From the NCBI GenBank assembly GCA_946965045.2, contig OX337237.1, forward strand, positions 2,604,001-2,668,000: a stretch of DNA of 64,000 nt, in the 5' to 3' direction. The DNA comes from Epithemia pelagica (Eukaryota > Protista > Bacillariophyta). The position numbers and the translations under genes are program-made. Within the stretch, counting starts at the first letter, position 1. Each line of letters begins with the position of its first letter. Under the pieces are notes generated by a model. That model was not told where the DNA came from and did not search any database. It saw only the letters and a program-made list of their open reading frames with translations. This document shows positions 1 through 64,000 of the stretch, one piece after another.

Positions 1-134
1 ACGAAAAGCGGACCAATGGCTCTGTGGTACGCTAAAGAACTGTAAGCTTTGCATCTACCTAGTCTAGGTAGACATGTTAAAAGTATAAAACACTTGCTCC
101 TGTTGATTGTGTATATATGGTCCCCTCATTTCGA

Positions 135-2019
135 CTAGAGTTCTGCGGGGGAGGGTTCAAACATTTTGGCATTGTAGTCCTTCAAGACACGGACCAGGGC
201 TTCGTAATCGAGCGATTTTCCCCGAGGATGATATTCATTGACGTAGTACAAGGGCGATCCTCCATCTGCCTTGGCTCCCGTTCGGGCATTGGCATCGGCC
301 CCCCGATCCAACAAGAGTCGGACCACTTGGACATCGCCCAACCGTACCGCTTCATGGAGTGGCGTCCATCCATTGACATCTCGCACATTGACCAGACTAC
401 TGTCCTTTTCCAAAATGGCTTCCAATTGCTTCAGTTCTCCTTGACCCGCCAATCGGTGGGCTTCGGTAGACCCCGTTTCAAAGTGATTCCCCGACATGAG
501 TTTGTGTCCATAGGGATGATCGGCCCTCCAAATACTTTCGGCCGGGCTTCCCGGAAGGAGGTAGGGAGGCAAATCTCCATCGTACTTGATTTGACCATGC
601 ACTGGGCCAATGGGTTCAAAATGAATAAAGATATTGGCCATGAATCGTCCCTTCAAGGGAAATGGCCGACCGTGCAAGACGGAATGACTCTCGTACAAGA
701 CCATGTCACCTGGAAGCATCGTCACATTGTGGGCCTTACCATCGTGACCAATCACTTCCAACGGCCTGGACATGAAAGAAAAATGACGCATAGTTCATAA
801 AGGGGGTCAGAGGTGAGGGTCCTTGTCATGTTCCCATTTCTTGATATCTCATTGTATTTTCAACGCACCATGGTTCATCGACGTCTTGATCCACATTGAT
901 AATAGCCGATGACACTACAAAAGGATAAAAAGCGAGCAGCAGGACCAGAAATAGACAGAGACAAAAAAGGTTGAGAGTGATCGAAACATGCACAACAAGA
1001 ACAAGAACGACCAGACGACGTACCCAGTGGCAATCGGTCCACATGGGTGGCCAAGACGGATCCTTCGTGATAGATTCGTACTCCGTACAAACTGCATTCG
1101 ACGAGTTTTTGGCCCGTCCATTCTTGAATGGTATCCCGAGCGGCATTCCATACGTGTTGTTTCAACACATAACCACCTCCTTCCAATCGGCTATCTTCAA
1201 TCGATACCATGGTCGACGGAGCCTCCCAATGCTACGAAACAACATAAAACGATAAAAACAACCCAGGCAGGATCATTTCCATTCGTCAGAACCAAACATG
1301 GAAAGAACCAATGCACTCAACACTACGAGGCTACCTTTTTACACCACCTCCCATCCGACAGACGAGTCGGGGACGCGTCAACGTTCCACACTTACATTGG
1401 TATAAATATTGGCCTTGGCCCATTGTTCCGGTTGGCCCTTGTCTTTGTTGAGTTCCCAAAATTCTCGAATCAACTGAAAGACATGATCCGGTGCTCGAAT
1501 TTTGGTAAATCCCAGGGTGGTGTAATTCATCATGGATTGCGGTTGTCGCAAGGACATGTCGACTCGTTCTCGTTCATTGGCGGCACATCGACCTTCCGAG
1601 AACTTGTTGTAACACCCTTGCATGTACTGGTTGTGAAACTCTTGTCGATCCCCCAAGGGTTGTACCACCATGTCTTGATAGTCTTCCGGTACGGACGCGG
1701 AAGGATCGGAATGATGGGGCAACCAGGCAAAGTTGGTACTCACATTGCCATGATGCATGGGAAAGGACTGTATACGCAGCACACCATCATCATTACGTCC
1801 AGAAAGGAATACAAAGGTGTGGAGAAATCAGAGCGCGTTCAACACATGAATTAGAGTGGAATGCCACACAAAAAGATGAACAAACCACAGGAGAGTGTCG
1901 TCGTCATCGATACCCCACCACGCTGCACGTACCACATCGACACCATATTCCAATGGCTTGTCTTCTTGTGCCGCCACACCTGCTAGTAGTTGACCCAAGA
2001 GAAACAGTGTCACCCACAT
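135..2019 (-). CDS. Secreted 2OG-Fe(II) oxygenase-like protein with C-terminal ankyrin repeats (5 exons, 447 aa)
   Basis: Exons 2019-1933, 1767-1396, 1231-1024, 914-869 and 765-135 are joined by GT-AG introns and sum to 1344 nt in frame. Signal peptide MWVTLFLLGQLLAGVAA; HxD motif LATHVD; distal His in LHGRP; ankyrin motif NGWTPLHEAVRLG. Confidence 0.85.
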
Positions 2020-2427
2020 TGGATCGAAACGTATTATTTGCCTTGTCGTCCACATCATGGTGATCATTCAAATGACACCCGCCGAGAGGATTGTGCTGTC
2101 ACGCAATGGCCGGAAAGAAAACACAAGAGAGAGAGAAAGCCCACAATGCCACTTGAGACGAGCAGTCATTTCCAGTATCGGTCGCATTTGGATCCTCGTC
2201 CATTTTGAATTGCCCAACGGTCATACTTTTGTACTGCCCCTTCTTACCGGGGTTGAAGTTTGGGTTTCGTCACACAGGACTGCGGCTTCGGCGACGTTCG
2301 GTGCCAGCTTGTTTGGTCCATGACAAAGATTTTCTCCCGCAGATCTTTTGTGATTGTGTCAAGACACCACTCTTCTTCTTCTTGTCTTCTCGTTTCTTGT
2401 TTTTGGAACACTAAACCATCTTTGACC

Positions 2428-3282
2428 ATGGCGTTGGATCCTTCCCCTTCATCATCATCCTCGTCGCCAGTGACTAGCGCAGCAACCACGGCCAGCACGG
2501 AGGACAAGGTGGCGAGTCGCACCGACACAAAGGAACCCGTGAGTGCCGACGACCCCGAAACAGCAGCGACCAGTACTAGCACCACCGCGACAGATCACGA
2601 AGCCGAACAAAAGATGCGTGCCTTGGTCTTGCCCATTCGAATGCAAAGTACCGTGATTCGTGGATTTGGACGAGGATCGTCCGAATTGGGAATTCCCACG
2701 GCCAATTTGGATTGTCAGGCCTTGTTTAATGCCTCTTCTTCTTCGTCGTCTCTGTCCTCCCAAGTTTGGTCCGTCTCCCAACAATCGTCCTTGCCGTCCT
2801 TGGATGATTTGCCGACTGGAATTTATTGGGGCTATGCTCGTATCGGAAACGAGACCGAGCCAGCGGCTGTTTCGTCGTCGTCTACTAGCAGTCGAGTGTA
2901 TACGGCAGCCATTTCCATTGGGTACAATCCCACCTATGGGAATGCGCACAAAACGGTCGAACCGCACTTGATTGCTCCCCCCACGGATCCCTGTCGACAT
3001 TCGTCGCAATGTGGAGAAACGGTCTTGCCGGAATTTTATGGACAAGCCATTCGTTTGTCCGTCTGTGGTTATTTGCGGCCCGAATTGCCCTTTGAGGGTC
3101 TCGACAAACTCATTCAGGCCATTAAACACGATATTGTCCAAGCACAAACGCTTGGAGAGGAATGGAAACAACAACAACAACAAGAACAACCACCACACGA
3201 TGGTACCAACAAGGCCCACCGCATGGCCCATCGCGAACATGAATGGGTGGCCTCCTTGCAAGAAGCCATTACTGCCGCTTGA
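2428..3282 (+). CDS. RFK: Riboflavin kinase with Ser-rich insertions
   Basis: Motifs VIRGFGRGSSELGIPTANL, TGIYWGYA, SIGYNPTY, TVEPHL and YLRPELPFEGLDKLIQAIKHDI. Likely ATG at 2428. Confidence 0.9.
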   Translation: MALDPSPSSSSSSPVTSAATTASTEDKVASRTDTKEPVSADDPETAATSTSTTATDHEAEQKMRALVLPIRMQSTVIRGFGRGSSELGIPTANLDCQALFNASSSSSSLSSQVWSVSQQSSLPSLDDLPTGIYWGYARIGNETEPAAVSSSSTSSRVYTAAISIGYNPTYGNAHKTVEPHLIAPPTDPCRHSSQCGETVLPEFYGQAIRLSVCGYLRPELPFEGLDKLIQAIKHDIVQAQTLGEEWKQQQQQEQPPHDGTNKAHRMAHREHEWVASLQEAITAA

Positions 3283-3375
3283 GGGAGTTCTTGTATTTAG
3301 TAGGACCTCCCAAATCCCAAACCCAGAACAATGAAGAAGGTATCCGTAACTGCTTGACTTGCGTTTGTGCATTGT

Positions 3376-3613
3376 ATAGTATATACTTTGTCGTAACAAC
3401 AAACAAGAAAAGAAGAACCAGGGACGAAAAACGACCACATACTCGAATACAACGTGTAATCATACTAGAAAACGAGGATACACAAAGACACTACTATCAA
3501 ATGCTGGAACTATGCAGAGGATATATATGCAAAGGAAACCTCATGACTTGCTTGGAAATTGTAGTCGCACGCAAGGACTCTTTTGTGTCTGTTGCGATAC
3601 CATTTTGATATCC
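3376..3613. repeat. 238-bp direct repeat, copy 1 (copy 2 at 17492-17728)
   Basis: About 97% identical by eye (ATAGTATATACTTTGTCG ... TGATATCC). Confidence 0.9.
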
Positions 3614-4118
3614 GATTGCGAACCTCTCACTTCTTCAACGAGACTCCCTTCGAGCCTCACCGAAAACAACCGCTTGACAATGCAAAGTGGATAGCCAATT
3701 TAGTTTTTGCAGTATTATGACTATTGATTTAGTCTACTCTCCTAGTTTGTATTCCAGAAAGGCTTCATGGATGGGAGTGCCGTGAATGTTTTGGGGGCAA
3801 TCTTTGGCTTGCCTGTTTTTTTCATCCAGCATGCACACAAAGCCATTCCGTTTGTAAAATCGAACATTGGGACTATTGGGACCATGTTCGGGTGAGATGA
3901 CAAAGGAGGGAAACAAAGGATTCACAATACTCAATGTAGAAAGGAGAGTCTCTGTCAAGTCTAACGTCATCCTTCTCGGTGGACAAGTCGAAGATCTTGC
4001 CAGCGTCTCCGAGGATCTGTGAATCATTACTTCATCGATACAAGCTTTTTCTCGTTGTGCAACCATTTTTCGGCGTGGCAAGGGCAAACAAACAAAACCA
4101 TAGTGGCCAATGAACGGA

Positions 4119-4994
4119 TCAAGTCATTATTTCGTCCACGTCCTCCGGCTCGGTATCCCAGGATAGCCGCACGTCTTCTTCGTCTTGATCGTCCCCATGG
4201 TGGTCATCATCTTCGAGGTCATGAAATTCGGGATACTCGTCAATAAGAGGTCGGGCTGCATCGTGACATGAAATAAGCAGGTCGGGGAGTCTTGCCGCAT
4301 GATCCACCCACAAAACAGCATCCATGAATATGATTATGTCCTGAACTTGAGCCGAGAAGACGTGGTCACAATAGGACTGACCAAGAAGTACATGCCGTCT
4401 TTCCGGAACAGCAGCATCTCCACTATTGTCCCTCGTAAACGCTCGCAATGAATCTATATCTGACTGTTGTAACAGGTCAGCAAAATTGTCGCAAACAAAA
4501 GCAGCCGAGTTCGAGCCAAGATGAAATCGCATGTAGCTGAGATTGACCGGCTGACTTTTACCATTCAATACGATAGCAAAGTTAGCACGGAGTCTACCCT
4601 CGATTTTGAGGACAGGGCAATGTTTTGCGCCCGTACCCACTGATGAAGAAACACTCCAGCGAAAACGCGCCGGTGGAAAGGACCGCCTCATTTCTGGCGC
4701 GTCGACATGCAACGGGAAAGGAAACAGGCAGCTGCTACATCCACTATCCACCATAACATGCTCATACTCAATGCCGCCAAAGGAATTAAGCTTGCTCGGA
4801 ATAAAGAAACGTCGTCTCCTATTCTTGGCCGCAAAGGCTAACACGGTGTCTTCTGCAGGGATGGAATCCGAACTTGTTCGGCGCAGCCGCTTCTCGCTTC
4901 CATCTCTACTTCCTCCTCTATTCATACTCCCTCCAGTTTCAGCCATGCCTCTTTTCATGGTTCTTTCAAATGCGGTGACAAACAGGAGCCGCAA
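4119..4994 (-). CDS. Hypothetical protein with retropepsin-like aspartic protease motif and acidic tail
   Basis: Intronless 291-aa ORF with HVMVDSGCSS (hydrophobic-D-S-G) and C-terminal DLEDDDHHGDDQDEED. Confidence 0.55.
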   Translation of the reverse strand: MRLLFVTAFERTMKRGMAETGGSMNRGGSRDGSEKRLRRTSSDSIPAEDTVLAFAAKNRRRRFFIPSKLNSFGGIEYEHVMVDSGCSSCLFPFPLHVDAPEMRRSFPPARFRWSVSSSVGTGAKHCPVLKIEGRLRANFAIVLNGKSQPVNLSYMRFHLGSNSAAFVCDNFADLLQQSDIDSLRAFTRDNSGDAAVPERRHVLLGQSYCDHVFSAQVQDIIIFMDAVLWVDHAARLPDLLISCHDAARPLIDEYPEFHDLEDDDHHGDDQDEEDVRLSWDTEPEDVDEIMT

Positions 4995-5409
4995 CTATTC
5001 ACAATTCACCATGTCAGAGTGGCCGTACACGTAGCCGTTGTTGCTGCCTGCATAAGGTTATCTACGTTGCTTCCCCGTATGTCCGTATGTCGACCGTTTA
5101 CGTTTCGAACATCCAGAACCAGCTTTTTTAATTAGACGCCAAGGGCGTGGTCAGAGTCATGTTTTACCCCCAAGCGGATAGGTGAGTCGAGAGGTTTCGT
5201 GAATGAGCGCAGATTCATGTTCGTTCGTACACAAAAATAGGCAGTCACGAAATCTCATGACTCAGCCTTCCGCTAGAGAGTAAATCACGTTGTATGATAC
5301 CACAGGTAGTGCAAATTGAACGGGTAGCTATCTAGTCTAATCATACAAGCCACTTCATGTTGAAAGCTTGCTTGATATATGCGTCATGCGTCTTTTCAAA
5401 AGGCAGGAC

Positions 5410-6434
5410 ACAAGTCGTTGGTGGTGGCACCAGGAAGGTTGGAGATCCCACAGGGAAGGATGAATCTCGTGTCATGTTGACCGAAGAGGTCATTCAAAAG
5501 ATATTTGCAATTTGGAGACCAGTATCCTGCCGATGCCGTTCTTGTCAACAAGGATGAATGGCTATTGGAGCTCAAATACTTGGACTTTCTTTGAGTGTAT
5601 GGTACACACTTCTTTTCAATCAATCGAATGCTCTCGTACGAATTCGTCAAACAACGTCTGGCTCGAGAACCTCCCTTTTCCTTTCTCGAATTTAACTACA
5701 TGATTCTTCAAGCCTACGACTTTCTGGAACTCTACCGAAAACACAATACGATTCTGCAACTGGGTGGCTCGGACCAATGGGGAAACATTTCTTTCGGGGA
5801 CGGAACTCGGTCGTCGCATTGAAGGCACCCAACTCTTTGCCTAGACGGCACCCTTGATTACCACATCCAATGGCAAGAAAATGGGGACAACCGCCAATGG
5901 TGCCGTCTGGTTGAATGCCGATCGCTTGTCCGAGTATGACTACTGGCAATTCTGGCGCAACACGGCCGACGCCGAGGTGATCCGGTTCCTCAAATTCTTT
6001 ACGGAACTGGATATAGATCGGATCCAAGAATTGGAGAATTTGAAGGGAGCCGATATCAACCAAGCAAAGTCATTTTGGCCGACGAGGCCACATCCTTGTT
6101 GCACGGGAGTGAGTGTTTGGACGCCATTCATCAAACAGCCTCCAACATGTTTTCGAGTGCGGGTGGTTCTAGTACCGAAAGCCTTCCACGAGTAGTGGCA
6201 CCCAAAAGTGACTTGGAAGGCGATGGAGTTGGAGTATTAGCCTTGTTTGTGGAGCTTCTGGCGGACACCAAAAATGCCGCCTGTCATCTCATTCGAGGTG
6301 GTGGAGCCAAGTTGAACGATCAAAAGATTGACGACGAGAACATGTTTTTGAAACTGAGTGATTTTGGTGTCTCGGACGAACTTGTTCTGAGGGCAGGCAA
6401 AAAGAGAGCTGGTGTAGTCTCGATTGAGAAATAG
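5410..6434 (+). pseudogene. tyrS: 5'-truncated bacterial-type (organellar) tyrosyl-tRNA synthetase pseudogene
   Basis: Motifs [42 protein letters not shown] (KMSKS-like) and an S4-like C-terminus. In-frame TGA near 5590, TAG near 5841, several frameshifts, and no HIGH-motif region. Confidence 0.9.
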
Positions 6435-6951
6435 CAATGAGCTTTCTAATTTCAACGGTTAACATGACTTTCAAACCCTTTCTACGAAAAGTTCGACTTT
6501 GGCGTGCAAGACCGTTTACACATCGGTTGAACCGAGCACTGAGAGGGATTGCATCATCCATAGGTCCATCGACAGCGTTTTCATTGAGTTGCTTGTACAG
6601 CAATGTATTGTCGAGGAACCTTCAGTTTGACGACCAAAAGATCATGTTTGAATCTTAGTGATATGAGAGCCTCTCTCTGCCAACACGTCTCCTCGCTAAT
6701 GAAACATCGGAATAACAGATGGCAGACAATCACCCAATGTTTCTTTTGCAGCATCCCCACTTATCCCCAAGTCGTAGTCGTGGCTAAAACAAATGGTCAC
6801 ACTCTTTGCAAATTGGAGTCGCTCCTCTCTGAGAATATGTTCGCTAGAGGGTCTCGTTTTGTCAAGGCCTCGACAATATACTAGGTAGTGCATCATCAGG
6901 ATGTTGATTCTTCGCTCGTCCTAAATTGAGGGAAACGGCTGGGTAATAGTT

Positions 6952-8770
6952 ATGACAGAAACCATTCCCTTTGGGGAGCTGGGCAACGCAGAGTGGACGA
7001 ACCAGAACATCATGGCCAACAACAATTATTACCGAGGAGGAGGAGATGAACCAGATCCATCCATGGCGACCGATCCATACTTTACCGACCATCATCATCG
7101 GGCCAATTATGCTCATCCTCCCAGGAGCAATCCAGATGACGTCCACGACAATGGCATGCAACGACTGGATGATTCGGCCGCCTTGTATGCAGCATCACAT
7201 CCAGAAGAACCACATTCAGATGTGGGTGGTTATCCACCGCAAGAGGGACCCACCACAACGCACGATGCCTACCAATACTCGACGGCTCCCGTCAGCAATC
7301 CGAATCTCAACAACGAGTCGGTTGTACCAATACACGACGGCTCCTGTCAGCAATCCGAATCTCAACAACGAGTCGGTTGTGGGTGGTGGAGATAGTTCGA
7401 CGGTCCCCGATATCATGGTATTAAATGTCTTGTGTGCTCAAGTCACGGCTCCCAAAGATGTCAACCACGAAGAATCGGTTGCCGAAGCTGAAGAATCCTG
7501 GCAAGCGGTCCGTGAATGGTTGTCTTCCAACAATGCTGAAACGGTCCGAGCGGCTGCCGAACAACGGGGAGAATCGGGCTTGACCGCCTTGCATTTTGCC
7601 TGTCGCAATGTCCCACCCCTCGATGTGATTAATTTCTTTTTATCCATTCCGGCCGATACTGTCCAATGGCCCGATTCCTTTGGATGGTTGCCCGTTCAAT
7701 ATGCCTGTGCTTCAGGATACGATACGGCCGTCATTCAAGCCTTGACGGAAAGTTTTCCCGAATCCAAAACCACCACCGATCGACGACAACGCAACACCTT
7801 GCATTTTGCCGTTGGAGAAAAACGAGCTTCGCCCGATGTCTTTTTCTGCTCAGTTCCACGGGAGCCGCCTCGTATCACTATGAAATTGGTATGTTGGTAC
7901 GTCCCCCTTGAGAAAAATGTGCGCACCGTGGTGATGGGATGAACTTGTTGCTTGTCTGCATCGGTATTGCAAGTCGTCGTTTCTATCCGGTGGTTCGACT
8001 CACTACCTAGACTGTTTTGCTTTCGTGCTTTCTTGGGATCCATATTTACAACATTATATAGCCTTTGCATTATGCCTGTGCCTTTGGTGCCTTCGAAGAA
8101 GTCTTGTATGTACTCACGGAAGCCTATCTGGATGCCATTACGGCGCGCGATTCTCGTCAACGCACACCCCTTCATTTTGCCTTGTCGAATGCCGGTCGCA
8201 AGACTGTTCCTGCGGCGGTCCGGTTGTTGTTGAGTTGGAACTAGACCATTGCCAATTCCATTGACGGAGGACCCTTGCCCTTGCGTGTCTTGGCCGAATA
8301 CGCCCAAACCATTCGCAAGGACGATGTCAATCGACGTGACTCTGTCCATCGATGTTTGGATCATTTGCTACAGGCCAAACCCAAGCCGACGACCGACTTT
8401 TGTAACGCCCTCCAGAGTTTGCCCGATTGGTTGTCCGAATCGGCCGTGGTCATGCCTATCGTACAAAACTTGTTGAATGAAAAAATCTAGCACCGATTCC
8501 GCACGGCCGTCCTCTTGCTGGACTTTGAAATTTGTACGTGTGTCGAGAGAAAGGACTGTGCCTTGACTTTGAGTGGTTAGTGGTCCTCTGACAATCCAGT
8601 TTCTCTCTTTTATGTGTTTGTTTGTCTTGCGTTTGACATGTACATAACAGTGGCGTTGATCATTGTGTTCTATTCCTTGGCGGTGGTGAATTCCCTTGAT
8701 CGTCGTTTCAATGGCGATGACGATGTGTCGGTTCCGGTCTCGTTGATTGCACCAATGATCATATGACTAT
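6952..8770 (+). pseudogene. Ankyrin-repeat (probably ankyrin + membrane channel) pseudogene, 3'-truncated
   Basis: Ankyrin motifs GLTALHFAC, GWLPVQYAC and RTPLHFALSN are spread over several frames. TAG at 8488-8490 is followed by continued homology (HRFRTAVLLLDF), an intron remnant and a TM-like segment VALIIVFYSLAV. Confidence 0.75.
7270..7379 (+). repeat. 55-bp tandem duplication causing a frameshift in the ankyrin pseudogene
   Basis: TACCAATAC(T/A)CGACGGCTCC(C/T)GTCAGCAATCCGAATCTCAACAACGAGTCGGTTG, two copies. Confidence 0.9.
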
Positions 8771-10451
8771 GACAGGACCCACAATGATCAATGATTGATC
8801 GAATGGGACAGATTAGACCTACTCACGTAGAAGTAGTAGATGGTTCTCCTGTGCTACTACGTCCAATGTTCACTCCTCCGCGTGCTCCCATTGCTGCCCA
8901 ACTTGAATTTTGAATGACGTCGACACAACACTGCCCAACGCTTGCTTAACGGCATTCAACGCTCAGGTTATGAAATTCTGTGATCACTCCTTGGGTCTTT
9001 GTACATTACCTAAAAGTTGACTGTAGGGATCAATTTCGTGAGTGGAGGGCCGCGCACCCCGTTATCCCTCCGACTAGATGTCCGCTTCTTAGCTCGTCTG
9101 TTCGGGCAAGACAAACCCAATCTCACAGACAAAAAAATGAATGGAAATTTCACATCCATCGGTGGAGAGGCTGGCGTGATGTGACAGTTGGAAGATGGCA
9201 GGCGTTCTGCTCAACAAGACTCAAAATAGTGTTCTCAGTGAGTTCACGGGTCACAAAATCGATGCAGGCAACAAAACGAGGCAATGACCAAACCAACACC
9301 AAAAACGGCATGCTTCGTCCCTGGCCATCTCATCTCATCTTTGTCACTGCACATCCATCATGGTAAGTTCTGGAATGGCTAATACTTGCATTGGAATGGA
9401 CAATGTTTAGTTGTAGGCTCTCACTACGTTGCCAGTTGCCATAGTGTGTCATTTGTTTGTGCCATGTAACATCCATTTTGGTCGATGCCATGTGGGGCTG
9501 CTGGCATCATTTGTAGGATTCTTATAGGACAAAATAGAGCTATAGACCTCAATTAGGAGTAGGTAGGATAAGTGGAGGAAGCCATCCATTTTTCCTTTGC
9601 TGTCGCTCAGTTTGGGTCTTTAGTGGATTGTGATGTCGACCTGCTCCTGTTGTTCTTTTTTTGTTGCCATGAGCATGACTTGTCTTTCCCAGCAGTGCAG
9701 GGGACTCTACACTCTATATGCTCCGTAACGCAACTAGAAAGAGACGTATTCTAAAATAGGACTGTATGTGGTTGCAAAGAGACAAGCCTACGGCAACGGC
9801 ACGGTGTTGTGGAGGAGGGTCCACTTTTAAACGGACACAAACACTAGAAACAACCACACTTCTCCTAGAAAAAACAAAGAAAGGATGGGGTAGAGCAAAA
9901 CACTATCTATGGTCTATATGTCAAATGTCCATGGTGTGCAGATGATGGAGAATGCATTGTGATGGTGCATGTCCATTATCAATGTCAAAAGGTGCGTAGT
10001 GAAAATAATGTGGGTCGCAACTTGGGACGACAATCAAGAATGGGGAAGACCAACGGTCAAAGTGCGCACGCCTGCTCACAAAATTTCAAAACGGTGATCC
10101 AGAAGGCCGGCGTGATCATTTTCATTTTGACCCGAAATTTTCTTCAAAAACGCAAAAAAACCAAAATTAAAATGGTTGGTCGCGGAGAGCGGCTGGGGGG
10201 CTAAGAAGCGGACACCTAGTCGGAGGGGTTTTTTTCTGGATAAAATCTTAGTATCCGAATGAAAATTAATCTTTCAATGACTCAAGTTGCCCGTATGTTA
10301 ACCGTGAAAGTACTCTTTCATGTATTCGTCGGGTATTGTGACTTTCGTGGGTCATTGCAAAAAAGCTCACCCCCCATACCCCCTTTAACCTAGACAGTAT
10401 ATCCGACACGTTCAGATCCTAATGAACTCAGTCGAACATAGACCGATCATG

Positions 10452-10625
10452 TGAATAAATCCCGCCAACAGGTCGCATATTGGCGGATACATGGTCGCAT
10501 ATTGGCGAATATGCATCGCCTACATATGCTGCTACGCCTCTAGTTTTCTAGTCATAATTTTGGTCTAGCCACTTGTTGCACGCCGTATACACCGTGTTGT
10601 AGCGTGTAGTGGTAGAATTTATACA
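10452..10625 (+). repeat. 5' LTR
   Basis: TGAATAAAT...ATTTATACA with an internal repeat GGTCGCATATTGGCG x2. Confidence 0.95.
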
Positions 10626-11331
10626 GTTTATCAGACCCACATGCTGCAGCCGCAGTAGTTTAGTTGGTTTATGCACGCTGTTGGCATGGAAGGTCTGGGG
10701 TTCGAATCCCCATGATTTATCGGACGACCGGCCGTTGGACCCTGTATCGGGACCCACCTCTCCGATGGTAGATCAAAATGACCAGATAGTGCATCGGTGT
10801 CCGACTGTCCCCTATCTATATACCAATTCTAACCAGAACTATGCTGCTTCGGATATTGTAAATGCTAAGGTGCTCTGTGTGCATCATGTGAGAACTCTGT
10901 CGAGTTTTGCTCTTTGCCTTTTGCCCGTACTGGCAGCGGCTGATCACCGCTTGGGAGTGTTCGCGCTAAGCTACTCGTCACGGTATGCTTGCGGCACTAC
11001 TTATAGTTCACACTCGTGATGTGTGACCCATGGCACTCTCCCACGTGACGGGGAGCACTCGCTTAAGTGAGCGATTGTTTTGGTAATCTTTTCTCCATAC
11101 ATGAAAAAATAGATACCTCCTTTTGCACTGTGCCGACGCACACGTCCTAAGTATTTGTTCTCTGCCGACTGCAGCGCAAACGCAAGTCGACACTACTTGT
11201 GCACCTTAATTCCAGGTAGAATCGCGAAATCTGCAATCTGCATCACCTTTTGGCAATGCCTCCACACTTCTGTGTTTTTTGCCTGTGTTTTGCTCTGAAC
11301 CTCTCCTGCTTCTGGCTCTCTTGCTTTCCTT

Positions 11332-12882
11332 TTGCCTTCCACCATGTCTTCATCCACTGCCCCTGAAAATCCCAAGGAAGATTTCAAGGCTGCCGTTAAA
11401 CGCTGTGGATACAATGATGCCACCGTTTCCTACATCATTGAGCAGGGTTTTGATGATGCTCAATCGTTCATGACTGTTGCGGTCCATCAAGTGCCGTCGA
11501 TGTTGAAGATGATGGCAAAGACCCCTCCGGAGAACGGGGCCTTTCCCTTCAGTGCTAACCTGCAGCTCCACGGCTTCCGAATGTGGCTCGAATACCGTTC
11601 GTCTCGTGGTCAGGCTCTTAAAGTCTCACTTTTCTCTGATCCGCCCCTGATCAAGAAATGGACCAAACGTACCCAGGAACTGTTTGCACTCAACAAGGAA
11701 GTTGCCTCCGATGAACTGACCCCACCGAAAGAGTTGACTTCGTTTACTCAGTGGGAAGTGTTTAACGATGCCTTGCTCACGTTCCTTGCACAGCATCGCA
11801 ATCCCACAACGGGTGTCCCTTTGACATACGTCCTTCGTGAAACTAAACCTGTCGGTTCTGAAGCAAGGAATGCTGCCTACGATACTATCGATGACGATTT
11901 GATTGCTACTACTATCCTGCAAGGTGATCAGTATGCCCTTGACAATCAACGCGTCTTCACACTGATGAAACCTTTTCTTGTTGGCGGACCTGGCCTGACG
12001 TTCATCAAGCCACACCAAAAGAAGAAGGACGGCCGTGAGGCGTATCTTGCGTTGACTCGCCAAGCTACTGGAACAGCAGCTGTCACCATCCGCAAGAAAG
12101 AAGCATACGCTGCTATTGCCGACGCGAAGTTTACAGGCCGCGGTCGTTTCTCGTATCAACAATATGTTCACCGCCATCAGAAAGCTCATAATACGTTGGC
12201 TGAACTTGATGAACCCGTTGCCGAAACCAAAAAGGTAACCGATTTCCTCAAAGGTATATCGGATCCCTCTTTGGCGGCGGGAAAGACGGTCGTCAACGGT
12301 GACGCAGCAAAGCTTTCTGATTTTGAAGCATGCCAGCAGTATTTTGGCACGTTGATTGCTGCATCCCGTACCGACAAGACCAATGACGAGAATCGAAAGA
12401 TTGCTGGTGTGGGTACAACTAAGACTAGTGGAAAGAAGAATGGTCGTAACAAGCAGAATAAAAAGAAGACACGTCATTACAGTTTGGATGAATGGCGCAA
12501 GCTCTCTGATGAAGAGAAGGCCGAAATCCTCCGTGCCCGTAAAGAACAGAAAGACGCTAATGGAAAGCGCAAGGCCGGAGCCGTGCGAACTGAAGATGAA
12601 AATGGCTCTCGCAAGTTGAGTAAAACTGAAACTCCAAAGTCTGATGACGTGAAATTGGAGACCACTGACCTGGATGGGGACGACGCGCCGAACCATTCCG
12701 AGCCTGATCCTCCTGTTGCTGATGAACCGACTGTTCCCAAAACCTCAGCCGGAAACAGTTTCGGACGCTTTGCCCATAGTAAAAAAGGATCTACAGAGCC
12801 GCACAACCCTGATGAAACCAAGGAGCCTACAACTGCCGTTGCAAAAGCTGCCCTTGCTGATAAGGCCACAAAGCAGACCTGA
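11332..12882 (+). CDS. gag: Copia Gag (516 aa)
   Basis: First long ORF inside the LTRs. CoDi-like motifs GVPLTYVLR, YQQYVHRHQKAH and YSLDEWRKLSDEEK. Confidence 0.9.
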   Translation: MPSTMSSSTAPENPKEDFKAAVKRCGYNDATVSYIIEQGFDDAQSFMTVAVHQVPSMLKMMAKTPPENGAFPFSANLQLHGFRMWLEYRSSRGQALKVSLFSDPPLIKKWTKRTQELFALNKEVASDELTPPKELTSFTQWEVFNDALLTFLAQHRNPTTGVPLTYVLRETKPVGSEARNAAYDTIDDDLIATTILQGDQYALDNQRVFTLMKPFLVGGPGLTFIKPHQKKKDGREAYLALTRQATGTAAVTIRKKEAYAAIADAKFTGRGRFSYQQYVHRHQKAHNTLAELDEPVAETKKVTDFLKGISDPSLAAGKTVVNGDAAKLSDFEACQQYFGTLIAASRTDKTNDENRKIAGVGTTKTSGKKNGRNKQNKKKTRHYSLDEWRKLSDEEKAEILRARKEQKDANGKRKAGAVRTEDENGSRKLSKTETPKSDDVKLETTDLDGDDAPNHSEPDPPVADEPTVPKTSAGNSFGRFAHSKKGSTEPHNPDETKEPTTAVAKAALADKATKQT

Positions 12883-15800
12883 GGCTGTGTGCCCAGTGAT
12901 GAAATTGATAAAACGAATCTTATCCGTCCACATTTCTCACTTGTAGGCACCCCTACCTTCAGCTTAGCCTTTGCACACCGTTTATGTGCTGCCGTATCAC
13001 AGTCCCATACCACTGATCCGATTGATCTGACATGTGAAATGGACTCGCATGCTGACACTTGTTGTGTTGGTCGCAACTTTGTGAAATTCAGGGAACCTGA
13101 CCGTTACATCACTGTTTCCCCATTCTCAGAGGAATATAAACCCCTCGAGCGTATCCCCGTCACCACGACCGCCACTGTCTGGACTGATGCCCACAACAAT
13201 AGTTATCTATTGCTGTTTCACGAGTCGTTATTCTTCGGGGACCGATTGTCCCAATCATTGATTTGTCCCAATCAACTGCGTTCAAACGGCCTCATTGTCC
13301 ATGATGTGCCGCGTCAGTTTGACCCTTACAGCACACACAGCATTCGTATTCCCGATGCTGACCTGACCATTCCTCTAGAAATGTCCGGTGTTATCTCTGG
13401 CTTCGCGACCACGAAGCCAACCCCGGAGGAGCTCGAGTCGCTCCCACAGATAGTCATGACTGCTGATTCGGTGTGGCACCCTCATTCGTCCACCTTTGCT
13501 GCCGCGGAGGAGAAAGCCAATGCATCCAACGCATCTGCTGTCCGCCAAGTTGATCCGAATTCGATTGCCGCATCCTGTGTCCCGCGATTGGTTGCTGCCG
13601 TCCGATCATACGACGAAACCTATGGCTATTGCATGGAACTTGAGAATGACGAGGATGAACTATGCAACCGATTAGTTGCTGCCGTTCGAGTGTCCCATCC
13701 ACCGAGTGCCGAGGACACTGTGGACATTGAGGACCTTGATCCCGACGAATACTTTCTCAAAGCCGTTAAGTCTGCTTCGTCACGACCAACGAAAGCCGTA
13801 AAAGTCTTGCCATCTTCTTCTAAGACTGTACTTGATCCCCAGACCTTGTCTTCTCGATGGAATGTCGGCCTTACTAAGGCCAAGAAGACTTTACAAGTGA
13901 CAACCCAGGCTGGGGTCCGAAATGTCCTTGTCCCATCCGAACGCAAGGTCCGAAAGAAAGCTCCATGGCTCAAATTCCCGAATGTCAAGGGACGATGGTT
14001 TTGCGACGAGATGTTCTCCAAGTGCCCATCGCTTGATCTTCACACGGGTGCTTCCGTATTTACTGATGGAAAGGGCTATGATTTTGTCTATCCCTGGAAA
14101 TCAAAGAAGCAACACCCTGAAGGTCTGATGTCCCTTATCCAGAATGTCGGAATTCCTCAGACGTTAATTTCTGATGGTGCGCAAGAGCTATTTCATGGAC
14201 GTTCTCGTGAGATCTGTAATGAGTACCGTATCAAACAAGAAGTGACCGTCCCATACAGTCAATGGCAGAATGCCGCCGAAGCGAGCATCCGTGAGTTGAA
14301 GAAAGGTGTTATTAGGAAGTTACGTCAAACTGGGGCACCACGACGCACATGGTCCTATGCGCTGAAGTGGGTTGCCTCTGTCCGCCAGTTAACTGCCTCT
14401 GATATCCCTGAACTTAATGGACGAACGCCATTTGAACACGTTCTTGGATCGACACCCGACATCTCTCCCATGGCTTTGTTTGATTTCTATCAACCTGTAT
14501 ACTATTATACGCCGTCGCATGACTTCCCTCATGAGCGTAAATGTATTGGGCGCTGGCTTGGTCTTGCCGATGACTGTATTGATGACATGGCCTTCAACGT
14601 CTTGACAGAGAAAGGTCGAGTTATTGTCCGAAAAGATGTGTGGGCAATCCCTGACGACGATATGAAAAATCCCACAATCCGTCAACAACTGGAAGTCTAT
14701 GATGGTCTTATCAAGACTCTCCTCGTGGATACATCGCCGTCTTCCGATGAAGATGCCGCCAACGTTTCCCCTGATCCACCCAATGATTTCTTTGGAGAAG
14801 ACGAAAGCGAATCTCTCTTTCCTGCTGCTCTTGACTCCGATACACCTCTCCCTGATGCTGACGACTACACTCCGGAGGAGTTAGACGAATATCTCACAGC
14901 CGAAGTCATGCTGCCGCATGGCGGGGACCAGGCCAGAGCCAAGATCATAGGCCGCTCCAAAGATGAACATGGCCGACCAATTGGCAAACGTGATCCAAAT
15001 CCAATCTTAGACACACGTTTCTATGACGTGCTGTATCCCGATGGATCGACCGAATCTCTTGCTGCCAATCTCATTGCCGAGAACCTTTACTCTCAAGTCG
15101 ACACTGAGGGCAACTCCTATGCCATTGTAAAGGATATCATTGGACATCGCAAAACCAAGGACGCTGTCCTCCGAACGGATCCGGACTGGTTGAATGGCCG
15201 TAAACGCCATACAACCGTTGGTTGGGAACATGAGTGTGAACTCTCCGATGGTTCTACTGTTTGGATCCCTCTCAAAGATCTCAAAAACGATTCGCCTGTA
15301 CAACTAGCCGAATATGCTGTTGCGGCGGGGCTTGCCAAAGAACCGGCCTATGCCTGGTGGGTTCCACATACGTTACGCAAACGTGGTGTGATTCTTGCGA
15401 AAGTAAAATCTCGCTATTGGAAACGTACCCACAAATATGGTATTGAACTGCCCAAAACCGTTCAAGAAGCTCTTGAGATTGATCGTCGAACGGGGACTGA
15501 TTTCTGGCGGAAAGCCATCGAAAAGGAGATGAAAAATGTTCGCATTGCCTTTGAATTCCGTGATGATGACAAAGTACCAATTGGATACAAACATATCCCA
15601 TGTCATATGGTCTTTGATATCAAGTCTGATCTTCGCCGTAAAGCCCGACTGGTTGCCGGCGGGCATAAGACTGATCCACCGAAGGAATCCACGTACTCCA
15701 GTGTTGTATCCCGTGATAGCGTACGAATCGCATTCACTGTCGCTGCCCTTAATGGCCTGGACGTGTTGGCCGGGGACGTACAAAATGCATACCTCAATGC

Positions 15801-17139
15801 ACCAACAAAAGAGCGAACTTATATTACGGCGGGACTAGAATTTGGTCCCGAAAACGTTGGCCGACCTGCACTGATTGTTCGTGCTCTGTATGGTTTGAAG
15901 AGTTCTGCTGCTCGTTGGCGTGATCACATTGCCGCAACACTTCGTGAAATGAAGTTCAAAAGTTGCTTGGCTGACCCTGATGTCTGGCTTCGACCTCAAG
16001 TCCGACCATCTGATGGGTTCCAATACTATGAGTATGTACTTGTCTACATAGACGACATACTCTGTGTCAGTCATGATCCGCGATCGATCATGAATGACCT
16101 GGAAAAACGGTATACAATCAAACCCGAGAGTATTAAAGACCCAGACGAATACTTGGGATCTGAGATTCGACACTATACCATACCAGATACTGACGATCCT
16201 GAGAACAAACCCCGATGGGCCATGTCCTCCGACAAATATGTTAAACGTGCCATATCTGAAATTGAGACCGAACTGTCTAAAGTTGGCCAAAAGCTACAGA
16301 CACGAGTCTCAACTCCGCTTGCCACTGGGTATCGTCCTGAGATTGACTCATCTCCTGAACTGGACCCCCGACGTGCAAATTACTATCAGGGACTAATTGG
16401 TATCCTTCGTTGGGTTGTGGAACTTGGTCGTATCGATATCATTGTTGCCGTATCACAACTGTCCCGATATCTAGCCATGCCACGTGAAGGACACCTCGAA
16501 CAAGCCTTGCACATTTTTGCATACCTAAAAGCGCATGGACGTTCCACCCTAGTGTTCGACGACACAACTCCGACCTTCGACGAGGATCGTTTCTTCCAGG
16601 CAGACTGGTCTGAATACTACCCTGATGCTAGTGACCCTTTGCCGCCCAATATGCCACCACCTCGTGGACGGGCTGTTACCACAACTTGTTTTGTTGATGC
16701 CGATCACGCTGGTTGTCTTGCTACGCGTCGCTCACAAACTGGTATTCTTATGTTCTTACAACGAGCACCTATCTTGTGGTATTCCAAACGACAGAGTACT
16801 GTTGAGACATCAACATTTGGCTCCGAATTTGTCGCAATGAAGACTGCCATCGAACAGATAGAGGGTTTCCGTTACAAGTTGAGAATGATGGGCATTCCAC
16901 TTGATGGCGAAACCAATGTGTTCTGTGATAATGAATCTGTCTTCAAGAGTGCAACCATGCCTGAAGTCACTCTGAAGAAGAAACACAATGCGATTGCTTA
17001 CCATCGCACACGTGAGGCACAAGCCGCCAACATCGTGCGTATCGCCTGGGAAGAAGGTGAAACCAATCTTGCGGACCTGCTGACAAAATCGTTACCAGGA
17101 CCCCGATTGCGTTTTCTAGCACAACGCGTTTTGTGGTGA
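12883..17139 (+). CDS. pol: Copia Pol (protease, integrase, RT, RNase H), in frame with gag behind one TGA
   Basis: Protease DSHADT; integrase CDEMF / ISDGAQE / AEASI; RT FDIK..KARLVAGG, GDVQNAY, ALYGLKSS, YIDD; RNase H FVDADHAG, CDNESV, DLLTK. Confidence 0.96.
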   Translation, partial: GCVPSDEIDKTNLIRPHFSLVGTPTFSLAFAHRLCAAVSQSHTTDPIDLTCEMDSHADTCCVGRNFVKFREPDRYITVSPFSEEYKPLERIPVTTTATVWTDAHNNSYLLLFHESLFFGDRLSQSLICPNQLRSNGLIVHDVPRQFDPYSTHSIRIPDADLTIPLEMSGVISGFATTKPTPEELESLPQIVMTADSVWHPHSSTFAAAEEKANASNASAVRQVDPNSIAASCVPRLVAAVRSYDETYGYCMELENDEDELCNRLVAAVRVSHPPSAEDTVDIEDLDPDEYFLKAVKSASSRPTKAVKVLPSSSKTVLDPQTLSSRWNVGLTKAKKTLQVTTQAGVRNVLVPSERKVRKKAPWLKFPNVKGRWFCDEMFSKCPSLDLHTGASVFTDGKGYDFVYPWKSKKQHPEGLMSLIQNVGIPQTLISDGAQELFHGRSREICNEYRIKQEVTVPYSQWQNAAEASIRELKKGVIRKLRQTGAPRRTWSYALKWVASVRQLTASDIPELNGRTPFEHVLGSTPDISPMALFDFYQPVYYYTPSHDFPHERKCIGRWLGLADDCIDDMAFNVLTEKGRVIVRKDVWAIPDDDMKNPTIRQQLEVYDGLIKTLLVDTSPSSDEDAANVSPDPPNDFFGEDESESLFPAALDSDTPLPDADDYTPEELDEYLTAEVMLPHGGDQARAKIIGRSKDEHGRPIGKRDPNPILDTRFYDVLYPDGSTESLAANLIAENLYSQVDTEGNSYAIVKDIIGHRKTKDAVLRTDPDWLNGRKRHTTVGWEHECELSDGSTVWIPLKDLKNDSPVQLAEYAVAAGLAKEPAYAWWVPHTLRKRGVILAKVKSRYWKRTHKYGIELPKTVQEALEIDRRTGTDFWRKAIEKEMKNVRIAFEFRDDDKVPIGYKHIPCHMVFDIKSDLRRKARLVAGGHKTDPPKESTYSSVVSRDSVRIAFTVAALNGLDVLAGDVQNAYLNAPTKERTYITAGLEFGPENVGRPALIVRALYGLKSSAARWRDHIAATLREMKFKSCLADPDVWLRPQVRPSDGFQYYEYVLVYIDDILCVSHDPRSIMNDLEKRYTIKPESIKDPDEYLGSEIRHYTIPDTDDPENKPRWAMSSDKYVKRAISEIETELSKVGQKLQTRVSTPLATGYRPEIDSSPELDPRRANYYQGLIGILRWVVELGRIDIIVAVSQLSRYLAMPREGHLEQALHIFAYLKAHGRSTLVFDDTTPTFDEDRFFQADWSEYYPDASDPLPPNMPPPRGRAVTTTCFVDADHAGCLATRRSQTGILMFLQRAPILWYSKRQSTVETSTFGSEFVAMKTAIEQIEGFRYKLRMMGIPLDGETNVFCDNESVFKSATMPEVTLKKKHNAIAYHRTREAQAANIVRIAWEEGETNLADLLTKSLPGPRLRFLAQRVLW

Positions 17140-17293
17140 TTACATGATCGAATTCATTGTCCTCACACCCCTCTTTTATTGTCTGAATAGACACCCCTCT
17201 TAATTGAGAAAAAATAGTCCTGATGGACCGGCCTCTGCTGAAACAAGTCGTGGGCGACCTAGTCGAAATGCTTCCGATCTAGCTCGCGGGGAC

Positions 17294-17467
17294 TGAATAA
17301 ATCCCGCCAACAGGTCGCATATTGGCGGATACATGGTCGCATATTGGCGAATATGCATCGCCTACATATGCTGCTACGCCTCTAGTTTTCTAGTCATAAT
17401 TTTGGTCTAGCCACTTGTTGCACGCCGTATACACCGTGTTGTAGCGTGTAGTGGTAGAATTTATACA
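17294..17467 (+). repeat. 3' LTR
   Basis: Identical to the 5' LTR and preceded by the short purine tract CGCGGGGAC. Confidence 0.95.
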
Positions 17468-17491
17468 CATGGACTCCAGATGACACAATCA

Positions 17492-17728
17492 ATAGTATAT
17501 ACTTTGTCGTGACAACAATCAAGAAAAGAAGAACCAGGGACGAAAAACGACCACATACTCGAATACAACGTGTAATCATACTAGAAAACGAGGATACACA
17601 AAGACACTACTATCAAATGCTGGAACTATGCAGAGGGTATATATGCAAAGGAAACCTCATGACTTGCTTGGAAATTGTAGTCGCACGCAAGGACTTTTCG
17701 TGTCTGTTGCGATACCAGTTTGATATCC
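17492..17728. repeat. 238-bp direct repeat, copy 2
   Basis: Matches 3376-3613. Confidence 0.9.
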
Positions 17729-18092
17729 CACACATGCATGAAGAATGGGTCGGTCAGTGTGGCTTGAACCGTCTTTATCCAGTCCAGCAAGAAATATGGA
17801 ATAGGAAGATTATGGTGTGATCTCGCTCGTTCGGTTGACGTTCTGTTCTATTACTTTATTTTGTTATACTGTGCTTTCTAGTTTGGCCGTGGGAGGGTCC
17901 ACCACCTATACACACATACAGTCACACAGAGTTTGGACCGAAACGGACAGCCGCCCCTTCGCAAGGTCGCGTTCCCGGCGAACGCGTGGATCGTCCTTTC
18001 TCCTTCCTCCTCCGACGACTGGGTAATTTGTAGAGTTGACGTTTGGACTGCCCAAAATTACCCGGACTGTCGGTTGTTTCTTGTATTTCTTC

Positions 18093-20417
18093 TTACTTGT
18101 TGGTTTGTTGGGGTCGTCGTTTTCGCATGGTATCAAAAAATTCCGAAACCCCCTTGAGGGCAATTTGAGACGCGAGAAATTGCGGTACGACACCCAAGGA
18201 ATATTCCACTTGACTCAAACTGGTCAAATCGGTCCACTCGGGATGATTGGGGACGGAGCGAATCACATTGACCCCCCACACAATTTGATTGGTCTTTTTC
18301 TGGTTGTTCTTGTTGGCGTGGGTGTCTCGTCCTCGCGAACGACGATGACGACGGGAGGAGGATTGTTGTTGTTGTTTGTTCGAATGTTTTTCTGCATTGT
18401 CGTTCGTGCCGTCCTTCTGGTTGCTCTTGTCCGTCTCGTCACGGGCATGGGTCACACCCGTGGGTCCCACTCCCACACTTCGACTGACAATGACATAGCC
18501 ATGATCGTGCGGTTCGAGCAATCGTCGACAATGCATGAGACAGGTAACATGGACAGACAATTGCGTAAAGGGAACACGCGTTTCACTTTCAATCACTTTG
18601 CACTGTCCCACAATACTTTGAGGATGATCGTCATGCTGTGGATTCGGGTGGTCCTGTGCTTGTGGTAATGGTTGCTCCTTATTGGTGGGGTCCTCCTGGT
18701 GAGAGAGTGGCACGGTGAGCAGCGTGGTGCGTCCGAGACTAAAGGCATTGTATTCGTTGGTTCGGTCATTGTCCCAGAGCAATTGGACCAACTCGTAGGG
18801 TGCCAATGGAATCATGCCACGGGCCAAATACATGGGAAACGACGACCCGCCTGGCACATGAGTCATGGTGGAGGACCACAACAAGGTTTCCCGTTGCAAC
18901 GTTTGCAAGCGCTCTCCCACCGACTGTGGTTGCAACCGCTTCAAGACGGCTTGCGTCGATCCTTGACACTTCCATTCCCAACCATGATTGTTGTTGTTAT
19001 TGTTGTTGGAATGATAGGTGGGATTCCGCAATTGCACCGAGGCATGCGAGGAGACCAAGGTCAACCCACGGGCCACCAACAAATCCAAGGCTTGCTCGAC
19101 AATGGTTGGACCGTTGTCGTCGTGGAGGCCGTGGCTCCTCAAGTCGACCTGGGTCACCCTCTTTTGTCCCTGTTTGTTCATGTTGGTAGTGTCGCCATCC
19201 TCCTGTGGATCGTTGTTCTTGGTGTTGTCGTCCTTCTTCTGGTCCGTGACATGATTGCTGCCTTGCATCATGACTACCAATCCCAAATCGGCCACGGACA
19301 AGACCAGGTTGGACTCCTCCGCACCGTCCTTGTGGTCCTTGTCTTGTTGTTCATCGTCGTCACTGTCGTCACTGTCCATAGGTTCGGCAATGGCGGGCAA
19401 GGCCAAGCGTTGTTGCAAGACTTGCGTCGAAGGCAATTCCAATCGGCGACGGCGAGTCTGGGGACTCGGCAGACACAAACTGCAGACATCGGCCGTGACT
19501 TGGTGCGTGGCGTGGACCAACCATCCGAGAGCTTGCGAATGCCATGCCGTCGGTGGTACGGAGGAGGCTAGTGTCCGTGTCGTTTCGTCGTCCTTGTCCT
19601 TCTTTTTTGGTGGAGTGGTAGTCTTTGGATGGTCCAAACTACGAGGTTGTTGGAGTACGAGTCCTCGAGGCACCAGTGCGGGCAGTGACACGACGGTCTG
19701 TACAACCAGTCGTCCCGGAACCGTAACAGTATCCCACACACACGCTTGCAAGGCATGGACGACAACGACCGATTGATGTCGCACCTGATGGACTTGAGTG
19801 GAGTCCCACACGGCCTGCCAGGCTTGCATCCAGTCGGACCAGGAATCCATCAAGACAATCCACGATGACGAAGACGACGAACAAGAAGAAGAAGTGGAGA
19901 GGGAAGAGGTGGTTGTCGTGACCACTACCACAGTCTGGGAGGGTTGGGAACAAGCCAAGACGGTGGTGCCCGCGTCCTCCTTGGCTTCTTGTTGTTGTAG
20001 TTGTGGTGGTGGTGGTGGTGGTGGTGCTTGTGACGTTGAGTTTGAAACTGGTGGCTGTGGTTCTGATTGTTGTTGTTGTTGGTGGTGCCGACGTCGTTGT
20101 TTGCGATGTTGTTGTGCCGCCGCGGCAATGCCACGACGCAAATGAAAGGTCATGCGATCCCATCCTCCTCCAGGACGAGTAGGGCGTTGTGATTGTTGTT
20201 GTGATGATTGTTGTCTGGGTCGAGAGGAAAAGGAGGAACAAGAAGACGAAGCTTCCAATACGGGCGGGTCGTGTTCCTGGTTCGTTTTCGAGTCGAAGGA
20301 GGAGGACATGCCGTTTCCTCCTCGTAGTAGTATGGAAGAGGACGAGGAGGACCCCAACGAGGATGAGGAGGACGATGGGTCACTATTGGTACTTTGGACC
20401 ACGATTCGTGGTTTCAT
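18093..20417 (-). CDS. START/SRPBCC-like lipid-binding domain protein with long low-complexity N-terminus
   Basis: C-terminal YLARGMIPLAPYELVQLLWDNDRTNEYN, YVIVSRSV and WGVNVIRSVP..TSLSQV. Likely ATG at 20417; the ORF is open to 20474. Confidence 0.7.
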   Translation of the reverse strand: MKPRIVVQSTNSDPSSSSSSLGSSSSSSILLRGGNGMSSSFDSKTNQEHDPPVLEASSSCSSFSSRPRQQSSQQQSQRPTRPGGGWDRMTFHLRRGIAAAAQQHRKQRRRHHQQQQQSEPQPPVSNSTSQAPPPPPPPQLQQQEAKEDAGTTVLACSQPSQTVVVVTTTTSSLSTSSSCSSSSSSWIVLMDSWSDWMQAWQAVWDSTQVHQVRHQSVVVVHALQACVWDTVTVPGRLVVQTVVSLPALVPRGLVLQQPRSLDHPKTTTPPKKKDKDDETTRTLASSVPPTAWHSQALGWLVHATHQVTADVCSLCLPSPQTRRRRLELPSTQVLQQRLALPAIAEPMDSDDSDDDEQQDKDHKDGAEESNLVLSVADLGLVVMMQGSNHVTDQKKDDNTKNNDPQEDGDTTNMNKQGQKRVTQVDLRSHGLHDDNGPTIVEQALDLLVARGLTLVSSHASVQLRNPTYHSNNNNNNNHGWEWKCQGSTQAVLKRLQPQSVGERLQTLQRETLLWSSTMTHVPGGSSFPMYLARGMIPLAPYELVQLLWDNDRTNEYNAFSLGRTTLLTVPLSHQEDPTNKEQPLPQAQDHPNPQHDDHPQSIVGQCKVIESETRVPFTQLSVHVTCLMHCRRLLEPHDHGYVIVSRSVGVGPTGVTHARDETDKSNQKDGTNDNAEKHSNKQQQQSSSRRHRRSRGRDTHANKNNQKKTNQIVWGVNVIRSVPNHPEWTDLTSLSQVEYSLGVVPQFLASQIALKGVSEFFDTMRKRRPQQTNK

Positions 20418-21765
20418 CTCGACAATATAGTTTGCGAATAAGGCTGGGAATCCTTGGCCCTTTTCCCTGGGCAATGCAACTAGCTACTCTAGACAAGCGT
20501 GTGTGTTGTTGCTTGCGTTTCTCCTTGGGTTTGCTGGCTTGTTTGTGGAGATAAAAAGTTCACGTTGTGTCTCCAACACCAATAGGATTGTATTCCTCTT
20601 CAATCTTCTTTCAAGAGGAGAAGAGGGGGATATGTGATATGTTGGGGTTGTTGGAATGTGGAATTGGAAATATTGGAACTTCCCCGAAGAACGACGGCGT
20701 GGATGATGATGCGCTGTCTCTGTGCCCAGCGAGTTCTTGTCGGTCGCTCCAAAAAGGTGTGCCGATTTGCCTCGTACACAACAACCCATACAAACGGCAT
20801 CGGGCAGTACTACAAGCTGAGTTCAGGGAGTATGTTCCTGTCGTAGACCCCTGTACAATTAGTACCAGAAGAACAATCCTCGAAAGCGTTTGTGACCGAC
20901 TCGCGACTTCCCAGTGGCTTAAATTAATATTTTGTTACCCAGAGTGTAGTGTGTGATTTCTTCCGAACGCTAGAATTTCGTTAAAATTACAAAAAACGGT
21001 TGACTGTTGACCATGGTGGAGGGCCATCCCAACCGTTCGAGATGTTGCCGAGCTGCACCCAGCTCCCTTGGGGTGTCGTTGGACCACCACCAATGGGGCA
21101 ACATCTCGAACGGTTGGCATCATCCGCAATGACACGATCATCGGACGCACCCCACGCACGATAGTCTCGTACAAAAGACGAAGTTTTTCTCTGGGGGAAC
21201 GAGCTTGTCGAGAGTCGAGATGTTTCGGAAGCACACTTTTCACAAGAGAGGCATAATAAGAAGGATAAGAAGGGCTATATTAAGTGGATGGCTGGCGCGA
21301 AATACGTAGATTTCCTACTGGAGCGCTACGACAGGAACATTCTGTCTGAACTCAGCTTGTAAGGTTACCTACTACTACTGCCCCAACGAGAACTCGGGGA
21401 GGTGGAACAGAATCTACTATTGTATACGGAGGCACGACTGGAAAGCGGCGCGTCACGCGTCCGAGTACGCAAGGCCGACCGAAGGCGTCACACCGATTGG
21501 TCGCGGATTTTTTGGGTCGCGCAAGATGATTGGGTCGCGGAAAAGTCTGACAGTCGACTCCCTCCCTCCGCCGAGATCTCCCCAAACTCGTATTCGCTCT
21601 GTTCTATGGAAGACGCCCCAAGATTTGCAACGACACTTTCTACCTCTAGAGTCTGTCTTGAGAGAGAGAGAAGAGAGAAGAGAGAGTTTGTCCGCGATCC
21701 ACATCTACTACACACAAGAGAGAAGAGAGACAAGAAGAAGAAGAAGCGCTGCTGGGGGTAGATCC

Positions 21766-24006
21766 ATGCCACTATTCCTTCCAAGTCGTAGTAGTATTGG
21801 GTCTCCTGTTGTTGTTTGTTCCGTTCGCATTCCTCTGGTTGTTCTGGTTGCTGTTGTCATTCTATTATTTGGGAGGTGGAACAACGTCTTGTGTTGGACG
21901 ACCGAGCCATCCTTCACCATCACCTCGACCCGAATTGCCGTCACAGCCTTTTCATTGCCCCGTCGTTGTCGTCCACACCACCACCACCACCACCACCCAG
22001 TGACGAGTTGGTTCTCCTCCAAACAACACCAAGTGTCGTCGTCGTCATCTCCTCTCGGGTTGTCGCTGTGCCACCGAAACCATTGGGTCTGGACCACCAC
22101 CACCACTCCCTCGACACCAAACCAAACAAGACGACGACCAAGAAGAAGCATGGGTCCCTTGTGGTCGTCTCCCACCGAAACAACGGTCAAGACGGCACAG
22201 CACCACAAGAACAAACAACAACAACAACAAAAGACAAAGAAACGGTCCGAGGCACACGACCGAGAATGGAAGCAACGGGTCGAGACATTTTGTCAAGGCG
22301 TCTTGGATCCCGGTTATGTCCAATATCCCATTCAACCGACGACTATGGAAGCCGCTCGCGACTACAATCCCACACGGCCCCTGCCGCACTCGTGTGTGTC
22401 GGCGGCGGCGGCCCCGGCAACACTGGACCACGAACAACAACAACAACAACAAGACGAGAACCAGGAGGATGATTCCAGGCTGGACGATATGCCCCAAACG
22501 TTATTGCCGGGCACGCACAAACATTTGGGCGGTGCCTACGATCCCACGGATGGATGCATTTATGGCGTTCCCGCCAATGCCGCCAACATTTTGGTCTTGT
22601 ATCCTCGTCTCAAACAAGCACAACCATAGGGCAACAACAACGACGACGACCATTCTGTCCCATTTCGGCATCGGCCCACACTGCTCCAACATGTGCATTC
22701 GTACGATCCGACCCAACTCGACTATGGCATGACCTCCATTCCCTTGCCCGAGTCCATTGCCAATCGACGCTTCAAGTGGTTGCGAGGCATTGTCGTGCAT
22801 GGATACTTGTATGCCATTCCCGCCTGGGCCTCGGCCATTTTGTGTGTCGACCTGGACGCCTATTGGGGACGACGACCCCGAACCAAAGGACCACAACGAC
22901 CACCCAACCAGCCGGCCGGCCCATCCAACAGCAGCAGCAGCAATGACACGAATGTCGTCACCTTGATTCCCTTACCCGACGGCTATCCCACCGATCAACA
23001 ATGGCAATGGCATGGTGCCGGATTGAATCAAGACAAGACGGCCATTTATTGCATTCCCTCCAATGCCGAGTCGGTGCTCAAGGTGGATTTGACCACCCAT
23101 AGGTCCAGTTTGATTCCCATTGACGTCAATGCGGAGCGTTATCCGAATTATCGTCCCACTCTCAGCAACAAGTGGTATGGGGGTATTTTGGGATGGGACA
23201 ATTGTGTCTATGGCGTCCCCTATCGATCCTGTGCCGTCTTGTGCATTGATTGTACGACCGATACAGCCACGTTAATTGGACCCGATTTTGGCGTAGCCGG
23301 CTACAATTGGCATGGCGGCATTTTAGTCCAAGGCAAAATTTATGCCCATCCCTCCCATGCCGAACGAACCGTCCTGGTCATTGATACGACGACAAGGACT
23401 CCTCCAAACAAGGACAACAATGCCACTTGTTGTTTCGAATTGCCGATTGATGCCAAGGATACGACGGACAATGGCAACTCCCACAACCACGATACCCAAA
23501 CCACGACGACGACGACAACCACCACTCAAGAGACACCACCCACAACACTAGCCTCCCGCTACAAATGGTTGGGTGGCAGTATTGGGGCAGACGGCAACAT
23601 TTATTGTCCAGCCTGCGATACCACGGCCGTCTTGCAAATTAATGTCACGACGGATACCTGTACCACCTTTGGATTTACGGGAACGGACAAGAACAAGTGG
23701 CAAGGCGGTGTCTTGGCCAAGGATGGATGCATTTATTGCATTCCGGCATCGGGACGACATGTTCTCCGGATTGGTACCGTCGGATCGTCCAACCAGAATT
23801 CCACACCACCGTTGCAATTGTGGGGACACTTGCCGGCGCACAAGGACAAGTGGCAGGGGGGACATGTCGGTGTGGATGGCAAATTGTACTTTATTCCGGA
23901 AAATGGGTATCGCGTCTTGAGGGTCACGACACCGCTGGAACCACCTCCACAATTGATCCACCACAAGGAATTGCCCACGGACGATGTCGTGTTGGAATAC
24001 CTCTAA
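21766..24006 (+). CDS. Repeat beta-propeller-like protein interrupted by one in-frame TAG (22627-22629)
   Basis: ORFs 21526-22629 and 22693-24006 share a frame and the repeat unit (KW.GG(I/V)...DG.IY.IP) continues across the stop. There is an N-terminal hydrophobic segment. Confidence 0.7.
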
Positions 24007-24477
24007 CAAAAAGGAATGGAATGGAATGAATGAATGAATATTTGGGGATTGGAACCACCCAGCAAACCATGATTGTAACACCACCGCCTCCACAGTGTCA
24101 CCACACACGAAACCACCAGACAGTCCAGCCTTTTTTCCCTGGTCTCTTGTCCCACGTTTGGTTTCCTGGTAGGGACAAGCGGGGGACGATGGGAGAGACC
24201 TCATGGTGTTGTGGCGACAAGGACTACCTACCTACATGACGAACTCCATCATCACAGACGAGTCTACCCAACTGTCATGACGGGTGTGCTGGTTGTCCCT
24301 GTACTCCTACAACTAATTTGGTTTTCTTCCTGTGTTCTAGATGCAATGTGCTATAGTATTATAACGTTTTTTCAACATGTCTTGTTCGGTCCAGTATCGT
24401 GTTTGTGGTTGTGGTTTGTTATCCATTTTTTTGTGGTTGAGGTTGGCTTTTGGTCTACGTAGGTCTTCCCGTTCGAG

Positions 24478-25737
24478 TTACCCGGTATAACGCAACAACA
24501 TACCGTTGCTTCCCAGAGCCCATCCGGCATTGCCAAATTGGGGAAAGAACTTGACGGAATACAAGTTTCCAGCAAAGGCATTGGCACTCTTGTCAAAGTT
24601 GAATTTCTTACCCCCATCGGTACTGACATACATGGTATTGGATCCACCCACGGCCCAGACTTCATTGTTGTTGCGCCAGGCGACATCGGTAATGCCGTAT
24701 CCACCCGTTTTAATGTCGGCTTCAAAAAAGTCAAAGGTATCTCGGGTCAAATCGGGTTCGTTGGGACTGACCAGCAACTTGCCGCCATTCAAGGTCATCC
24801 ACAAGCCCTTTTTAATGTCGCCTTCGACAAAGCCCATGTTTTGAATCCGACGAGGCGTTCCTCGATTGTGGGGAATCCAAAATTCTTGACCGGGTTCCCA
24901 CGTCAAAAAAAAGTTGCCTCGACTGGATACGGCCAAGTACCCGCCATAATCGTCGCGGACCTGATTGATAATGGAACCGGTAAAGTACGAGGCGCCACTC
25001 ACGCCACTGGAAGAAATCCGATTGAGTGTCGCATCAATGGTTTCCCGGACTTGAGCCTTCCAATTGCGACCGGCATTTTCCGTTTCGTAAATGGCACCGG
25101 TCGATGTGATCATTTCCGCCTTGTTGGGGCCCAAGGCGACAATCGACGTGGGTTCGCCGGGCAATTTGGGCGAGAGGGGAATGCGTTCCCAGGTTTTGCC
25201 CGAATCCTTGGTATGCAAGAGCAACGTGGGTTTGCCCAAGACCCAGCCTTCGCCATCCTTGAAACTCAACACTTGAAATCGATACGTGACTTCTTCTTCG
25301 GCATCCAAATTGGAAAAGGATCGAGGTTCCCACGTTTTGCCCCCATCGTTGGTTTCGGCAAAGGCACCACGGGCACCCACCAAATAGCCATGCGTTTCCG
25401 AATCAAAATCAACATCGTACAAGGTATCTTCAAAGGGCAAATCGACCTTGGTCCACAGTTGCGTCGCCGCGGCCTGAGCGGGTGCCACCAAGGAAGTGGC
25501 AGTCGTGGTGGTCGCCACGGCGGCGGCCACAGCCGTGGCCGAAGCTTGTCCCAAAAAGGAACGACGGTCCTTGGTTGTAGGAGCTTCGTCGATGTCTGGT
25601 TGTTCGTCCACAAGGGGACTCATGGAACGAACGGCCGAACACGAACGACGGCTCGATGGCAGATTTCCCACTCCAAAAGCATTTGTAGTGGACAAGACTG
25701 TCCATCCAGAAACGAGAGAAAGCGCCAGTCTCATCAT
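24478..25737 (-). CDS. HCF136: Photosystem II assembly factor HCF136/Ycf48
   Basis: Motifs ETNDGGKTW, GWVLGKPTLLLHTKDSGKTWERIPLSPKLPG, AVSSRGNF and RRIQNMGF. Signal peptide ending TNA|F, transit peptide and twin-Arg lumen signal (RRSFLG...AQA). Confidence 0.97.
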   Translation of the reverse strand: MMRLALSLVSGWTVLSTTNAFGVGNLPSSRRSCSAVRSMSPLVDEQPDIDEAPTTKDRRSFLGQASATAVAAAVATTTTATSLVAPAQAAATQLWTKVDLPFEDTLYDVDFDSETHGYLVGARGAFAETNDGGKTWEPRSFSNLDAEEEVTYRFQVLSFKDGEGWVLGKPTLLLHTKDSGKTWERIPLSPKLPGEPTSIVALGPNKAEMITSTGAIYETENAGRNWKAQVRETIDATLNRISSSGVSGASYFTGSIINQVRDDYGGYLAVSSRGNFFLTWEPGQEFWIPHNRGTPRRIQNMGFVEGDIKKGLWMTLNGGKLLVSPNEPDLTRDTFDFFEADIKTGGYGITDVAWRNNNEVWAVGGSNTMYVSTDGGKKFNFDKSANAFAGNLYSVKFFPQFGNAGWALGSNGMLLRYTG

Positions 25738-26222
25738 TCTTATTATTCCAGTCAATGTCTCGATCCAAGAGCAAAAGTCTCTTGTTGTGGACAAGTAGTT
25801 ATGCTTCTATTACAAGAGGAACAAACGACCTCAGGAATGACGGCACGGCTTGATGTCAGGAGCGGAATGAATCAGAATGTCGTGTTGTCGTGTTTTGCGG
25901 TCCGATGAGAAAGTTGATGCAATCTGCAATCTGTGACACCCCAAGATCTGTGGTACATAATAGTTCTATATTCCTACTGAAAAGTTCACAGTGGACCACT
26001 GACGTACCACTCGTAAGATCAGAGTTTGGTCTTGGTCCCACAGTAGCTAGAGGAGAGAGGTAAACATAGCTAACATAGCAAGTACGGATAAAAAAAAGCC
26101 AAGCTTTTTTCGTTTTTTCTTTTGCGTCGCGAACCGAAAAATTCTAAATTATCCATCGCATCCATCATCCATCCATTCATCTTCTATTTGGTCTGGGTCT
26201 TCTCAACGACCGACAGTCTACC

Positions 26223-27938
26223 ATGATGGCCACACCCATGGAGAATGGGTGGTCGAACCATCCACAACCACAACAACAACAACCACAAGTACCACCAGTT
26301 CCACCCCAATGTTCGAACAAGCCCTTGTCGCCGTTTCGGACCGTCATTACGTCCTTTACGCCTCGTCGTCGACCCATTGTCCCTCCCCAACAACGCCCCT
26401 GGACGGGAGCTGACAATTTGCAACAATCGCAATTGTTATCGTCCTTGTCCGACCAGGATGATTGGTATGAACAAGGCGATTGGGTGCTGTGTTTGACCAC
26501 GAATGGTCCCGCATCGACCACAACTACGACGGCTTCCTCGGTGGCGTGTGCCTTGAGCAATGGACATGTTCAAGTGTACGATGCGGCACGATTGCAGTTG
26601 ATGCACTCGTTTGAACATGTCCCGAGCAATTCGACGACAAGAACGACGACAACCAGCAGCATCAGCAGCAACCGCAGTCGTTGCATTACCGATCTTCACT
26701 TTTCGTCGTCGGATCCCCAGTGTCTCGTGTCGAGTGCTTCGAATGGGACGCTTCAACTCTACGATCTACGACAAGCACAGCACAACAACACCAACAACAC
26801 CAACAATTGTGCATTGCACGTGCAACTACCGTCGGCCGCACTCAGTGTCTCGCTGGGCTATGAACACGGTCATTTGGCCGCCGTCGGAAGTACGCAAGGA
26901 CGCATTCAGTTTGTCGATTGGCGCCACGCATCCTCCTCCTCCTCCACGCAAACCAGCGCCGTGGTCGGTTCCTATGTCAATTGTCACCAGGACGATGTGA
27001 CTCATGTTCAATTTGTCTCGTCCTACAGTCCTTACTTGTTGTCTGCCTCGGAAGATGGCTTGGTGTGTTGGTTGGATACGACACAACCCACCGAAGAAGC
27101 CGCCGTGCAAGCCATTGTCAATGCCAATTGCCCCATTCGTCGGGTCGGTCTGTGTGGCGACCACACCAACACCAACAACTCTACCATTTATTGCCTGACG
27201 GGCAATGAAACGGTCCGTCTCTTTGCATTGCCATCGGCGCACAGTCTGGCACCGCCCTTGACCCGGGCCGATTTGACCCAGGCCTGGTCCTCATCGTCGT
27301 GGTCACACGAATGGCACGAATTTGACTATCTCGTCCAAACTGCTCATTGGGATTTCATGCACCAGGAATTGCTCGTCGTGGCCGGTGGACGACGACAAGG
27401 ACAATCACAAGCACAACAACATTCAAGTGGCGATGGTGCCTTGTTTCGCATCAGGCCACCGTCCTTGGGGAGGCCGGAAGACGATGGATACGACACGACC
27501 ATGCAACAGTCGTCGTCGTCGTTGGATCCTAACGAGCCATTCATCGAACGGCAGCAGAAGCCCCTCTTACAACCGTTGGAATCCTTGGTGGGTGGACACC
27601 AGGGTGTCCTCCGGGCCTGGTCACCCGTAACGACCGATGGTACCACACTGGTGACGGCGGGAGAAGATGCCCGATTGTGTGAATGGCGGCGGCCCCCCGT
27701 CGGTGTGGGGGAAACCACCCTGGACGACGACATCATGGCCACAACGACCACCCTGACCACAACCACAATGACAAGGACGCCGCCGTCTCTGGTGGGTACC
27801 AAACGACCCCCCTGTTCCCCCTCATCGTCGTCCTCATCGTCATCCCCGTCGGCCCTGTGCGTTCCCCCGGGAAGTGGTGGTGGGGGACCCTTACGACGAC
27901 GACAACGACCCAAAACGTCCTTGTCGTCGCCGTATTGA
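26223..27938 (+). CDS. WD40-repeat protein (WDR89-like)
   Basis: Motifs LVSSASNGTLQLYDLR, CHQDDVTHVQF..LLSASEDGLV and GHQGVLRAW..LVTAGEDARLCEW. Confidence 0.8.
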   Translation: MMATPMENGWSNHPQPQQQQPQVPPVPPQCSNKPLSPFRTVITSFTPRRRPIVPPQQRPWTGADNLQQSQLLSSLSDQDDWYEQGDWVLCLTTNGPASTTTTTASSVACALSNGHVQVYDAARLQLMHSFEHVPSNSTTRTTTTSSISSNRSRCITDLHFSSSDPQCLVSSASNGTLQLYDLRQAQHNNTNNTNNCALHVQLPSAALSVSLGYEHGHLAAVGSTQGRIQFVDWRHASSSSSTQTSAVVGSYVNCHQDDVTHVQFVSSYSPYLLSASEDGLVCWLDTTQPTEEAAVQAIVNANCPIRRVGLCGDHTNTNNSTIYCLTGNETVRLFALPSAHSLAPPLTRADLTQAWSSSSWSHEWHEFDYLVQTAHWDFMHQELLVVAGGRRQGQSQAQQHSSGDGALFRIRPPSLGRPEDDGYDTTMQQSSSSLDPNEPFIERQQKPLLQPLESLVGGHQGVLRAWSPVTTDGTTLVTAGEDARLCEWRRPPVGVGETTLDDDIMATTTTLTTTTMTRTPPSLVGTKRPPCSPSSSSSSSSPSALCVPPGSGGGGPLRRRQRPKTSLSSPY

Positions 27939-28622
27939 CCAACCACACAAACAAACTCGAGTGGGGCTGGGTCTGCAACGACCCGATTCACGCGAATACG
28001 ATGGGCAACGACTGGACCAATGATTTCGGCAGCGCACAGTTCTGTTTGTGGTTCCCAACACTGTCAACCACAGGTCTCCCCCGACCGACCAATGGCGTTT
28101 CTTCTGGCGCACGCAACCTTTGACTCTGGTGTCGACCAAGTCATGTGTGTGTGTGTGCCGCGTCTCGTTTTCGGTAGCCTCACACGGCCCATGGCGCGGC
28201 AGAGCCAACGGAATGCGTTATCAGCGCCATTCTCATCTCCCGGTGGATAATGCGAGAGTCATGACAGACTTTTTGGCTTTGTATTTCAAACTCATGAAAG
28301 GCACTCCTACCAACAAGGCTTGATCGTTTTATGGTGTTTCTTTGAAACGACACAAGTCTTTTGGTCACTCACAAATCCACACGCTTGGGCGGTGGAGAGA
28401 TAAAAGTAGTTTGCGTTGACATGTAGAGCTGGTGGGTGCCCCTCTGGCACATGATGACCAACATTGGATGGCGTAAAGGAACGGGGAACGTGGAACTGAA
28501 CGAGGCCTAAGAAGGAACCAAACTGCAGTTTGTACAATAGTCGGTATTTCTAATAGGATTTGTGGTAGCATACCAAATCTTTCTTGTTCGGGCCATCTAT
28601 TATATGTTGTCTTCTTGCTTCT

Positions 28623-30455
28623 CTAGAGTCCCTCGGGAAAGGCCAAAAAGGTTTGGGGCGAGGTGGGAGCCTGGTTGTTGCTTCCCCTTGTCAAGGACGG
28701 TCGTCGTCGGGGAGACAGAGGAGGCAATCCCAAAGCTCCGGGTGGTGATCGAGGCCAAGAATGACTTCCACACGAGGAGGATGGGGACCAGGGTGGTGAC
28801 GAAAAGCTCTCATATGGCTTTTGCTGCTGCTGTCGAGTGGGAGAGAGTGGTGCTTCGCCACCAGCGGATGGTGACATGGTCAAACCATTCAATTTGCCTT
28901 GGCGTTGCCGTCGTTGATTCTTCTTTTTGGTGGGGGAGCCAAGAATACTGTTGGTGTTGTTGCTGGTGGTCAACCCTCGTTTGGTGGGTGACTTGGTCTC
29001 CACGACCATCATGGCACTAGTCTTGTTGGGTTTGGTGGGTGATGGACGACACGAAATTGCCACCACATGATTCCTTGTCTTTACGGGGGACGTGGTACAG
29101 GCCATGACTTGATTCGAGGAGGAAGCATTCGATGCCGATGTAAAGGAAGAAATGGGAGAAATCACCGGCGTGGGAGGACTTTCGGATCGAACGGGACTCT
29201 TCAATGGTGACACAGGAACAAGGGCTGTCGTAGGATAGACCTTGGTGGTTGGAGTGGATACTGGTTCGGCAAGAATCAAGGAAGTTCGTTTGGGAGATAG
29301 TGGAACAATACTTGTAGTATCGTGTACCGATTTGGGAGTTTGGGGGAATGTGATTTGTTGGAGTGGCTGTTCGGGTCCCAGTTTCTTGACGACGACGACT
29401 TGTTGTTGTTGTCGAGATTGCCATCGTACTTGCAGACGCGTTTCGGCGGGAATAATATGACACAAGCGACATGTGGGATTGTCGCATTGGACAAAATGAT
29501 TCCAAATGGATCGTGATTTGTGGCATCCCGGAACCAAACATTGATCCGTCTGACAGGTTCGAACATGGCTATACAATCGTCTCCGGGCCGCACAATGGGA
29601 CGGTTTGGCACAAAGGCACTGTGAGGAGGAATTGTGAAAACATAGGGCGGCATCGATCAAGGCTTGCAACTTTCGTTGGTCGGCATCCAAATTGCGAGTG
29701 GTTGCATCGTCTCTCTCCTTCTGTTTCCAACTGCTGTTACTCGCTATCGTTCGATCTTGCAATGTATTTGAGTCGGTAGCTACGGAGACTATCGAAGTAG
29801 TATCCTTTTCATGTTCCATAGCGTTTCTCATCATCATGGGCACTGGTTTGGCAGTGGTTGTCGAGGGTGTCGTAGAAGGAGGAAGAGTACTGACAGTCTG
29901 TGGTTTCAAAATGGTTTCGGTTTCCATGGAGGGGCACAGACTTTGTGTTGTCGGTGCTCCTATCGATGCTTGTGTTTCGGTAGAACTCGTCGTCGTGGCT
30001 CGAACATGTTTGAGTGGCACGAGTGGCTTGTGTGGACGATCCTGTGTAGAGTGTTGTTGTTGTTGTTGCTTCAACGAAGAAAGGATTCTTGGAGGTTCTT
30101 CCATAGAGTCGACAGTGTTGGTAATTCGTAAATGATTTGTGGTTGACTGTTCTTGTTGAATGTTTCGTGGGAGTAATGGATTGGGAGTCCCATCAAAGGA
30201 ATAGGTTTCCGTCATGGTGAGTTTTGATATTTCGTCGTCGTGGGAAGTACTTGTGGTAATATGGGAAACTGGAAACCGTACAGTAGATCGTTCTTGTCGT
30301 TCTTGTTCTTCTTGTTGCTTTGCAAACTTTTGGGGTGGTGTCGTTTGATGAGTTGGGGTGGTGGTTGTGGGTGAGCCAGATGTTGCGGCTGCGGCAAATC
30401 GATCCAAGGCCAACACAAGGGCATTCTCCTTGTAGAATTGCGATCCACAACCCAT
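28623..30455 (-). CDS. Low-complexity protein with TAZ-like zinc finger
   Basis: H/C pattern HVRTCQTDQCLVPGC...HFVQCDNPTCRLC, preceded by CFH..C.C...HC. Likely start MGCGSQ. Confidence 0.7.
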   Translation of the reverse strand: MGCGSQFYKENALVLALDRFAAAATSGSPTTTTPTHQTTPPQKFAKQQEEQERQERSTVRFPVSHITTSTSHDDEISKLTMTETYSFDGTPNPLLPRNIQQEQSTTNHLRITNTVDSMEEPPRILSSLKQQQQQHSTQDRPHKPLVPLKHVRATTTSSTETQASIGAPTTQSLCPSMETETILKPQTVSTLPPSTTPSTTTAKPVPMMMRNAMEHEKDTTSIVSVATDSNTLQDRTIASNSSWKQKERDDATTRNLDADQRKLQALIDAALCFHNSSSQCLCAKPSHCAARRRLYSHVRTCQTDQCLVPGCHKSRSIWNHFVQCDNPTCRLCHIIPAETRLQVRWQSRQQQQVVVVKKLGPEQPLQQITFPQTPKSVHDTTSIVPLSPKRTSLILAEPVSTPTTKVYPTTALVPVSPLKSPVRSESPPTPVISPISSFTSASNASSSNQVMACTTSPVKTRNHVVAISCRPSPTKPNKTSAMMVVETKSPTKRGLTTSNNTNSILGSPTKKKNQRRQRQGKLNGLTMSPSAGGEAPLSPTRQQQQKPYESFSSPPWSPSSSCGSHSWPRSPPGALGLPPLSPRRRPSLTRGSNNQAPTSPQTFLAFPEGL

Positions 30456-30614
30456 GGACCGTTCTTCCTGTGGTTCTAAAAACAACAATCGATCCATGGA
30501 CAACATATGGAAACAGGCATTCATGATTGGTGGTTGTTGCAGGGGAGGAGGAGTTGGTTCCGGGTATGGTCGTTGTTGTGCTACAACGAACGTTGTATCA
30601 ATTTGTCAACAGCT

Positions 30615-30677
30615 GTTGGTTGGTTGGTTGGTTGGTTGGTTGGTTGGTTGGTTGGTTGGTTGGTTGGTTGGTTGGTT
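30615..30677. repeat. (GGTT)n microsatellite, about 15 units
   Basis: Perfect tetranucleotide run upstream of the TAZ gene. Confidence 0.95.
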
Positions 30678-31330
30678 CTGAAATAAGACTACTCCATCCA
30701 CTGTTGTTTGTGAAAAAGTGGCAACCGAACGAATCTCTCAAACTTGTGGTTTTCTAAAACTATTCTCACAAAAAAGAGAGAGTTCCAACGCACTGCTTCT
30801 CACGACAGATGCCCTTGCTATTCAGTTTGTGAGACGTCCCACCTATCAAAAGAGAGACGCAACGCGCGCGTACCATGTGTCTTTCACCGTATTGCTCCCG
30901 GGATCTTTTCCCTTCCACGACGAGCCACTCCGACTGCGCATGCATGTTTATGGAGAATCCGATTACGCCCAAGCCAAGGCGCGCCAAATTGAAACAATCA
31001 ATTAGATGGTCCCAAGACTGTCCAGGCGGAGACGAACCTCTCAGAGTCCGTTGAATTACTATTTAACCATGTGTGTTGGATGATGTTTGGTCTTGGTCAT
31101 ACTTCCAAATGGAGCATGTTGGATCGGCAACTGGATCTTCTGTGGGGATGACGGCACAGAAGACTACCTGCAATCTGGCATTCTATCCTACACCTACCAC
31201 CTACAAGCCTCTCCCAAATACTCCTACTAGAGGAGTAGAAAGGCAAGCTGAACGCCATACATCAAGAGGATGATGGGTAAACAATTGTGGATACTACAAT
31301 ACGTGTACCACTACAGCTTGTAATTATGCA

Positions 31331-31773
31331 GATGATAGTTCGCAAGATCTCGTATGTCACCCCAAAGCTCTTCTTGCCAGATTCTCGTAGTACGAACAAA
31401 GCCATATGCTCGTCAGTGTAGATGATGTAGATGATACTTCGCAACATCGCCCAAAGCTCTTCCTGCCAGACGGTCGCAGTACGAACAAAGCCAGTGTAGA
31501 TGCAGATGATAGTTTGAAACATCTCGTATGTCAGCCCAAAGCTCTTCCTGCCAGACGGTGTAGTACGAACAAAGCCATATGTTCGTCAGAGTAGATGCAG
31601 ATGATAGTTCGCAACATCGACCAAAGCTCTTCCTGCCAGAGGGTTGTCACAAGAACAAGAGGCCATATGCTCGTCAGTGTAGATGCAGATGATAGTTCAC
31701 AACATCTCATATGTCAAGATCCCTTTGCCCTTTGCCCAGAAAGCTCTTCCTGTCAGACGGTACGAAGACAATC
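31331..31773. repeat. Degenerate tandem array, five units of about 75-99 bp
   Basis: Units start GATGATA at 31331, 31430, 31505, 31600 and 31688 and share CCAAAGCTCTTCCTGCCAGA. Confidence 0.85.
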
Positions 31774-32120
31774 TGTCACCAGTGTACTTGTAGGTGTGTG
31801 TAAAGATACCATTCTTTCCGCAAGATGGTTGAGTTGTCCACCCTACGAAATGGCCTTTTTGTTGAGGTTTCAGTCAGAGAGTTCCAGAATAGGAAATAGG
31901 AAAAGCTTTTTTCTCGTTTTGAGTCTGTCTCACATTTTCAAATCTAGGAGTATCTTTTCCTGTCCGATTGCGAACGGCAACAACTGCTACGCCGAAGCAT
32001 GATGACCATGGTATGTAGTCTTTCATCTCCATCTCTGACTCTGATGTCATTTACGTTCGCGACGACTGCATGAGGAACGGAGTTTTGCTCACAATGTTGC
32101 CGTTTTTCGGATTCAATTTA

Positions 32121-33102
32121 ATGCGTATTTGCTGCGAATAGCCACACAGAAACAGTTGTTACTCCATTCTCCTGATCCCCGTGATCCTCATGACCTCCGC
32201 TAATGGAGCTGGCGACAAATGCAATGGTCACGGCCATACGCACGGAAACTGGTGTCACTGTGACGAGGGTTTTGTCAGGGAGCCAGCAGACCCAATGTCT
32301 TGTGCCAACGAGAGCTGGAATCCTTGTGAGACATCAGTGGAAGGAGATTTTATCTTTCAAAAAATGGACTTTCTTCCATCGGGAATTCCTTCTGGAATTG
32401 GAAGTGATGCATCTGTCGCGGCAGGGTCGGAGCTTTACGATGTTTACGGTGCCTTGCTTCATACAATTGAACATCCCGACGTTATCTCTTCTTTTGGATC
32501 GACCGCGATTCGAGGTGTCAGCCATGATGAACGTGTTGTTGGTGGATATTGTGAGAATTGCCAAGATTCGGAAGGGGTGTATGGATTCAGGTGGGAAAAC
32601 GAGGTTTTCGAAGTCTTTGATGCCTATAAAGGGTTCGTTCTGAATACTTCTGATTGGTCTTATCGGGACCAAACCCTAACAGCCGAGAACGCGAATGGCG
32701 ACGTAGTCGGCCATTACTGGGATGATGGTGGGATACCAAGCCTTTACAGTGGTCAATGGGGTGTATACCAAAGTTCCAGTGGACTCTGGCTTTATCTTTG
32801 CATGGGCAATCACCGATAATGGCAGTGTTGGAGGTCGAGGTCGTCTGACACAAGGATCTAGGTCACCAACAGGTTTTTGGTTGTCTCCCGATGGAAACAC
32901 CGTGAATACCATTGCACCCGAGGATACCACTCTAAGCTCGGTAGAAGGCTTGGCTCCGCACAGTGGACCCGTGGAAGCCATTGCAGTATATTATCTTCCG
33001 CCTGAATATGCTTATTTGGACAACAGCGACCGCAAATATGCTGGATTCATTGCTGATACATCTGGCAAAAGGTTATGTTCCCTGGTTCAGAGCATACCAT
33101 GA
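32121..33102 (+). pseudogene. Secreted Cys/His-rich EGF-like + HAF-like repeat protein, disrupted
   Basis: ATG at 32121 with in-frame TAG at 32139, signal-like hydrophobic stretch, CNGHGHTHGNWCHCDEGF, and repeats RGVSHDERVVGG / NANGDVVGHY / ITDNGSVGG. Frameshift near 32735. No introns seen. Confidence 0.6.
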
Positions 33103-33949
33103 TAATGGGAATGACGGATCGTTGTACCCTCATTGGATGGACTGCAGAAAACTGCTTTTTTGGCCATTCCTCGCAACCCACTTTCTGTCACGCAAACACC
33201 AACCACCGCTCCAACTCCAACCACTAGTTCGGCATTGTTTCACAAAACAGGACGATGGATGCTGATGATGACCACAGTAGCCACTTTGATCATACATGGA
33301 TAGAGCAAAGTGCAACCGTTGTTGTTGAAGTCCGTCGTCATTCCTCTTTCAACCAGTGAATCGGCCACCACGGAGAATTCTGGATTCTACAGCTGAACAC
33401 AGAGCACCAATGGTACTTCTGCCGTCAGTTGTCACGGCAATCTTCTTTGTCCATTTATCTTTTAGATGGAAGCGTAAATAAGAACATTTTATATGTCCAT
33501 TGTCACAGCTGACCCTCGCTGCAGCTTGGCACCAGAAATGAAGAGCATGGATCGGCAACTGGATCTTGTGTGGGGATCAGAATACTCTTAACTACTACTT
33601 CTTACAGTTCCTTAGACTACCCGCTAGATCTGGCCCTGCAAGCCTGGAAAGACAAAGCTTATCGCCATACGTAAAGAGGACGGGTAAACAAATGGGGGCA
33701 CTACCGGTACAGTTTGTATTCATAATTGATAGATGATCGCATTCGAATTAACTATCGAATGTTTGGACGGTGGTTCTACCAACACACGGTAGCGGACTCG
33801 CAGTTTCTACTCCCTGTGGAACGAGCTTGGTTCCGTTTATGAAATGATACATTGGAACAACCAACAAAATTATAATTTGAGAACGATGAAAGCAACAGCG
33901 TAACAAGCACACACGCCAATCATGAGTCTGCATTGTACTTTTAGCGGGG

Positions 33950-34903
33950 CTAACGAGAACGAACTTCTTCTTCTCGTGGGTGTTGTTCTTGTTGTTTTCG
34001 TCGAAAGACTTTTTTGGCCCATTGGACGAGTCGAGGTGTTGTACGACGGCGACGACCACGAATGGTACTACGTTTTCGTCGTTGCATCCTCATGAGGGCC
34101 AGTGCATTATTGCCAGATGATTGTGTCGTGGCCTGTTTGACTTGCTTTCCCAAGGAATCAATGGATTTGGTGGGCATGAGACTGGGAATTTCATCCCCAT
34201 TCAAGACCCAGGACATGGATACGTGATAATTCACCGTGGCGGCATCCATGTCGGTCGAGGGTTGTTGTTGTTGTTGGACAAGTGGCGGAACCATGGAAGG
34301 AACGGTTGGAGCCGTAATGGCCAGTTCGGTCGATGGAGCTGTGGTAACCGATTCTTCTTGTCTCTTTGACCAGAATCGGTGTACGGTCCAAAGAAACAAG
34401 ACACCGACCATTGCCATCCAGAAACGACCACGTGCCTTGTTGGTCACAATCAATCGAGGAAGTGTCGGCTTTTTCAAAAACACTACCTTGCTTCGGGTAG
34501 AAGAGGAACCAATCGACTCGTCTTGATTGGCAACGCCCTGCTTGTCGAAAGAGGAACATTCTGGTTGTTTCTCCTCCTCTGGCTCCGCATCCTTGTCATC
34601 CTCTGCCAAGGAGACATTGGGGGCAAACCACGAAACCGAGGCATTCAAAGGATTGTAGTAGTAGTCTCGTTGATAGGTTTCACTGTAGTGGGTTTCCCAG
34701 CAAATGATGGGAGACTTGCCGTCACTCATGGTATGGAGGATGTGATCTTGCTCTTGTTGTTGTCGTCGTCGTTCGTTCACTGCCAGGTACTTTGGGTGCA
34801 TATCAGTGGTGCATGCAACTGGATCCTTTTCTGAGGATGTGGTGTATGGTTGCTGTCGGATATCCACCAAAACGATATCCTGGTCACGACTGGAACGAAT
34901 CAA
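33950..34903 (-). CDS. WW-domain membrane protein
   Basis: WETHYSETYQRDYYYNPLNASVSWFAP (WW domain) and one TM segment FWMAMVGVLFLWTV. Start codon uncertain. Confidence 0.7.
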   Translation of the reverse strand: MIRSSRDQDIVLVDIRQQPYTTSSEKDPVACTTDMHPKYLAVNERRRQQQEQDHILHTMSDGKSPIICWETHYSETYQRDYYYNPLNASVSWFAPNVSLAEDDKDAEPEEEKQPECSSFDKQGVANQDESIGSSSTRSKVVFLKKPTLPRLIVTNKARGRFWMAMVGVLFLWTVHRFWSKRQEESVTTAPSTELAITAPTVPSMVPPLVQQQQQPSTDMDAATVNYHVSMSWVLNGDEIPSLMPTKSIDSLGKQVKQATTQSSGNNALALMRMQRRKRSTIRGRRRRTTPRLVQWAKKVFRRKQQEQHPREEEVRSR

Positions 34904-35626
34904 GGCACGAACGAATAACCCTCGGTCTACCTAGGTAGGTGTGTGGATTGGATGAGCCGAATCGGTCGGTTCACTTTGTTGTCACTTTGTTGCTTGGGAT
35001 TGGACTACTACAAGAGAGAATCAATCCTTGTTCTCTCTTGTCTCGACAACATGCACAAAAGCCGTTGGATATTTGCTTTCATCAATGTCCGATGCCCTGA
35101 CGCCAATTCGGGTCGACAGACAAACCTACCCCGAAAATACATGCGCGATGCGCGCGAAACATAATAGCGACTGGCTAACCTTACCGTCCGTCTACCGTTA
35201 AGTGTGGCGTGATGCCCCTTTTTCGGGTTTTCCGGTTTCGGTTCACCATCCGCCGCCCCAATCTCCACCGAAAACAAACCCAGGAAGACCATGATCGCCG
35301 AGTATCCCGTTGTACCATCCTCCCATCTGCCATCATCTTGGCTCCGGGATGATGATGTTGACGATGGAAATTGCACCGTCACCAGTGGAGCACAGACCGT
35401 TCGACACTCAAATGTTAGTCCCCATCTCAAACAAAAGGTAAGTCTTTTTCTTCCCAACATTCCCTGTCACGCTGCAGAACGACGGTTAGAGAATACACTT
35501 TTCCTGAGTGGAATTGCATGAAGCCACAAAACGCTTTTGGTTCTAATGTCTTCGTTTGATTCCCTTTGACAACACATTTTGGTTCCCTTTGACAACACAT
35601 TTTGGTACCATCTCCACATTTTAACA

Positions 35627-36179
35627 ATGAACTCTGCCCAACAGTTAGAAGACGGTAAGTTGATACTTTGTTTGCTTTTGGACAAAGTGGCCCAATCCTG
35701 CTTGCAAGTGGATACTAACACTTATTGCTTCTTCGCTTCTCGCAGACAGCCAAGTCTTCATGCAGTTCCTAATTCTGTACACAACAGACGACATCAACGA
35801 GGCAAAGACGATGATAGATTATTGGATCTCGCAATCGCAACGTTGTAGTTTGGAAACCATCAAAAACGTAATTTTTCCAGTTCTTCATGATGCTGTGGAA
35901 CAACAACCTGGAGTGTTCGCCAGTAGAAATGGTACTGAAGAAAGTACCGGGCTTAAGATGGACTGGAATGCCGCGCATTATGCTCCATATTTACGACGAG
36001 CCATGGAAAACTTGAATATGAGTCAGATGCGTGCTCTCCTTATGCGTGTCAAGGTAAAGTTGGTGGAGGAGGAGGAAAACCGAGCATCATCTCCGCCTGC
36101 AGTGCAACATGTGGAAACTCACCAAAATGCTGGTGAAGACGAACTATCGTCGTTGTCGAACTCAATGGAGGGCAACTAA
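35627..36179 (+). CDS. Small uncharacterised protein X, copy 1 (153 aa, 91-bp intron 35655-35745)
   Basis: ATGAACTCT..GACG|GTAAGT...CGCAG|ACAGC restores a frame into the 35760-36179 ORF. The same structure is present in all three copies. Confidence 0.7.
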
Positions 36180-36326
36180 GTAGTTGCCATGGGCTGCTGA
36201 TGAGCACGCGACAGACATGTTCCGCAACAGGACATGGCATTCGACATTCCACTAGAATCGAACTCAAAACTCACTAAATGTCACTTCACGAAAAATAAAG
36301 ACAAAATCTCAGCGATAATACTCTAC

Positions 36327-38923
36327 TTAGTCTTTTGCTTCATCCTCTAGAGACTTCTCTAGCTTGGATTCCTTCACATCAGTCAGTCTCGTGGAATACT
36401 TACTCACGCAACCCAACGTTTTCTTATACAAATCCCTCGGCTCTTTCCTAAAGGAGGATACAAAGGACGGCAACTGGGTGTTCTTGTCACTTTCTTTTTG
36501 TTCCTCATGCAAAAGCTCATGGTGCATTGTAAACACATCGGCTCGTTGAAACGCTTTCTGCGACTTGGAAGCCATAACAGCCTCATAGATACCAAATTCG
36601 TCTTTATGAATGCAAAACATCTTGGGAACCAGCTTTTCTCTCAAATTGTCAACGTTGCTTGAGACGGCTTTCTTTAGCTCATCGTCCAACTTCAATGAGG
36701 ACAAGCTATCGGTTCTCTCCTTGCCGAGAACATTGTTATAGTCTGACCGTCCCAAATCCTCCCGATCTTGTCCAACGAGACACAGGAGCAACAAACCTTT
36801 TGTGATACCGGCTGAGTGAAGTTTCTTCAATGATTCAGACAGGAAGCCGTTCGCCTTCGCGGGAGACACGCTAGCTTGGTTCTTGACACTCACAAAGATG
36901 GGAATGTACTCAACCCTTCCTGACAATGCCATTGATCGGCAGGGAACCACCAAATCTGCTGCTTCCCGGTTGTTTGGACAGTATATTGCGCAAGCCTTGT
37001 TGTACAAACCCTCAAGAAATTCCGACCGCCCAAGATCGGACAATGCAACGTGGAATCTATATTGAAACAACTGTATGAAATTCACGTGACAATTTGATAT
37101 CGCATGGCCTGATTCTACGTTCGTCGGGCCATCATCCTCAGTAGCATTAGCATTTCTTGCAATCTGTTCAAGATATTGACCCAGGGCAACTGAGAATGTC
37201 TTGTAGTCAGGGTCTGCCTTCTTGCGAAGAATGTCTCCGCAAAACAACAAAAACAAAGCCGATGCCACTTCGCCGTAGTCCCCCTTGTTGGCCTCGCATA
37301 TACTGTTCGAAAAAAGCTCGCCCATTTTAGCGGACCAAAAGGTCTTCTTGTTCCCAGTGATAGTCGCGTCAAGCGTACGTGGTCTCCCATTCCGTCCACC
37401 TTGGATAGCAAAGTCCTTGTCCATGAGTGCCATACAGATCCGGGCGCAAACAGGGTCTGGCAAGAACGTAAATGTTGCCTTAGACGGTACGTCAGACCGC
37501 TTTGGTGCCTGCTGAAACGATGTCAAGTGAGCGTAGCCTTTGGAGACTAGTCTTGACACCATGGCAACAGATGTCTGTCCCATCTGGATGCGAGTTCCCA
37601 GTACACTGAGACAAGACGCCAAAGGCATTGTCGTATCTCCCAGGATAATCTTGTTGGCAATTTCAAAGATCTCGTCAGTGCCCAACCTTTTCTCCTTGTG
37701 CATTGCTGCGAACAAGGGACGACCATATCGAATCATATTGTCGTATTCACTTTCACTCATGCTTTGAGGAGTCCTAACGTCGGGATGGTTTGCAAGACAT
37801 CCCATCGTTCGGAACATGAAGAACGGGTCAAACGGTGTTTCCCCCTTCTCGAAATATGCGCCCTTGGTGTTAAGAACTCTCGTGTCTGACGACTGTGCCT
37901 CAACTTCGGGGAAAAAATTGGTCAATGACGTCGTTGTACCCGCCAACACAGCAACAATTCGATATTTCTTCTTGTCATTAGAAATTTCAGGGTTCTCTCG
38001 AAGAATCCATCGCAGCACACGAAACAAGTAGCCGCCGTGCTTTGCCAGGTGTTGAGCTTCGTCGAAAAACAGAATAACCTCGGTCGGATCATTTTCGTTC
38101 GGTTCCCCATTTGGATTTGATTTTGAAATTGCCTCGGCGCACTGATGGAAAATCATATTGCGAAACATATCTCGTGCTTTATTCAAACCATCTTCTCCAG
38201 GCAGGGTGTCAGGAATGCAGTAAGAGGTATCAAATGTATCTTTTTCAAGGTTGGCGTGGTCCTTCGATGATAGTAAAATAGTTCGGCATGCAATGTTCTT
38301 TGTCTCAAGTTGTTTCTTTGCCTCAATCATTAGTCTCGATTTGCCCGTTCCACTAGATTGCACTATTGTCAAGGTCGGTGAAAGATATGTATCACGGATT
38401 TTGGCATCCTTGTGCCATTGTCTCACCTTGTCCAATTCTTGCAAGAAAAGTTTCAGGTCCTCGTCGTGAGCAAGGCGCAGGCTGAATCCAAAGTCATAGG
38501 GAGCCATTCTCAAAGAGTCCAAGGGGACGGATCGACGATGGACTTCTTCGCCAGTCTTTAAGAAGTGAGACAAGTCGATCTTCAACTCCTCTTGAACTGA
38601 ATTAAAAATGTCATCTGATCTTTTGAGATCCTGAATTTGGATTCCACCAAGCAAACGTTTAACGTGCCCTCTTGATCCACCGAAAGGTTATCCTTATTCC
38701 ATTGTTCATCGTAGTAGTCTGTGAAGGTTTCATCATCCTTCGGAGCCTTCGGTGATTTACTAGTCATGGACAAGACAACCATGGAATGGCGACGACAATG
38801 ACCAGGATGGTGCAACGGACGGGTCGTGGTGGTTCGTGGTGTCGACCCCTGCCAAGCGTGACAGGGTGACACGGCAAGCAAGAGCATCGTCCAAAACGAC
38901 AAAACAAGAAACAAAGCATTCAT
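36327..38923 (-). pseudogene. Crinkler-like NTPase-REase, copy 1, frameshifted near 38655
   Basis: Near-identical to copy 2 but split into ORFs 38582-39283 and 36327-38654. Confidence 0.8.
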
Positions 38924-39672
38924 GATGAATGAAATCGGTGTTTTCGTGGATAGATTCTTGACTTGTTGGTTGTTGTTGGAGAGAATCTCAAGACGTTGTC
39001 GTTGTTTGTCTCTTGGTGGTGGTGAGAAGGAGAGTGGTTCTTGTTTTGTTCTGTGGAGGGAGGTTTGTCGTTGAAGAGAGGGAGAGGAGGAGAACTCGTT
39101 GGATTCTCTTTTGGCTTGTTGGTTGCAGTGTCTCGTCGTTGTTGGTCGTTGTCTTAGAGCGGTTCTTTTGCTCTCAAGGAAGGTTGTTGTTCTTGTTGTT
39201 CTTGTAGTTGTTGCAAGAGAGTCTCTAGAAACTCGCTCGCTCGCCTTGTCTTGTTTGGAGTGCCCAAAGGGATGACACCACAACTATGCTATCCTAAATC
39301 GTGGCTATGCACACTGAACCGTATTGAGTACGGGAGTTAACAATGCGAATACGACATATTTTCGACGATCACGACATTCTCGCGACAGTCATCACGACAC
39401 ACAAGAGACAAAGTCGACTTGCTCCCATAGTCAGACGACATCGTCACGACAATCACGACGACAGGTAGATTAACGCTATATAATCTATATAAGCACAGGT
39501 CTCGCGTTCCGTCTTCTATCCACCGAAAGCAATCCCCGCAACAGCATCACCATGGCCAAGGGACGATTCAACAAAGGTAATGAATGCTTTCCGATGATCA
39601 CTGGCTTCTACCAGACAAAGAGTTGACCATGCTAGTAAACTATTTGGTTTTCCTACTTGTCATTTTTGTCTC

Positions 39673-39969
39673 CTAAAACCTATCATCTTCAACATTGTCG
39701 GGATCCTCGAAGCAAGGCTCTATCGGGTCTCCACTGTCAATGATTTTTTCTTCCTGCTCAATTGCGTCGTCAGGTAAGTCTCCATCTTCAATGAAATCAT
39801 AAGCCTTTTTCCCGGTTTGATCAAAACTTGGGAATTTCAAATGCAGCATTTTAGATAGTTTGTACCGGTTCCAATTGTTGGAATGCCACTTTCTGTGAGC
39901 CACAACTGTATGTGCGACGTCAAGCTCGAAATCCTGGATTTCCCAAGTGTCGTGTCCGTCACCGTGCAT
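39673..39969 (-). CDS. Short acidic hypothetical ORF (98 aa), copy 1
   Basis: ATG-initiated, D/E-rich, 21 bp downstream of the PLD-like stop. Supported only by ORF presence in a recent duplicate. Confidence 0.3.
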   Translation of the reverse strand: MHGDGHDTWEIQDFELDVAHTVVAHRKWHSNNWNRYKLSKMLHLKFPSFDQTGKKAYDFIEDGDLPDDAIEQEEKIIDSGDPIEPCFEDPDNVEDDRF

Positions 39970-39990
39970 ACCCTTGAGTGGTACGATCCA

Positions 39991-40875
39991 TTAGGATGCT
40001 TGGGATTGGGTCGTAGCTTTGCTGGCTCGCTTTCTGGCTGAAACTTGAGCATTTATGGCATCATACCGAGCTTTCCGTTTCGATCCTTCCGGCGCGGCAT
40101 AGTAAAGTTCGTTGTATATCCGCTCTGCTTGGTTTGTCAAAACCAAGTCATTGCCCCACATCTCGTCGAACGTTGTGATACTCTCCTGCTGGGTGGCGAT
40201 CACCTCAAAATTCCCAGCTCGGGCCAGGTTTGAGAGATTGTAGCTCCCTAGCACAGTGTATGTGTCAGTAATGACTGATTTTACATCAAGGGATGCTTTG
40301 CTGCTGCTATTGGCCACAAAAGTAGACATGGCGACCAACCGAATTTCGACATTCTCCAAGAGAGCCCTCTTGTTTCCAATCTCAGTGACCCACTTCGCAA
40401 GAGCTTTTCTGGTGTCCGTGGAACGATGCAGGAGAACTCGAATTGTTTTTGAGCCGCCATGATGTGAGAGGAGATCAATGGCATACATATCGGTCAATGA
40501 GTAAGCAGTGACTCGAACAATGGAATTGTCTGGGGCGGATTCTAGAACCGCGGCAATGGCCCGGAGTGGATGGTCGCTGCGGGGAGTTTCATCCACTCTC
40601 TCGATGCAGTCTCTTGGACGTGGCTTCGCATAGTACGACAAGTTCTTGGTAGTCAAGCGGACAGCGGAATGGAACTTTTCGAGACGCTGCGGATCGTAAC
40701 AGAAGCCAGACCGATGATTCTCGTCGAGTTGTTGAATGTAACGATCGACATGCGGCAGAAATTCAGCTTCACCGTCCTCTTCGTCGCGTTCCTGTTCCGC
40801 GCCCTCCTCCTCTCTGCTGATATCTTCCAGTTCTTCCTCCACTGGCAAAGACGGAGGTGTATCAATTCCATCCAT
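39991..40875 (-). CDS. PLD/Nuc-like nuclease homologue (single HKD, His replaced by Asp), copy 1
   Basis: IVRVTAYSLTD, IRVLL, DVKSVITD-x5-GSYN and NFE give a single-domain PLD-nuclease layout. Confidence 0.75.
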   Translation of the reverse strand: MDGIDTPPSLPVEEELEDISREEEGAEQERDEEDGEAEFLPHVDRYIQQLDENHRSGFCYDPQRLEKFHSAVRLTTKNLSYYAKPRPRDCIERVDETPRSDHPLRAIAAVLESAPDNSIVRVTAYSLTDMYAIDLLSHHGGSKTIRVLLHRSTDTRKALAKWVTEIGNKRALLENVEIRLVAMSTFVANSSSKASLDVKSVITDTYTVLGSYNLSNLARAGNFEVIATQQESITTFDEMWGNDLVLTNQAERIYNELYYAAPEGSKRKARYDAINAQVSARKRASKATTQSQAS

Positions 40876-42082
40876 GGGTCTTGCTCTGCTGTTCCCTTGA
40901 CACCACACCTACTAAGGGCTGGGGATACCGATCCATGTACATCTAAGTAGGCTCAGTACAAAAGCTACGTAGAGTACATAAAATCAAATAGTACACGTCA
41001 CGCCGGAAATGGTCGGAATTTCAAACAAAAAATGCAAAAACGCTCGACAATGATGGCGAGATCCGGTGACGCCGTATGCATTCACCCATGCATCGCATAA
41101 ACATCCAACCACCGTAAGTCCTTTGCCCTTACCTTTGAAATTGTTGTCTGAAATTACAGAAGATTTGCCAAGTTGGCTGAAAAGGTACGCTCATTTTTTT
41201 TCTGCAGTGATGAAATCGAACGACCGCCCTAACTCATTCATTTTTCAAGGGTGCCTGAATCAAAGTGAAAGCAAAGTTGCTCTAGTAGTAAAGATTCTTA
41301 TTGTAAAAGTGATTCAGGCAGGCTCAATTGTTCAGGAAGTTATTGCCATGGGGATGATGACTTCCATCATTGTCGAATGATGGCTTCCGGATTGCACCTT
41401 TTCTATCGGTGGCAAGTTTACGACGTGCGACTCGGTGTGACCATCCGCCCCACTTCTTACACAGACGAAAAAAGTACTACGTAGGTTAATGTACTGAGCC
41501 TACTTAGATGTACATGGATCGGTATCCCCAGCCCTTACCTTGCTACTTTCGTCAGACAGACGGACAGACAGAGAACGTCATCGTACGGTTTACACTACTA
41601 TTGGGAGAAAAAGGCTCTTTTCTATCTCATCCTTGCTCACTTTTTCATTTGGCCTCAAAACCAAAAAGACCATCGGAAGACTGTTGCCTTTTTTTCGGGT
41701 TTTCCGGGTAGCCCTCCGCCTGTTCGCCCAAAACCGAAGGAAGACCATGATCGCCGAGTATCCCGTTGTACCATCCTCCCATCTGCCATCATCTTGGCTC
41801 CGGGATAATGATGTTGACGATGGAAATTGCACCGTCACCAGTGGAGCACAGACCGTTCGACACTCAAATGTTAGTCCCCATCTCAAACAAAAGGTGCGTC
41901 GTTTTCTTCCCAACATTCCCTGTCACGCTGCAGAACGACGGTTAGAGAATACACTTTTCCTGAGTGGAATTGCATGAAGCCACAAAACGCTTTTGGTTCT
42001 AATGTCTTCGTTTGATTCCCTTTGACAACACATTTTGGTTCCCTTTGACAACACATTTTGGTACCATCTCCACATTTTAACA

Positions 42083-42632
42083 ATGAACTCTGCCCAACAG
42101 TTAGAAGACGGTAAGTTGATACTTTGTTTGCTTTTGGACAAAGTGACCCAATCCTGCTTGCAAGTGGATACTAACACTTATTGCTTCTTCGCTTCTCGCA
42201 GACAGCCAAGTCTTCATGAAGTTCCTAATTCTGTACACAACAGACGACATCAACGAGGCAAAGAGGATGATAGATTATTGGATCTCGCAATCGCAACGTT
42301 GTAGTTTGGAAACCATCAAAAACGTAATTTTTCCAGTTCTTCATGATGCTGTGGAACAACAACCTGGAGTGTTCGCCAGTAGAAATGGTACTGAAGAAAG
42401 TACCGGGCTTAAGATGGACTGGAATGCCGCGCATTATGCTCCATATTTACGACAAGCCATGGAAAACTTGAATATGAATCAGATGCGTGCTCTCCTTATG
42501 CGTGTCAAGGTACAGTTGGTGGAGGAGGAGAAAAACCGAGCATCATCTCCGCCTGCAGTGCAACATGTGGAAACTCACCAAAATGCTGAAGACGAACTAT
42601 CGTCGTTGTCGAACTCAATGGAGGGCAACTAA
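42083..42632 (+). CDS. Small uncharacterised protein X, copy 2 (152 aa, intron 42111-42201)
   Basis: Same exon/intron structure as copy 1. Confidence 0.7.
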
Positions 42633-42779
42633 GTAGTTGCCATGGGCTGCTGATGAGCACGCGACAGACATGTTCCGCAACAGGACATGGCATTCGACAT
42701 TCCACTAGAATCGAACTCAAAACTCACTAAATGTCACTTCACGAAAAATAAAGACAAAATCTCAGCGATAATACTCTAC

Positions 42780-45380
42780 TTAGTCTTTTGCTTCATCCTC
42801 TAGAGACTTCTCTAGCTTGGATTCCTTCACATCAGTCAGTCTCGTGGAATACTTACTCACGCAACCCAACGTTTTCTTATACAAATCCCTCGGCTCTTTC
42901 CTAAACGAGGATACAAAGGACGGCAACTGGGTGTTCTTGTCACTTTCTTTTTGTTCCTCATGCAAAAGCTCATGGTGCATTGTAAACACATCGGCTCGTT
43001 GAAACGCTTTCTGCGACTTGGAAGCCATAACAGCCTCATAGATACCAAATTCGTCTTTATGAATGCAAAAAATCTTGGGAACCAGCTTTTCTCTCAAATT
43101 GTCAACGTTGCTTGAGACGGCTTTCTTTGGCTCATCGTCCAACTTCAATGAGGACAAGCTATCGGTTCTCTCCTTGCCGAGAACATTGTTATAGTCTGAC
43201 CGTCCCAAATCCTCCCGATCTTGTCCAACGAGACACAGGAGCAACAAACCTTTTGTGATACCGGCTGAGTGAAGTTTCTTCAATGATTCAGACAGGAAGC
43301 CGTTCGCCTTCGCGGGAGACACGCTAGCTTGGTTCTTGACACTCACAAAGATGGGAATGTACTCAACCCTTCCTGACAATGCCATTGATCGGCAGGGAAC
43401 CACCAAATCTGCTGCTTCCCGGTTGTTTGGACAGTATATTGCGCAAGCCTTGTTGTACAAACCCTCAAGAAATTCCGACCGCCCAAGATCGGACAATGCA
43501 ACGTGGAATCTATATTGAAACAACTGTATGAAATTCACGTGACAATTTGATATCGCATGGCCTGATTCTACGTTCGTCGGGCCATCATCCTCAGTAGCAT
43601 TGGCATTTCTTGCAATCTGTTCAAGATATTGACCCAGGGCAACTGAGAATGTCTTGTAGTCAGGGTCTGCCTTCTTGCGAAGAATGTCTCCGCAAAACAA
43701 CAAAAACAAAGCTGATGCCACTTCGCCGTAGTCCCCCTTGTTGGCCTCGCATATACTGTTCGAAAAAAGCTCGCCCATCTTAGCGGACCAAAAGGTCTTC
43801 TTGTTCCCAGTGATAGTCGCGTCAAGCGTACGTGGTCTCCCATTCCGTCCACCTTGGATAGCAAAGTCCTTGTCCATGAGTGCCATACAGATCCGGGCGC
43901 AAACAGGGTCTGGCAAGAACGTAAATGTTGCCTTAGACGGTACGTCAGACCGCTTTGGTGCCTGCTGAAACGATGTCAAGTGAGCGTAGCCTTTGGAGAC
44001 TAGTCTTGACACCATGGCAACAGATGTCTGTCCCATCTGGATGCGAGTTCCCAGTACACTGAGACAAGACGCCAGAGGCATTGTCATATCTCCCAGGATA
44101 ATCTTGTTGGCAATTTCAAAGATCTCGTCAGTGCCCAACCTTTTCTCCTTGTGCATTGCTGCGAACAAGGGACGACCATATCGAATCATATTGTCGTATT
44201 CACTTTCACTCATGCTTTGAGGAGTCCTAACGTCGGGGTGGTTTGCAAGACATCCCATCGTTCGGAACATGAAGAACGGGTCAAACGGTGTTTCCCCCTT
44301 CTCGAAATATGCGCCCTTGGTGTTAAGAACTCTCGTGTCTGACGACTGTGCCTCAACTTCGGGGAAAAAATTGGTCAATGACGTCGTTGTACCCGCCAAC
44401 ACAGCAACAATTCGATATTTCTTCTTGTCATTAGAAATTTCAGGGTTCTCTCGAAGAATCCATCGCAGCACACGAAACAAGTAGCCGCCGTGCTTTGCCA
44501 GGTGTTGAGCTTCGTCGAAAAACAGAATAACCTCGGTCGGATCATTTTCGTTCGGTTCCCCATTTGGATTTGATTTTGAAATTGCCTCGGCGCACTGATG
44601 GAAAATCATATTGCGAAACATATCTCGTGCTTTATTCAAACCATCTTCTCCAGGCAGGGTGTCAGGAATGCAGTAAGAGGTATCAAATGTATCTTTTTCA
44701 AGGTTGGCGTGGTCCTTCGATGATAGTAAAATAGTTCGGCATGCAATGTTCTTTGTCTCAAGTTGTTTCTTTGCCTCAATCATTAGTCTCGATTTGCCCG
44801 TTCCACTAGATTGCACTATTGTCAAGGTCGGTGAAAGATATGTATCACGGATTTTGGCATCCTTGTGCCATTGTCTCACCTTGTCCAATTCTTGCAAGAA
44901 AAGTTTCAGGTCCTCGTCGTGAGCAAGGCGCAGGCTGAATCCAAAGTCATAGGGAGCCATTCTCAAAGAGTCCAAGGGGACGGATTGACGATGGACTTCT
45001 TCGCCAGTCTTTAAGAAGTGAGACAAGTCGATCTTCAACATTTTTTGAATCCCATAAAAAATGTAATCTTCTTCATCATTGAGACTCTCAATTGGCATTT
45101 CAAGATTAACACTTAAGCGTTTCTCTTGCTGCACCGTGAGGTTATCCTTTTTCCACCGTTTTTCATCGTAGTAGTCTTTGAGGGTTTTGTCACCCTTCGG
45201 AGCCTTCGGTGATTTACTAGTCATGGACAAGACAACCATGGAATGGCGACGACAATGACCAGGATGGTGCAACGGACGGGTCGTGGTGGTTCGTGGTGTC
45301 GACCCCTGCCAAGCGTGACAGGGTGACACGGCAAGCAAGAGCATCGTCCAAAACGACAAAACAAGAAACAAAGCATTCAT
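42780..45380 (-). CDS. Crinkler(CR)-like P-loop NTPase + REase-fold protein with signal/transit presequence, intact copy (866 aa)
   Basis: Walker A QSSGTGKS, Walker B ILFFDEAQ, LAGTTT, YGRPLF, and REase-like ADLVVP...IFVSVKN. N-terminus MNALFLVLSFWTMLLLAVSPCHA|W. Confidence 0.8.
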   Translation of the reverse strand: MNALFLVLSFWTMLLLAVSPCHAWQGSTPRTTTTRPLHHPGHCRRHSMVVLSMTSKSPKAPKGDKTLKDYYDEKRWKKDNLTVQQEKRLSVNLEMPIESLNDEEDYIFYGIQKMLKIDLSHFLKTGEEVHRQSVPLDSLRMAPYDFGFSLRLAHDEDLKLFLQELDKVRQWHKDAKIRDTYLSPTLTIVQSSGTGKSRLMIEAKKQLETKNIACRTILLSSKDHANLEKDTFDTSYCIPDTLPGEDGLNKARDMFRNMIFHQCAEAISKSNPNGEPNENDPTEVILFFDEAQHLAKHGGYLFRVLRWILRENPEISNDKKKYRIVAVLAGTTTSLTNFFPEVEAQSSDTRVLNTKGAYFEKGETPFDPFFMFRTMGCLANHPDVRTPQSMSESEYDNMIRYGRPLFAAMHKEKRLGTDEIFEIANKIILGDMTMPLASCLSVLGTRIQMGQTSVAMVSRLVSKGYAHLTSFQQAPKRSDVPSKATFTFLPDPVCARICMALMDKDFAIQGGRNGRPRTLDATITGNKKTFWSAKMGELFSNSICEANKGDYGEVASALFLLFCGDILRKKADPDYKTFSVALGQYLEQIARNANATEDDGPTNVESGHAISNCHVNFIQLFQYRFHVALSDLGRSEFLEGLYNKACAIYCPNNREAADLVVPCRSMALSGRVEYIPIFVSVKNQASVSPAKANGFLSESLKKLHSAGITKGLLLLCLVGQDREDLGRSDYNNVLGKERTDSLSSLKLDDEPKKAVSSNVDNLREKLVPKIFCIHKDEFGIYEAVMASKSQKAFQRADVFTMHHELLHEEQKESDKNTQLPSFVSSFRKEPRDLYKKTLGCVSKYSTRLTDVKESKLEKSLEDEAKD

Positions 45381-46129
45381 GATGAATGAAATCGGTGTTT
45401 TCGTGGATAGATTCTTGACTTGTTGGTTGTTGTTGGAGAGAATCTCAAGACGTTGTCGTTGTTTGTCTCTTGGTGGTGGTGAGAAGGAGAGTGGTTCTTG
45501 TTTTGTTCTGTGGAGGGAGGTTTGTCGTTGAAGAGAGGGAGAGGAGGAGAACTCGTTGGATTCTCTTTTGGCTTGTTGGTTGCAGTGTCTCGTCGTTGTT
45601 GGTCGTTGTCTTAGAGCGGTTCTTTTGCTCTCAAGGAAGGTTGTTGTTCTTGTTGTTCTTGTAGTTGTTGCAAGAGAGTCTCTAGAAACTCGCTCGCTCG
45701 CCTTGTCTTGTTTGGAGTGCCCAAAGGGATGACACCACAACTATGCTATCCTAAATCGTGGCTATGCACACTGAACCGTATTGAGTACGGGAGTTAACAA
45801 TGCGAATACGACATATTTTCGACGATCACGACATTCTCGCGACAGTCATCACGACACACAAGAGACAAAGTCGACTTGCTCCCATAGTCAGACGACATCG
45901 TCACGACAATCACGACGACAGGTAGATTAACGCTATATAATCTATATAAGCACAGGTCTCGCGTTCCGTCTTCTATCCACCGAAAGCAATCCCCGCAACA
46001 GCATCACCATGGCCAAGGGACGATTCAACAAAGGTAATGAATGCTTTCCGATGATCACTGGCTTCTACCAGACAAAGAGTTGACCATGCTAGTAAACTAT
46101 TTGGTTTTCCTACTTGTCATTTTTGTCTC

Positions 46130-46426
46130 CTAAAACCTATCATCTTCAACATTGTCGGGATCCTCGAAGCAAGGCTCTATCGGGTCTCCACTGTCAATGA
46201 TTTTTTCTTCCTGCTCAATTGCGTCGTCAGGTAAGTCTCCATCTTCAATGAAATCATAAGCCTTTTTCCCGGTTTGATCAAAACTTGGGAATTTCAAATG
46301 CAGCATTTTAGATAGTTTGTACCGGTTCCAATTGTTGGAATGCCACTTTCTGTGAGCCACAACTGTATGTGCGACGTCAAGCTCGAAATCCTGGATTTCC
46401 CAAGTGTCGTGTCCGTCACCGTGCAT
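46130..46426 (-). CDS. Short acidic hypothetical ORF, copy 2
   Basis: Identical translation to copy 1. Confidence 0.3.
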   Translation of the reverse strand: MHGDGHDTWEIQDFELDVAHTVVAHRKWHSNNWNRYKLSKMLHLKFPSFDQTGKKAYDFIEDGDLPDDAIEQEEKIIDSGDPIEPCFEDPDNVEDDRF

Positions 46427-46447
46427 ACCCTTGAGTGGTACGATCCA

Positions 46448-47332
46448 TTAGGATGCTTGGGATTGGGTCGTAGCTTTGCTGGCTCGCTTTCTGGCTGAAA
46501 CTTGAGCATTTATGGCATCATACCGAGCTTTCCGTTTCGATCCTTCCGGCGCGGCATAGTAAAGTTCGTTGTATATCCGCTCTGCTTGGTTTGTCAAAAC
46601 CAAGTCATTGCCCCAACTCTCGTCGAACGTTGTGATACTCTCCTGCTGGGTGGCGATCACCTCAAAATTCCCAGCTCGGGCCAGGTTTGAGAGATTGTAG
46701 CTCCCTAGCACAGTGTATGTGTCAGTAATGACTGATTTTACATCAAGGGATGCTTTGCTGCTGCTATTGGCCACAAAAGTAGACATGGCGACCAACCGAA
46801 TTTCGACATTCTCCAAGAGAGCCCTCTTGTTTCCAATCTCAGTGACCCACTTCGCAAGAGCTTTTCTGGTGTCCGTGGAACGATGCAGGAGAACTCGAAT
46901 TGTTTTTGAGCCGCCATGATGTGAGAGGAGATCAATGGCATACATATCGGTCAATGAGTAAGCAGTGACTCGAACAATGGAATTGTCTGGGGCGGATTCT
47001 AGAACCGCGGCAATGGCCCGGAGTGGATGGTCGCTGCGGGGAGTTTCATCCACTCTCTCGATGCAGTCTCTTGGACGTGGCTTCGCATAGTACGACAAGT
47101 TCTTGGTAGTCAAGCGGACAGCGGAATGGAACTTTTCGAGACGCTGCGGATCGTAACAGAAGCCAGACCGATGATTCTCGTCGAGTTGTTGAATGTAACG
47201 ATCGACATGCGGCAGAAATTCAGCTTCACCGTCCTCTTCGTCGCGTTCCTGTTCCGCGCCCTCCTCCTCTCTGCTGATATCTTCCAGTTCTTCCTCCACT
47301 GGCAAAGACGGAGGTGTATCAATTCCATCCAT
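46448..47332 (-). CDS. PLD/Nuc-like nuclease homologue, copy 2
   Basis: As copy 1; one residue differs (M vs S in FDE.WGND). Confidence 0.75.
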   Translation of the reverse strand: MDGIDTPPSLPVEEELEDISREEEGAEQERDEEDGEAEFLPHVDRYIQQLDENHRSGFCYDPQRLEKFHSAVRLTTKNLSYYAKPRPRDCIERVDETPRSDHPLRAIAAVLESAPDNSIVRVTAYSLTDMYAIDLLSHHGGSKTIRVLLHRSTDTRKALAKWVTEIGNKRALLENVEIRLVAMSTFVANSSSKASLDVKSVITDTYTVLGSYNLSNLARAGNFEVIATQQESITTFDESWGNDLVLTNQAERIYNELYYAAPEGSKRKARYDAINAQVSARKRASKATTQSQAS

Positions 47333-48235
47333 GGGTCTTGCTCTGCTGTTCCCTTGACACCACACCTACTAAGGGCTGGGGATACCGATCCATGTACATC
47401 TAAGTAGGCTCAGTACAAAAGCTACGTAGAGTACATAAAATCAAATAGTACACGTCACGCCGGAAATGGTCGGAATTTCAAACAAAAAATGCAAAAACGC
47501 TCGACAATGATGGCGAGATCCGGTGACGCCGTATGCATTCACCCATGCATCGCATAAACATCCAACCACCGTAAGTCCTTTGCCCTTACCTTTGAAATTG
47601 TTGTCTGAAATTACAGAAGATTTGCCAAGTTGGCTGAAAAGGTACGCTCATTTTTTTTCTGCAGTGATGAAATCGAACGACCGCCCTAACTCATTCATTT
47701 TTCAAGGGTGCCTGAATCAAAGTGAAAGCAAAGTTGCTCTAGTAGTAAAGATTCTTATTGTAAAAGTGATTCAGGCAGGCTCAATTGTTCAGGAAGTTAT
47801 TGCCATGGGGATGATGACTTCCATCATTGTCGAATGATGGCTTCCGGATTGCACCTTTTCTATCGGTGGCAAGTTTACGACGTGCGACTCGGTGTGACCA
47901 TCCGCCCCACTTCTTACACAGACGAAAAAAGTACTACGTAGGTTAATGTACTGAGCCTACTTAGATGTACATGGATCGGTATCCCCAATCCCCAGCCCTT
48001 ACCTTGCTACTTTCGTCAGACAGACGGACAGACAGAGAACGCCCTCGTACGGTGTACGGGTGCGATTGGGGGGGTACCTACCCCCCAGCGGGGGCGAGTA
48101 TTTACCGGTGAATTCCTATACTCACCCCCACGGCGCGTCCCTCGAAATCGGCGATTTTCCAACTTTGAGACAAAACCACATTCTGCACAACACATTCATC
48201 ACGGAGCCAACCTTGTCGTCCATATAACAACCATC

Positions 48236-50380
48236 ATGGACCCTCCCAATCCCATTCGACCACATAACATCGTTCCTTCGGCTGTTACAGAACATTCGAC
48301 GCACTTGGATCCGCACCCTTTCCATCCGACGACGTCCTCCCAGCACACTGAATCTGACACGAACCGAACAGCCAACAACGAAACGGATGTCCCATCCTAT
48401 GAAGCCACCATCGATGCCCTTTCCTCATTCAATGCCTTCTCGACCATCCCTTGTGATCCCTTGTCCAACGTTGGTGACCATCGGAAACTCTCCGAGTCCA
48501 TAATGATGTGCTTCAGCGATTGGCATGGCAAGACTGCGCGACAATGGCAAATCGAAGCTTGCGAAGAAGTTCTTTGCCGGCACCTCCACCGCCCGTCTTC
48601 TGCCCTTTTGCGTCCTCTGCTGCTTGTCCGGTCTACAGGCGGCGGAAAGTCGGCTGTAAGGGATGTCAGTGGTTTTCTCTGTGGCGGCATTACGCTAACC
48701 ATAGTCCCTCTGCTAAGCTTGTCAGCCGACCAAACGGCAAAGCTCTCCCAACTCGCAAGCGATCAACAATTAACCGGTCGGCTACATATTTTTAACCTCG
48801 ACGTACTCCGATCCAAGTCTCTCAATGACACTCTTCGTTCCAATCTGGAGAACTTATCGTACAAGTCAGCAACCAGAGTGTCGTTGTTCTCCTCCCCTCA
48901 GAAATTGACCAACGACCCCTTGTGGCAACAAACGATCTGTACTTGCTTCCGGAACGGTACCCTCCGGTTGATTGCGATCGACGAATGCCACCTTTATGCC
49001 TCCCATGGTGTGGAGTTCCGATCGGAATTCAGCGACTTGAAGAAGGTTCTTTTCCCAGTTGCCAACCGGCGGATCATCAAAGAACCCGTCCCAGTTCTTT
49101 TCATGACAGCTACCGCTTCCTCTTTGATGCTCCACGATCTTGAATCATTGACCGGTCTCTCTTTTCACCCAACCGACGACCTTGTGTGGCCGCGACACCA
49201 TTCCGGTGTCCAAAGACGCAACATCTTTCTTGATTTGACGTTCCAAGACTCGCCCCTTCGGCGAATCAAAAGGGACGTTGTAAAAACCTGCCACGCCTCT
49301 GGAGGTCGGAAAGTTATGGTTTATTCCAATTCGAGAAAGGCCATCACTCATCTCTACGAGCAAACCCGTTCTCATCTGAATATGCTCGGCATACAGAAAG
49401 ACCTATTGCTCGTTCACGGCCTTATGTTCCGTGAACAAAAGTTCCATAACACGGAGCTGTTTGTGGGGAAGCCACTAGTGGAGGAATGCCCCAGCTCCAA
49501 ACGGATCCTGCGCTTCGACCCAGTGGCTTACTTTGCAACTGCGGGTACTTCGAGCTCAGGTGTAGACTGCCATGAAGTTGACCGTGTGTTGTTTCATGGA
49601 TTTCCTCAGTCCATAGAGGATCTCCTACAATGTTCTGGGCGATGTGGCAGAGGCCCGGACGCCACTGCCCATAATTCTTCGTTCTGTCTCATAGTCAGTC
49701 TGAACAGCCTTGTGTCCCTTCTTACTCGGATCTTTATCTTACCCAAGTATGCGACAGAACAAAACACCAAGCAACCCCCTTCCAGCGAAGCAACAAACTC
49801 TCTTTTCTCTCCTGAAGCTCTTGCTATCCGTCAATGGTATAATGTCCGCCGAATTCTTGCTATCTTGTGCTTGGATGATGGTCAGTGTGTCCATTACCGT
49901 CTTGAACAAGAGATGCTTCATCCTCATAGCGATTCGGTTTGTGATCTACCAACGCATTGCGCTGGGGCCTGCTGGCGCTGCCGTACACCTCGGATTGCCA
50001 CACCTTTTGATGCTCCTTTCAATATCCAACAACTCAAACGATACCTCATTATGATGTTCATTACCCAAAAGCTTCCCCCCTCCCAACTGCTCCTACACAA
50101 GGACGTCTTCCTTGATGCCGTGATTGGATTCGAAACCGTAAATGCTGAAGGAGCCTCGACACGAGTCTTTCCTAAATCGGTGTTTGGTGTCACCACCAAG
50201 CATGTCATTAAGCAACGAACGAAAGCGCTCATTTTGAAGTGTTTCTGTGCTGGGATCCTTGAACCCGAAGTAGATGGTTCCAAGTTGCTCGCTAAACTCG
50301 GGTACTGCTCCAATGGCAATCCACGCCTAAATGACCCAATGATCTGGCAAGGATTCAAGGAACTCGATCCATCGGTCTAA
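48236..50380 (+). CDS. RecQ-like superfamily 2 helicase (714 aa)
   Basis: Motifs I STGGGKS, Ia IVPLLSL, II IDECH, III MTATA, IV VYSNSR, V ATAGTSSSGVD and VI QCSGRCGR. Cys cluster CAGACWRC (RQC-like Zn site). Confidence 0.92.
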   Translation: MDPPNPIRPHNIVPSAVTEHSTHLDPHPFHPTTSSQHTESDTNRTANNETDVPSYEATIDALSSFNAFSTIPCDPLSNVGDHRKLSESIMMCFSDWHGKTARQWQIEACEEVLCRHLHRPSSALLRPLLLVRSTGGGKSAVRDVSGFLCGGITLTIVPLLSLSADQTAKLSQLASDQQLTGRLHIFNLDVLRSKSLNDTLRSNLENLSYKSATRVSLFSSPQKLTNDPLWQQTICTCFRNGTLRLIAIDECHLYASHGVEFRSEFSDLKKVLFPVANRRIIKEPVPVLFMTATASSLMLHDLESLTGLSFHPTDDLVWPRHHSGVQRRNIFLDLTFQDSPLRRIKRDVVKTCHASGGRKVMVYSNSRKAITHLYEQTRSHLNMLGIQKDLLLVHGLMFREQKFHNTELFVGKPLVEECPSSKRILRFDPVAYFATAGTSSSGVDCHEVDRVLFHGFPQSIEDLLQCSGRCGRGPDATAHNSSFCLIVSLNSLVSLLTRIFILPKYATEQNTKQPPSSEATNSLFSPEALAIRQWYNVRRILAILCLDDGQCVHYRLEQEMLHPHSDSVCDLPTHCAGACWRCRTPRIATPFDAPFNIQQLKRYLIMMFITQKLPPSQLLLHKDVFLDAVIGFETVNAEGASTRVFPKSVFGVTTKHVIKQRTKALILKCFCAGILEPEVDGSKLLAKLGYCSNGNPRLNDPMIWQGFKELDPSV

Positions 50381-50423
50381 CAAACTTTCTTAGTATTAAC
50401 TACGTATTACATCGTCCATTTTT

Positions 50424-53400
50424 TCACGTTTCTATGTCCTCCTTGTACGAAGCCAGCATATCCATGCAACGGTCTAGACGATTTGCAACGCCTGTTGTCT
50501 CCCTTATATTCTCTGTCCATTCCACGTTCGACTGATCCTCCTCCATACCTTCCAGCCTATGGTAAAGCTTGTAGCGCAGGAAATGATGGTCTCTTTCCTT
50601 TCGCGCTGCATCCCATTGAAGGGACGTTACAACTTGCTTTTCCCCCATACGTTCCACGGCTCCTGCAATAAAATCTGTCGTTGCCATCCTATTCATCTCC
50701 ACAACCTTCATTCCCTTTATTGATGATTTCTCACGTAGTGTCTCCTTTGGTGAATCTTTCTTATCCACGGAATACTCTGTCTCTGGAGCACCGTCACTTC
50801 CCTCATCATTATCATCGTTGTCATCATCTTCGTTCGGAATTTCGTCTGCTTCCGCCTCCATATCATCAACTTGGGTTTCTTGCACTTCATCCTCGTCTCT
50901 TTCGTCTTGGACTTCGTCATGTTCCATGTTGCTTGTTGCCTCGGTATCCTCCATGGTAACTGTTGTATCAACAACAGTCTCTTCGTCCTTGTAGTAACAA
51001 GGAGCATCCTTCTCGACTTCGACGAATACCGATTCGTCGTCACTAAAGCACGTTAGTTCCTGGATTGTCGATGAACCATCGTCATCCATTACTTCAGCCA
51101 AGTCTATCTCTGAGTTCTCATCTGTTGTATCGCCCTCTTCTGCCCCATTCTTGCTCCCCTCCTCTTCATCTGGACCCTTGTCTTCATCTTCCTTGCACCG
51201 TTTAGATTTCCTCATGTTACGCATCATTGCGTCAACTTTCACTAGAACATACCTGTCCACCGCGTCGTTTTCAATTCGACCTTCGCCATTGCGCCTCACT
51301 TTCTTATGTACCTCCATTGTCGTCGCATCCAAAGCCCTCCAAAAGCGGTCTTTGTCGACCACAATATTGAGGTTCTCCCTTACATCGTGACATTTCGCAA
51401 GCGTCAAAATTTCTGTCACTAGAACACGATTCAATCGACTGCTTGGACGAGTTGTTGTTTTATTGCGTTGTCCTGGGTCCGCCAGTGGTCCGGTCTCAGT
51501 AGTAGGCGTGTCAATGTCAAACGAATTCTCTAACGACCGTTCGTTGAATTCGTACTCAGCGTCGGCTCTCGTGCGAGTGTAGAATTCCACGAAATGCTTT
51601 GCCCTCTGGCAGGCAGTGAGCATTTTGGAAACACGAACAAACGAAGCCTCAGTTCCGTTATGGTTCATACCTTTGAAAAAAGGCATTAAGCGCTCCATAA
51701 TCTGGTCAAGCGCACTCTCTTTCTGGAACGTGTAAGGTGTCCCTTTCTTTTGAAGTTTCGTTCTGTTGAGCCTGATGAGTTGCAGGATAGAAATAGGGAT
51801 TCGATGATAGTACATCTCAATAAGACGAAGCTGAGTAGCGAACGATTTATGTTTCTTTGTTGCGTAGAGTACTGGCAAATAATCAACAACAACAGCTTCC
51901 ATTGTCACCGCATCACCTTCTTGTTCTGCTTTACAAAATGCCAGGTACTTTCGCATAACAACCAGATAGTTGCATAGGTACCGGTGCAACCAGTCCTTTG
52001 TCTCACGGACTTGGCGGTGCAAATAAGCCACGTAGTCGTTGGCTACAAAGATAGCCAATCCATCTGGCCCTTGTGATTTGAGGATTCGCTCAATCTTTCC
52101 AAACGTCATGGTTCTGTTGATGAAGATGTCAACCATAAGACGATCCAGTTCCTCGAAAACAATAACGGCAAGTCGATGAGCTAAACGATAGGTGTGTGAT
52201 ACATCTTGGGCATCGAGACGCTTCCATTTGAGCCTGTGCTGGAAGCACTGGAGGAAGCCTCCATAGAACAAGCGGTAAACGGAATCCAACATATGAAACC
52301 TAACATGTAGGTCTCCGTTAATGGGGACAATCCGGTGTAGGACCTGCGTGATTGCCATGGCCTGTCGGTATGCATTGCGAAATGACATGGTTTTAGCGTC
52401 TGTGATTGCCATGACATCATCAAAGAACTGGAAGATGCGGTCCAGCGACAGCCCATCCCCAACCAAGAACAACCACTTCTTCTCCCATCCATCCACAGGC
52501 GCATAAATTTGGTCGGCTTCCTTGAAATACAAAAGACCATGTAGCACCATGAAATCTAATAAAATACCGGAAGCTCCAACTTTTGTGGTCTCGTCTAAAA
52601 CGGACACTGGTAAGATGAGCAATTCTGCAGGGGCAGGTTCATGACGCCAGGACCGCACAACACGTCTTGGGAACTGTCGTGCCATTTCAAACAGGTTTTC
52701 CTCACGATTTTTCCTTAGGCCATTCATGGCTGCCACAATAGCAGCCTTGCATGGATGAAGGGCGAATTCGGTAGGTTGTAGTGTATAATCAGACCGTTGT
52801 CCTGGCTTTCTTTTTGTTGACAGGTAACGCTTAACATTCCAAAGCTCTCTGCAAGTTGTGTTGAGTTGTTGGTATACCCGGACTCTCTTGCCAGAACAGT
52901 CGAACGGGTTGCCGTCCTTTTGCAAGTCTTCTTTATACGTCCCATGATATATGGATTGAATGACTTCCGCCGTTTGGAGGTCGAGTAATTGTTCCAAGGC
53001 AGGCATTTGGTAGGGTGAAGGGATGGCCTGTTGGAGGTAAGTTAATGCTGGCCGTTCGGTAAACGAATATACCCAGTCAGGGAAGATTGCCATGTGCATC
53101 GACATTAAGAATCTGGCTGTGACTTTGGTATAAATAGTGCTCTGTCCCTGCTGGAATTGGAGCTTCCGACCATCTTGTAGATTATCGAACACACACAACA
53201 GATGTGTCACACGTCGAATTGCTAGCTTTGTTCGTTGGTCATAGGATGAAAGCCACTCTTCTACCCTGCGTTCCATCGTTCGTTTTGAAACAGAGATTCC
53301 TAGCCACACAGGAATCTGTGTAGCTAAGAGTGGATGTCCACAAGCATACTGAGCGAGGGAGAAGATCATACCAAAAGGGACCAACCGATGATTGTTTGTC

Positions 53401-54053
53401 TTTCGAAGCTTCATGACAAATTGGAAGAACACGTCCAATGTGAAACGTGGACGCATGAAAATTCGCTCGTTTTCCGTAAGTTCCTCTTCGAGCTTTTTCG
53501 TGTAGCCACTAATCCCCATTAGAGTGTTGAATTGTTGGGGAAGCATTGTCTCGAAGTCCTTTGCAAATTGCCGAAGTTCATATTCCGATAGGAACTTTTC
53601 AAATACATTATTGAAGCGTCCAAAACAATCTTCAAGGCGCCTCATAACCCTCTTGTCAATGACTTCGCAAAAGGGCTGGACCGTAGATGGTTCTATGAGG
53701 GGCGGAGGAGGAATCGTCGCGGCGTGGTCTCGAAGCTGTTTAAGCTCTTCGTTGTGTAGAACCTTTTGCTGGGCAGCGAGGGCATTTGATTGTAGGTGTT
53801 GCCAGACACCTCGTAATTCTGCGAGCATAAATCGATCCCCTGTTGTTTCTTGCACGAGCCTATGAAGAAGAGTGGACCGATTGTCCCCTGCGTCTTTCAA
53901 AGCATTGAAAGTTGCAAGCCAGGGCCGTTCGGGATGGAAGTCGGCTTGGACAAATATGGCTTGGGGGTAACGAAACAACTCAAACCAGGAGAGATGTTCC
54001 TCAATACAATCAGAGGGGGGGGGGGGAGGAGACGCTGAAATCCATCGACCCAA
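50424..54053 (-). CDS. Academ-type putative DDE transposase, C-terminal 1209 aa
   Basis: Candidate catalytic motifs VFDNLQ, LVGDGLS, NGDLH..FH and ALDQIMER, plus a long acidic tail. Lies inside TIRs. Confidence 0.75.
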   Translation of the reverse strand: MGRWISASPPPPPSDCIEEHLSWFELFRYPQAIFVQADFHPERPWLATFNALKDAGDNRSTLLHRLVQETTGDRFMLAELRGVWQHLQSNALAAQQKVLHNEELKQLRDHAATIPPPPLIEPSTVQPFCEVIDKRVMRRLEDCFGRFNNVFEKFLSEYELRQFAKDFETMLPQQFNTLMGISGYTKKLEEELTENERIFMRPRFTLDVFFQFVMKLRKTNNHRLVPFGMIFSLAQYACGHPLLATQIPVWLGISVSKRTMERRVEEWLSSYDQRTKLAIRRVTHLLCVFDNLQDGRKLQFQQGQSTIYTKVTARFLMSMHMAIFPDWVYSFTERPALTYLQQAIPSPYQMPALEQLLDLQTAEVIQSIYHGTYKEDLQKDGNPFDCSGKRVRVYQQLNTTCRELWNVKRYLSTKRKPGQRSDYTLQPTEFALHPCKAAIVAAMNGLRKNREENLFEMARQFPRRVVRSWRHEPAPAELLILPVSVLDETTKVGASGILLDFMVLHGLLYFKEADQIYAPVDGWEKKWLFLVGDGLSLDRIFQFFDDVMAITDAKTMSFRNAYRQAMAITQVLHRIVPINGDLHVRFHMLDSVYRLFYGGFLQCFQHRLKWKRLDAQDVSHTYRLAHRLAVIVFEELDRLMVDIFINRTMTFGKIERILKSQGPDGLAIFVANDYVAYLHRQVRETKDWLHRYLCNYLVVMRKYLAFCKAEQEGDAVTMEAVVVDYLPVLYATKKHKSFATQLRLIEMYYHRIPISILQLIRLNRTKLQKKGTPYTFQKESALDQIMERLMPFFKGMNHNGTEASFVRVSKMLTACQRAKHFVEFYTRTRADAEYEFNERSLENSFDIDTPTTETGPLADPGQRNKTTTRPSSRLNRVLVTEILTLAKCHDVRENLNIVVDKDRFWRALDATTMEVHKKVRRNGEGRIENDAVDRYVLVKVDAMMRNMRKSKRCKEDEDKGPDEEEGSKNGAEEGDTTDENSEIDLAEVMDDDGSSTIQELTCFSDDESVFVEVEKDAPCYYKDEETVVDTTVTMEDTEATSNMEHDEVQDERDEDEVQETQVDDMEAEADEIPNEDDDNDDNDEGSDGAPETEYSVDKKDSPKETLREKSSIKGMKVVEMNRMATTDFIAGAVERMGEKQVVTSLQWDAARKERDHHFLRYKLYHRLEGMEEDQSNVEWTENIRETTGVANRLDRCMDMLASYKEDIET

Positions 54054-55572
54054 ATATGGGCAATTTCAGGAAGATGCCATGCTGTTGTGTCTCAGACATG
54101 GCGGCGATAACGTCGGGAATAGGCCGGAAACCAGTTACCGCGTCTTTATCTGGGTTCCCATTGACCCAACCAAGTACTTGCTTATAAAGACGTCCCTGGC
54201 AACGAACGGTAGGCACGTTGTCCGATTGCAACGTTTGTTTCCATGCATCGAGCCATTTCTTGGAGTACCTTGGTGGTAGAAGCTCGTCATGAAAGAATAG
54301 GGCAACCGGAGTCCCATCCTTGAGGAACCAAATGTCTTCGATGAGAAGGGTTCTTAATGAGAAAGACGTCACAAGATGCAATGACGAGTTGGATTGTTGT
54401 GGTGGCGGCTTCTGTGATGAATTGCCATCATCCTCGATTTCATGTTGCTTGCGTTTGTTGTTTTGTTGCTTATTGTAGCGTCGTTCTTTCGACTTCCCAG
54501 TTGGAGAACGGGCAACACCATTTGTGAAATTCTTGGCTCGTCTCATGAGTTGAGCACAATTGCCAGATGTCAATGTAAGGGTCTTTTTGCTGCCCTGGTG
54601 TTGTGGTGTTACAACAATCAGCGGTACATTTCCAAGAGACGGCCCAGGAACTTTACAAGCAAGGGGTTCAATCCGGCGTAGGGGCAGGAGGAAGGTACCC
54701 TCGGTGATCAGCCGCGCTCCAAAATTGGCCAAGGGAGGTCGAACCGGTTGGGCTCGACTTGTACCGGACAAGGAGGAAGACCCCGTTGTAGACGACACAC
54801 CAGCAGTCGTGGCATCGTGGGAGGCATTGGTGCCACCAAGGTCAGAGTCTGGTATATCAGAATCCTGAGGTGGAGTCGTATCATCAGGGTTGGTGGTTGT
54901 TTCTCGGTTGGTGGTTGACATGCTGGTGCTTGCTTGATCCTCGATTGCAGATAACAGGTTGGTCGATTTGGGAGGGGACGTCTGTGTACCAAATCGTACC
55001 TGGCCAAATAGGCCTTGCCGATGCCACAAGTTGAAGGAGGTGGACGACATCATGTTGGCATGGAGGGAAGGTTGGGTGCTTTGCTGGGGGTTGGAGTGTG
55101 CTTGTCGTCGGTTTGTATTGCCAGAAGGAGGTGACAAGGGGGACGCAGTAGGTAAAGAAGGATGGGGAATCGGGACAAGGGATGGAGGAGCGGCTGTCCG
55201 GGTGGAGGGGAGCGTCGAAAGGTCACTTGCAATTAAGGTGGAGGGCTCCGATGTATTGGTGTTGTTGTTGTTGTTGTTCAACTGTGAGACTGTGGTTACC
55301 GGAGGCGGTTCGGCTGCAGCGCTAGCAGATGACATGTCTTGGATGCAGGGAGGGGAAATGGTAGGATGCGACGAAGGATCAGGGACGGTATCCTGTATTG
55401 TCGAGACTGCTGGTTGGTTTTTGGCGAGGCTTGGTTGACCGTGTTGAGTTTCGCTTGTGTTGAGCTGTTCTGCACTCGGCTTGCGGTCATCCGCTTGCCC
55501 CAAAAGCTCATGAATCTCATGTTGAGAACGGCGGTGGCGTTTATGCGACGACGACGACATGGAGGAAGGCAT
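54010..55572 (-). CDS. Probable N-terminal part of the transposase ORF (S/T/P-rich, then globular)
   Basis: Ends in a C12 run overlapping the start of the next ORF; removing one C fuses them. First ATG at 55572. Confidence 0.6.
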   Translation of the reverse strand: MPSSMSSSSHKRHRRSQHEIHELLGQADDRKPSAEQLNTSETQHGQPSLAKNQPAVSTIQDTVPDPSSHPTISPPCIQDMSSASAAAEPPPVTTVSQLNNNNNNTNTSEPSTLIASDLSTLPSTRTAAPPSLVPIPHPSLPTASPLSPPSGNTNRRQAHSNPQQSTQPSLHANMMSSTSFNLWHRQGLFGQVRFGTQTSPPKSTNLLSAIEDQASTSMSTTNRETTTNPDDTTPPQDSDIPDSDLGGTNASHDATTAGVSSTTGSSSLSGTSRAQPVRPPLANFGARLITEGTFLLPLRRIEPLACKVPGPSLGNVPLIVVTPQHQGSKKTLTLTSGNCAQLMRRAKNFTNGVARSPTGKSKERRYNKQQNNKRKQHEIEDDGNSSQKPPPQQSNSSLHLVTSFSLRTLLIEDIWFLKDGTPVALFFHDELLPPRYSKKWLDAWKQTLQSDNVPTVRCQGRLYKQVLGWVNGNPDKDAVTGFRPIPDVIAAMSETQQHGIFLKLPIFGSMDFSVSSPPPL

Positions 55573-56200
55573 ATCAGGGAGCGGCACCTCCACTGCCGTG
55601 ATAAAGGAGGTGAGATTGTGTGTGTGGTTTGGAGTTTTGTCTCAAAGTTGGGAGTTTCAGGACGCGCCGTGGGGGTGAGAAAGAGAATTCACATCGAAAT
55701 TTCCACCCCCGCTGGGGGGTAGGGGGGTACCTTTGTTCGTCCGTCATCCGAATGGAAAAAATTGTCTCGTATTTTTCCCAAAGCCTGCTCACTTTTTCAT
55801 TTGGCCTCAAAACCAAAAAGACCATCGGAAGACTGTTGCCTTCTTTTCGGGTTTTCCGGGTAGCCCTCCGCCTGTTCGCCCAAAACCGAAGGAAGACCAT
55901 GATCGCTGAGCATCCCGTTGTACCATCCTCCTATCTGCCATCATCTTTGCTCCGGGATGATGATGTTGACGATGGAAATTGCACCGTCACCAGTGGAGCA
56001 CAGACCGTTCGACACTCAAATGTTAGTCCCCATCTCAAACAAAAGGTGCGTCGTTTCCTTCCCAACATTCCCTGTCACGCTGCAGAACGACGGGTAGAGA
56101 ATTCACTTTTGCTGTATGAAACCACAAAACGATTTGAGTTCTTACTTGTTCATTTCTTCCCATTGATTACTTATTTTGATATCTTCTCAACATTCCAACG

Positions 56201-56756
56201 ATGGACGCTACCCAACAGTTAGAAGAAGGTAAGTTGATACTTTGTTTGCTTGTGGACAACGTGATCCAGTCCTGCTTGCAAGTGGATACTTACACTTGTC
56301 GCTTCTTCCTTTCTCGCAGCAAGCCAACTCTTGATGCAGTTCATGGTCAAGTTCCAGAATGACAAGGTGGACGTTGCCAAGTCGCTCACAAATAGTTGGA
56401 TCGCTCAAACGCAAATGGGAGTGAGTGCTTTTACGGTCAAGAGCTGGATTCTGACCCTTTTGCAGGGCGCCGAGGAAGATGGGCCAGAAGACTTCTCAGC
56501 TTATTCTGGTACCGTGGAAAGTTCGGGAGGTAAAATCGCCCGGATTTTAGCGGAGCAAGCTATGTTAGCACGACTTGCCATTGAAAACATTGACTCCTCC
56601 CTTCAGATTATCGAGGTCCTTGGGCGTGTCATTGCACTGTTGGAGGAGCGAGAAGGCGAACCATCATCTCAGCCAGCATCGCTGTAGGTGGAGACGCAGC
56701 CCAATCCTAATGACGACGACCTCTCGTCGCTGTCGAACCGAACTGTGGGCAACTAA
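56201..56756 (+). pseudogene. Diverged third copy of protein X with premature TAG
   Basis: Same 28-nt first exon and 91-bp intron (56229-56319). TAG at 56685-56687, then a homologous tail DDDLSSLSN..GN* continues in frame. Confidence 0.7.
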
Positions 56757-57084
56757 GTAGTTGCGGGACATTCGAGCAGTTTTGCTACGTTTTCCGTGTG
56801 CAAATCGCACTCCCTCCCTCTATTATGATGCACTCTCCCGCATTCATGTATGTAGAAAGGGACCTGGATGACAGGTTCGTAAGAGTTGAATGAATAGTGA
56901 GGGCTTTGAGAGATGATCAATGTCAATTCAAAGTGTGAACGTTCTAGCTAGACGGTGAGTGGAACTCTACTGTCTGTCGTAACCCCCAAATCTCAATCCC
57001 AACCGGCTCTTAAATTTGAGCCCATAACCTGAGCATTTTAGATTTGAGATAAATCTGAGACGAAATTTGTCCGGGGGTAGGCCC

Positions 57085-59772
57085 CGGTACTATTTCCTCC
57101 TCATGCGGGACAAACGTTTCGCCAGTGTGCTTGAATGCCCAAGCTCGACTCCTTTTCTTCACACAATCATCATCACTCTAAACTATACTTTACACTTACA
57201 CCAAAACTCTGGGGGGGGTTGTGGCCCCCCACCGAGGGAAGGTTCTAGACTTGCTCCATGGCTCATAGGCTCCGAAACCCATGTGACCATGTCTATTGTG
57301 GACGAGTGTGCTTCAAGACATGAGAGTCCGAATGCCAGATTCCGCCCTGTAGGGACAGAACCGAACCACCCTGAAATATCTTCACAAGTGATTTGCCATC
57401 AGAACATGAGGCTGCCAACCCCAAATTCCAATGTCTGGTCGGTCTCATGCTATCCACAGGCAAGCTGACAATAGCAAGCGATCAGGACAGCCATGTAAGG
57501 TTAACCCACAACATGACTTGTCGTGACTCCCCCGGGTGGGTGGGCGGGTAAAAAAGAAGCGGAACCACTGTCCATGGACGGATCAGGAACTGGTCCAATG
57601 GTGGCTTCCTTTTCCAATTTCTTGTGATTGCGCAGTCCTTGGTGGGTGAAAATCTCCACCTTCCAGCTCAGGCAAACTTCCCACACGTGGACGAGAAGTT
57701 TGTGTCCTCTTCGTGCGTCCGGCGGTCCCTTCTTAACTTAGGAGTGCGATGCGGTACTATTTCCTCCTCATGCGGGACAAACGTTTCGCCAGTGTGCTTG
57801 AATGCCCAAGCTCGACTCCTTTTCTTCACACAATCATCATCACTCTAAACTATACTTTACACTTACACCAAAACTCTGGGGGGGGGGGGGTTGTGGCCCC
57901 CCACCGAGGGAAGGTTCTAGAATCGCTCCATGGCTCATAGGCTCCGAAACCCATGTGACCATGTCTATTGTGGACGAGTGTGCTTCAAGACATGAGAGTC
58001 CGAATGCCAGATTCCGCCCTGTAGGGACAGAACCGAACCACCCTGAAATATCTTCACAAGTGATTTGCCATCAGAACATGAGGCTGCCAACCCCAAATTC
58101 CAATGTCTGGTCGGTCTCATGCTATCCACAGGCAAGCTGACAATAGCAAGCGATCAGGACAGCCATGTAAGGTTAACCCACAACATGACTTGTCGTGACT
58201 CCCCCCTGTTCGGTCTTTCGTGCATCTTCATTTTTTCACTGCATCATTCCTTTTCCTGTTCAGCCAATGTACTTGTACCGCTGCTATGACAGCAGGTTGC
58301 CGGTATAAAGATCCGTGTGATCAGTTTGAAGTTCCTCAACATTGTTCACGCACCATGAGGAGACTATCCAAACCATCTTCACTGGCTTCCAAAGTATACC
58401 ATCCTCTAACAAAGTGTCCTTCTCCTGCCATCCGCTCTGAACTGACCTGATTCCTCTTTCCTGTACTCAAGACTTGAAACCAGACCACATGCTGTACCTT
58501 CAACCATTCTCCAATTTTCAATGTGCCGATGTCGCAACAGCCCTAAATTAGGGATAGTTTCAATCATAGTACCCATGTGTGCAGTGTACTCTTGAAACTA
58601 TGGGGCTGCCACCAGCACTTCTCCTCGTCCATCCAAACCACCATGATTGTCATCTTGAGACCAACAAGAGCCATCATTCTTCAACTTTCCATGAGCCGAT
58701 GTCGCAACAGCCCTAGATTAGGGATAGTTTCAATCATTGTAACCAAATGCGCCGTGTACTCTTGAAACTATGGGGCTGCCACCAGCACTTCTCCTCGTCC
58801 ATCCAAACCACCATGTTGTCATCTTGAGTCCAACAAGAGCCCTTCCTTCCATCATTCTTCAACTTTCCATGAGCTGATGTCGCGACAGCCCTAGATTAGG
58901 GATAGTCTCAATCATCGTAACCACTTGTGCAGTGTACTCTTGAAACTATAGAATTGCCACCAGCACTTCTCCATATCCATTCAAACCACTCCGGTTCTTG
59001 CCTTGTATCCATAAAAGGTCTGCTTGAAAATCCCCTTTTCATTCGGCTCCTGGGCAACCCTTCGCCACATACCTTCAAATACAGAAGGGTACAAGAGTCA
59101 GGCAGCCAGAAACTGTGACTTCCCGAAGCAATTTCCCTGCAGGGTTGCACAAGATCCTTGTTCCAACGTGGTGTACCATCCAACCAGACCGATTCCAACA
59201 ATTCCAGAAACCCACACTAGTATGGGGACAGCAATCCCCCAGGCATGGGCATGCCCTTCCACAAATAGGCCCAAAGCATTAGGCAACGCATTGCAAAGGG
59301 TCACTTGCAAGCATCCCCTGCTGAATTATGGACCCTTCAGCATCAAGGATGTTGCAGCAGTGTCAATCAAAAGACCTCGCGATACGCCGACAACTTTAGC
59401 CATCCGAATGACCGGCCCAATAGGAGGGCTACACAGAAAGGATGACGGCGCACACCCCCACCGGTCAATACACAGCAACGCCCCGTTGGCCCCACAGAAA
59501 GGGAGGGATCGGAGGCCCAGCCCTTACAAACAGAAGGTGGGTGGCACACCAACGGGGCGCAAAAAGAAGAAAGGAAAAGAAGCGGAACCACTGTCCATGG
59601 ACGGATCAGGAACTGGTCCAATGGTGGCTTCCTTTTCCAGCGGAACCACTGTCCATGGACGGATCAGGAACTGGTCCAATGGTGGCTTCCTTAACTTCCC
59701 ACACGTGGACGAGAAGTTTGTGTCCTCTTCGTGCGTCCGGCGGTCCCTTCTTAACTTAGGAGTGCGATGCGG
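57085..59772 (-). mobile_element. Decayed element with split direct repeats (A1-body-B1-A2-B2 on the minus strand), Ngaro/PAT-like geometry
   Basis: B repeats at 57085-57533 and 57752-58205 (about 99% identical apart from G8 vs G13). A repeats at 57552-57754 and 59575-59772. No intact RT or recombinase ORF. Confidence 0.5.
58528..58988. repeat. Tandem repeat of about 170-178 bp, ~2.6 copies
   Basis: Units start GATGTCGC(A/G)ACAGCCCT at 58528, 58698 and 58876. Confidence 0.85.
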
Positions 59773-60686
59773 CTCATGAACTTTCGTCGTAAACTTATTC
59801 TGAAATCAAAATGGTTATAAATATTCAGACATGAATATTCTAAATCGTATGCCTTCCCTGTGACATAATTATTTCCACAACCTTCTTTGTTATTTAGAGA
59901 AGTGTCTGGGGGTCTGTGGGGGATACGGCGCGAAAAACTAATTAACATATTCATCCTTGTATATTGTATAAAATATGCTGGCGTGTGATTCACAGCTTGT
60001 CATTTTGCGTCTAGGACATTCAGTAGCAGTCGTGATCTTATACTTAAGCTCTACTTTTTGGAATTATTTCTAAGTTTTGCATTGGATTAAGTTTATGACA
60101 TACAGTAGAGGCCCAATATCTTAGTTTCTGACTTCTGACTTCTGACTTTAAGTCGACTTTTCTTTCTGAAAAAGTACAAAGTCAATTTGCAGAACTTTTG
60201 TGGCAGTTGAATTGTTCCTTTTTCAAGAATTTGTTGAGTTTGTGTGTTCCAAGATGGTCGGTCCCGCAACAGCTCATCTCTGCTGGAGTGCGCTGGAGAG
60301 GTCTCTGCTGGAACTAGGTATGCGCATCCGCTGGAGATAAGACTACCTGTGCTACCATGATGAAAATGCCTACCTAGCTAGGGGAGTACTCCTAGTAACT
60401 AGAGCACTTATCTTGGTGAGAGCTTTCCTTTCCAGTGGTGGAATAGTTGCTTGGTCTCAAGCAGAATCTTTTTGTTTTGTTGCCATGTCATTATTATCTC
60501 CTTAGCAGAACTCTCATTGAGAATTCAGAAGGGTAATAGGTAGTTGGGGTAAAAGGCTCGCTGAGCCGACAATCGAATCACCAACCGATACAACAATCCT
60601 CCACGGGTCAGAGAAGAGTTGCAAGTCAAAGTCCGCCGTGGGTGGGGGCAGTCGGTCCACTGATAAGAGGTTAGTCTTAAGATGAG

Positions 60687-61257
60687 TGTTAAAATGGTGA
60701 TATTAATGATTGTGAGATGATTACTAACTAAGGTGGTTGATGGTGCCGAAGTCCTGGCTCTTGTATACGGCCATGGATCTGGTGTGATAGGTCCTCACTG
60801 GTTGGAGTAGACCGGCATTGGTGTATATTGAATGTATAGGGTGATGGATAACATGTATGGGATGCAACAGCTCTTGCTTTGTCGTGGTATAAGTCTTGTG
60901 CTGGGCGCGTTGCTGTTTGCATTCTTGGATTTGTGGGAACAGAGATATGGTCTCGCGTGATCGTGATTCGTGCTTTGATTACATAGACCGTTAGGTCGAA
61001 TCGTGGATGCGCGTACTCGGATAGTCAAGGCGCGCATTCGATGGTTTTGGGCGCGCACGTGTTGGGCCATAGTTAATATCCGAGCGGTCGCCGATAACAC
61101 GTGCAATGCGAGCATGCCATGGCCAAATTTATAGTTTCGCGAGCATGCCGACATTCCTTTCTCACTTTTAGGAAAATGTCATCGGATGCCATAAAATACT
61201 AGCATCATTCGATGAGTTGTAGGTTTCGCCACCTAGTTTTCGGTGAGAATCCTAACA
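60687..61257 (-). repeat. Probable 3' LTR of the degenerate Copia
   Basis: On the minus strand a GGGGAG tract is followed by TGTTAGG at 61257. The distal end (TTAACA near 60687) is tentative because the partner LTR lies outside the window. Confidence 0.45.
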
Positions 61258-64000
61258 CTCCCCACAATTCGTCGAATGAGGATTGTTATTTTCCTTGTCA
61301 TGCTTCTGAACGTTTCCTCCCCAGAAGAATATGATCTTGAACATGGTCCATACTTTCGAGAATTTCCAATGCTTGTTGAGAATGTCTCCTGGATGTTCTC
61401 ATAGTCATCATTCTTGAGTTGGTAGGTCTTGTCGATGCCCTTTGAGCTATGCTCCCCAGGTGCCTTCTTCATCCAAACATTGGGATCTGCTTTAGTTGGT
61501 GACAAATCCATATCAATTGGGGTGTCAAAGAAACAGTCACGCCAACATGCTCCTGAAGATTTTAATCCCTTGGAGGCCTTGTGCGTAATCAAGATGTGAC
61601 CTGATTCCTTGAGTTCTTGTCTTGCAACTATCAAGATCTTCTCTCCAGATAAAGCTTCCAGGTCGTGTGCATTTCCAACTTTTGCTCCCCATATATCCAC
61701 ATCATTGAGAATCCCAAGACAGGTGGTTGTATGGAAGTTGTGAATGGAAGTAGTACACAAAAAGATTACCTCAACCGGTTCTTTGGTAAAAGCCTCGTCT
61801 GTGATGAGAAGTGCTGGGCGACTATCATCATGTTTTACAAGATGGATTCGAATCTTGTTCTTGTGATACTCTTCTGGTGATGCATTTATCATTTCCCTTC
61901 TTTTGAACTGAGCTTGAACGCAATCCTGGATTTTTGTGAGGGATTGGATCTGTGAAACCTGAAAGAGCTCAACTTCGGTAGTGTCGTGCCACTTTCTTTT
62001 ACCATGTTGCTTGTCTAACAAAACAACTAATTCTTCATTTGTCTTTGAAACTTGATAACCAAACTTGTACTTGATGGAACGACAGACTTGCTTGATTCTT
62101 GACTGCTGTTTGGCAGCTTGAACAAGGCATTTACTGGTCTTGACAAAATGCTTGAGATGTTTCCATCCAAGTTCATTCAATAGATCATGTTTCTTGGCAT
62201 AGGCATCATTTACCACGAGTGACGGAGGCTCATAGATCATCGCCCCAGTCTCCCAATCAACAAGTATATTACAGTGACTTCTTTTGTAGTCAGGATTGTT
62301 GCTAATACTTGACGGTTCTTGATCTGCAACAACGTCTCTGAACTGGAAAACGTCATCTTCAGTTGCCTAAGCTTGGTTGTCCTGTTTGATGTATTCCATA
62401 TGTTGACGGTATGAAATTATCTTGTCAATGTCGGAAATAGATTTGCAGAAAGTGTACTTGATATAGTCTTCTTGCTTGAGAGCATCTTGTTCTAAATCAA
62501 CGATGCATCTGATAAGACATGGTTGTGGTTGCTCCCCATTATATGGTTGTCGTTGCTCCCCATTTTCCTCTGGATCATAAACAAGGAAAGGTTGTCCAAT
62601 AGTGTTATCACATTTGATCATAGGCATTTGCGTGGATGGATCTTCACCTTTGCTACAAATGAAAATGGGTTTATTTGGAAGCGACTCCTCCCCTGAAGAG
62701 GTATCCACACAAAGGTTGCTGGGTGGCGTGGGTGCATCATGAAGAATGGCAGAGTAACAAAGGGTTTGAGTGTCCAGAGACAAAGTATCACCAATAGGAG
62801 GGGCAAAAACAAGCCAGTAGCCAAGTGTCGTGACAAAAGAGGGAGGGTAGGGACGGTAGGGACGGTGGGAGAGGGCATATGATTCGGTAAAGTAGGGGGC
62901 CTTGTTCCAGATAAGGAAGAAAAGAGGGTGGGTAATGCCGGGTGGGCGACCATTGAGGATCTCAAGAGGGATATGGCCCGAAATGGTCACGACGTATGTT
63001 GTCCTCTTAACGGTCTGATAACGGTTCTCAGCCATGTTCTGATCTTGGAGGTATGATTTGGAACAGTACTCTCCAAGTATGGGTGTGAAGAAGGAAGGTG
63101 TATCCGGTCCATGATCGTAAGGTAAATCCAAGAGAAGGTTGAGGTTACAGACAACACGATTGGTATATTTCCCAAACGCATCATTTGGATTACCATCATT
63201 TTCAACAGTCCTCAAAGAAGGTGCCGTATCTTGTATGGGATCAAGATGCCAATGATTAAAGCCAGTCATGTGATTGTCGCCGGAGAAAGTAGACATGCGA
63301 GAGAGCAGATGTCGAGATGTCTGAACTTTCTGTTTACGATTGTTGTTCTTGGGACAATCATTAGGGATGGATGTTGTCTTGGTATTGGATTCCAAATTAG
63401 CAAGATTAGATGTTGGATGATTGACAACAAGATTGGTCACAACTTGAGGAACCAACCGGGTAATCAGATCAAAGAAATTATCTTGATGGTCTTGGGAATC
63501 ATCTTGAATCATGTTGTCAATCCATGCACGACCAGGGTCGGGATCAGGTTCCGGATCAATGTCAAGAGTATGCGTCTGTTCCATGCATGCAGTTGTTGAT
63601 GACGCATTCTGGGTAGACTTGTTGTACGCAATGATTACTTGACGACTATTGTCGTTGAGTTTACTCCATAGATTTCTTGGAAGACTGATCTTTGGACGAA
63701 GCGAAGATGATTCCTTGGTCTTCACGTTAGTTCTCTTAATCATGCGGTGTTTTTCTTTGGGTGATAGATCTTTGATATCAAAATCTTGATCATAGTGAAA
63801 GTCGCATTGCTTGGTATGCTTAAGTCGGTTAGACTTTGGTGCTCGAGTTGCTTGGTCATGATCATATGCGGCATCAAGGAGAAGACGGAAATATGATTGA
63901 TAACAAAGTGTCTTTGCACCAGACAAGATGTTGACTTGTCGTAAATCAGGTACCTTTTCAACGGCTTTCATCAGGAAGGTCATCCTAGTGGAGTGGCCAG
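61233..64000 (-). mobile_element. Degenerate, internally deleted Copia (CoDi-like) gag-pol, truncated by the window edge
   Basis: Remnants ILVDWETG, YKFGYQV, KIRIHLV, GLKSSGA.W and KADPNVW. One in-frame TAG at 62367-62369. No YVDD motif or RNase H recognised. Confidence 0.8.

Follow-up and report, generated by a model that had tools for sequence, protein, structure and literature searches.

NTPase-nuclease modules are known from prokaryotic defence, from transposition and from the Crinkler effectors of oomycetes. Among the nucleases that act on organelle DNA in plants and green algae are the DPD1 exonuclease and a mating-type-specific chloroplast DNase of Chlamydomonas. In most Phytophthora Crinkler (CRN) proteins the C-terminus consists of an NTPase, an HTH and a REase domain, of which the last presumably targets DNA under the control of the NTPase; CR effectors with C-termini of this kind are secreted (PMC5289972). 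For plastid targeting, the high-confidence rule of ASAFind calls for F, Y, W or L at the +1 position (PMC12136025), residues that are missing there from proteins of the periplastidic compartment (PMC12136025, PMC4329603), while the criteria for plastid transit peptides are that they be hydroxylated, net positive and poor in acidic residues (PMC4329603).

The gene described here lies on the minus strand at positions 42780-45380 of a 64,000-nucleotide stretch of DNA (the window) and comprises an intact 866-aa ORF and its stop codon. The reading frame is open from 45740, with the first in-frame ATG at 45380 and the stop at 42780-42782. Its sequence is 99.8% identical to that of ENA ERZ21939226 ctg1359l, and the 866-codon ORF is intact in both assemblies. 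The gene is intact and belongs to the nuclear genome of a pennate diatom. A first-pass annotation, made from the sequence alone, had drawn attention to NTPase motifs, an ADLVVP..VSVKN segment, a hydrophobic start of 23 aa, a W at +1 and an acid-free stretch, all of which were confirmed by the ORF and by an alignment of the protein with 44 relatives (45 sequences, 24-91% identity), from which motif conservation was scored. Whole-protein scans against Pfam, NCBIfam and PADLOC and a phmmer search of PDB sequences returned no match to the protein; no Pfam family was recorded at E <= 1, and a family profile gave no match to PDB sequences at E <= 10. An AlphaFold (AF2) model of the whole protein had a pLDDT of 81 and a pTM of 0.79.

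In the predicted structure, an AAA+ core is followed by a winged helix and then by a REase-like domain, the order seen in CRN C-termini. This order lends partial support to the first-pass description of the protein as 'Crinkler-like'. Neither the Pfam scan (E <= 1) nor the model of the N-terminus contained a Crinkler header (ubiquitin-like, with an LxLFLAK-type motif), and no CRN-named protein was present among the protein-search matches, with the top 150 profile matches (of 1,833) bearing no names. We therefore liken the protein to Crinklers by architecture alone, and claim no kinship. Both groups are large, fast-evolving, modular families in stramenopiles. Unlike Crinklers, the diatom family has at its N-terminus either a plastid-type presequence or an NLS-like region, and its host is a free-living phototroph.

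Table 1 Features of the gene and its surroundings (positions in the window; residues of the 866-aa protein).
Feature	Position	Strand	Basis or remark
Tandem unit A	35276..41593		98.6% identical to unit B over 6.3 kb
Copy A of the gene, broken	36327..38923	(-)	Frame split into two ORFs
Tandem unit B	41731..48057		Contains the gene, the PLD-like ORF and two further ORFs of 138 and 98 aa
REase-like alpha-beta domain, residues 540-780 (predicted)	43041..43763	(-)	Conservation, separate C-terminal model, weak fold matches
S680-x-K682	43335-43343	(-)	Within VSVKN, residues 679-683
D658	43407-43409	(-)	Within ADLVVP, residues 657-662
Helical lid and winged-helix-like region, residues 390-530	43791..44213	(-)	Secondary structure of model, span of ORC/Cdc6 alignment
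AAA+-type P-loop NTPase core, residues 181-345	44346..44840	(-)	Invariant motifs, Foldseek, AAA_22 in relatives
Walker B	44511-44531	(-)	FFDEAQ at residues 287-292
Walker A	44790-44813	(-)	GTGKS at residues 193-197
Hypervariable cassette, residues 54-128	44997..45221	(-)	Clustering of substitutions; part of N-terminal helical domain
Transit-peptide-like stretch, residues 24-63	45192..45311	(-)	Composition: W at +1, no D/E, rich in S/T/P/R/H
Swappable 5' module (leader and residues 1-53)	45220-45777	(-)	Identity comparison with copy A and paralog loci
Signal-peptide-like segment, residues 1-23	45312..45380	(-)	Hydrophobicity scan, -3/-1 pattern; disordered in AF2 model
CAA-rich leader lacking ATG	45381..45777	(-)	No ATG in 434 nt upstream of start
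Upstream element	45778..46032	(-)	84% shared with paralogs of other 5' type; candidate promoter
PLD-like ORF, 305 aa	46448..47365	(-)	Directly upstream of the gene type described here in each tandem unit

The gene belongs to a very large, fast-duplicating, diatom-expanded family with both tandem and dispersed amplification. A profile search recovered 1,833 cluster representatives at E <= 1e-3 and 405 at E <= 1e-30, and a further search gave 87 matches, which included proteins of Cylindrotheca closterium and Nitzschia/MMETSP transcripts, so that relatives are seen to be transcribed in the MMETSP data. At least 16 paralogs with > 90% identity are spread over three contigs of one assembly, and paralogs at other loci adjoin proteasome, VPS11 and glycosyltransferase genes. 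The family layout is a variable N-terminal module followed by a helical domain, an AAA+ (ORC/Cdc6/TniB-like) ATPase, a winged helix and a PD-(D/E)xK-like domain; 37% of full-length members have an NLS-like K[KR]x[KR] motif within their N-terminal 100 aa, compared with 9.5% in the background. Our literature search found no description of a diatom family of this size, nor of members with plastid-type presequences. A foreign or viral element was considered as the source of the locus and rejected, as the window has its match in a diatom contig of 2.06 Mb, paralogs sit among housekeeping genes and amplification was by tandem segmental duplication. The contrast between 'host genes' and a foreign element that was implicit in the first-pass annotation is accordingly not supported: the whole window is diatom nuclear DNA.

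The assignment as an NTPase was strengthened by the predicted AAA+ fold and by AAA_22 matches in relatives. Walker A (QSSGxGK, residues 190-196, with K[ST] at 196-197) and Walker B (D289, E290) are fully conserved across the 45 aligned sequences. Pfam AAA_22 was matched by 35/45 relatives at E <= 0.1 (best 1.1e-8) and TniB by 8/45, while the protein itself falls below every Pfam threshold, that of AAA_22 included. When the whole model was searched with Foldseek, matches were obtained to ORC, Cdc6, CED-4, Apaf-1 and NLRC4; those to ORC, Cdc6 and CED-4 had probabilities of 0.9-0.99 over about 400-520 columns, the ORC/Cdc6 alignments covering about 400-430. The protein thus resembles ORC/Cdc6, TniB/TnsC (AAA_22, ATPase_2, AAA_16) and the STAND NTPases (CED-4/Apaf-1/NLRC4) in having Walker A, Walker B and then a winged helix, and differs from all of them in the nuclease-like domain fused at its C-terminus and, from NLRs, in lacking their repeat sensor domain.

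Because the ATPase dominated the fold search with the whole model, the C-terminal domain was also modelled alone (pLDDT 85). Nearly all of its best PDB fold matches were PD-(D/E)xK nucleases, at weak scores (E 7.7e-3 to 0.2, TM < 0.3), the top ones being Mus81, EcoO109I, EcoT38I, EcoRI, MspJI, SfsA and Avs4, and a viral fold library likewise gave only weak matches of REase type (Mrr-like, endonuclease I and UL24 proteins). The order of secondary structures in the model fits an alpha-beta-beta-beta-alpha-beta core. In the alignment D658 is conserved in 44/45 and K682 in 42/45 sequences, whereas position 680 is S in 41, Q in three and N in one, and is never acidic. As in PD-(D/E)xK nucleases (Mus81/ERCC4, type II restriction enzymes, Mrr/MspJI, the nuclease domain of Avs4), the predicted core has a conserved D at the start of one strand and an xK at the end of the next; unlike them, it has S in place of the middle acidic residue and an insertion of ~70 residues between the first helix and the sheet. 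Some active REases recruit the missing acid from elsewhere, and E553, D565 and Q619, which together with R568 are near-invariant across the alignment, are candidates for supplying it here. The PD-(D/E)xK-like character proposed in the first-pass annotation is therefore plausible on the conserved D...SxK and the REase-type top matches, statistically weak as these matches are. The model suggests that this is probably a DNA-cutting, nuclease-like domain.

At the other end of the protein, residues 1-55 form a disordered signal/transit-like peptide in the model, followed by a helical domain. By hydrophobicity and a -3/-1 heuristic only, the first 23 residues resemble a signal peptide, with residues 4-18 as its hydrophobic core and C-H-A directly before W24; the n-region is without a basic residue. 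The 40 aa that follow (residues 24-63) contain no D or E and include T6, S5, P5, R4, H4 and K3 (11 S/T, 7 K/R and 4 H by class), giving a net positive charge. W24 and this composition agree with the +1 rule and the transit-peptide criteria given above. W is a minority residue at +1, rarer than F. M1 is taken to be the first AUG, as ATG is absent in every frame from the 434 nt upstream, where ~3.9 would be expected per 400 nt.

All sequence hallmarks of a diatom bipartite presequence, as claimed earlier for this gene, are thus present, and two comparisons lend independent support to plastid targeting. As a positive control, the YCF48 gene at 24481-25737 of the same window has a classic, canonical presequence. 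In addition, the N-termini of ten distant relatives, which partly cluster with the clade of the window protein, resemble signal peptides and show F or W at a position that is plausible as +1, in single continuous ORFs. Across the signal-peptide-like family members, [small]-x-[small]-[F/W] directly after the hydrophobic core occurs in 9/11, compared with 11% in random 19-aa segments, and +1 is F or W in 9/11 (strict -3 rule) to 11/11 (loose rule). The metagenome contigs of these relatives were considered as transcript evidence and set aside, as they are genomic metagenome assemblies. ASAFAP-type plastid proteins (YCF48/HCF136) share with the protein the signal peptide, the small residues at -3/-1, the aromatic +1 and the acid-free, hydroxylated, basic stretch. 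They differ in having F rather than W at +1, and the passenger of the protein described here is neither photosynthetic nor metabolic and comes from a multicopy NTPase-nuclease-like family, most members of which are without a signal. These data suggest that this paralog carries the two-part chloroplast address of diatoms and would be localised to the plastid.

The gene sits in a 6.4-kb tandem duplication, the other copy of which (copy A, against copy B described here) is frameshifted. At the DNA level the two copies differ by five indel runs, four of them not multiples of three, and, in one comparison, by 50 substitutions; copy A is equally broken in the second assembly. Of 72 substitutions counted between them in another comparison, 45 fall within the hypervariable cassette. 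Between cassette types pS and pN are both ~0.2-0.27, whereas the rest of the gene has a pS of 0.03 and a pN of 0.013, with pN/pS outside the cassette at 0.3-0.6. Such a cassette in paralogs that are otherwise ~99% identical possibly marks a specificity determinant.

Sibling paralogs carry either the presequence module or an unrelated 5' module without a presequence, the two being joined to the common gene at residue ~54, where an AG dinucleotide precedes the junction in both types. The presequence module (558 bp) is 100% identical in copy A, 97-99% identical at loci L006 and L007, and absent from L001-L004; a presequence-type paralog is also present at L005. At least five paralogs retain this leader and presequence as an open frame with 97-100% identity. 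Upstream of it, the element shared with the other 5' type contains three exact TGTCGTGA repeats. It had been proposed that a host promoter and targeting segment were captured here. There is indeed a discrete module that is replaced in siblings; however, it is common to at least five paralogs and its donor was not found, either in a word search with residues 1-63, which was empty (candidates were 476-1515 aa, and the pipeline often calls internal starts), or in a BLAST search with short words, in which the 558-bp module was compared with the window and L001-L004 and gave only low-complexity matches of CAA type. The microsatellite-like composition of the 5' region, offered earlier as a sign of such a capture, can be confirmed, but it is not specific: the window gives short CAA-type matches at roughly ten sites, spread across its two halves, so that composition proves no capture of a host segment.

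The reading that we favour, which we consider to have an even chance of being correct, is that of a plastid-addressed ATPase and REase-like protein, from a diatom family that swaps N-terminal modules, with a role of conflict type. By analogy with its fold relatives, the ATPase would be a nucleotide-dependent switch or oligomeriser on DNA, controlling a C-terminal domain that would bind and probably cut DNA. In paralogs of the presequence type the N-terminal module would act as a bipartite presequence (signal peptide, aromatic +1 and acid-free hydroxylated/basic stretch), and the protein is predicted to enter the ER and then the plastid stroma, in which case its substrate would be plastid DNA. 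Since N-terminal modules are exchanged (presequence versus NLS-like), the family appears to send one core to different DNA compartments. High copy number, pseudogenes, the mosaic cassette and only moderate purifying selection argue for conflict, whether defence or selfishness, over housekeeping; this is the weakest step. A bolder version, in which recombination shuffles nuclear and plastid address modules and a recognition cassette within a family of ATP-gated nucleases, whose plastid members police or eliminate plastid DNA, is in our view distinctly unlikely. What such policing would serve is a matter of speculation, with invader defence, control of plastid genome copy number and biased plastid inheritance as examples. 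Equally speculative are the roles suggested in the first-pass annotation, namely plastid DNA degradation, inheritance bias or a selfish toxin.

If the presequence works, a nucleus-encoded, ATP-regulated nuclease-like protein would be delivered to a secondary plastid, providing a concrete candidate for processes that act on diatom plastid DNA. It would then share its proposed place and substrate, organelle DNA, with DPD1 and the Chlamydomonas chloroplast DNase. The folds of these are unrelated to that of the present protein, or their genes are unidentified, and our searches found no sequence or structural link to either. The locus also shows, within one genome, a complete predicted targeting peptide behaving as a recombining module: one enzymatic core is preceded by one or other of two 5' modules, and the switch between them falls precisely where the presequence ends. 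This bears on how proteins gain organelle targeting. Should the policing version be true, a eukaryotic alga would possess a nuclease system directed at an organelle, either selfish or resembling innate immunity.

Two rival readings concern the destination of the protein. Translation might begin no earlier than M48, or in an upstream exon joined by splicing, in which case the 'presequence' would be an open but untranslated part of a low-complexity leader and the protein, without a targeting signal, would be nuclear or cytosolic, as are most family members on this view. The gene call at the locus from an automatic public pipeline, P0214, does begin at M48 rather than M1, sibling paralogs diverge upstream of residue ~54, the AG before the junction in both 5' types fits a shared splice acceptor, and the frame stays open for 120 codons upstream of M1, as expected of a leader poor in T and G. 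A pipeline call, being automatic, is not evidence, however, and no ATG in any frame precedes M1 within 434 nt; moreover, hydrophobic core, -3/-1 site, aromatic +1 and acid-free stretch coincide in frame here, and do so again in the ten distant relatives as single continuous ORFs. We regard a later start as unlikely. More improbable still is that a functional signal peptide leads the protein only into the secretory pathway or out of the cell, as a secreted effector of nuclease type, with W24 a coincidence. The rarity of W and the sharp drop in ASAFind scores without F at +1 (PMC4329603), together with the secretion of CR effectors of the same C-terminal architecture (PMC5289972), speak for export; the excess of F/W at +1 in signal-peptide-bearing members over the 11% background and the 40-aa acid-free, net-positive, hydroxylated stretch typical of plastid transit peptides (PMC4329603) speak for the plastid, and an ATP-dependent enzyme would be unlikely outside the cell.

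Other readings call into question what the protein does, wherever it is located. Its C-terminal domain might be an inactive REase-fold module that binds DNA or a ligand, making the protein an ATP-dependent DNA-binding, sensor or remodelling factor. Consistent with this, the middle motif residue is never D or E, the fold matches are weak, and Pfam has inactive REase domains joined to NTPases (NA-iREase, itself a weak match to a neighbouring ORF). Yet the near-invariance of D658, K682, E553, D565, R568 and Q619 exceeds the usual purely structural need, and the acid might, as noted, be recruited from elsewhere. We hold inactivity to be doubtful, though of some weight. Finally, the gene could have lost its function and be decaying, as one copy of a repeat-associated gene that segmental duplication has carried along. 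Frameshifts disrupt its sister copy A, truncation affects P0004 and several cluster members, and the region is rich in transposons; against decay stand the ORF intact in two assemblies, the pN/pS outside the cassette, the integrity of all catalytic-type motifs and the transcription of relatives, which make this highly improbable.

The transposons of the window region are of ordinary kinds. Each tandem unit also carries the PLD-like ORF, which gave a weak, below-cut-off match to PLDc_2 (E 9e-4) and a weak match to DrmC (E 4e-3). At L007 this ORF likewise lies upstream of a presequence-type paralog, but is broken. A fixed partnership was rejected, as the PLD-like neighbour is present beside only some presequence-type copies.

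On the minus strand of the window, the frame of the target gene is open from 45740 to a stop at 42780-42782, and its first in-frame ATG, at 45380 (M1), gives a protein of 866 aa. Reading of this ORF bore out the length and all listed motifs of the first-pass annotation, which had described a Crinkler-like NTPase-nuclease with an apparent plastid presequence and a suggested capture of a host promoter and targeting segment, as well as its N-terminus: 23 hydrophobic residues with C-H-A at their end, followed by W24. D and E are both absent from residues 24-63, where T, S, P, R and H abound. An AlphaFold2 model with a 45-sequence alignment (pLDDT 81, pTM 0.79) matched as a whole the folds of ORC, Cdc6, CED-4, Apaf-1 and NLRC4, with probabilities reaching 0.99; its motifs and fold place the target in the AAA+ class.

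Features of the target protein (copy B), the tandem units and the TIR transposon (residues for protein features, window positions for DNA features)
Feature	Position	Strand	Located in
GTGKS	193-197		target protein
FFDEAQ	287-292		target protein
ADLVVP	657-662		target protein
VSVKN	679-683		target protein
Disordered	1-55		AlphaFold2 model
Helical domain	64-180		AlphaFold2 model
P-loop core	181-345		AlphaFold2 model
Helices and winged-helix-like unit	390-530		AlphaFold2 model
Alpha-beta domain	540-780		AlphaFold2 model
Terminal helices	781-866		AlphaFold2 model
Tandem unit A	35276-41593
Tandem unit B, with target	41731-48057
DEAD/Helicase_C ORF	48236-50380	+	TIR transposon 48077-55723
DUF6589 ORF	50424-54053	-	TIR transposon 48077-55723
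Further ORF	54010-55593	-	TIR transposon 48077-55723

The target protein itself had no match in Pfam, NCBIfam, PADLOC or PDB-sequence searches; among the 45 aligned members, 35 matched AAA_22, 10 ATPase_2, 8 TniB and 7 AAA_16. A word search returned 87 relatives, including Cylindrotheca closterium proteins and Nitzschia/MMETSP transcripts, and when a profile was run against 1.84 billion cluster representatives, 1,833 passed E <= 1e-3, of which 405 also passed E <= 1e-30. The only named matches outside diatoms were basidiomycete hypothetical proteins, which align from Walker B to the sensor (hhalign probability 98.7%). We hold the assignment of family and architecture with high confidence. A literature search found no paper on this diatom family or on plastid-addressed members.

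When residues 520-866 were modelled separately (pLDDT 85), the best fold matches were Mus81, EcoO109I, EcoT38I, EcoRI, MspJI, SfsA and Avs4, and in a viral fold library a restriction endonuclease, UL24, endonuclease I and Mrr-like proteins were among the named top matches, all of them weak (E >= 7.7e-3, TM < 0.3). Since REase-type matches come out on top but all are weak, a PD-(D/E)xK nuclease (REase) fold is the consistent, though not proven, answer for the modelled domain. Several features speak for this fold: the alpha-beta domain is predicted to run helix, strand, strand, strand, helix, strand, with a hairpin in which D658 would open one strand and S680-x-K682 close the next; E553, D565, R568 and Q619 are likewise near-invariant in the family alignment. 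No aligned member has an acidic residue at position 680, where S, Q or N stands instead; this counts against a canonical REase site. The target is probably a non-canonical member of this fold, and the chances that it acts as a nuclease are about even.

As an internal positive control for presequence design, we used the YCF48/HCF136 gene (photosystem II assembly factor) at 24481-25737 (-) (PSII_BNR E 1.9e-124), whose product shares 76% identity with its Phaeodactylum tricornutum counterpart. Its N-terminus reads as a hydrophobic segment, T-N-A, F and then an acid-free S/R-rich stretch, a textbook bipartite presequence with a twin-arginine-like lumen signal after it, indicating that the organism uses the ASAFAP design of bipartite plastid presequences (PMC4329603). 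The +1 residue in the target is W; the high-confidence class of ASAFind needs F, Y, W or L at this position, and periplastidic-compartment proteins are without them (PMC12136025). The 434 nt upstream of M1 are ATG-free in all frames, where composition predicts ~3.9 per 400 nt, so that a transcript starting there would meet M1 first. At least five paralogs keep the leader and presequence open and 97-100% identical. Among ~180 family members starting with M, ten besides the target have a signal-peptide-like N-terminus; these relatives, at 28-38% identity to the target, are encoded by uninterrupted ORFs of metagenome contigs. The pattern [small]-x-[small]-[F/W] follows the hydrophobic core in 9 of the 11 (target counted), compared with 11% of random segments; in the remaining two, F comes after a less strict site. 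Five of these members fall in one subclade, and for two of them, P0010 and P0021, the nearest neighbours are the target's own clade. Two caveats are that the target n-region is without a basic residue and that the automatic gene call at the locus begins at M48. Taken together, the YCF48 control, the +1 W, the ATG-free leader, the paralogs and the relatives support a working bipartite presequence, and on this sequence evidence we lean slightly towards plastid import of the target. For many other family members nuclear import is suggested by an excess of K[KR]x[KR] within the first 100 residues (37% of full-length members versus 9.5% background).

Comparison with paralog loci L001-L004 revealed two 5' types, with the junction at the end of the presequence. 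L001 and L004 match the target at 96-97% identity between window 45219-45224 and the 3' end and also have its upstream element (46032-45778; 84% identity); the intervening 558 bp (45220-45777; leader plus residues 1-53) are swapped in L001 for 540 bp of unrelated sequence, and the similarity of L002 and L003 ends at the same point. The captured targeting segment proposed in the first-pass annotation was right in form, as a discrete 5' module. Its CAA-rich composition is found all over the window. Each copy of the upstream element (45778-46032 and 39321-39575) contains three exact TGTCGTGA within 83 bp, so that the two copies hold six of the window's 13 matches (3.45 expected by chance); the repeat is a candidate shared promoter motif. 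Directly downstream of the presequence module lies a hypervariable cassette (residues 54-128; 44997-45221; same region in L001, L006 and L007), and of the 72 substitutions that separate units A and B, 45 lie inside 45000-45249. Between cassette types pS is 0.20-0.27 and pN 0.18-0.24 (pN/pS ~1), versus ~0.03 and ~0.013 outside, where paralogs are ~99% identical. This divergence, together with the occurrence of cassette and 5' types in all combinations, indicates that the paralogs have undergone gene conversion, the cassette keeping old or fast-evolving variants.

The window is nuclear DNA of a pennate diatom, with a Ty1/copia element and WD40, TAZ, ankyrin and riboflavin-kinase genes, and has a ~99.8% identical, though not identical, counterpart in contig ctg1359l (2.06 Mb) of ENA assembly ERZ21939226. 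A viral or foreign island was considered and rejected: the window holds no sign of one, and its right half contains ordinary repeats, including a 7.6-kb TIR transposon. The target lies within a 6.4-kb tandem duplication with units 98.6% identical; its sister, copy A, differs by five indel runs, four not multiples of three, has its frame split into two ORFs, and is equally broken in the second assembly. Sixteen members, spread over three contigs of the same assembly, make up the 90%-identity cluster around the closest relative. Paralogs at a greater distance (77-78% identity) have proteasome, VPS11 and glycosyltransferase genes as neighbours, and one of these paralogs lies in a ~9-kb segmental duplication.

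The data show the architecture, the conserved motifs and the modular N-termini. As for the mechanism, we propose that the AAA+ module would bind and hydrolyse NTP and control the REase-like domain at the C-terminus on DNA, a mode of action also proposed for CR modules (PMC5289972). The target would be routed via the ER into the plastid, where it would meet plastid DNA, and the family dynamics may point to a conflict-type role. As the best combined explanation, a plastid-addressed, ATP-regulated, nuclease-like family member is about as probable as its negation. The target would work like an NTPase-HTH-REase module, an architecture that it shares with Crinklers. We do not class it as a Crinkler: it is without the header (the Crinkler N-terminal domain). 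Protein searches returned no CRN among their named matches.

Several mobile elements were observed. The TIR transposon (7,647 bp; 48077-55723), located between unit B and the start of a diverged third unit, carries terminal inverted repeats of 64 nt, 81% complementary, and GGGGTA at both flanks, likely a 6-bp target-site duplication. In the Ty1/copia retrotransposon (10452-17467), identical 174-bp direct repeats (10452-10625 and 17294-17467) flank the RVT_2 ORF (12889-17139); a second, 98% repeat pair is at 3376-3582 and 17492-17698. A 335-aa ORF at 61236-62240 (-), probably a piece of a high-copy mobile element, falls in a 90%-identity cluster of 61 members (representative 1,132 aa) that are scattered across many contigs of the same assembly. 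At L004 3174-7808, the paralog P0004 is broken near its 5' end, with L001 as reference, by a ~4.6-kb insertion that has ~78 bp repeated on its two sides and a 781-aa ORF without Pfam match inside.

Directly upstream of presequence-type copies is a 305-aa PLD-like ORF (46448-47365 (-), 39991-40908 (-) and a broken copy at L007 7890-8779), followed by a 98-aa ORF at 46130-46426. Its matches are weak and below cut-offs (PLDc_2 E 9e-4, DrmC E 4e-3), and since D-V-K stands in the region expected to hold the HKD motif, the product may have a PLD fold without catalytic activity. A 138-aa ORF without a family match, convergent with the target 3' end, occurs in all three units (42216-42632 (+), 35760-36176 and 56334-56753); the third copy has only 38% protein identity, and the DNA just upstream of it is 87% identical (41634-42224 versus 55786-56342).
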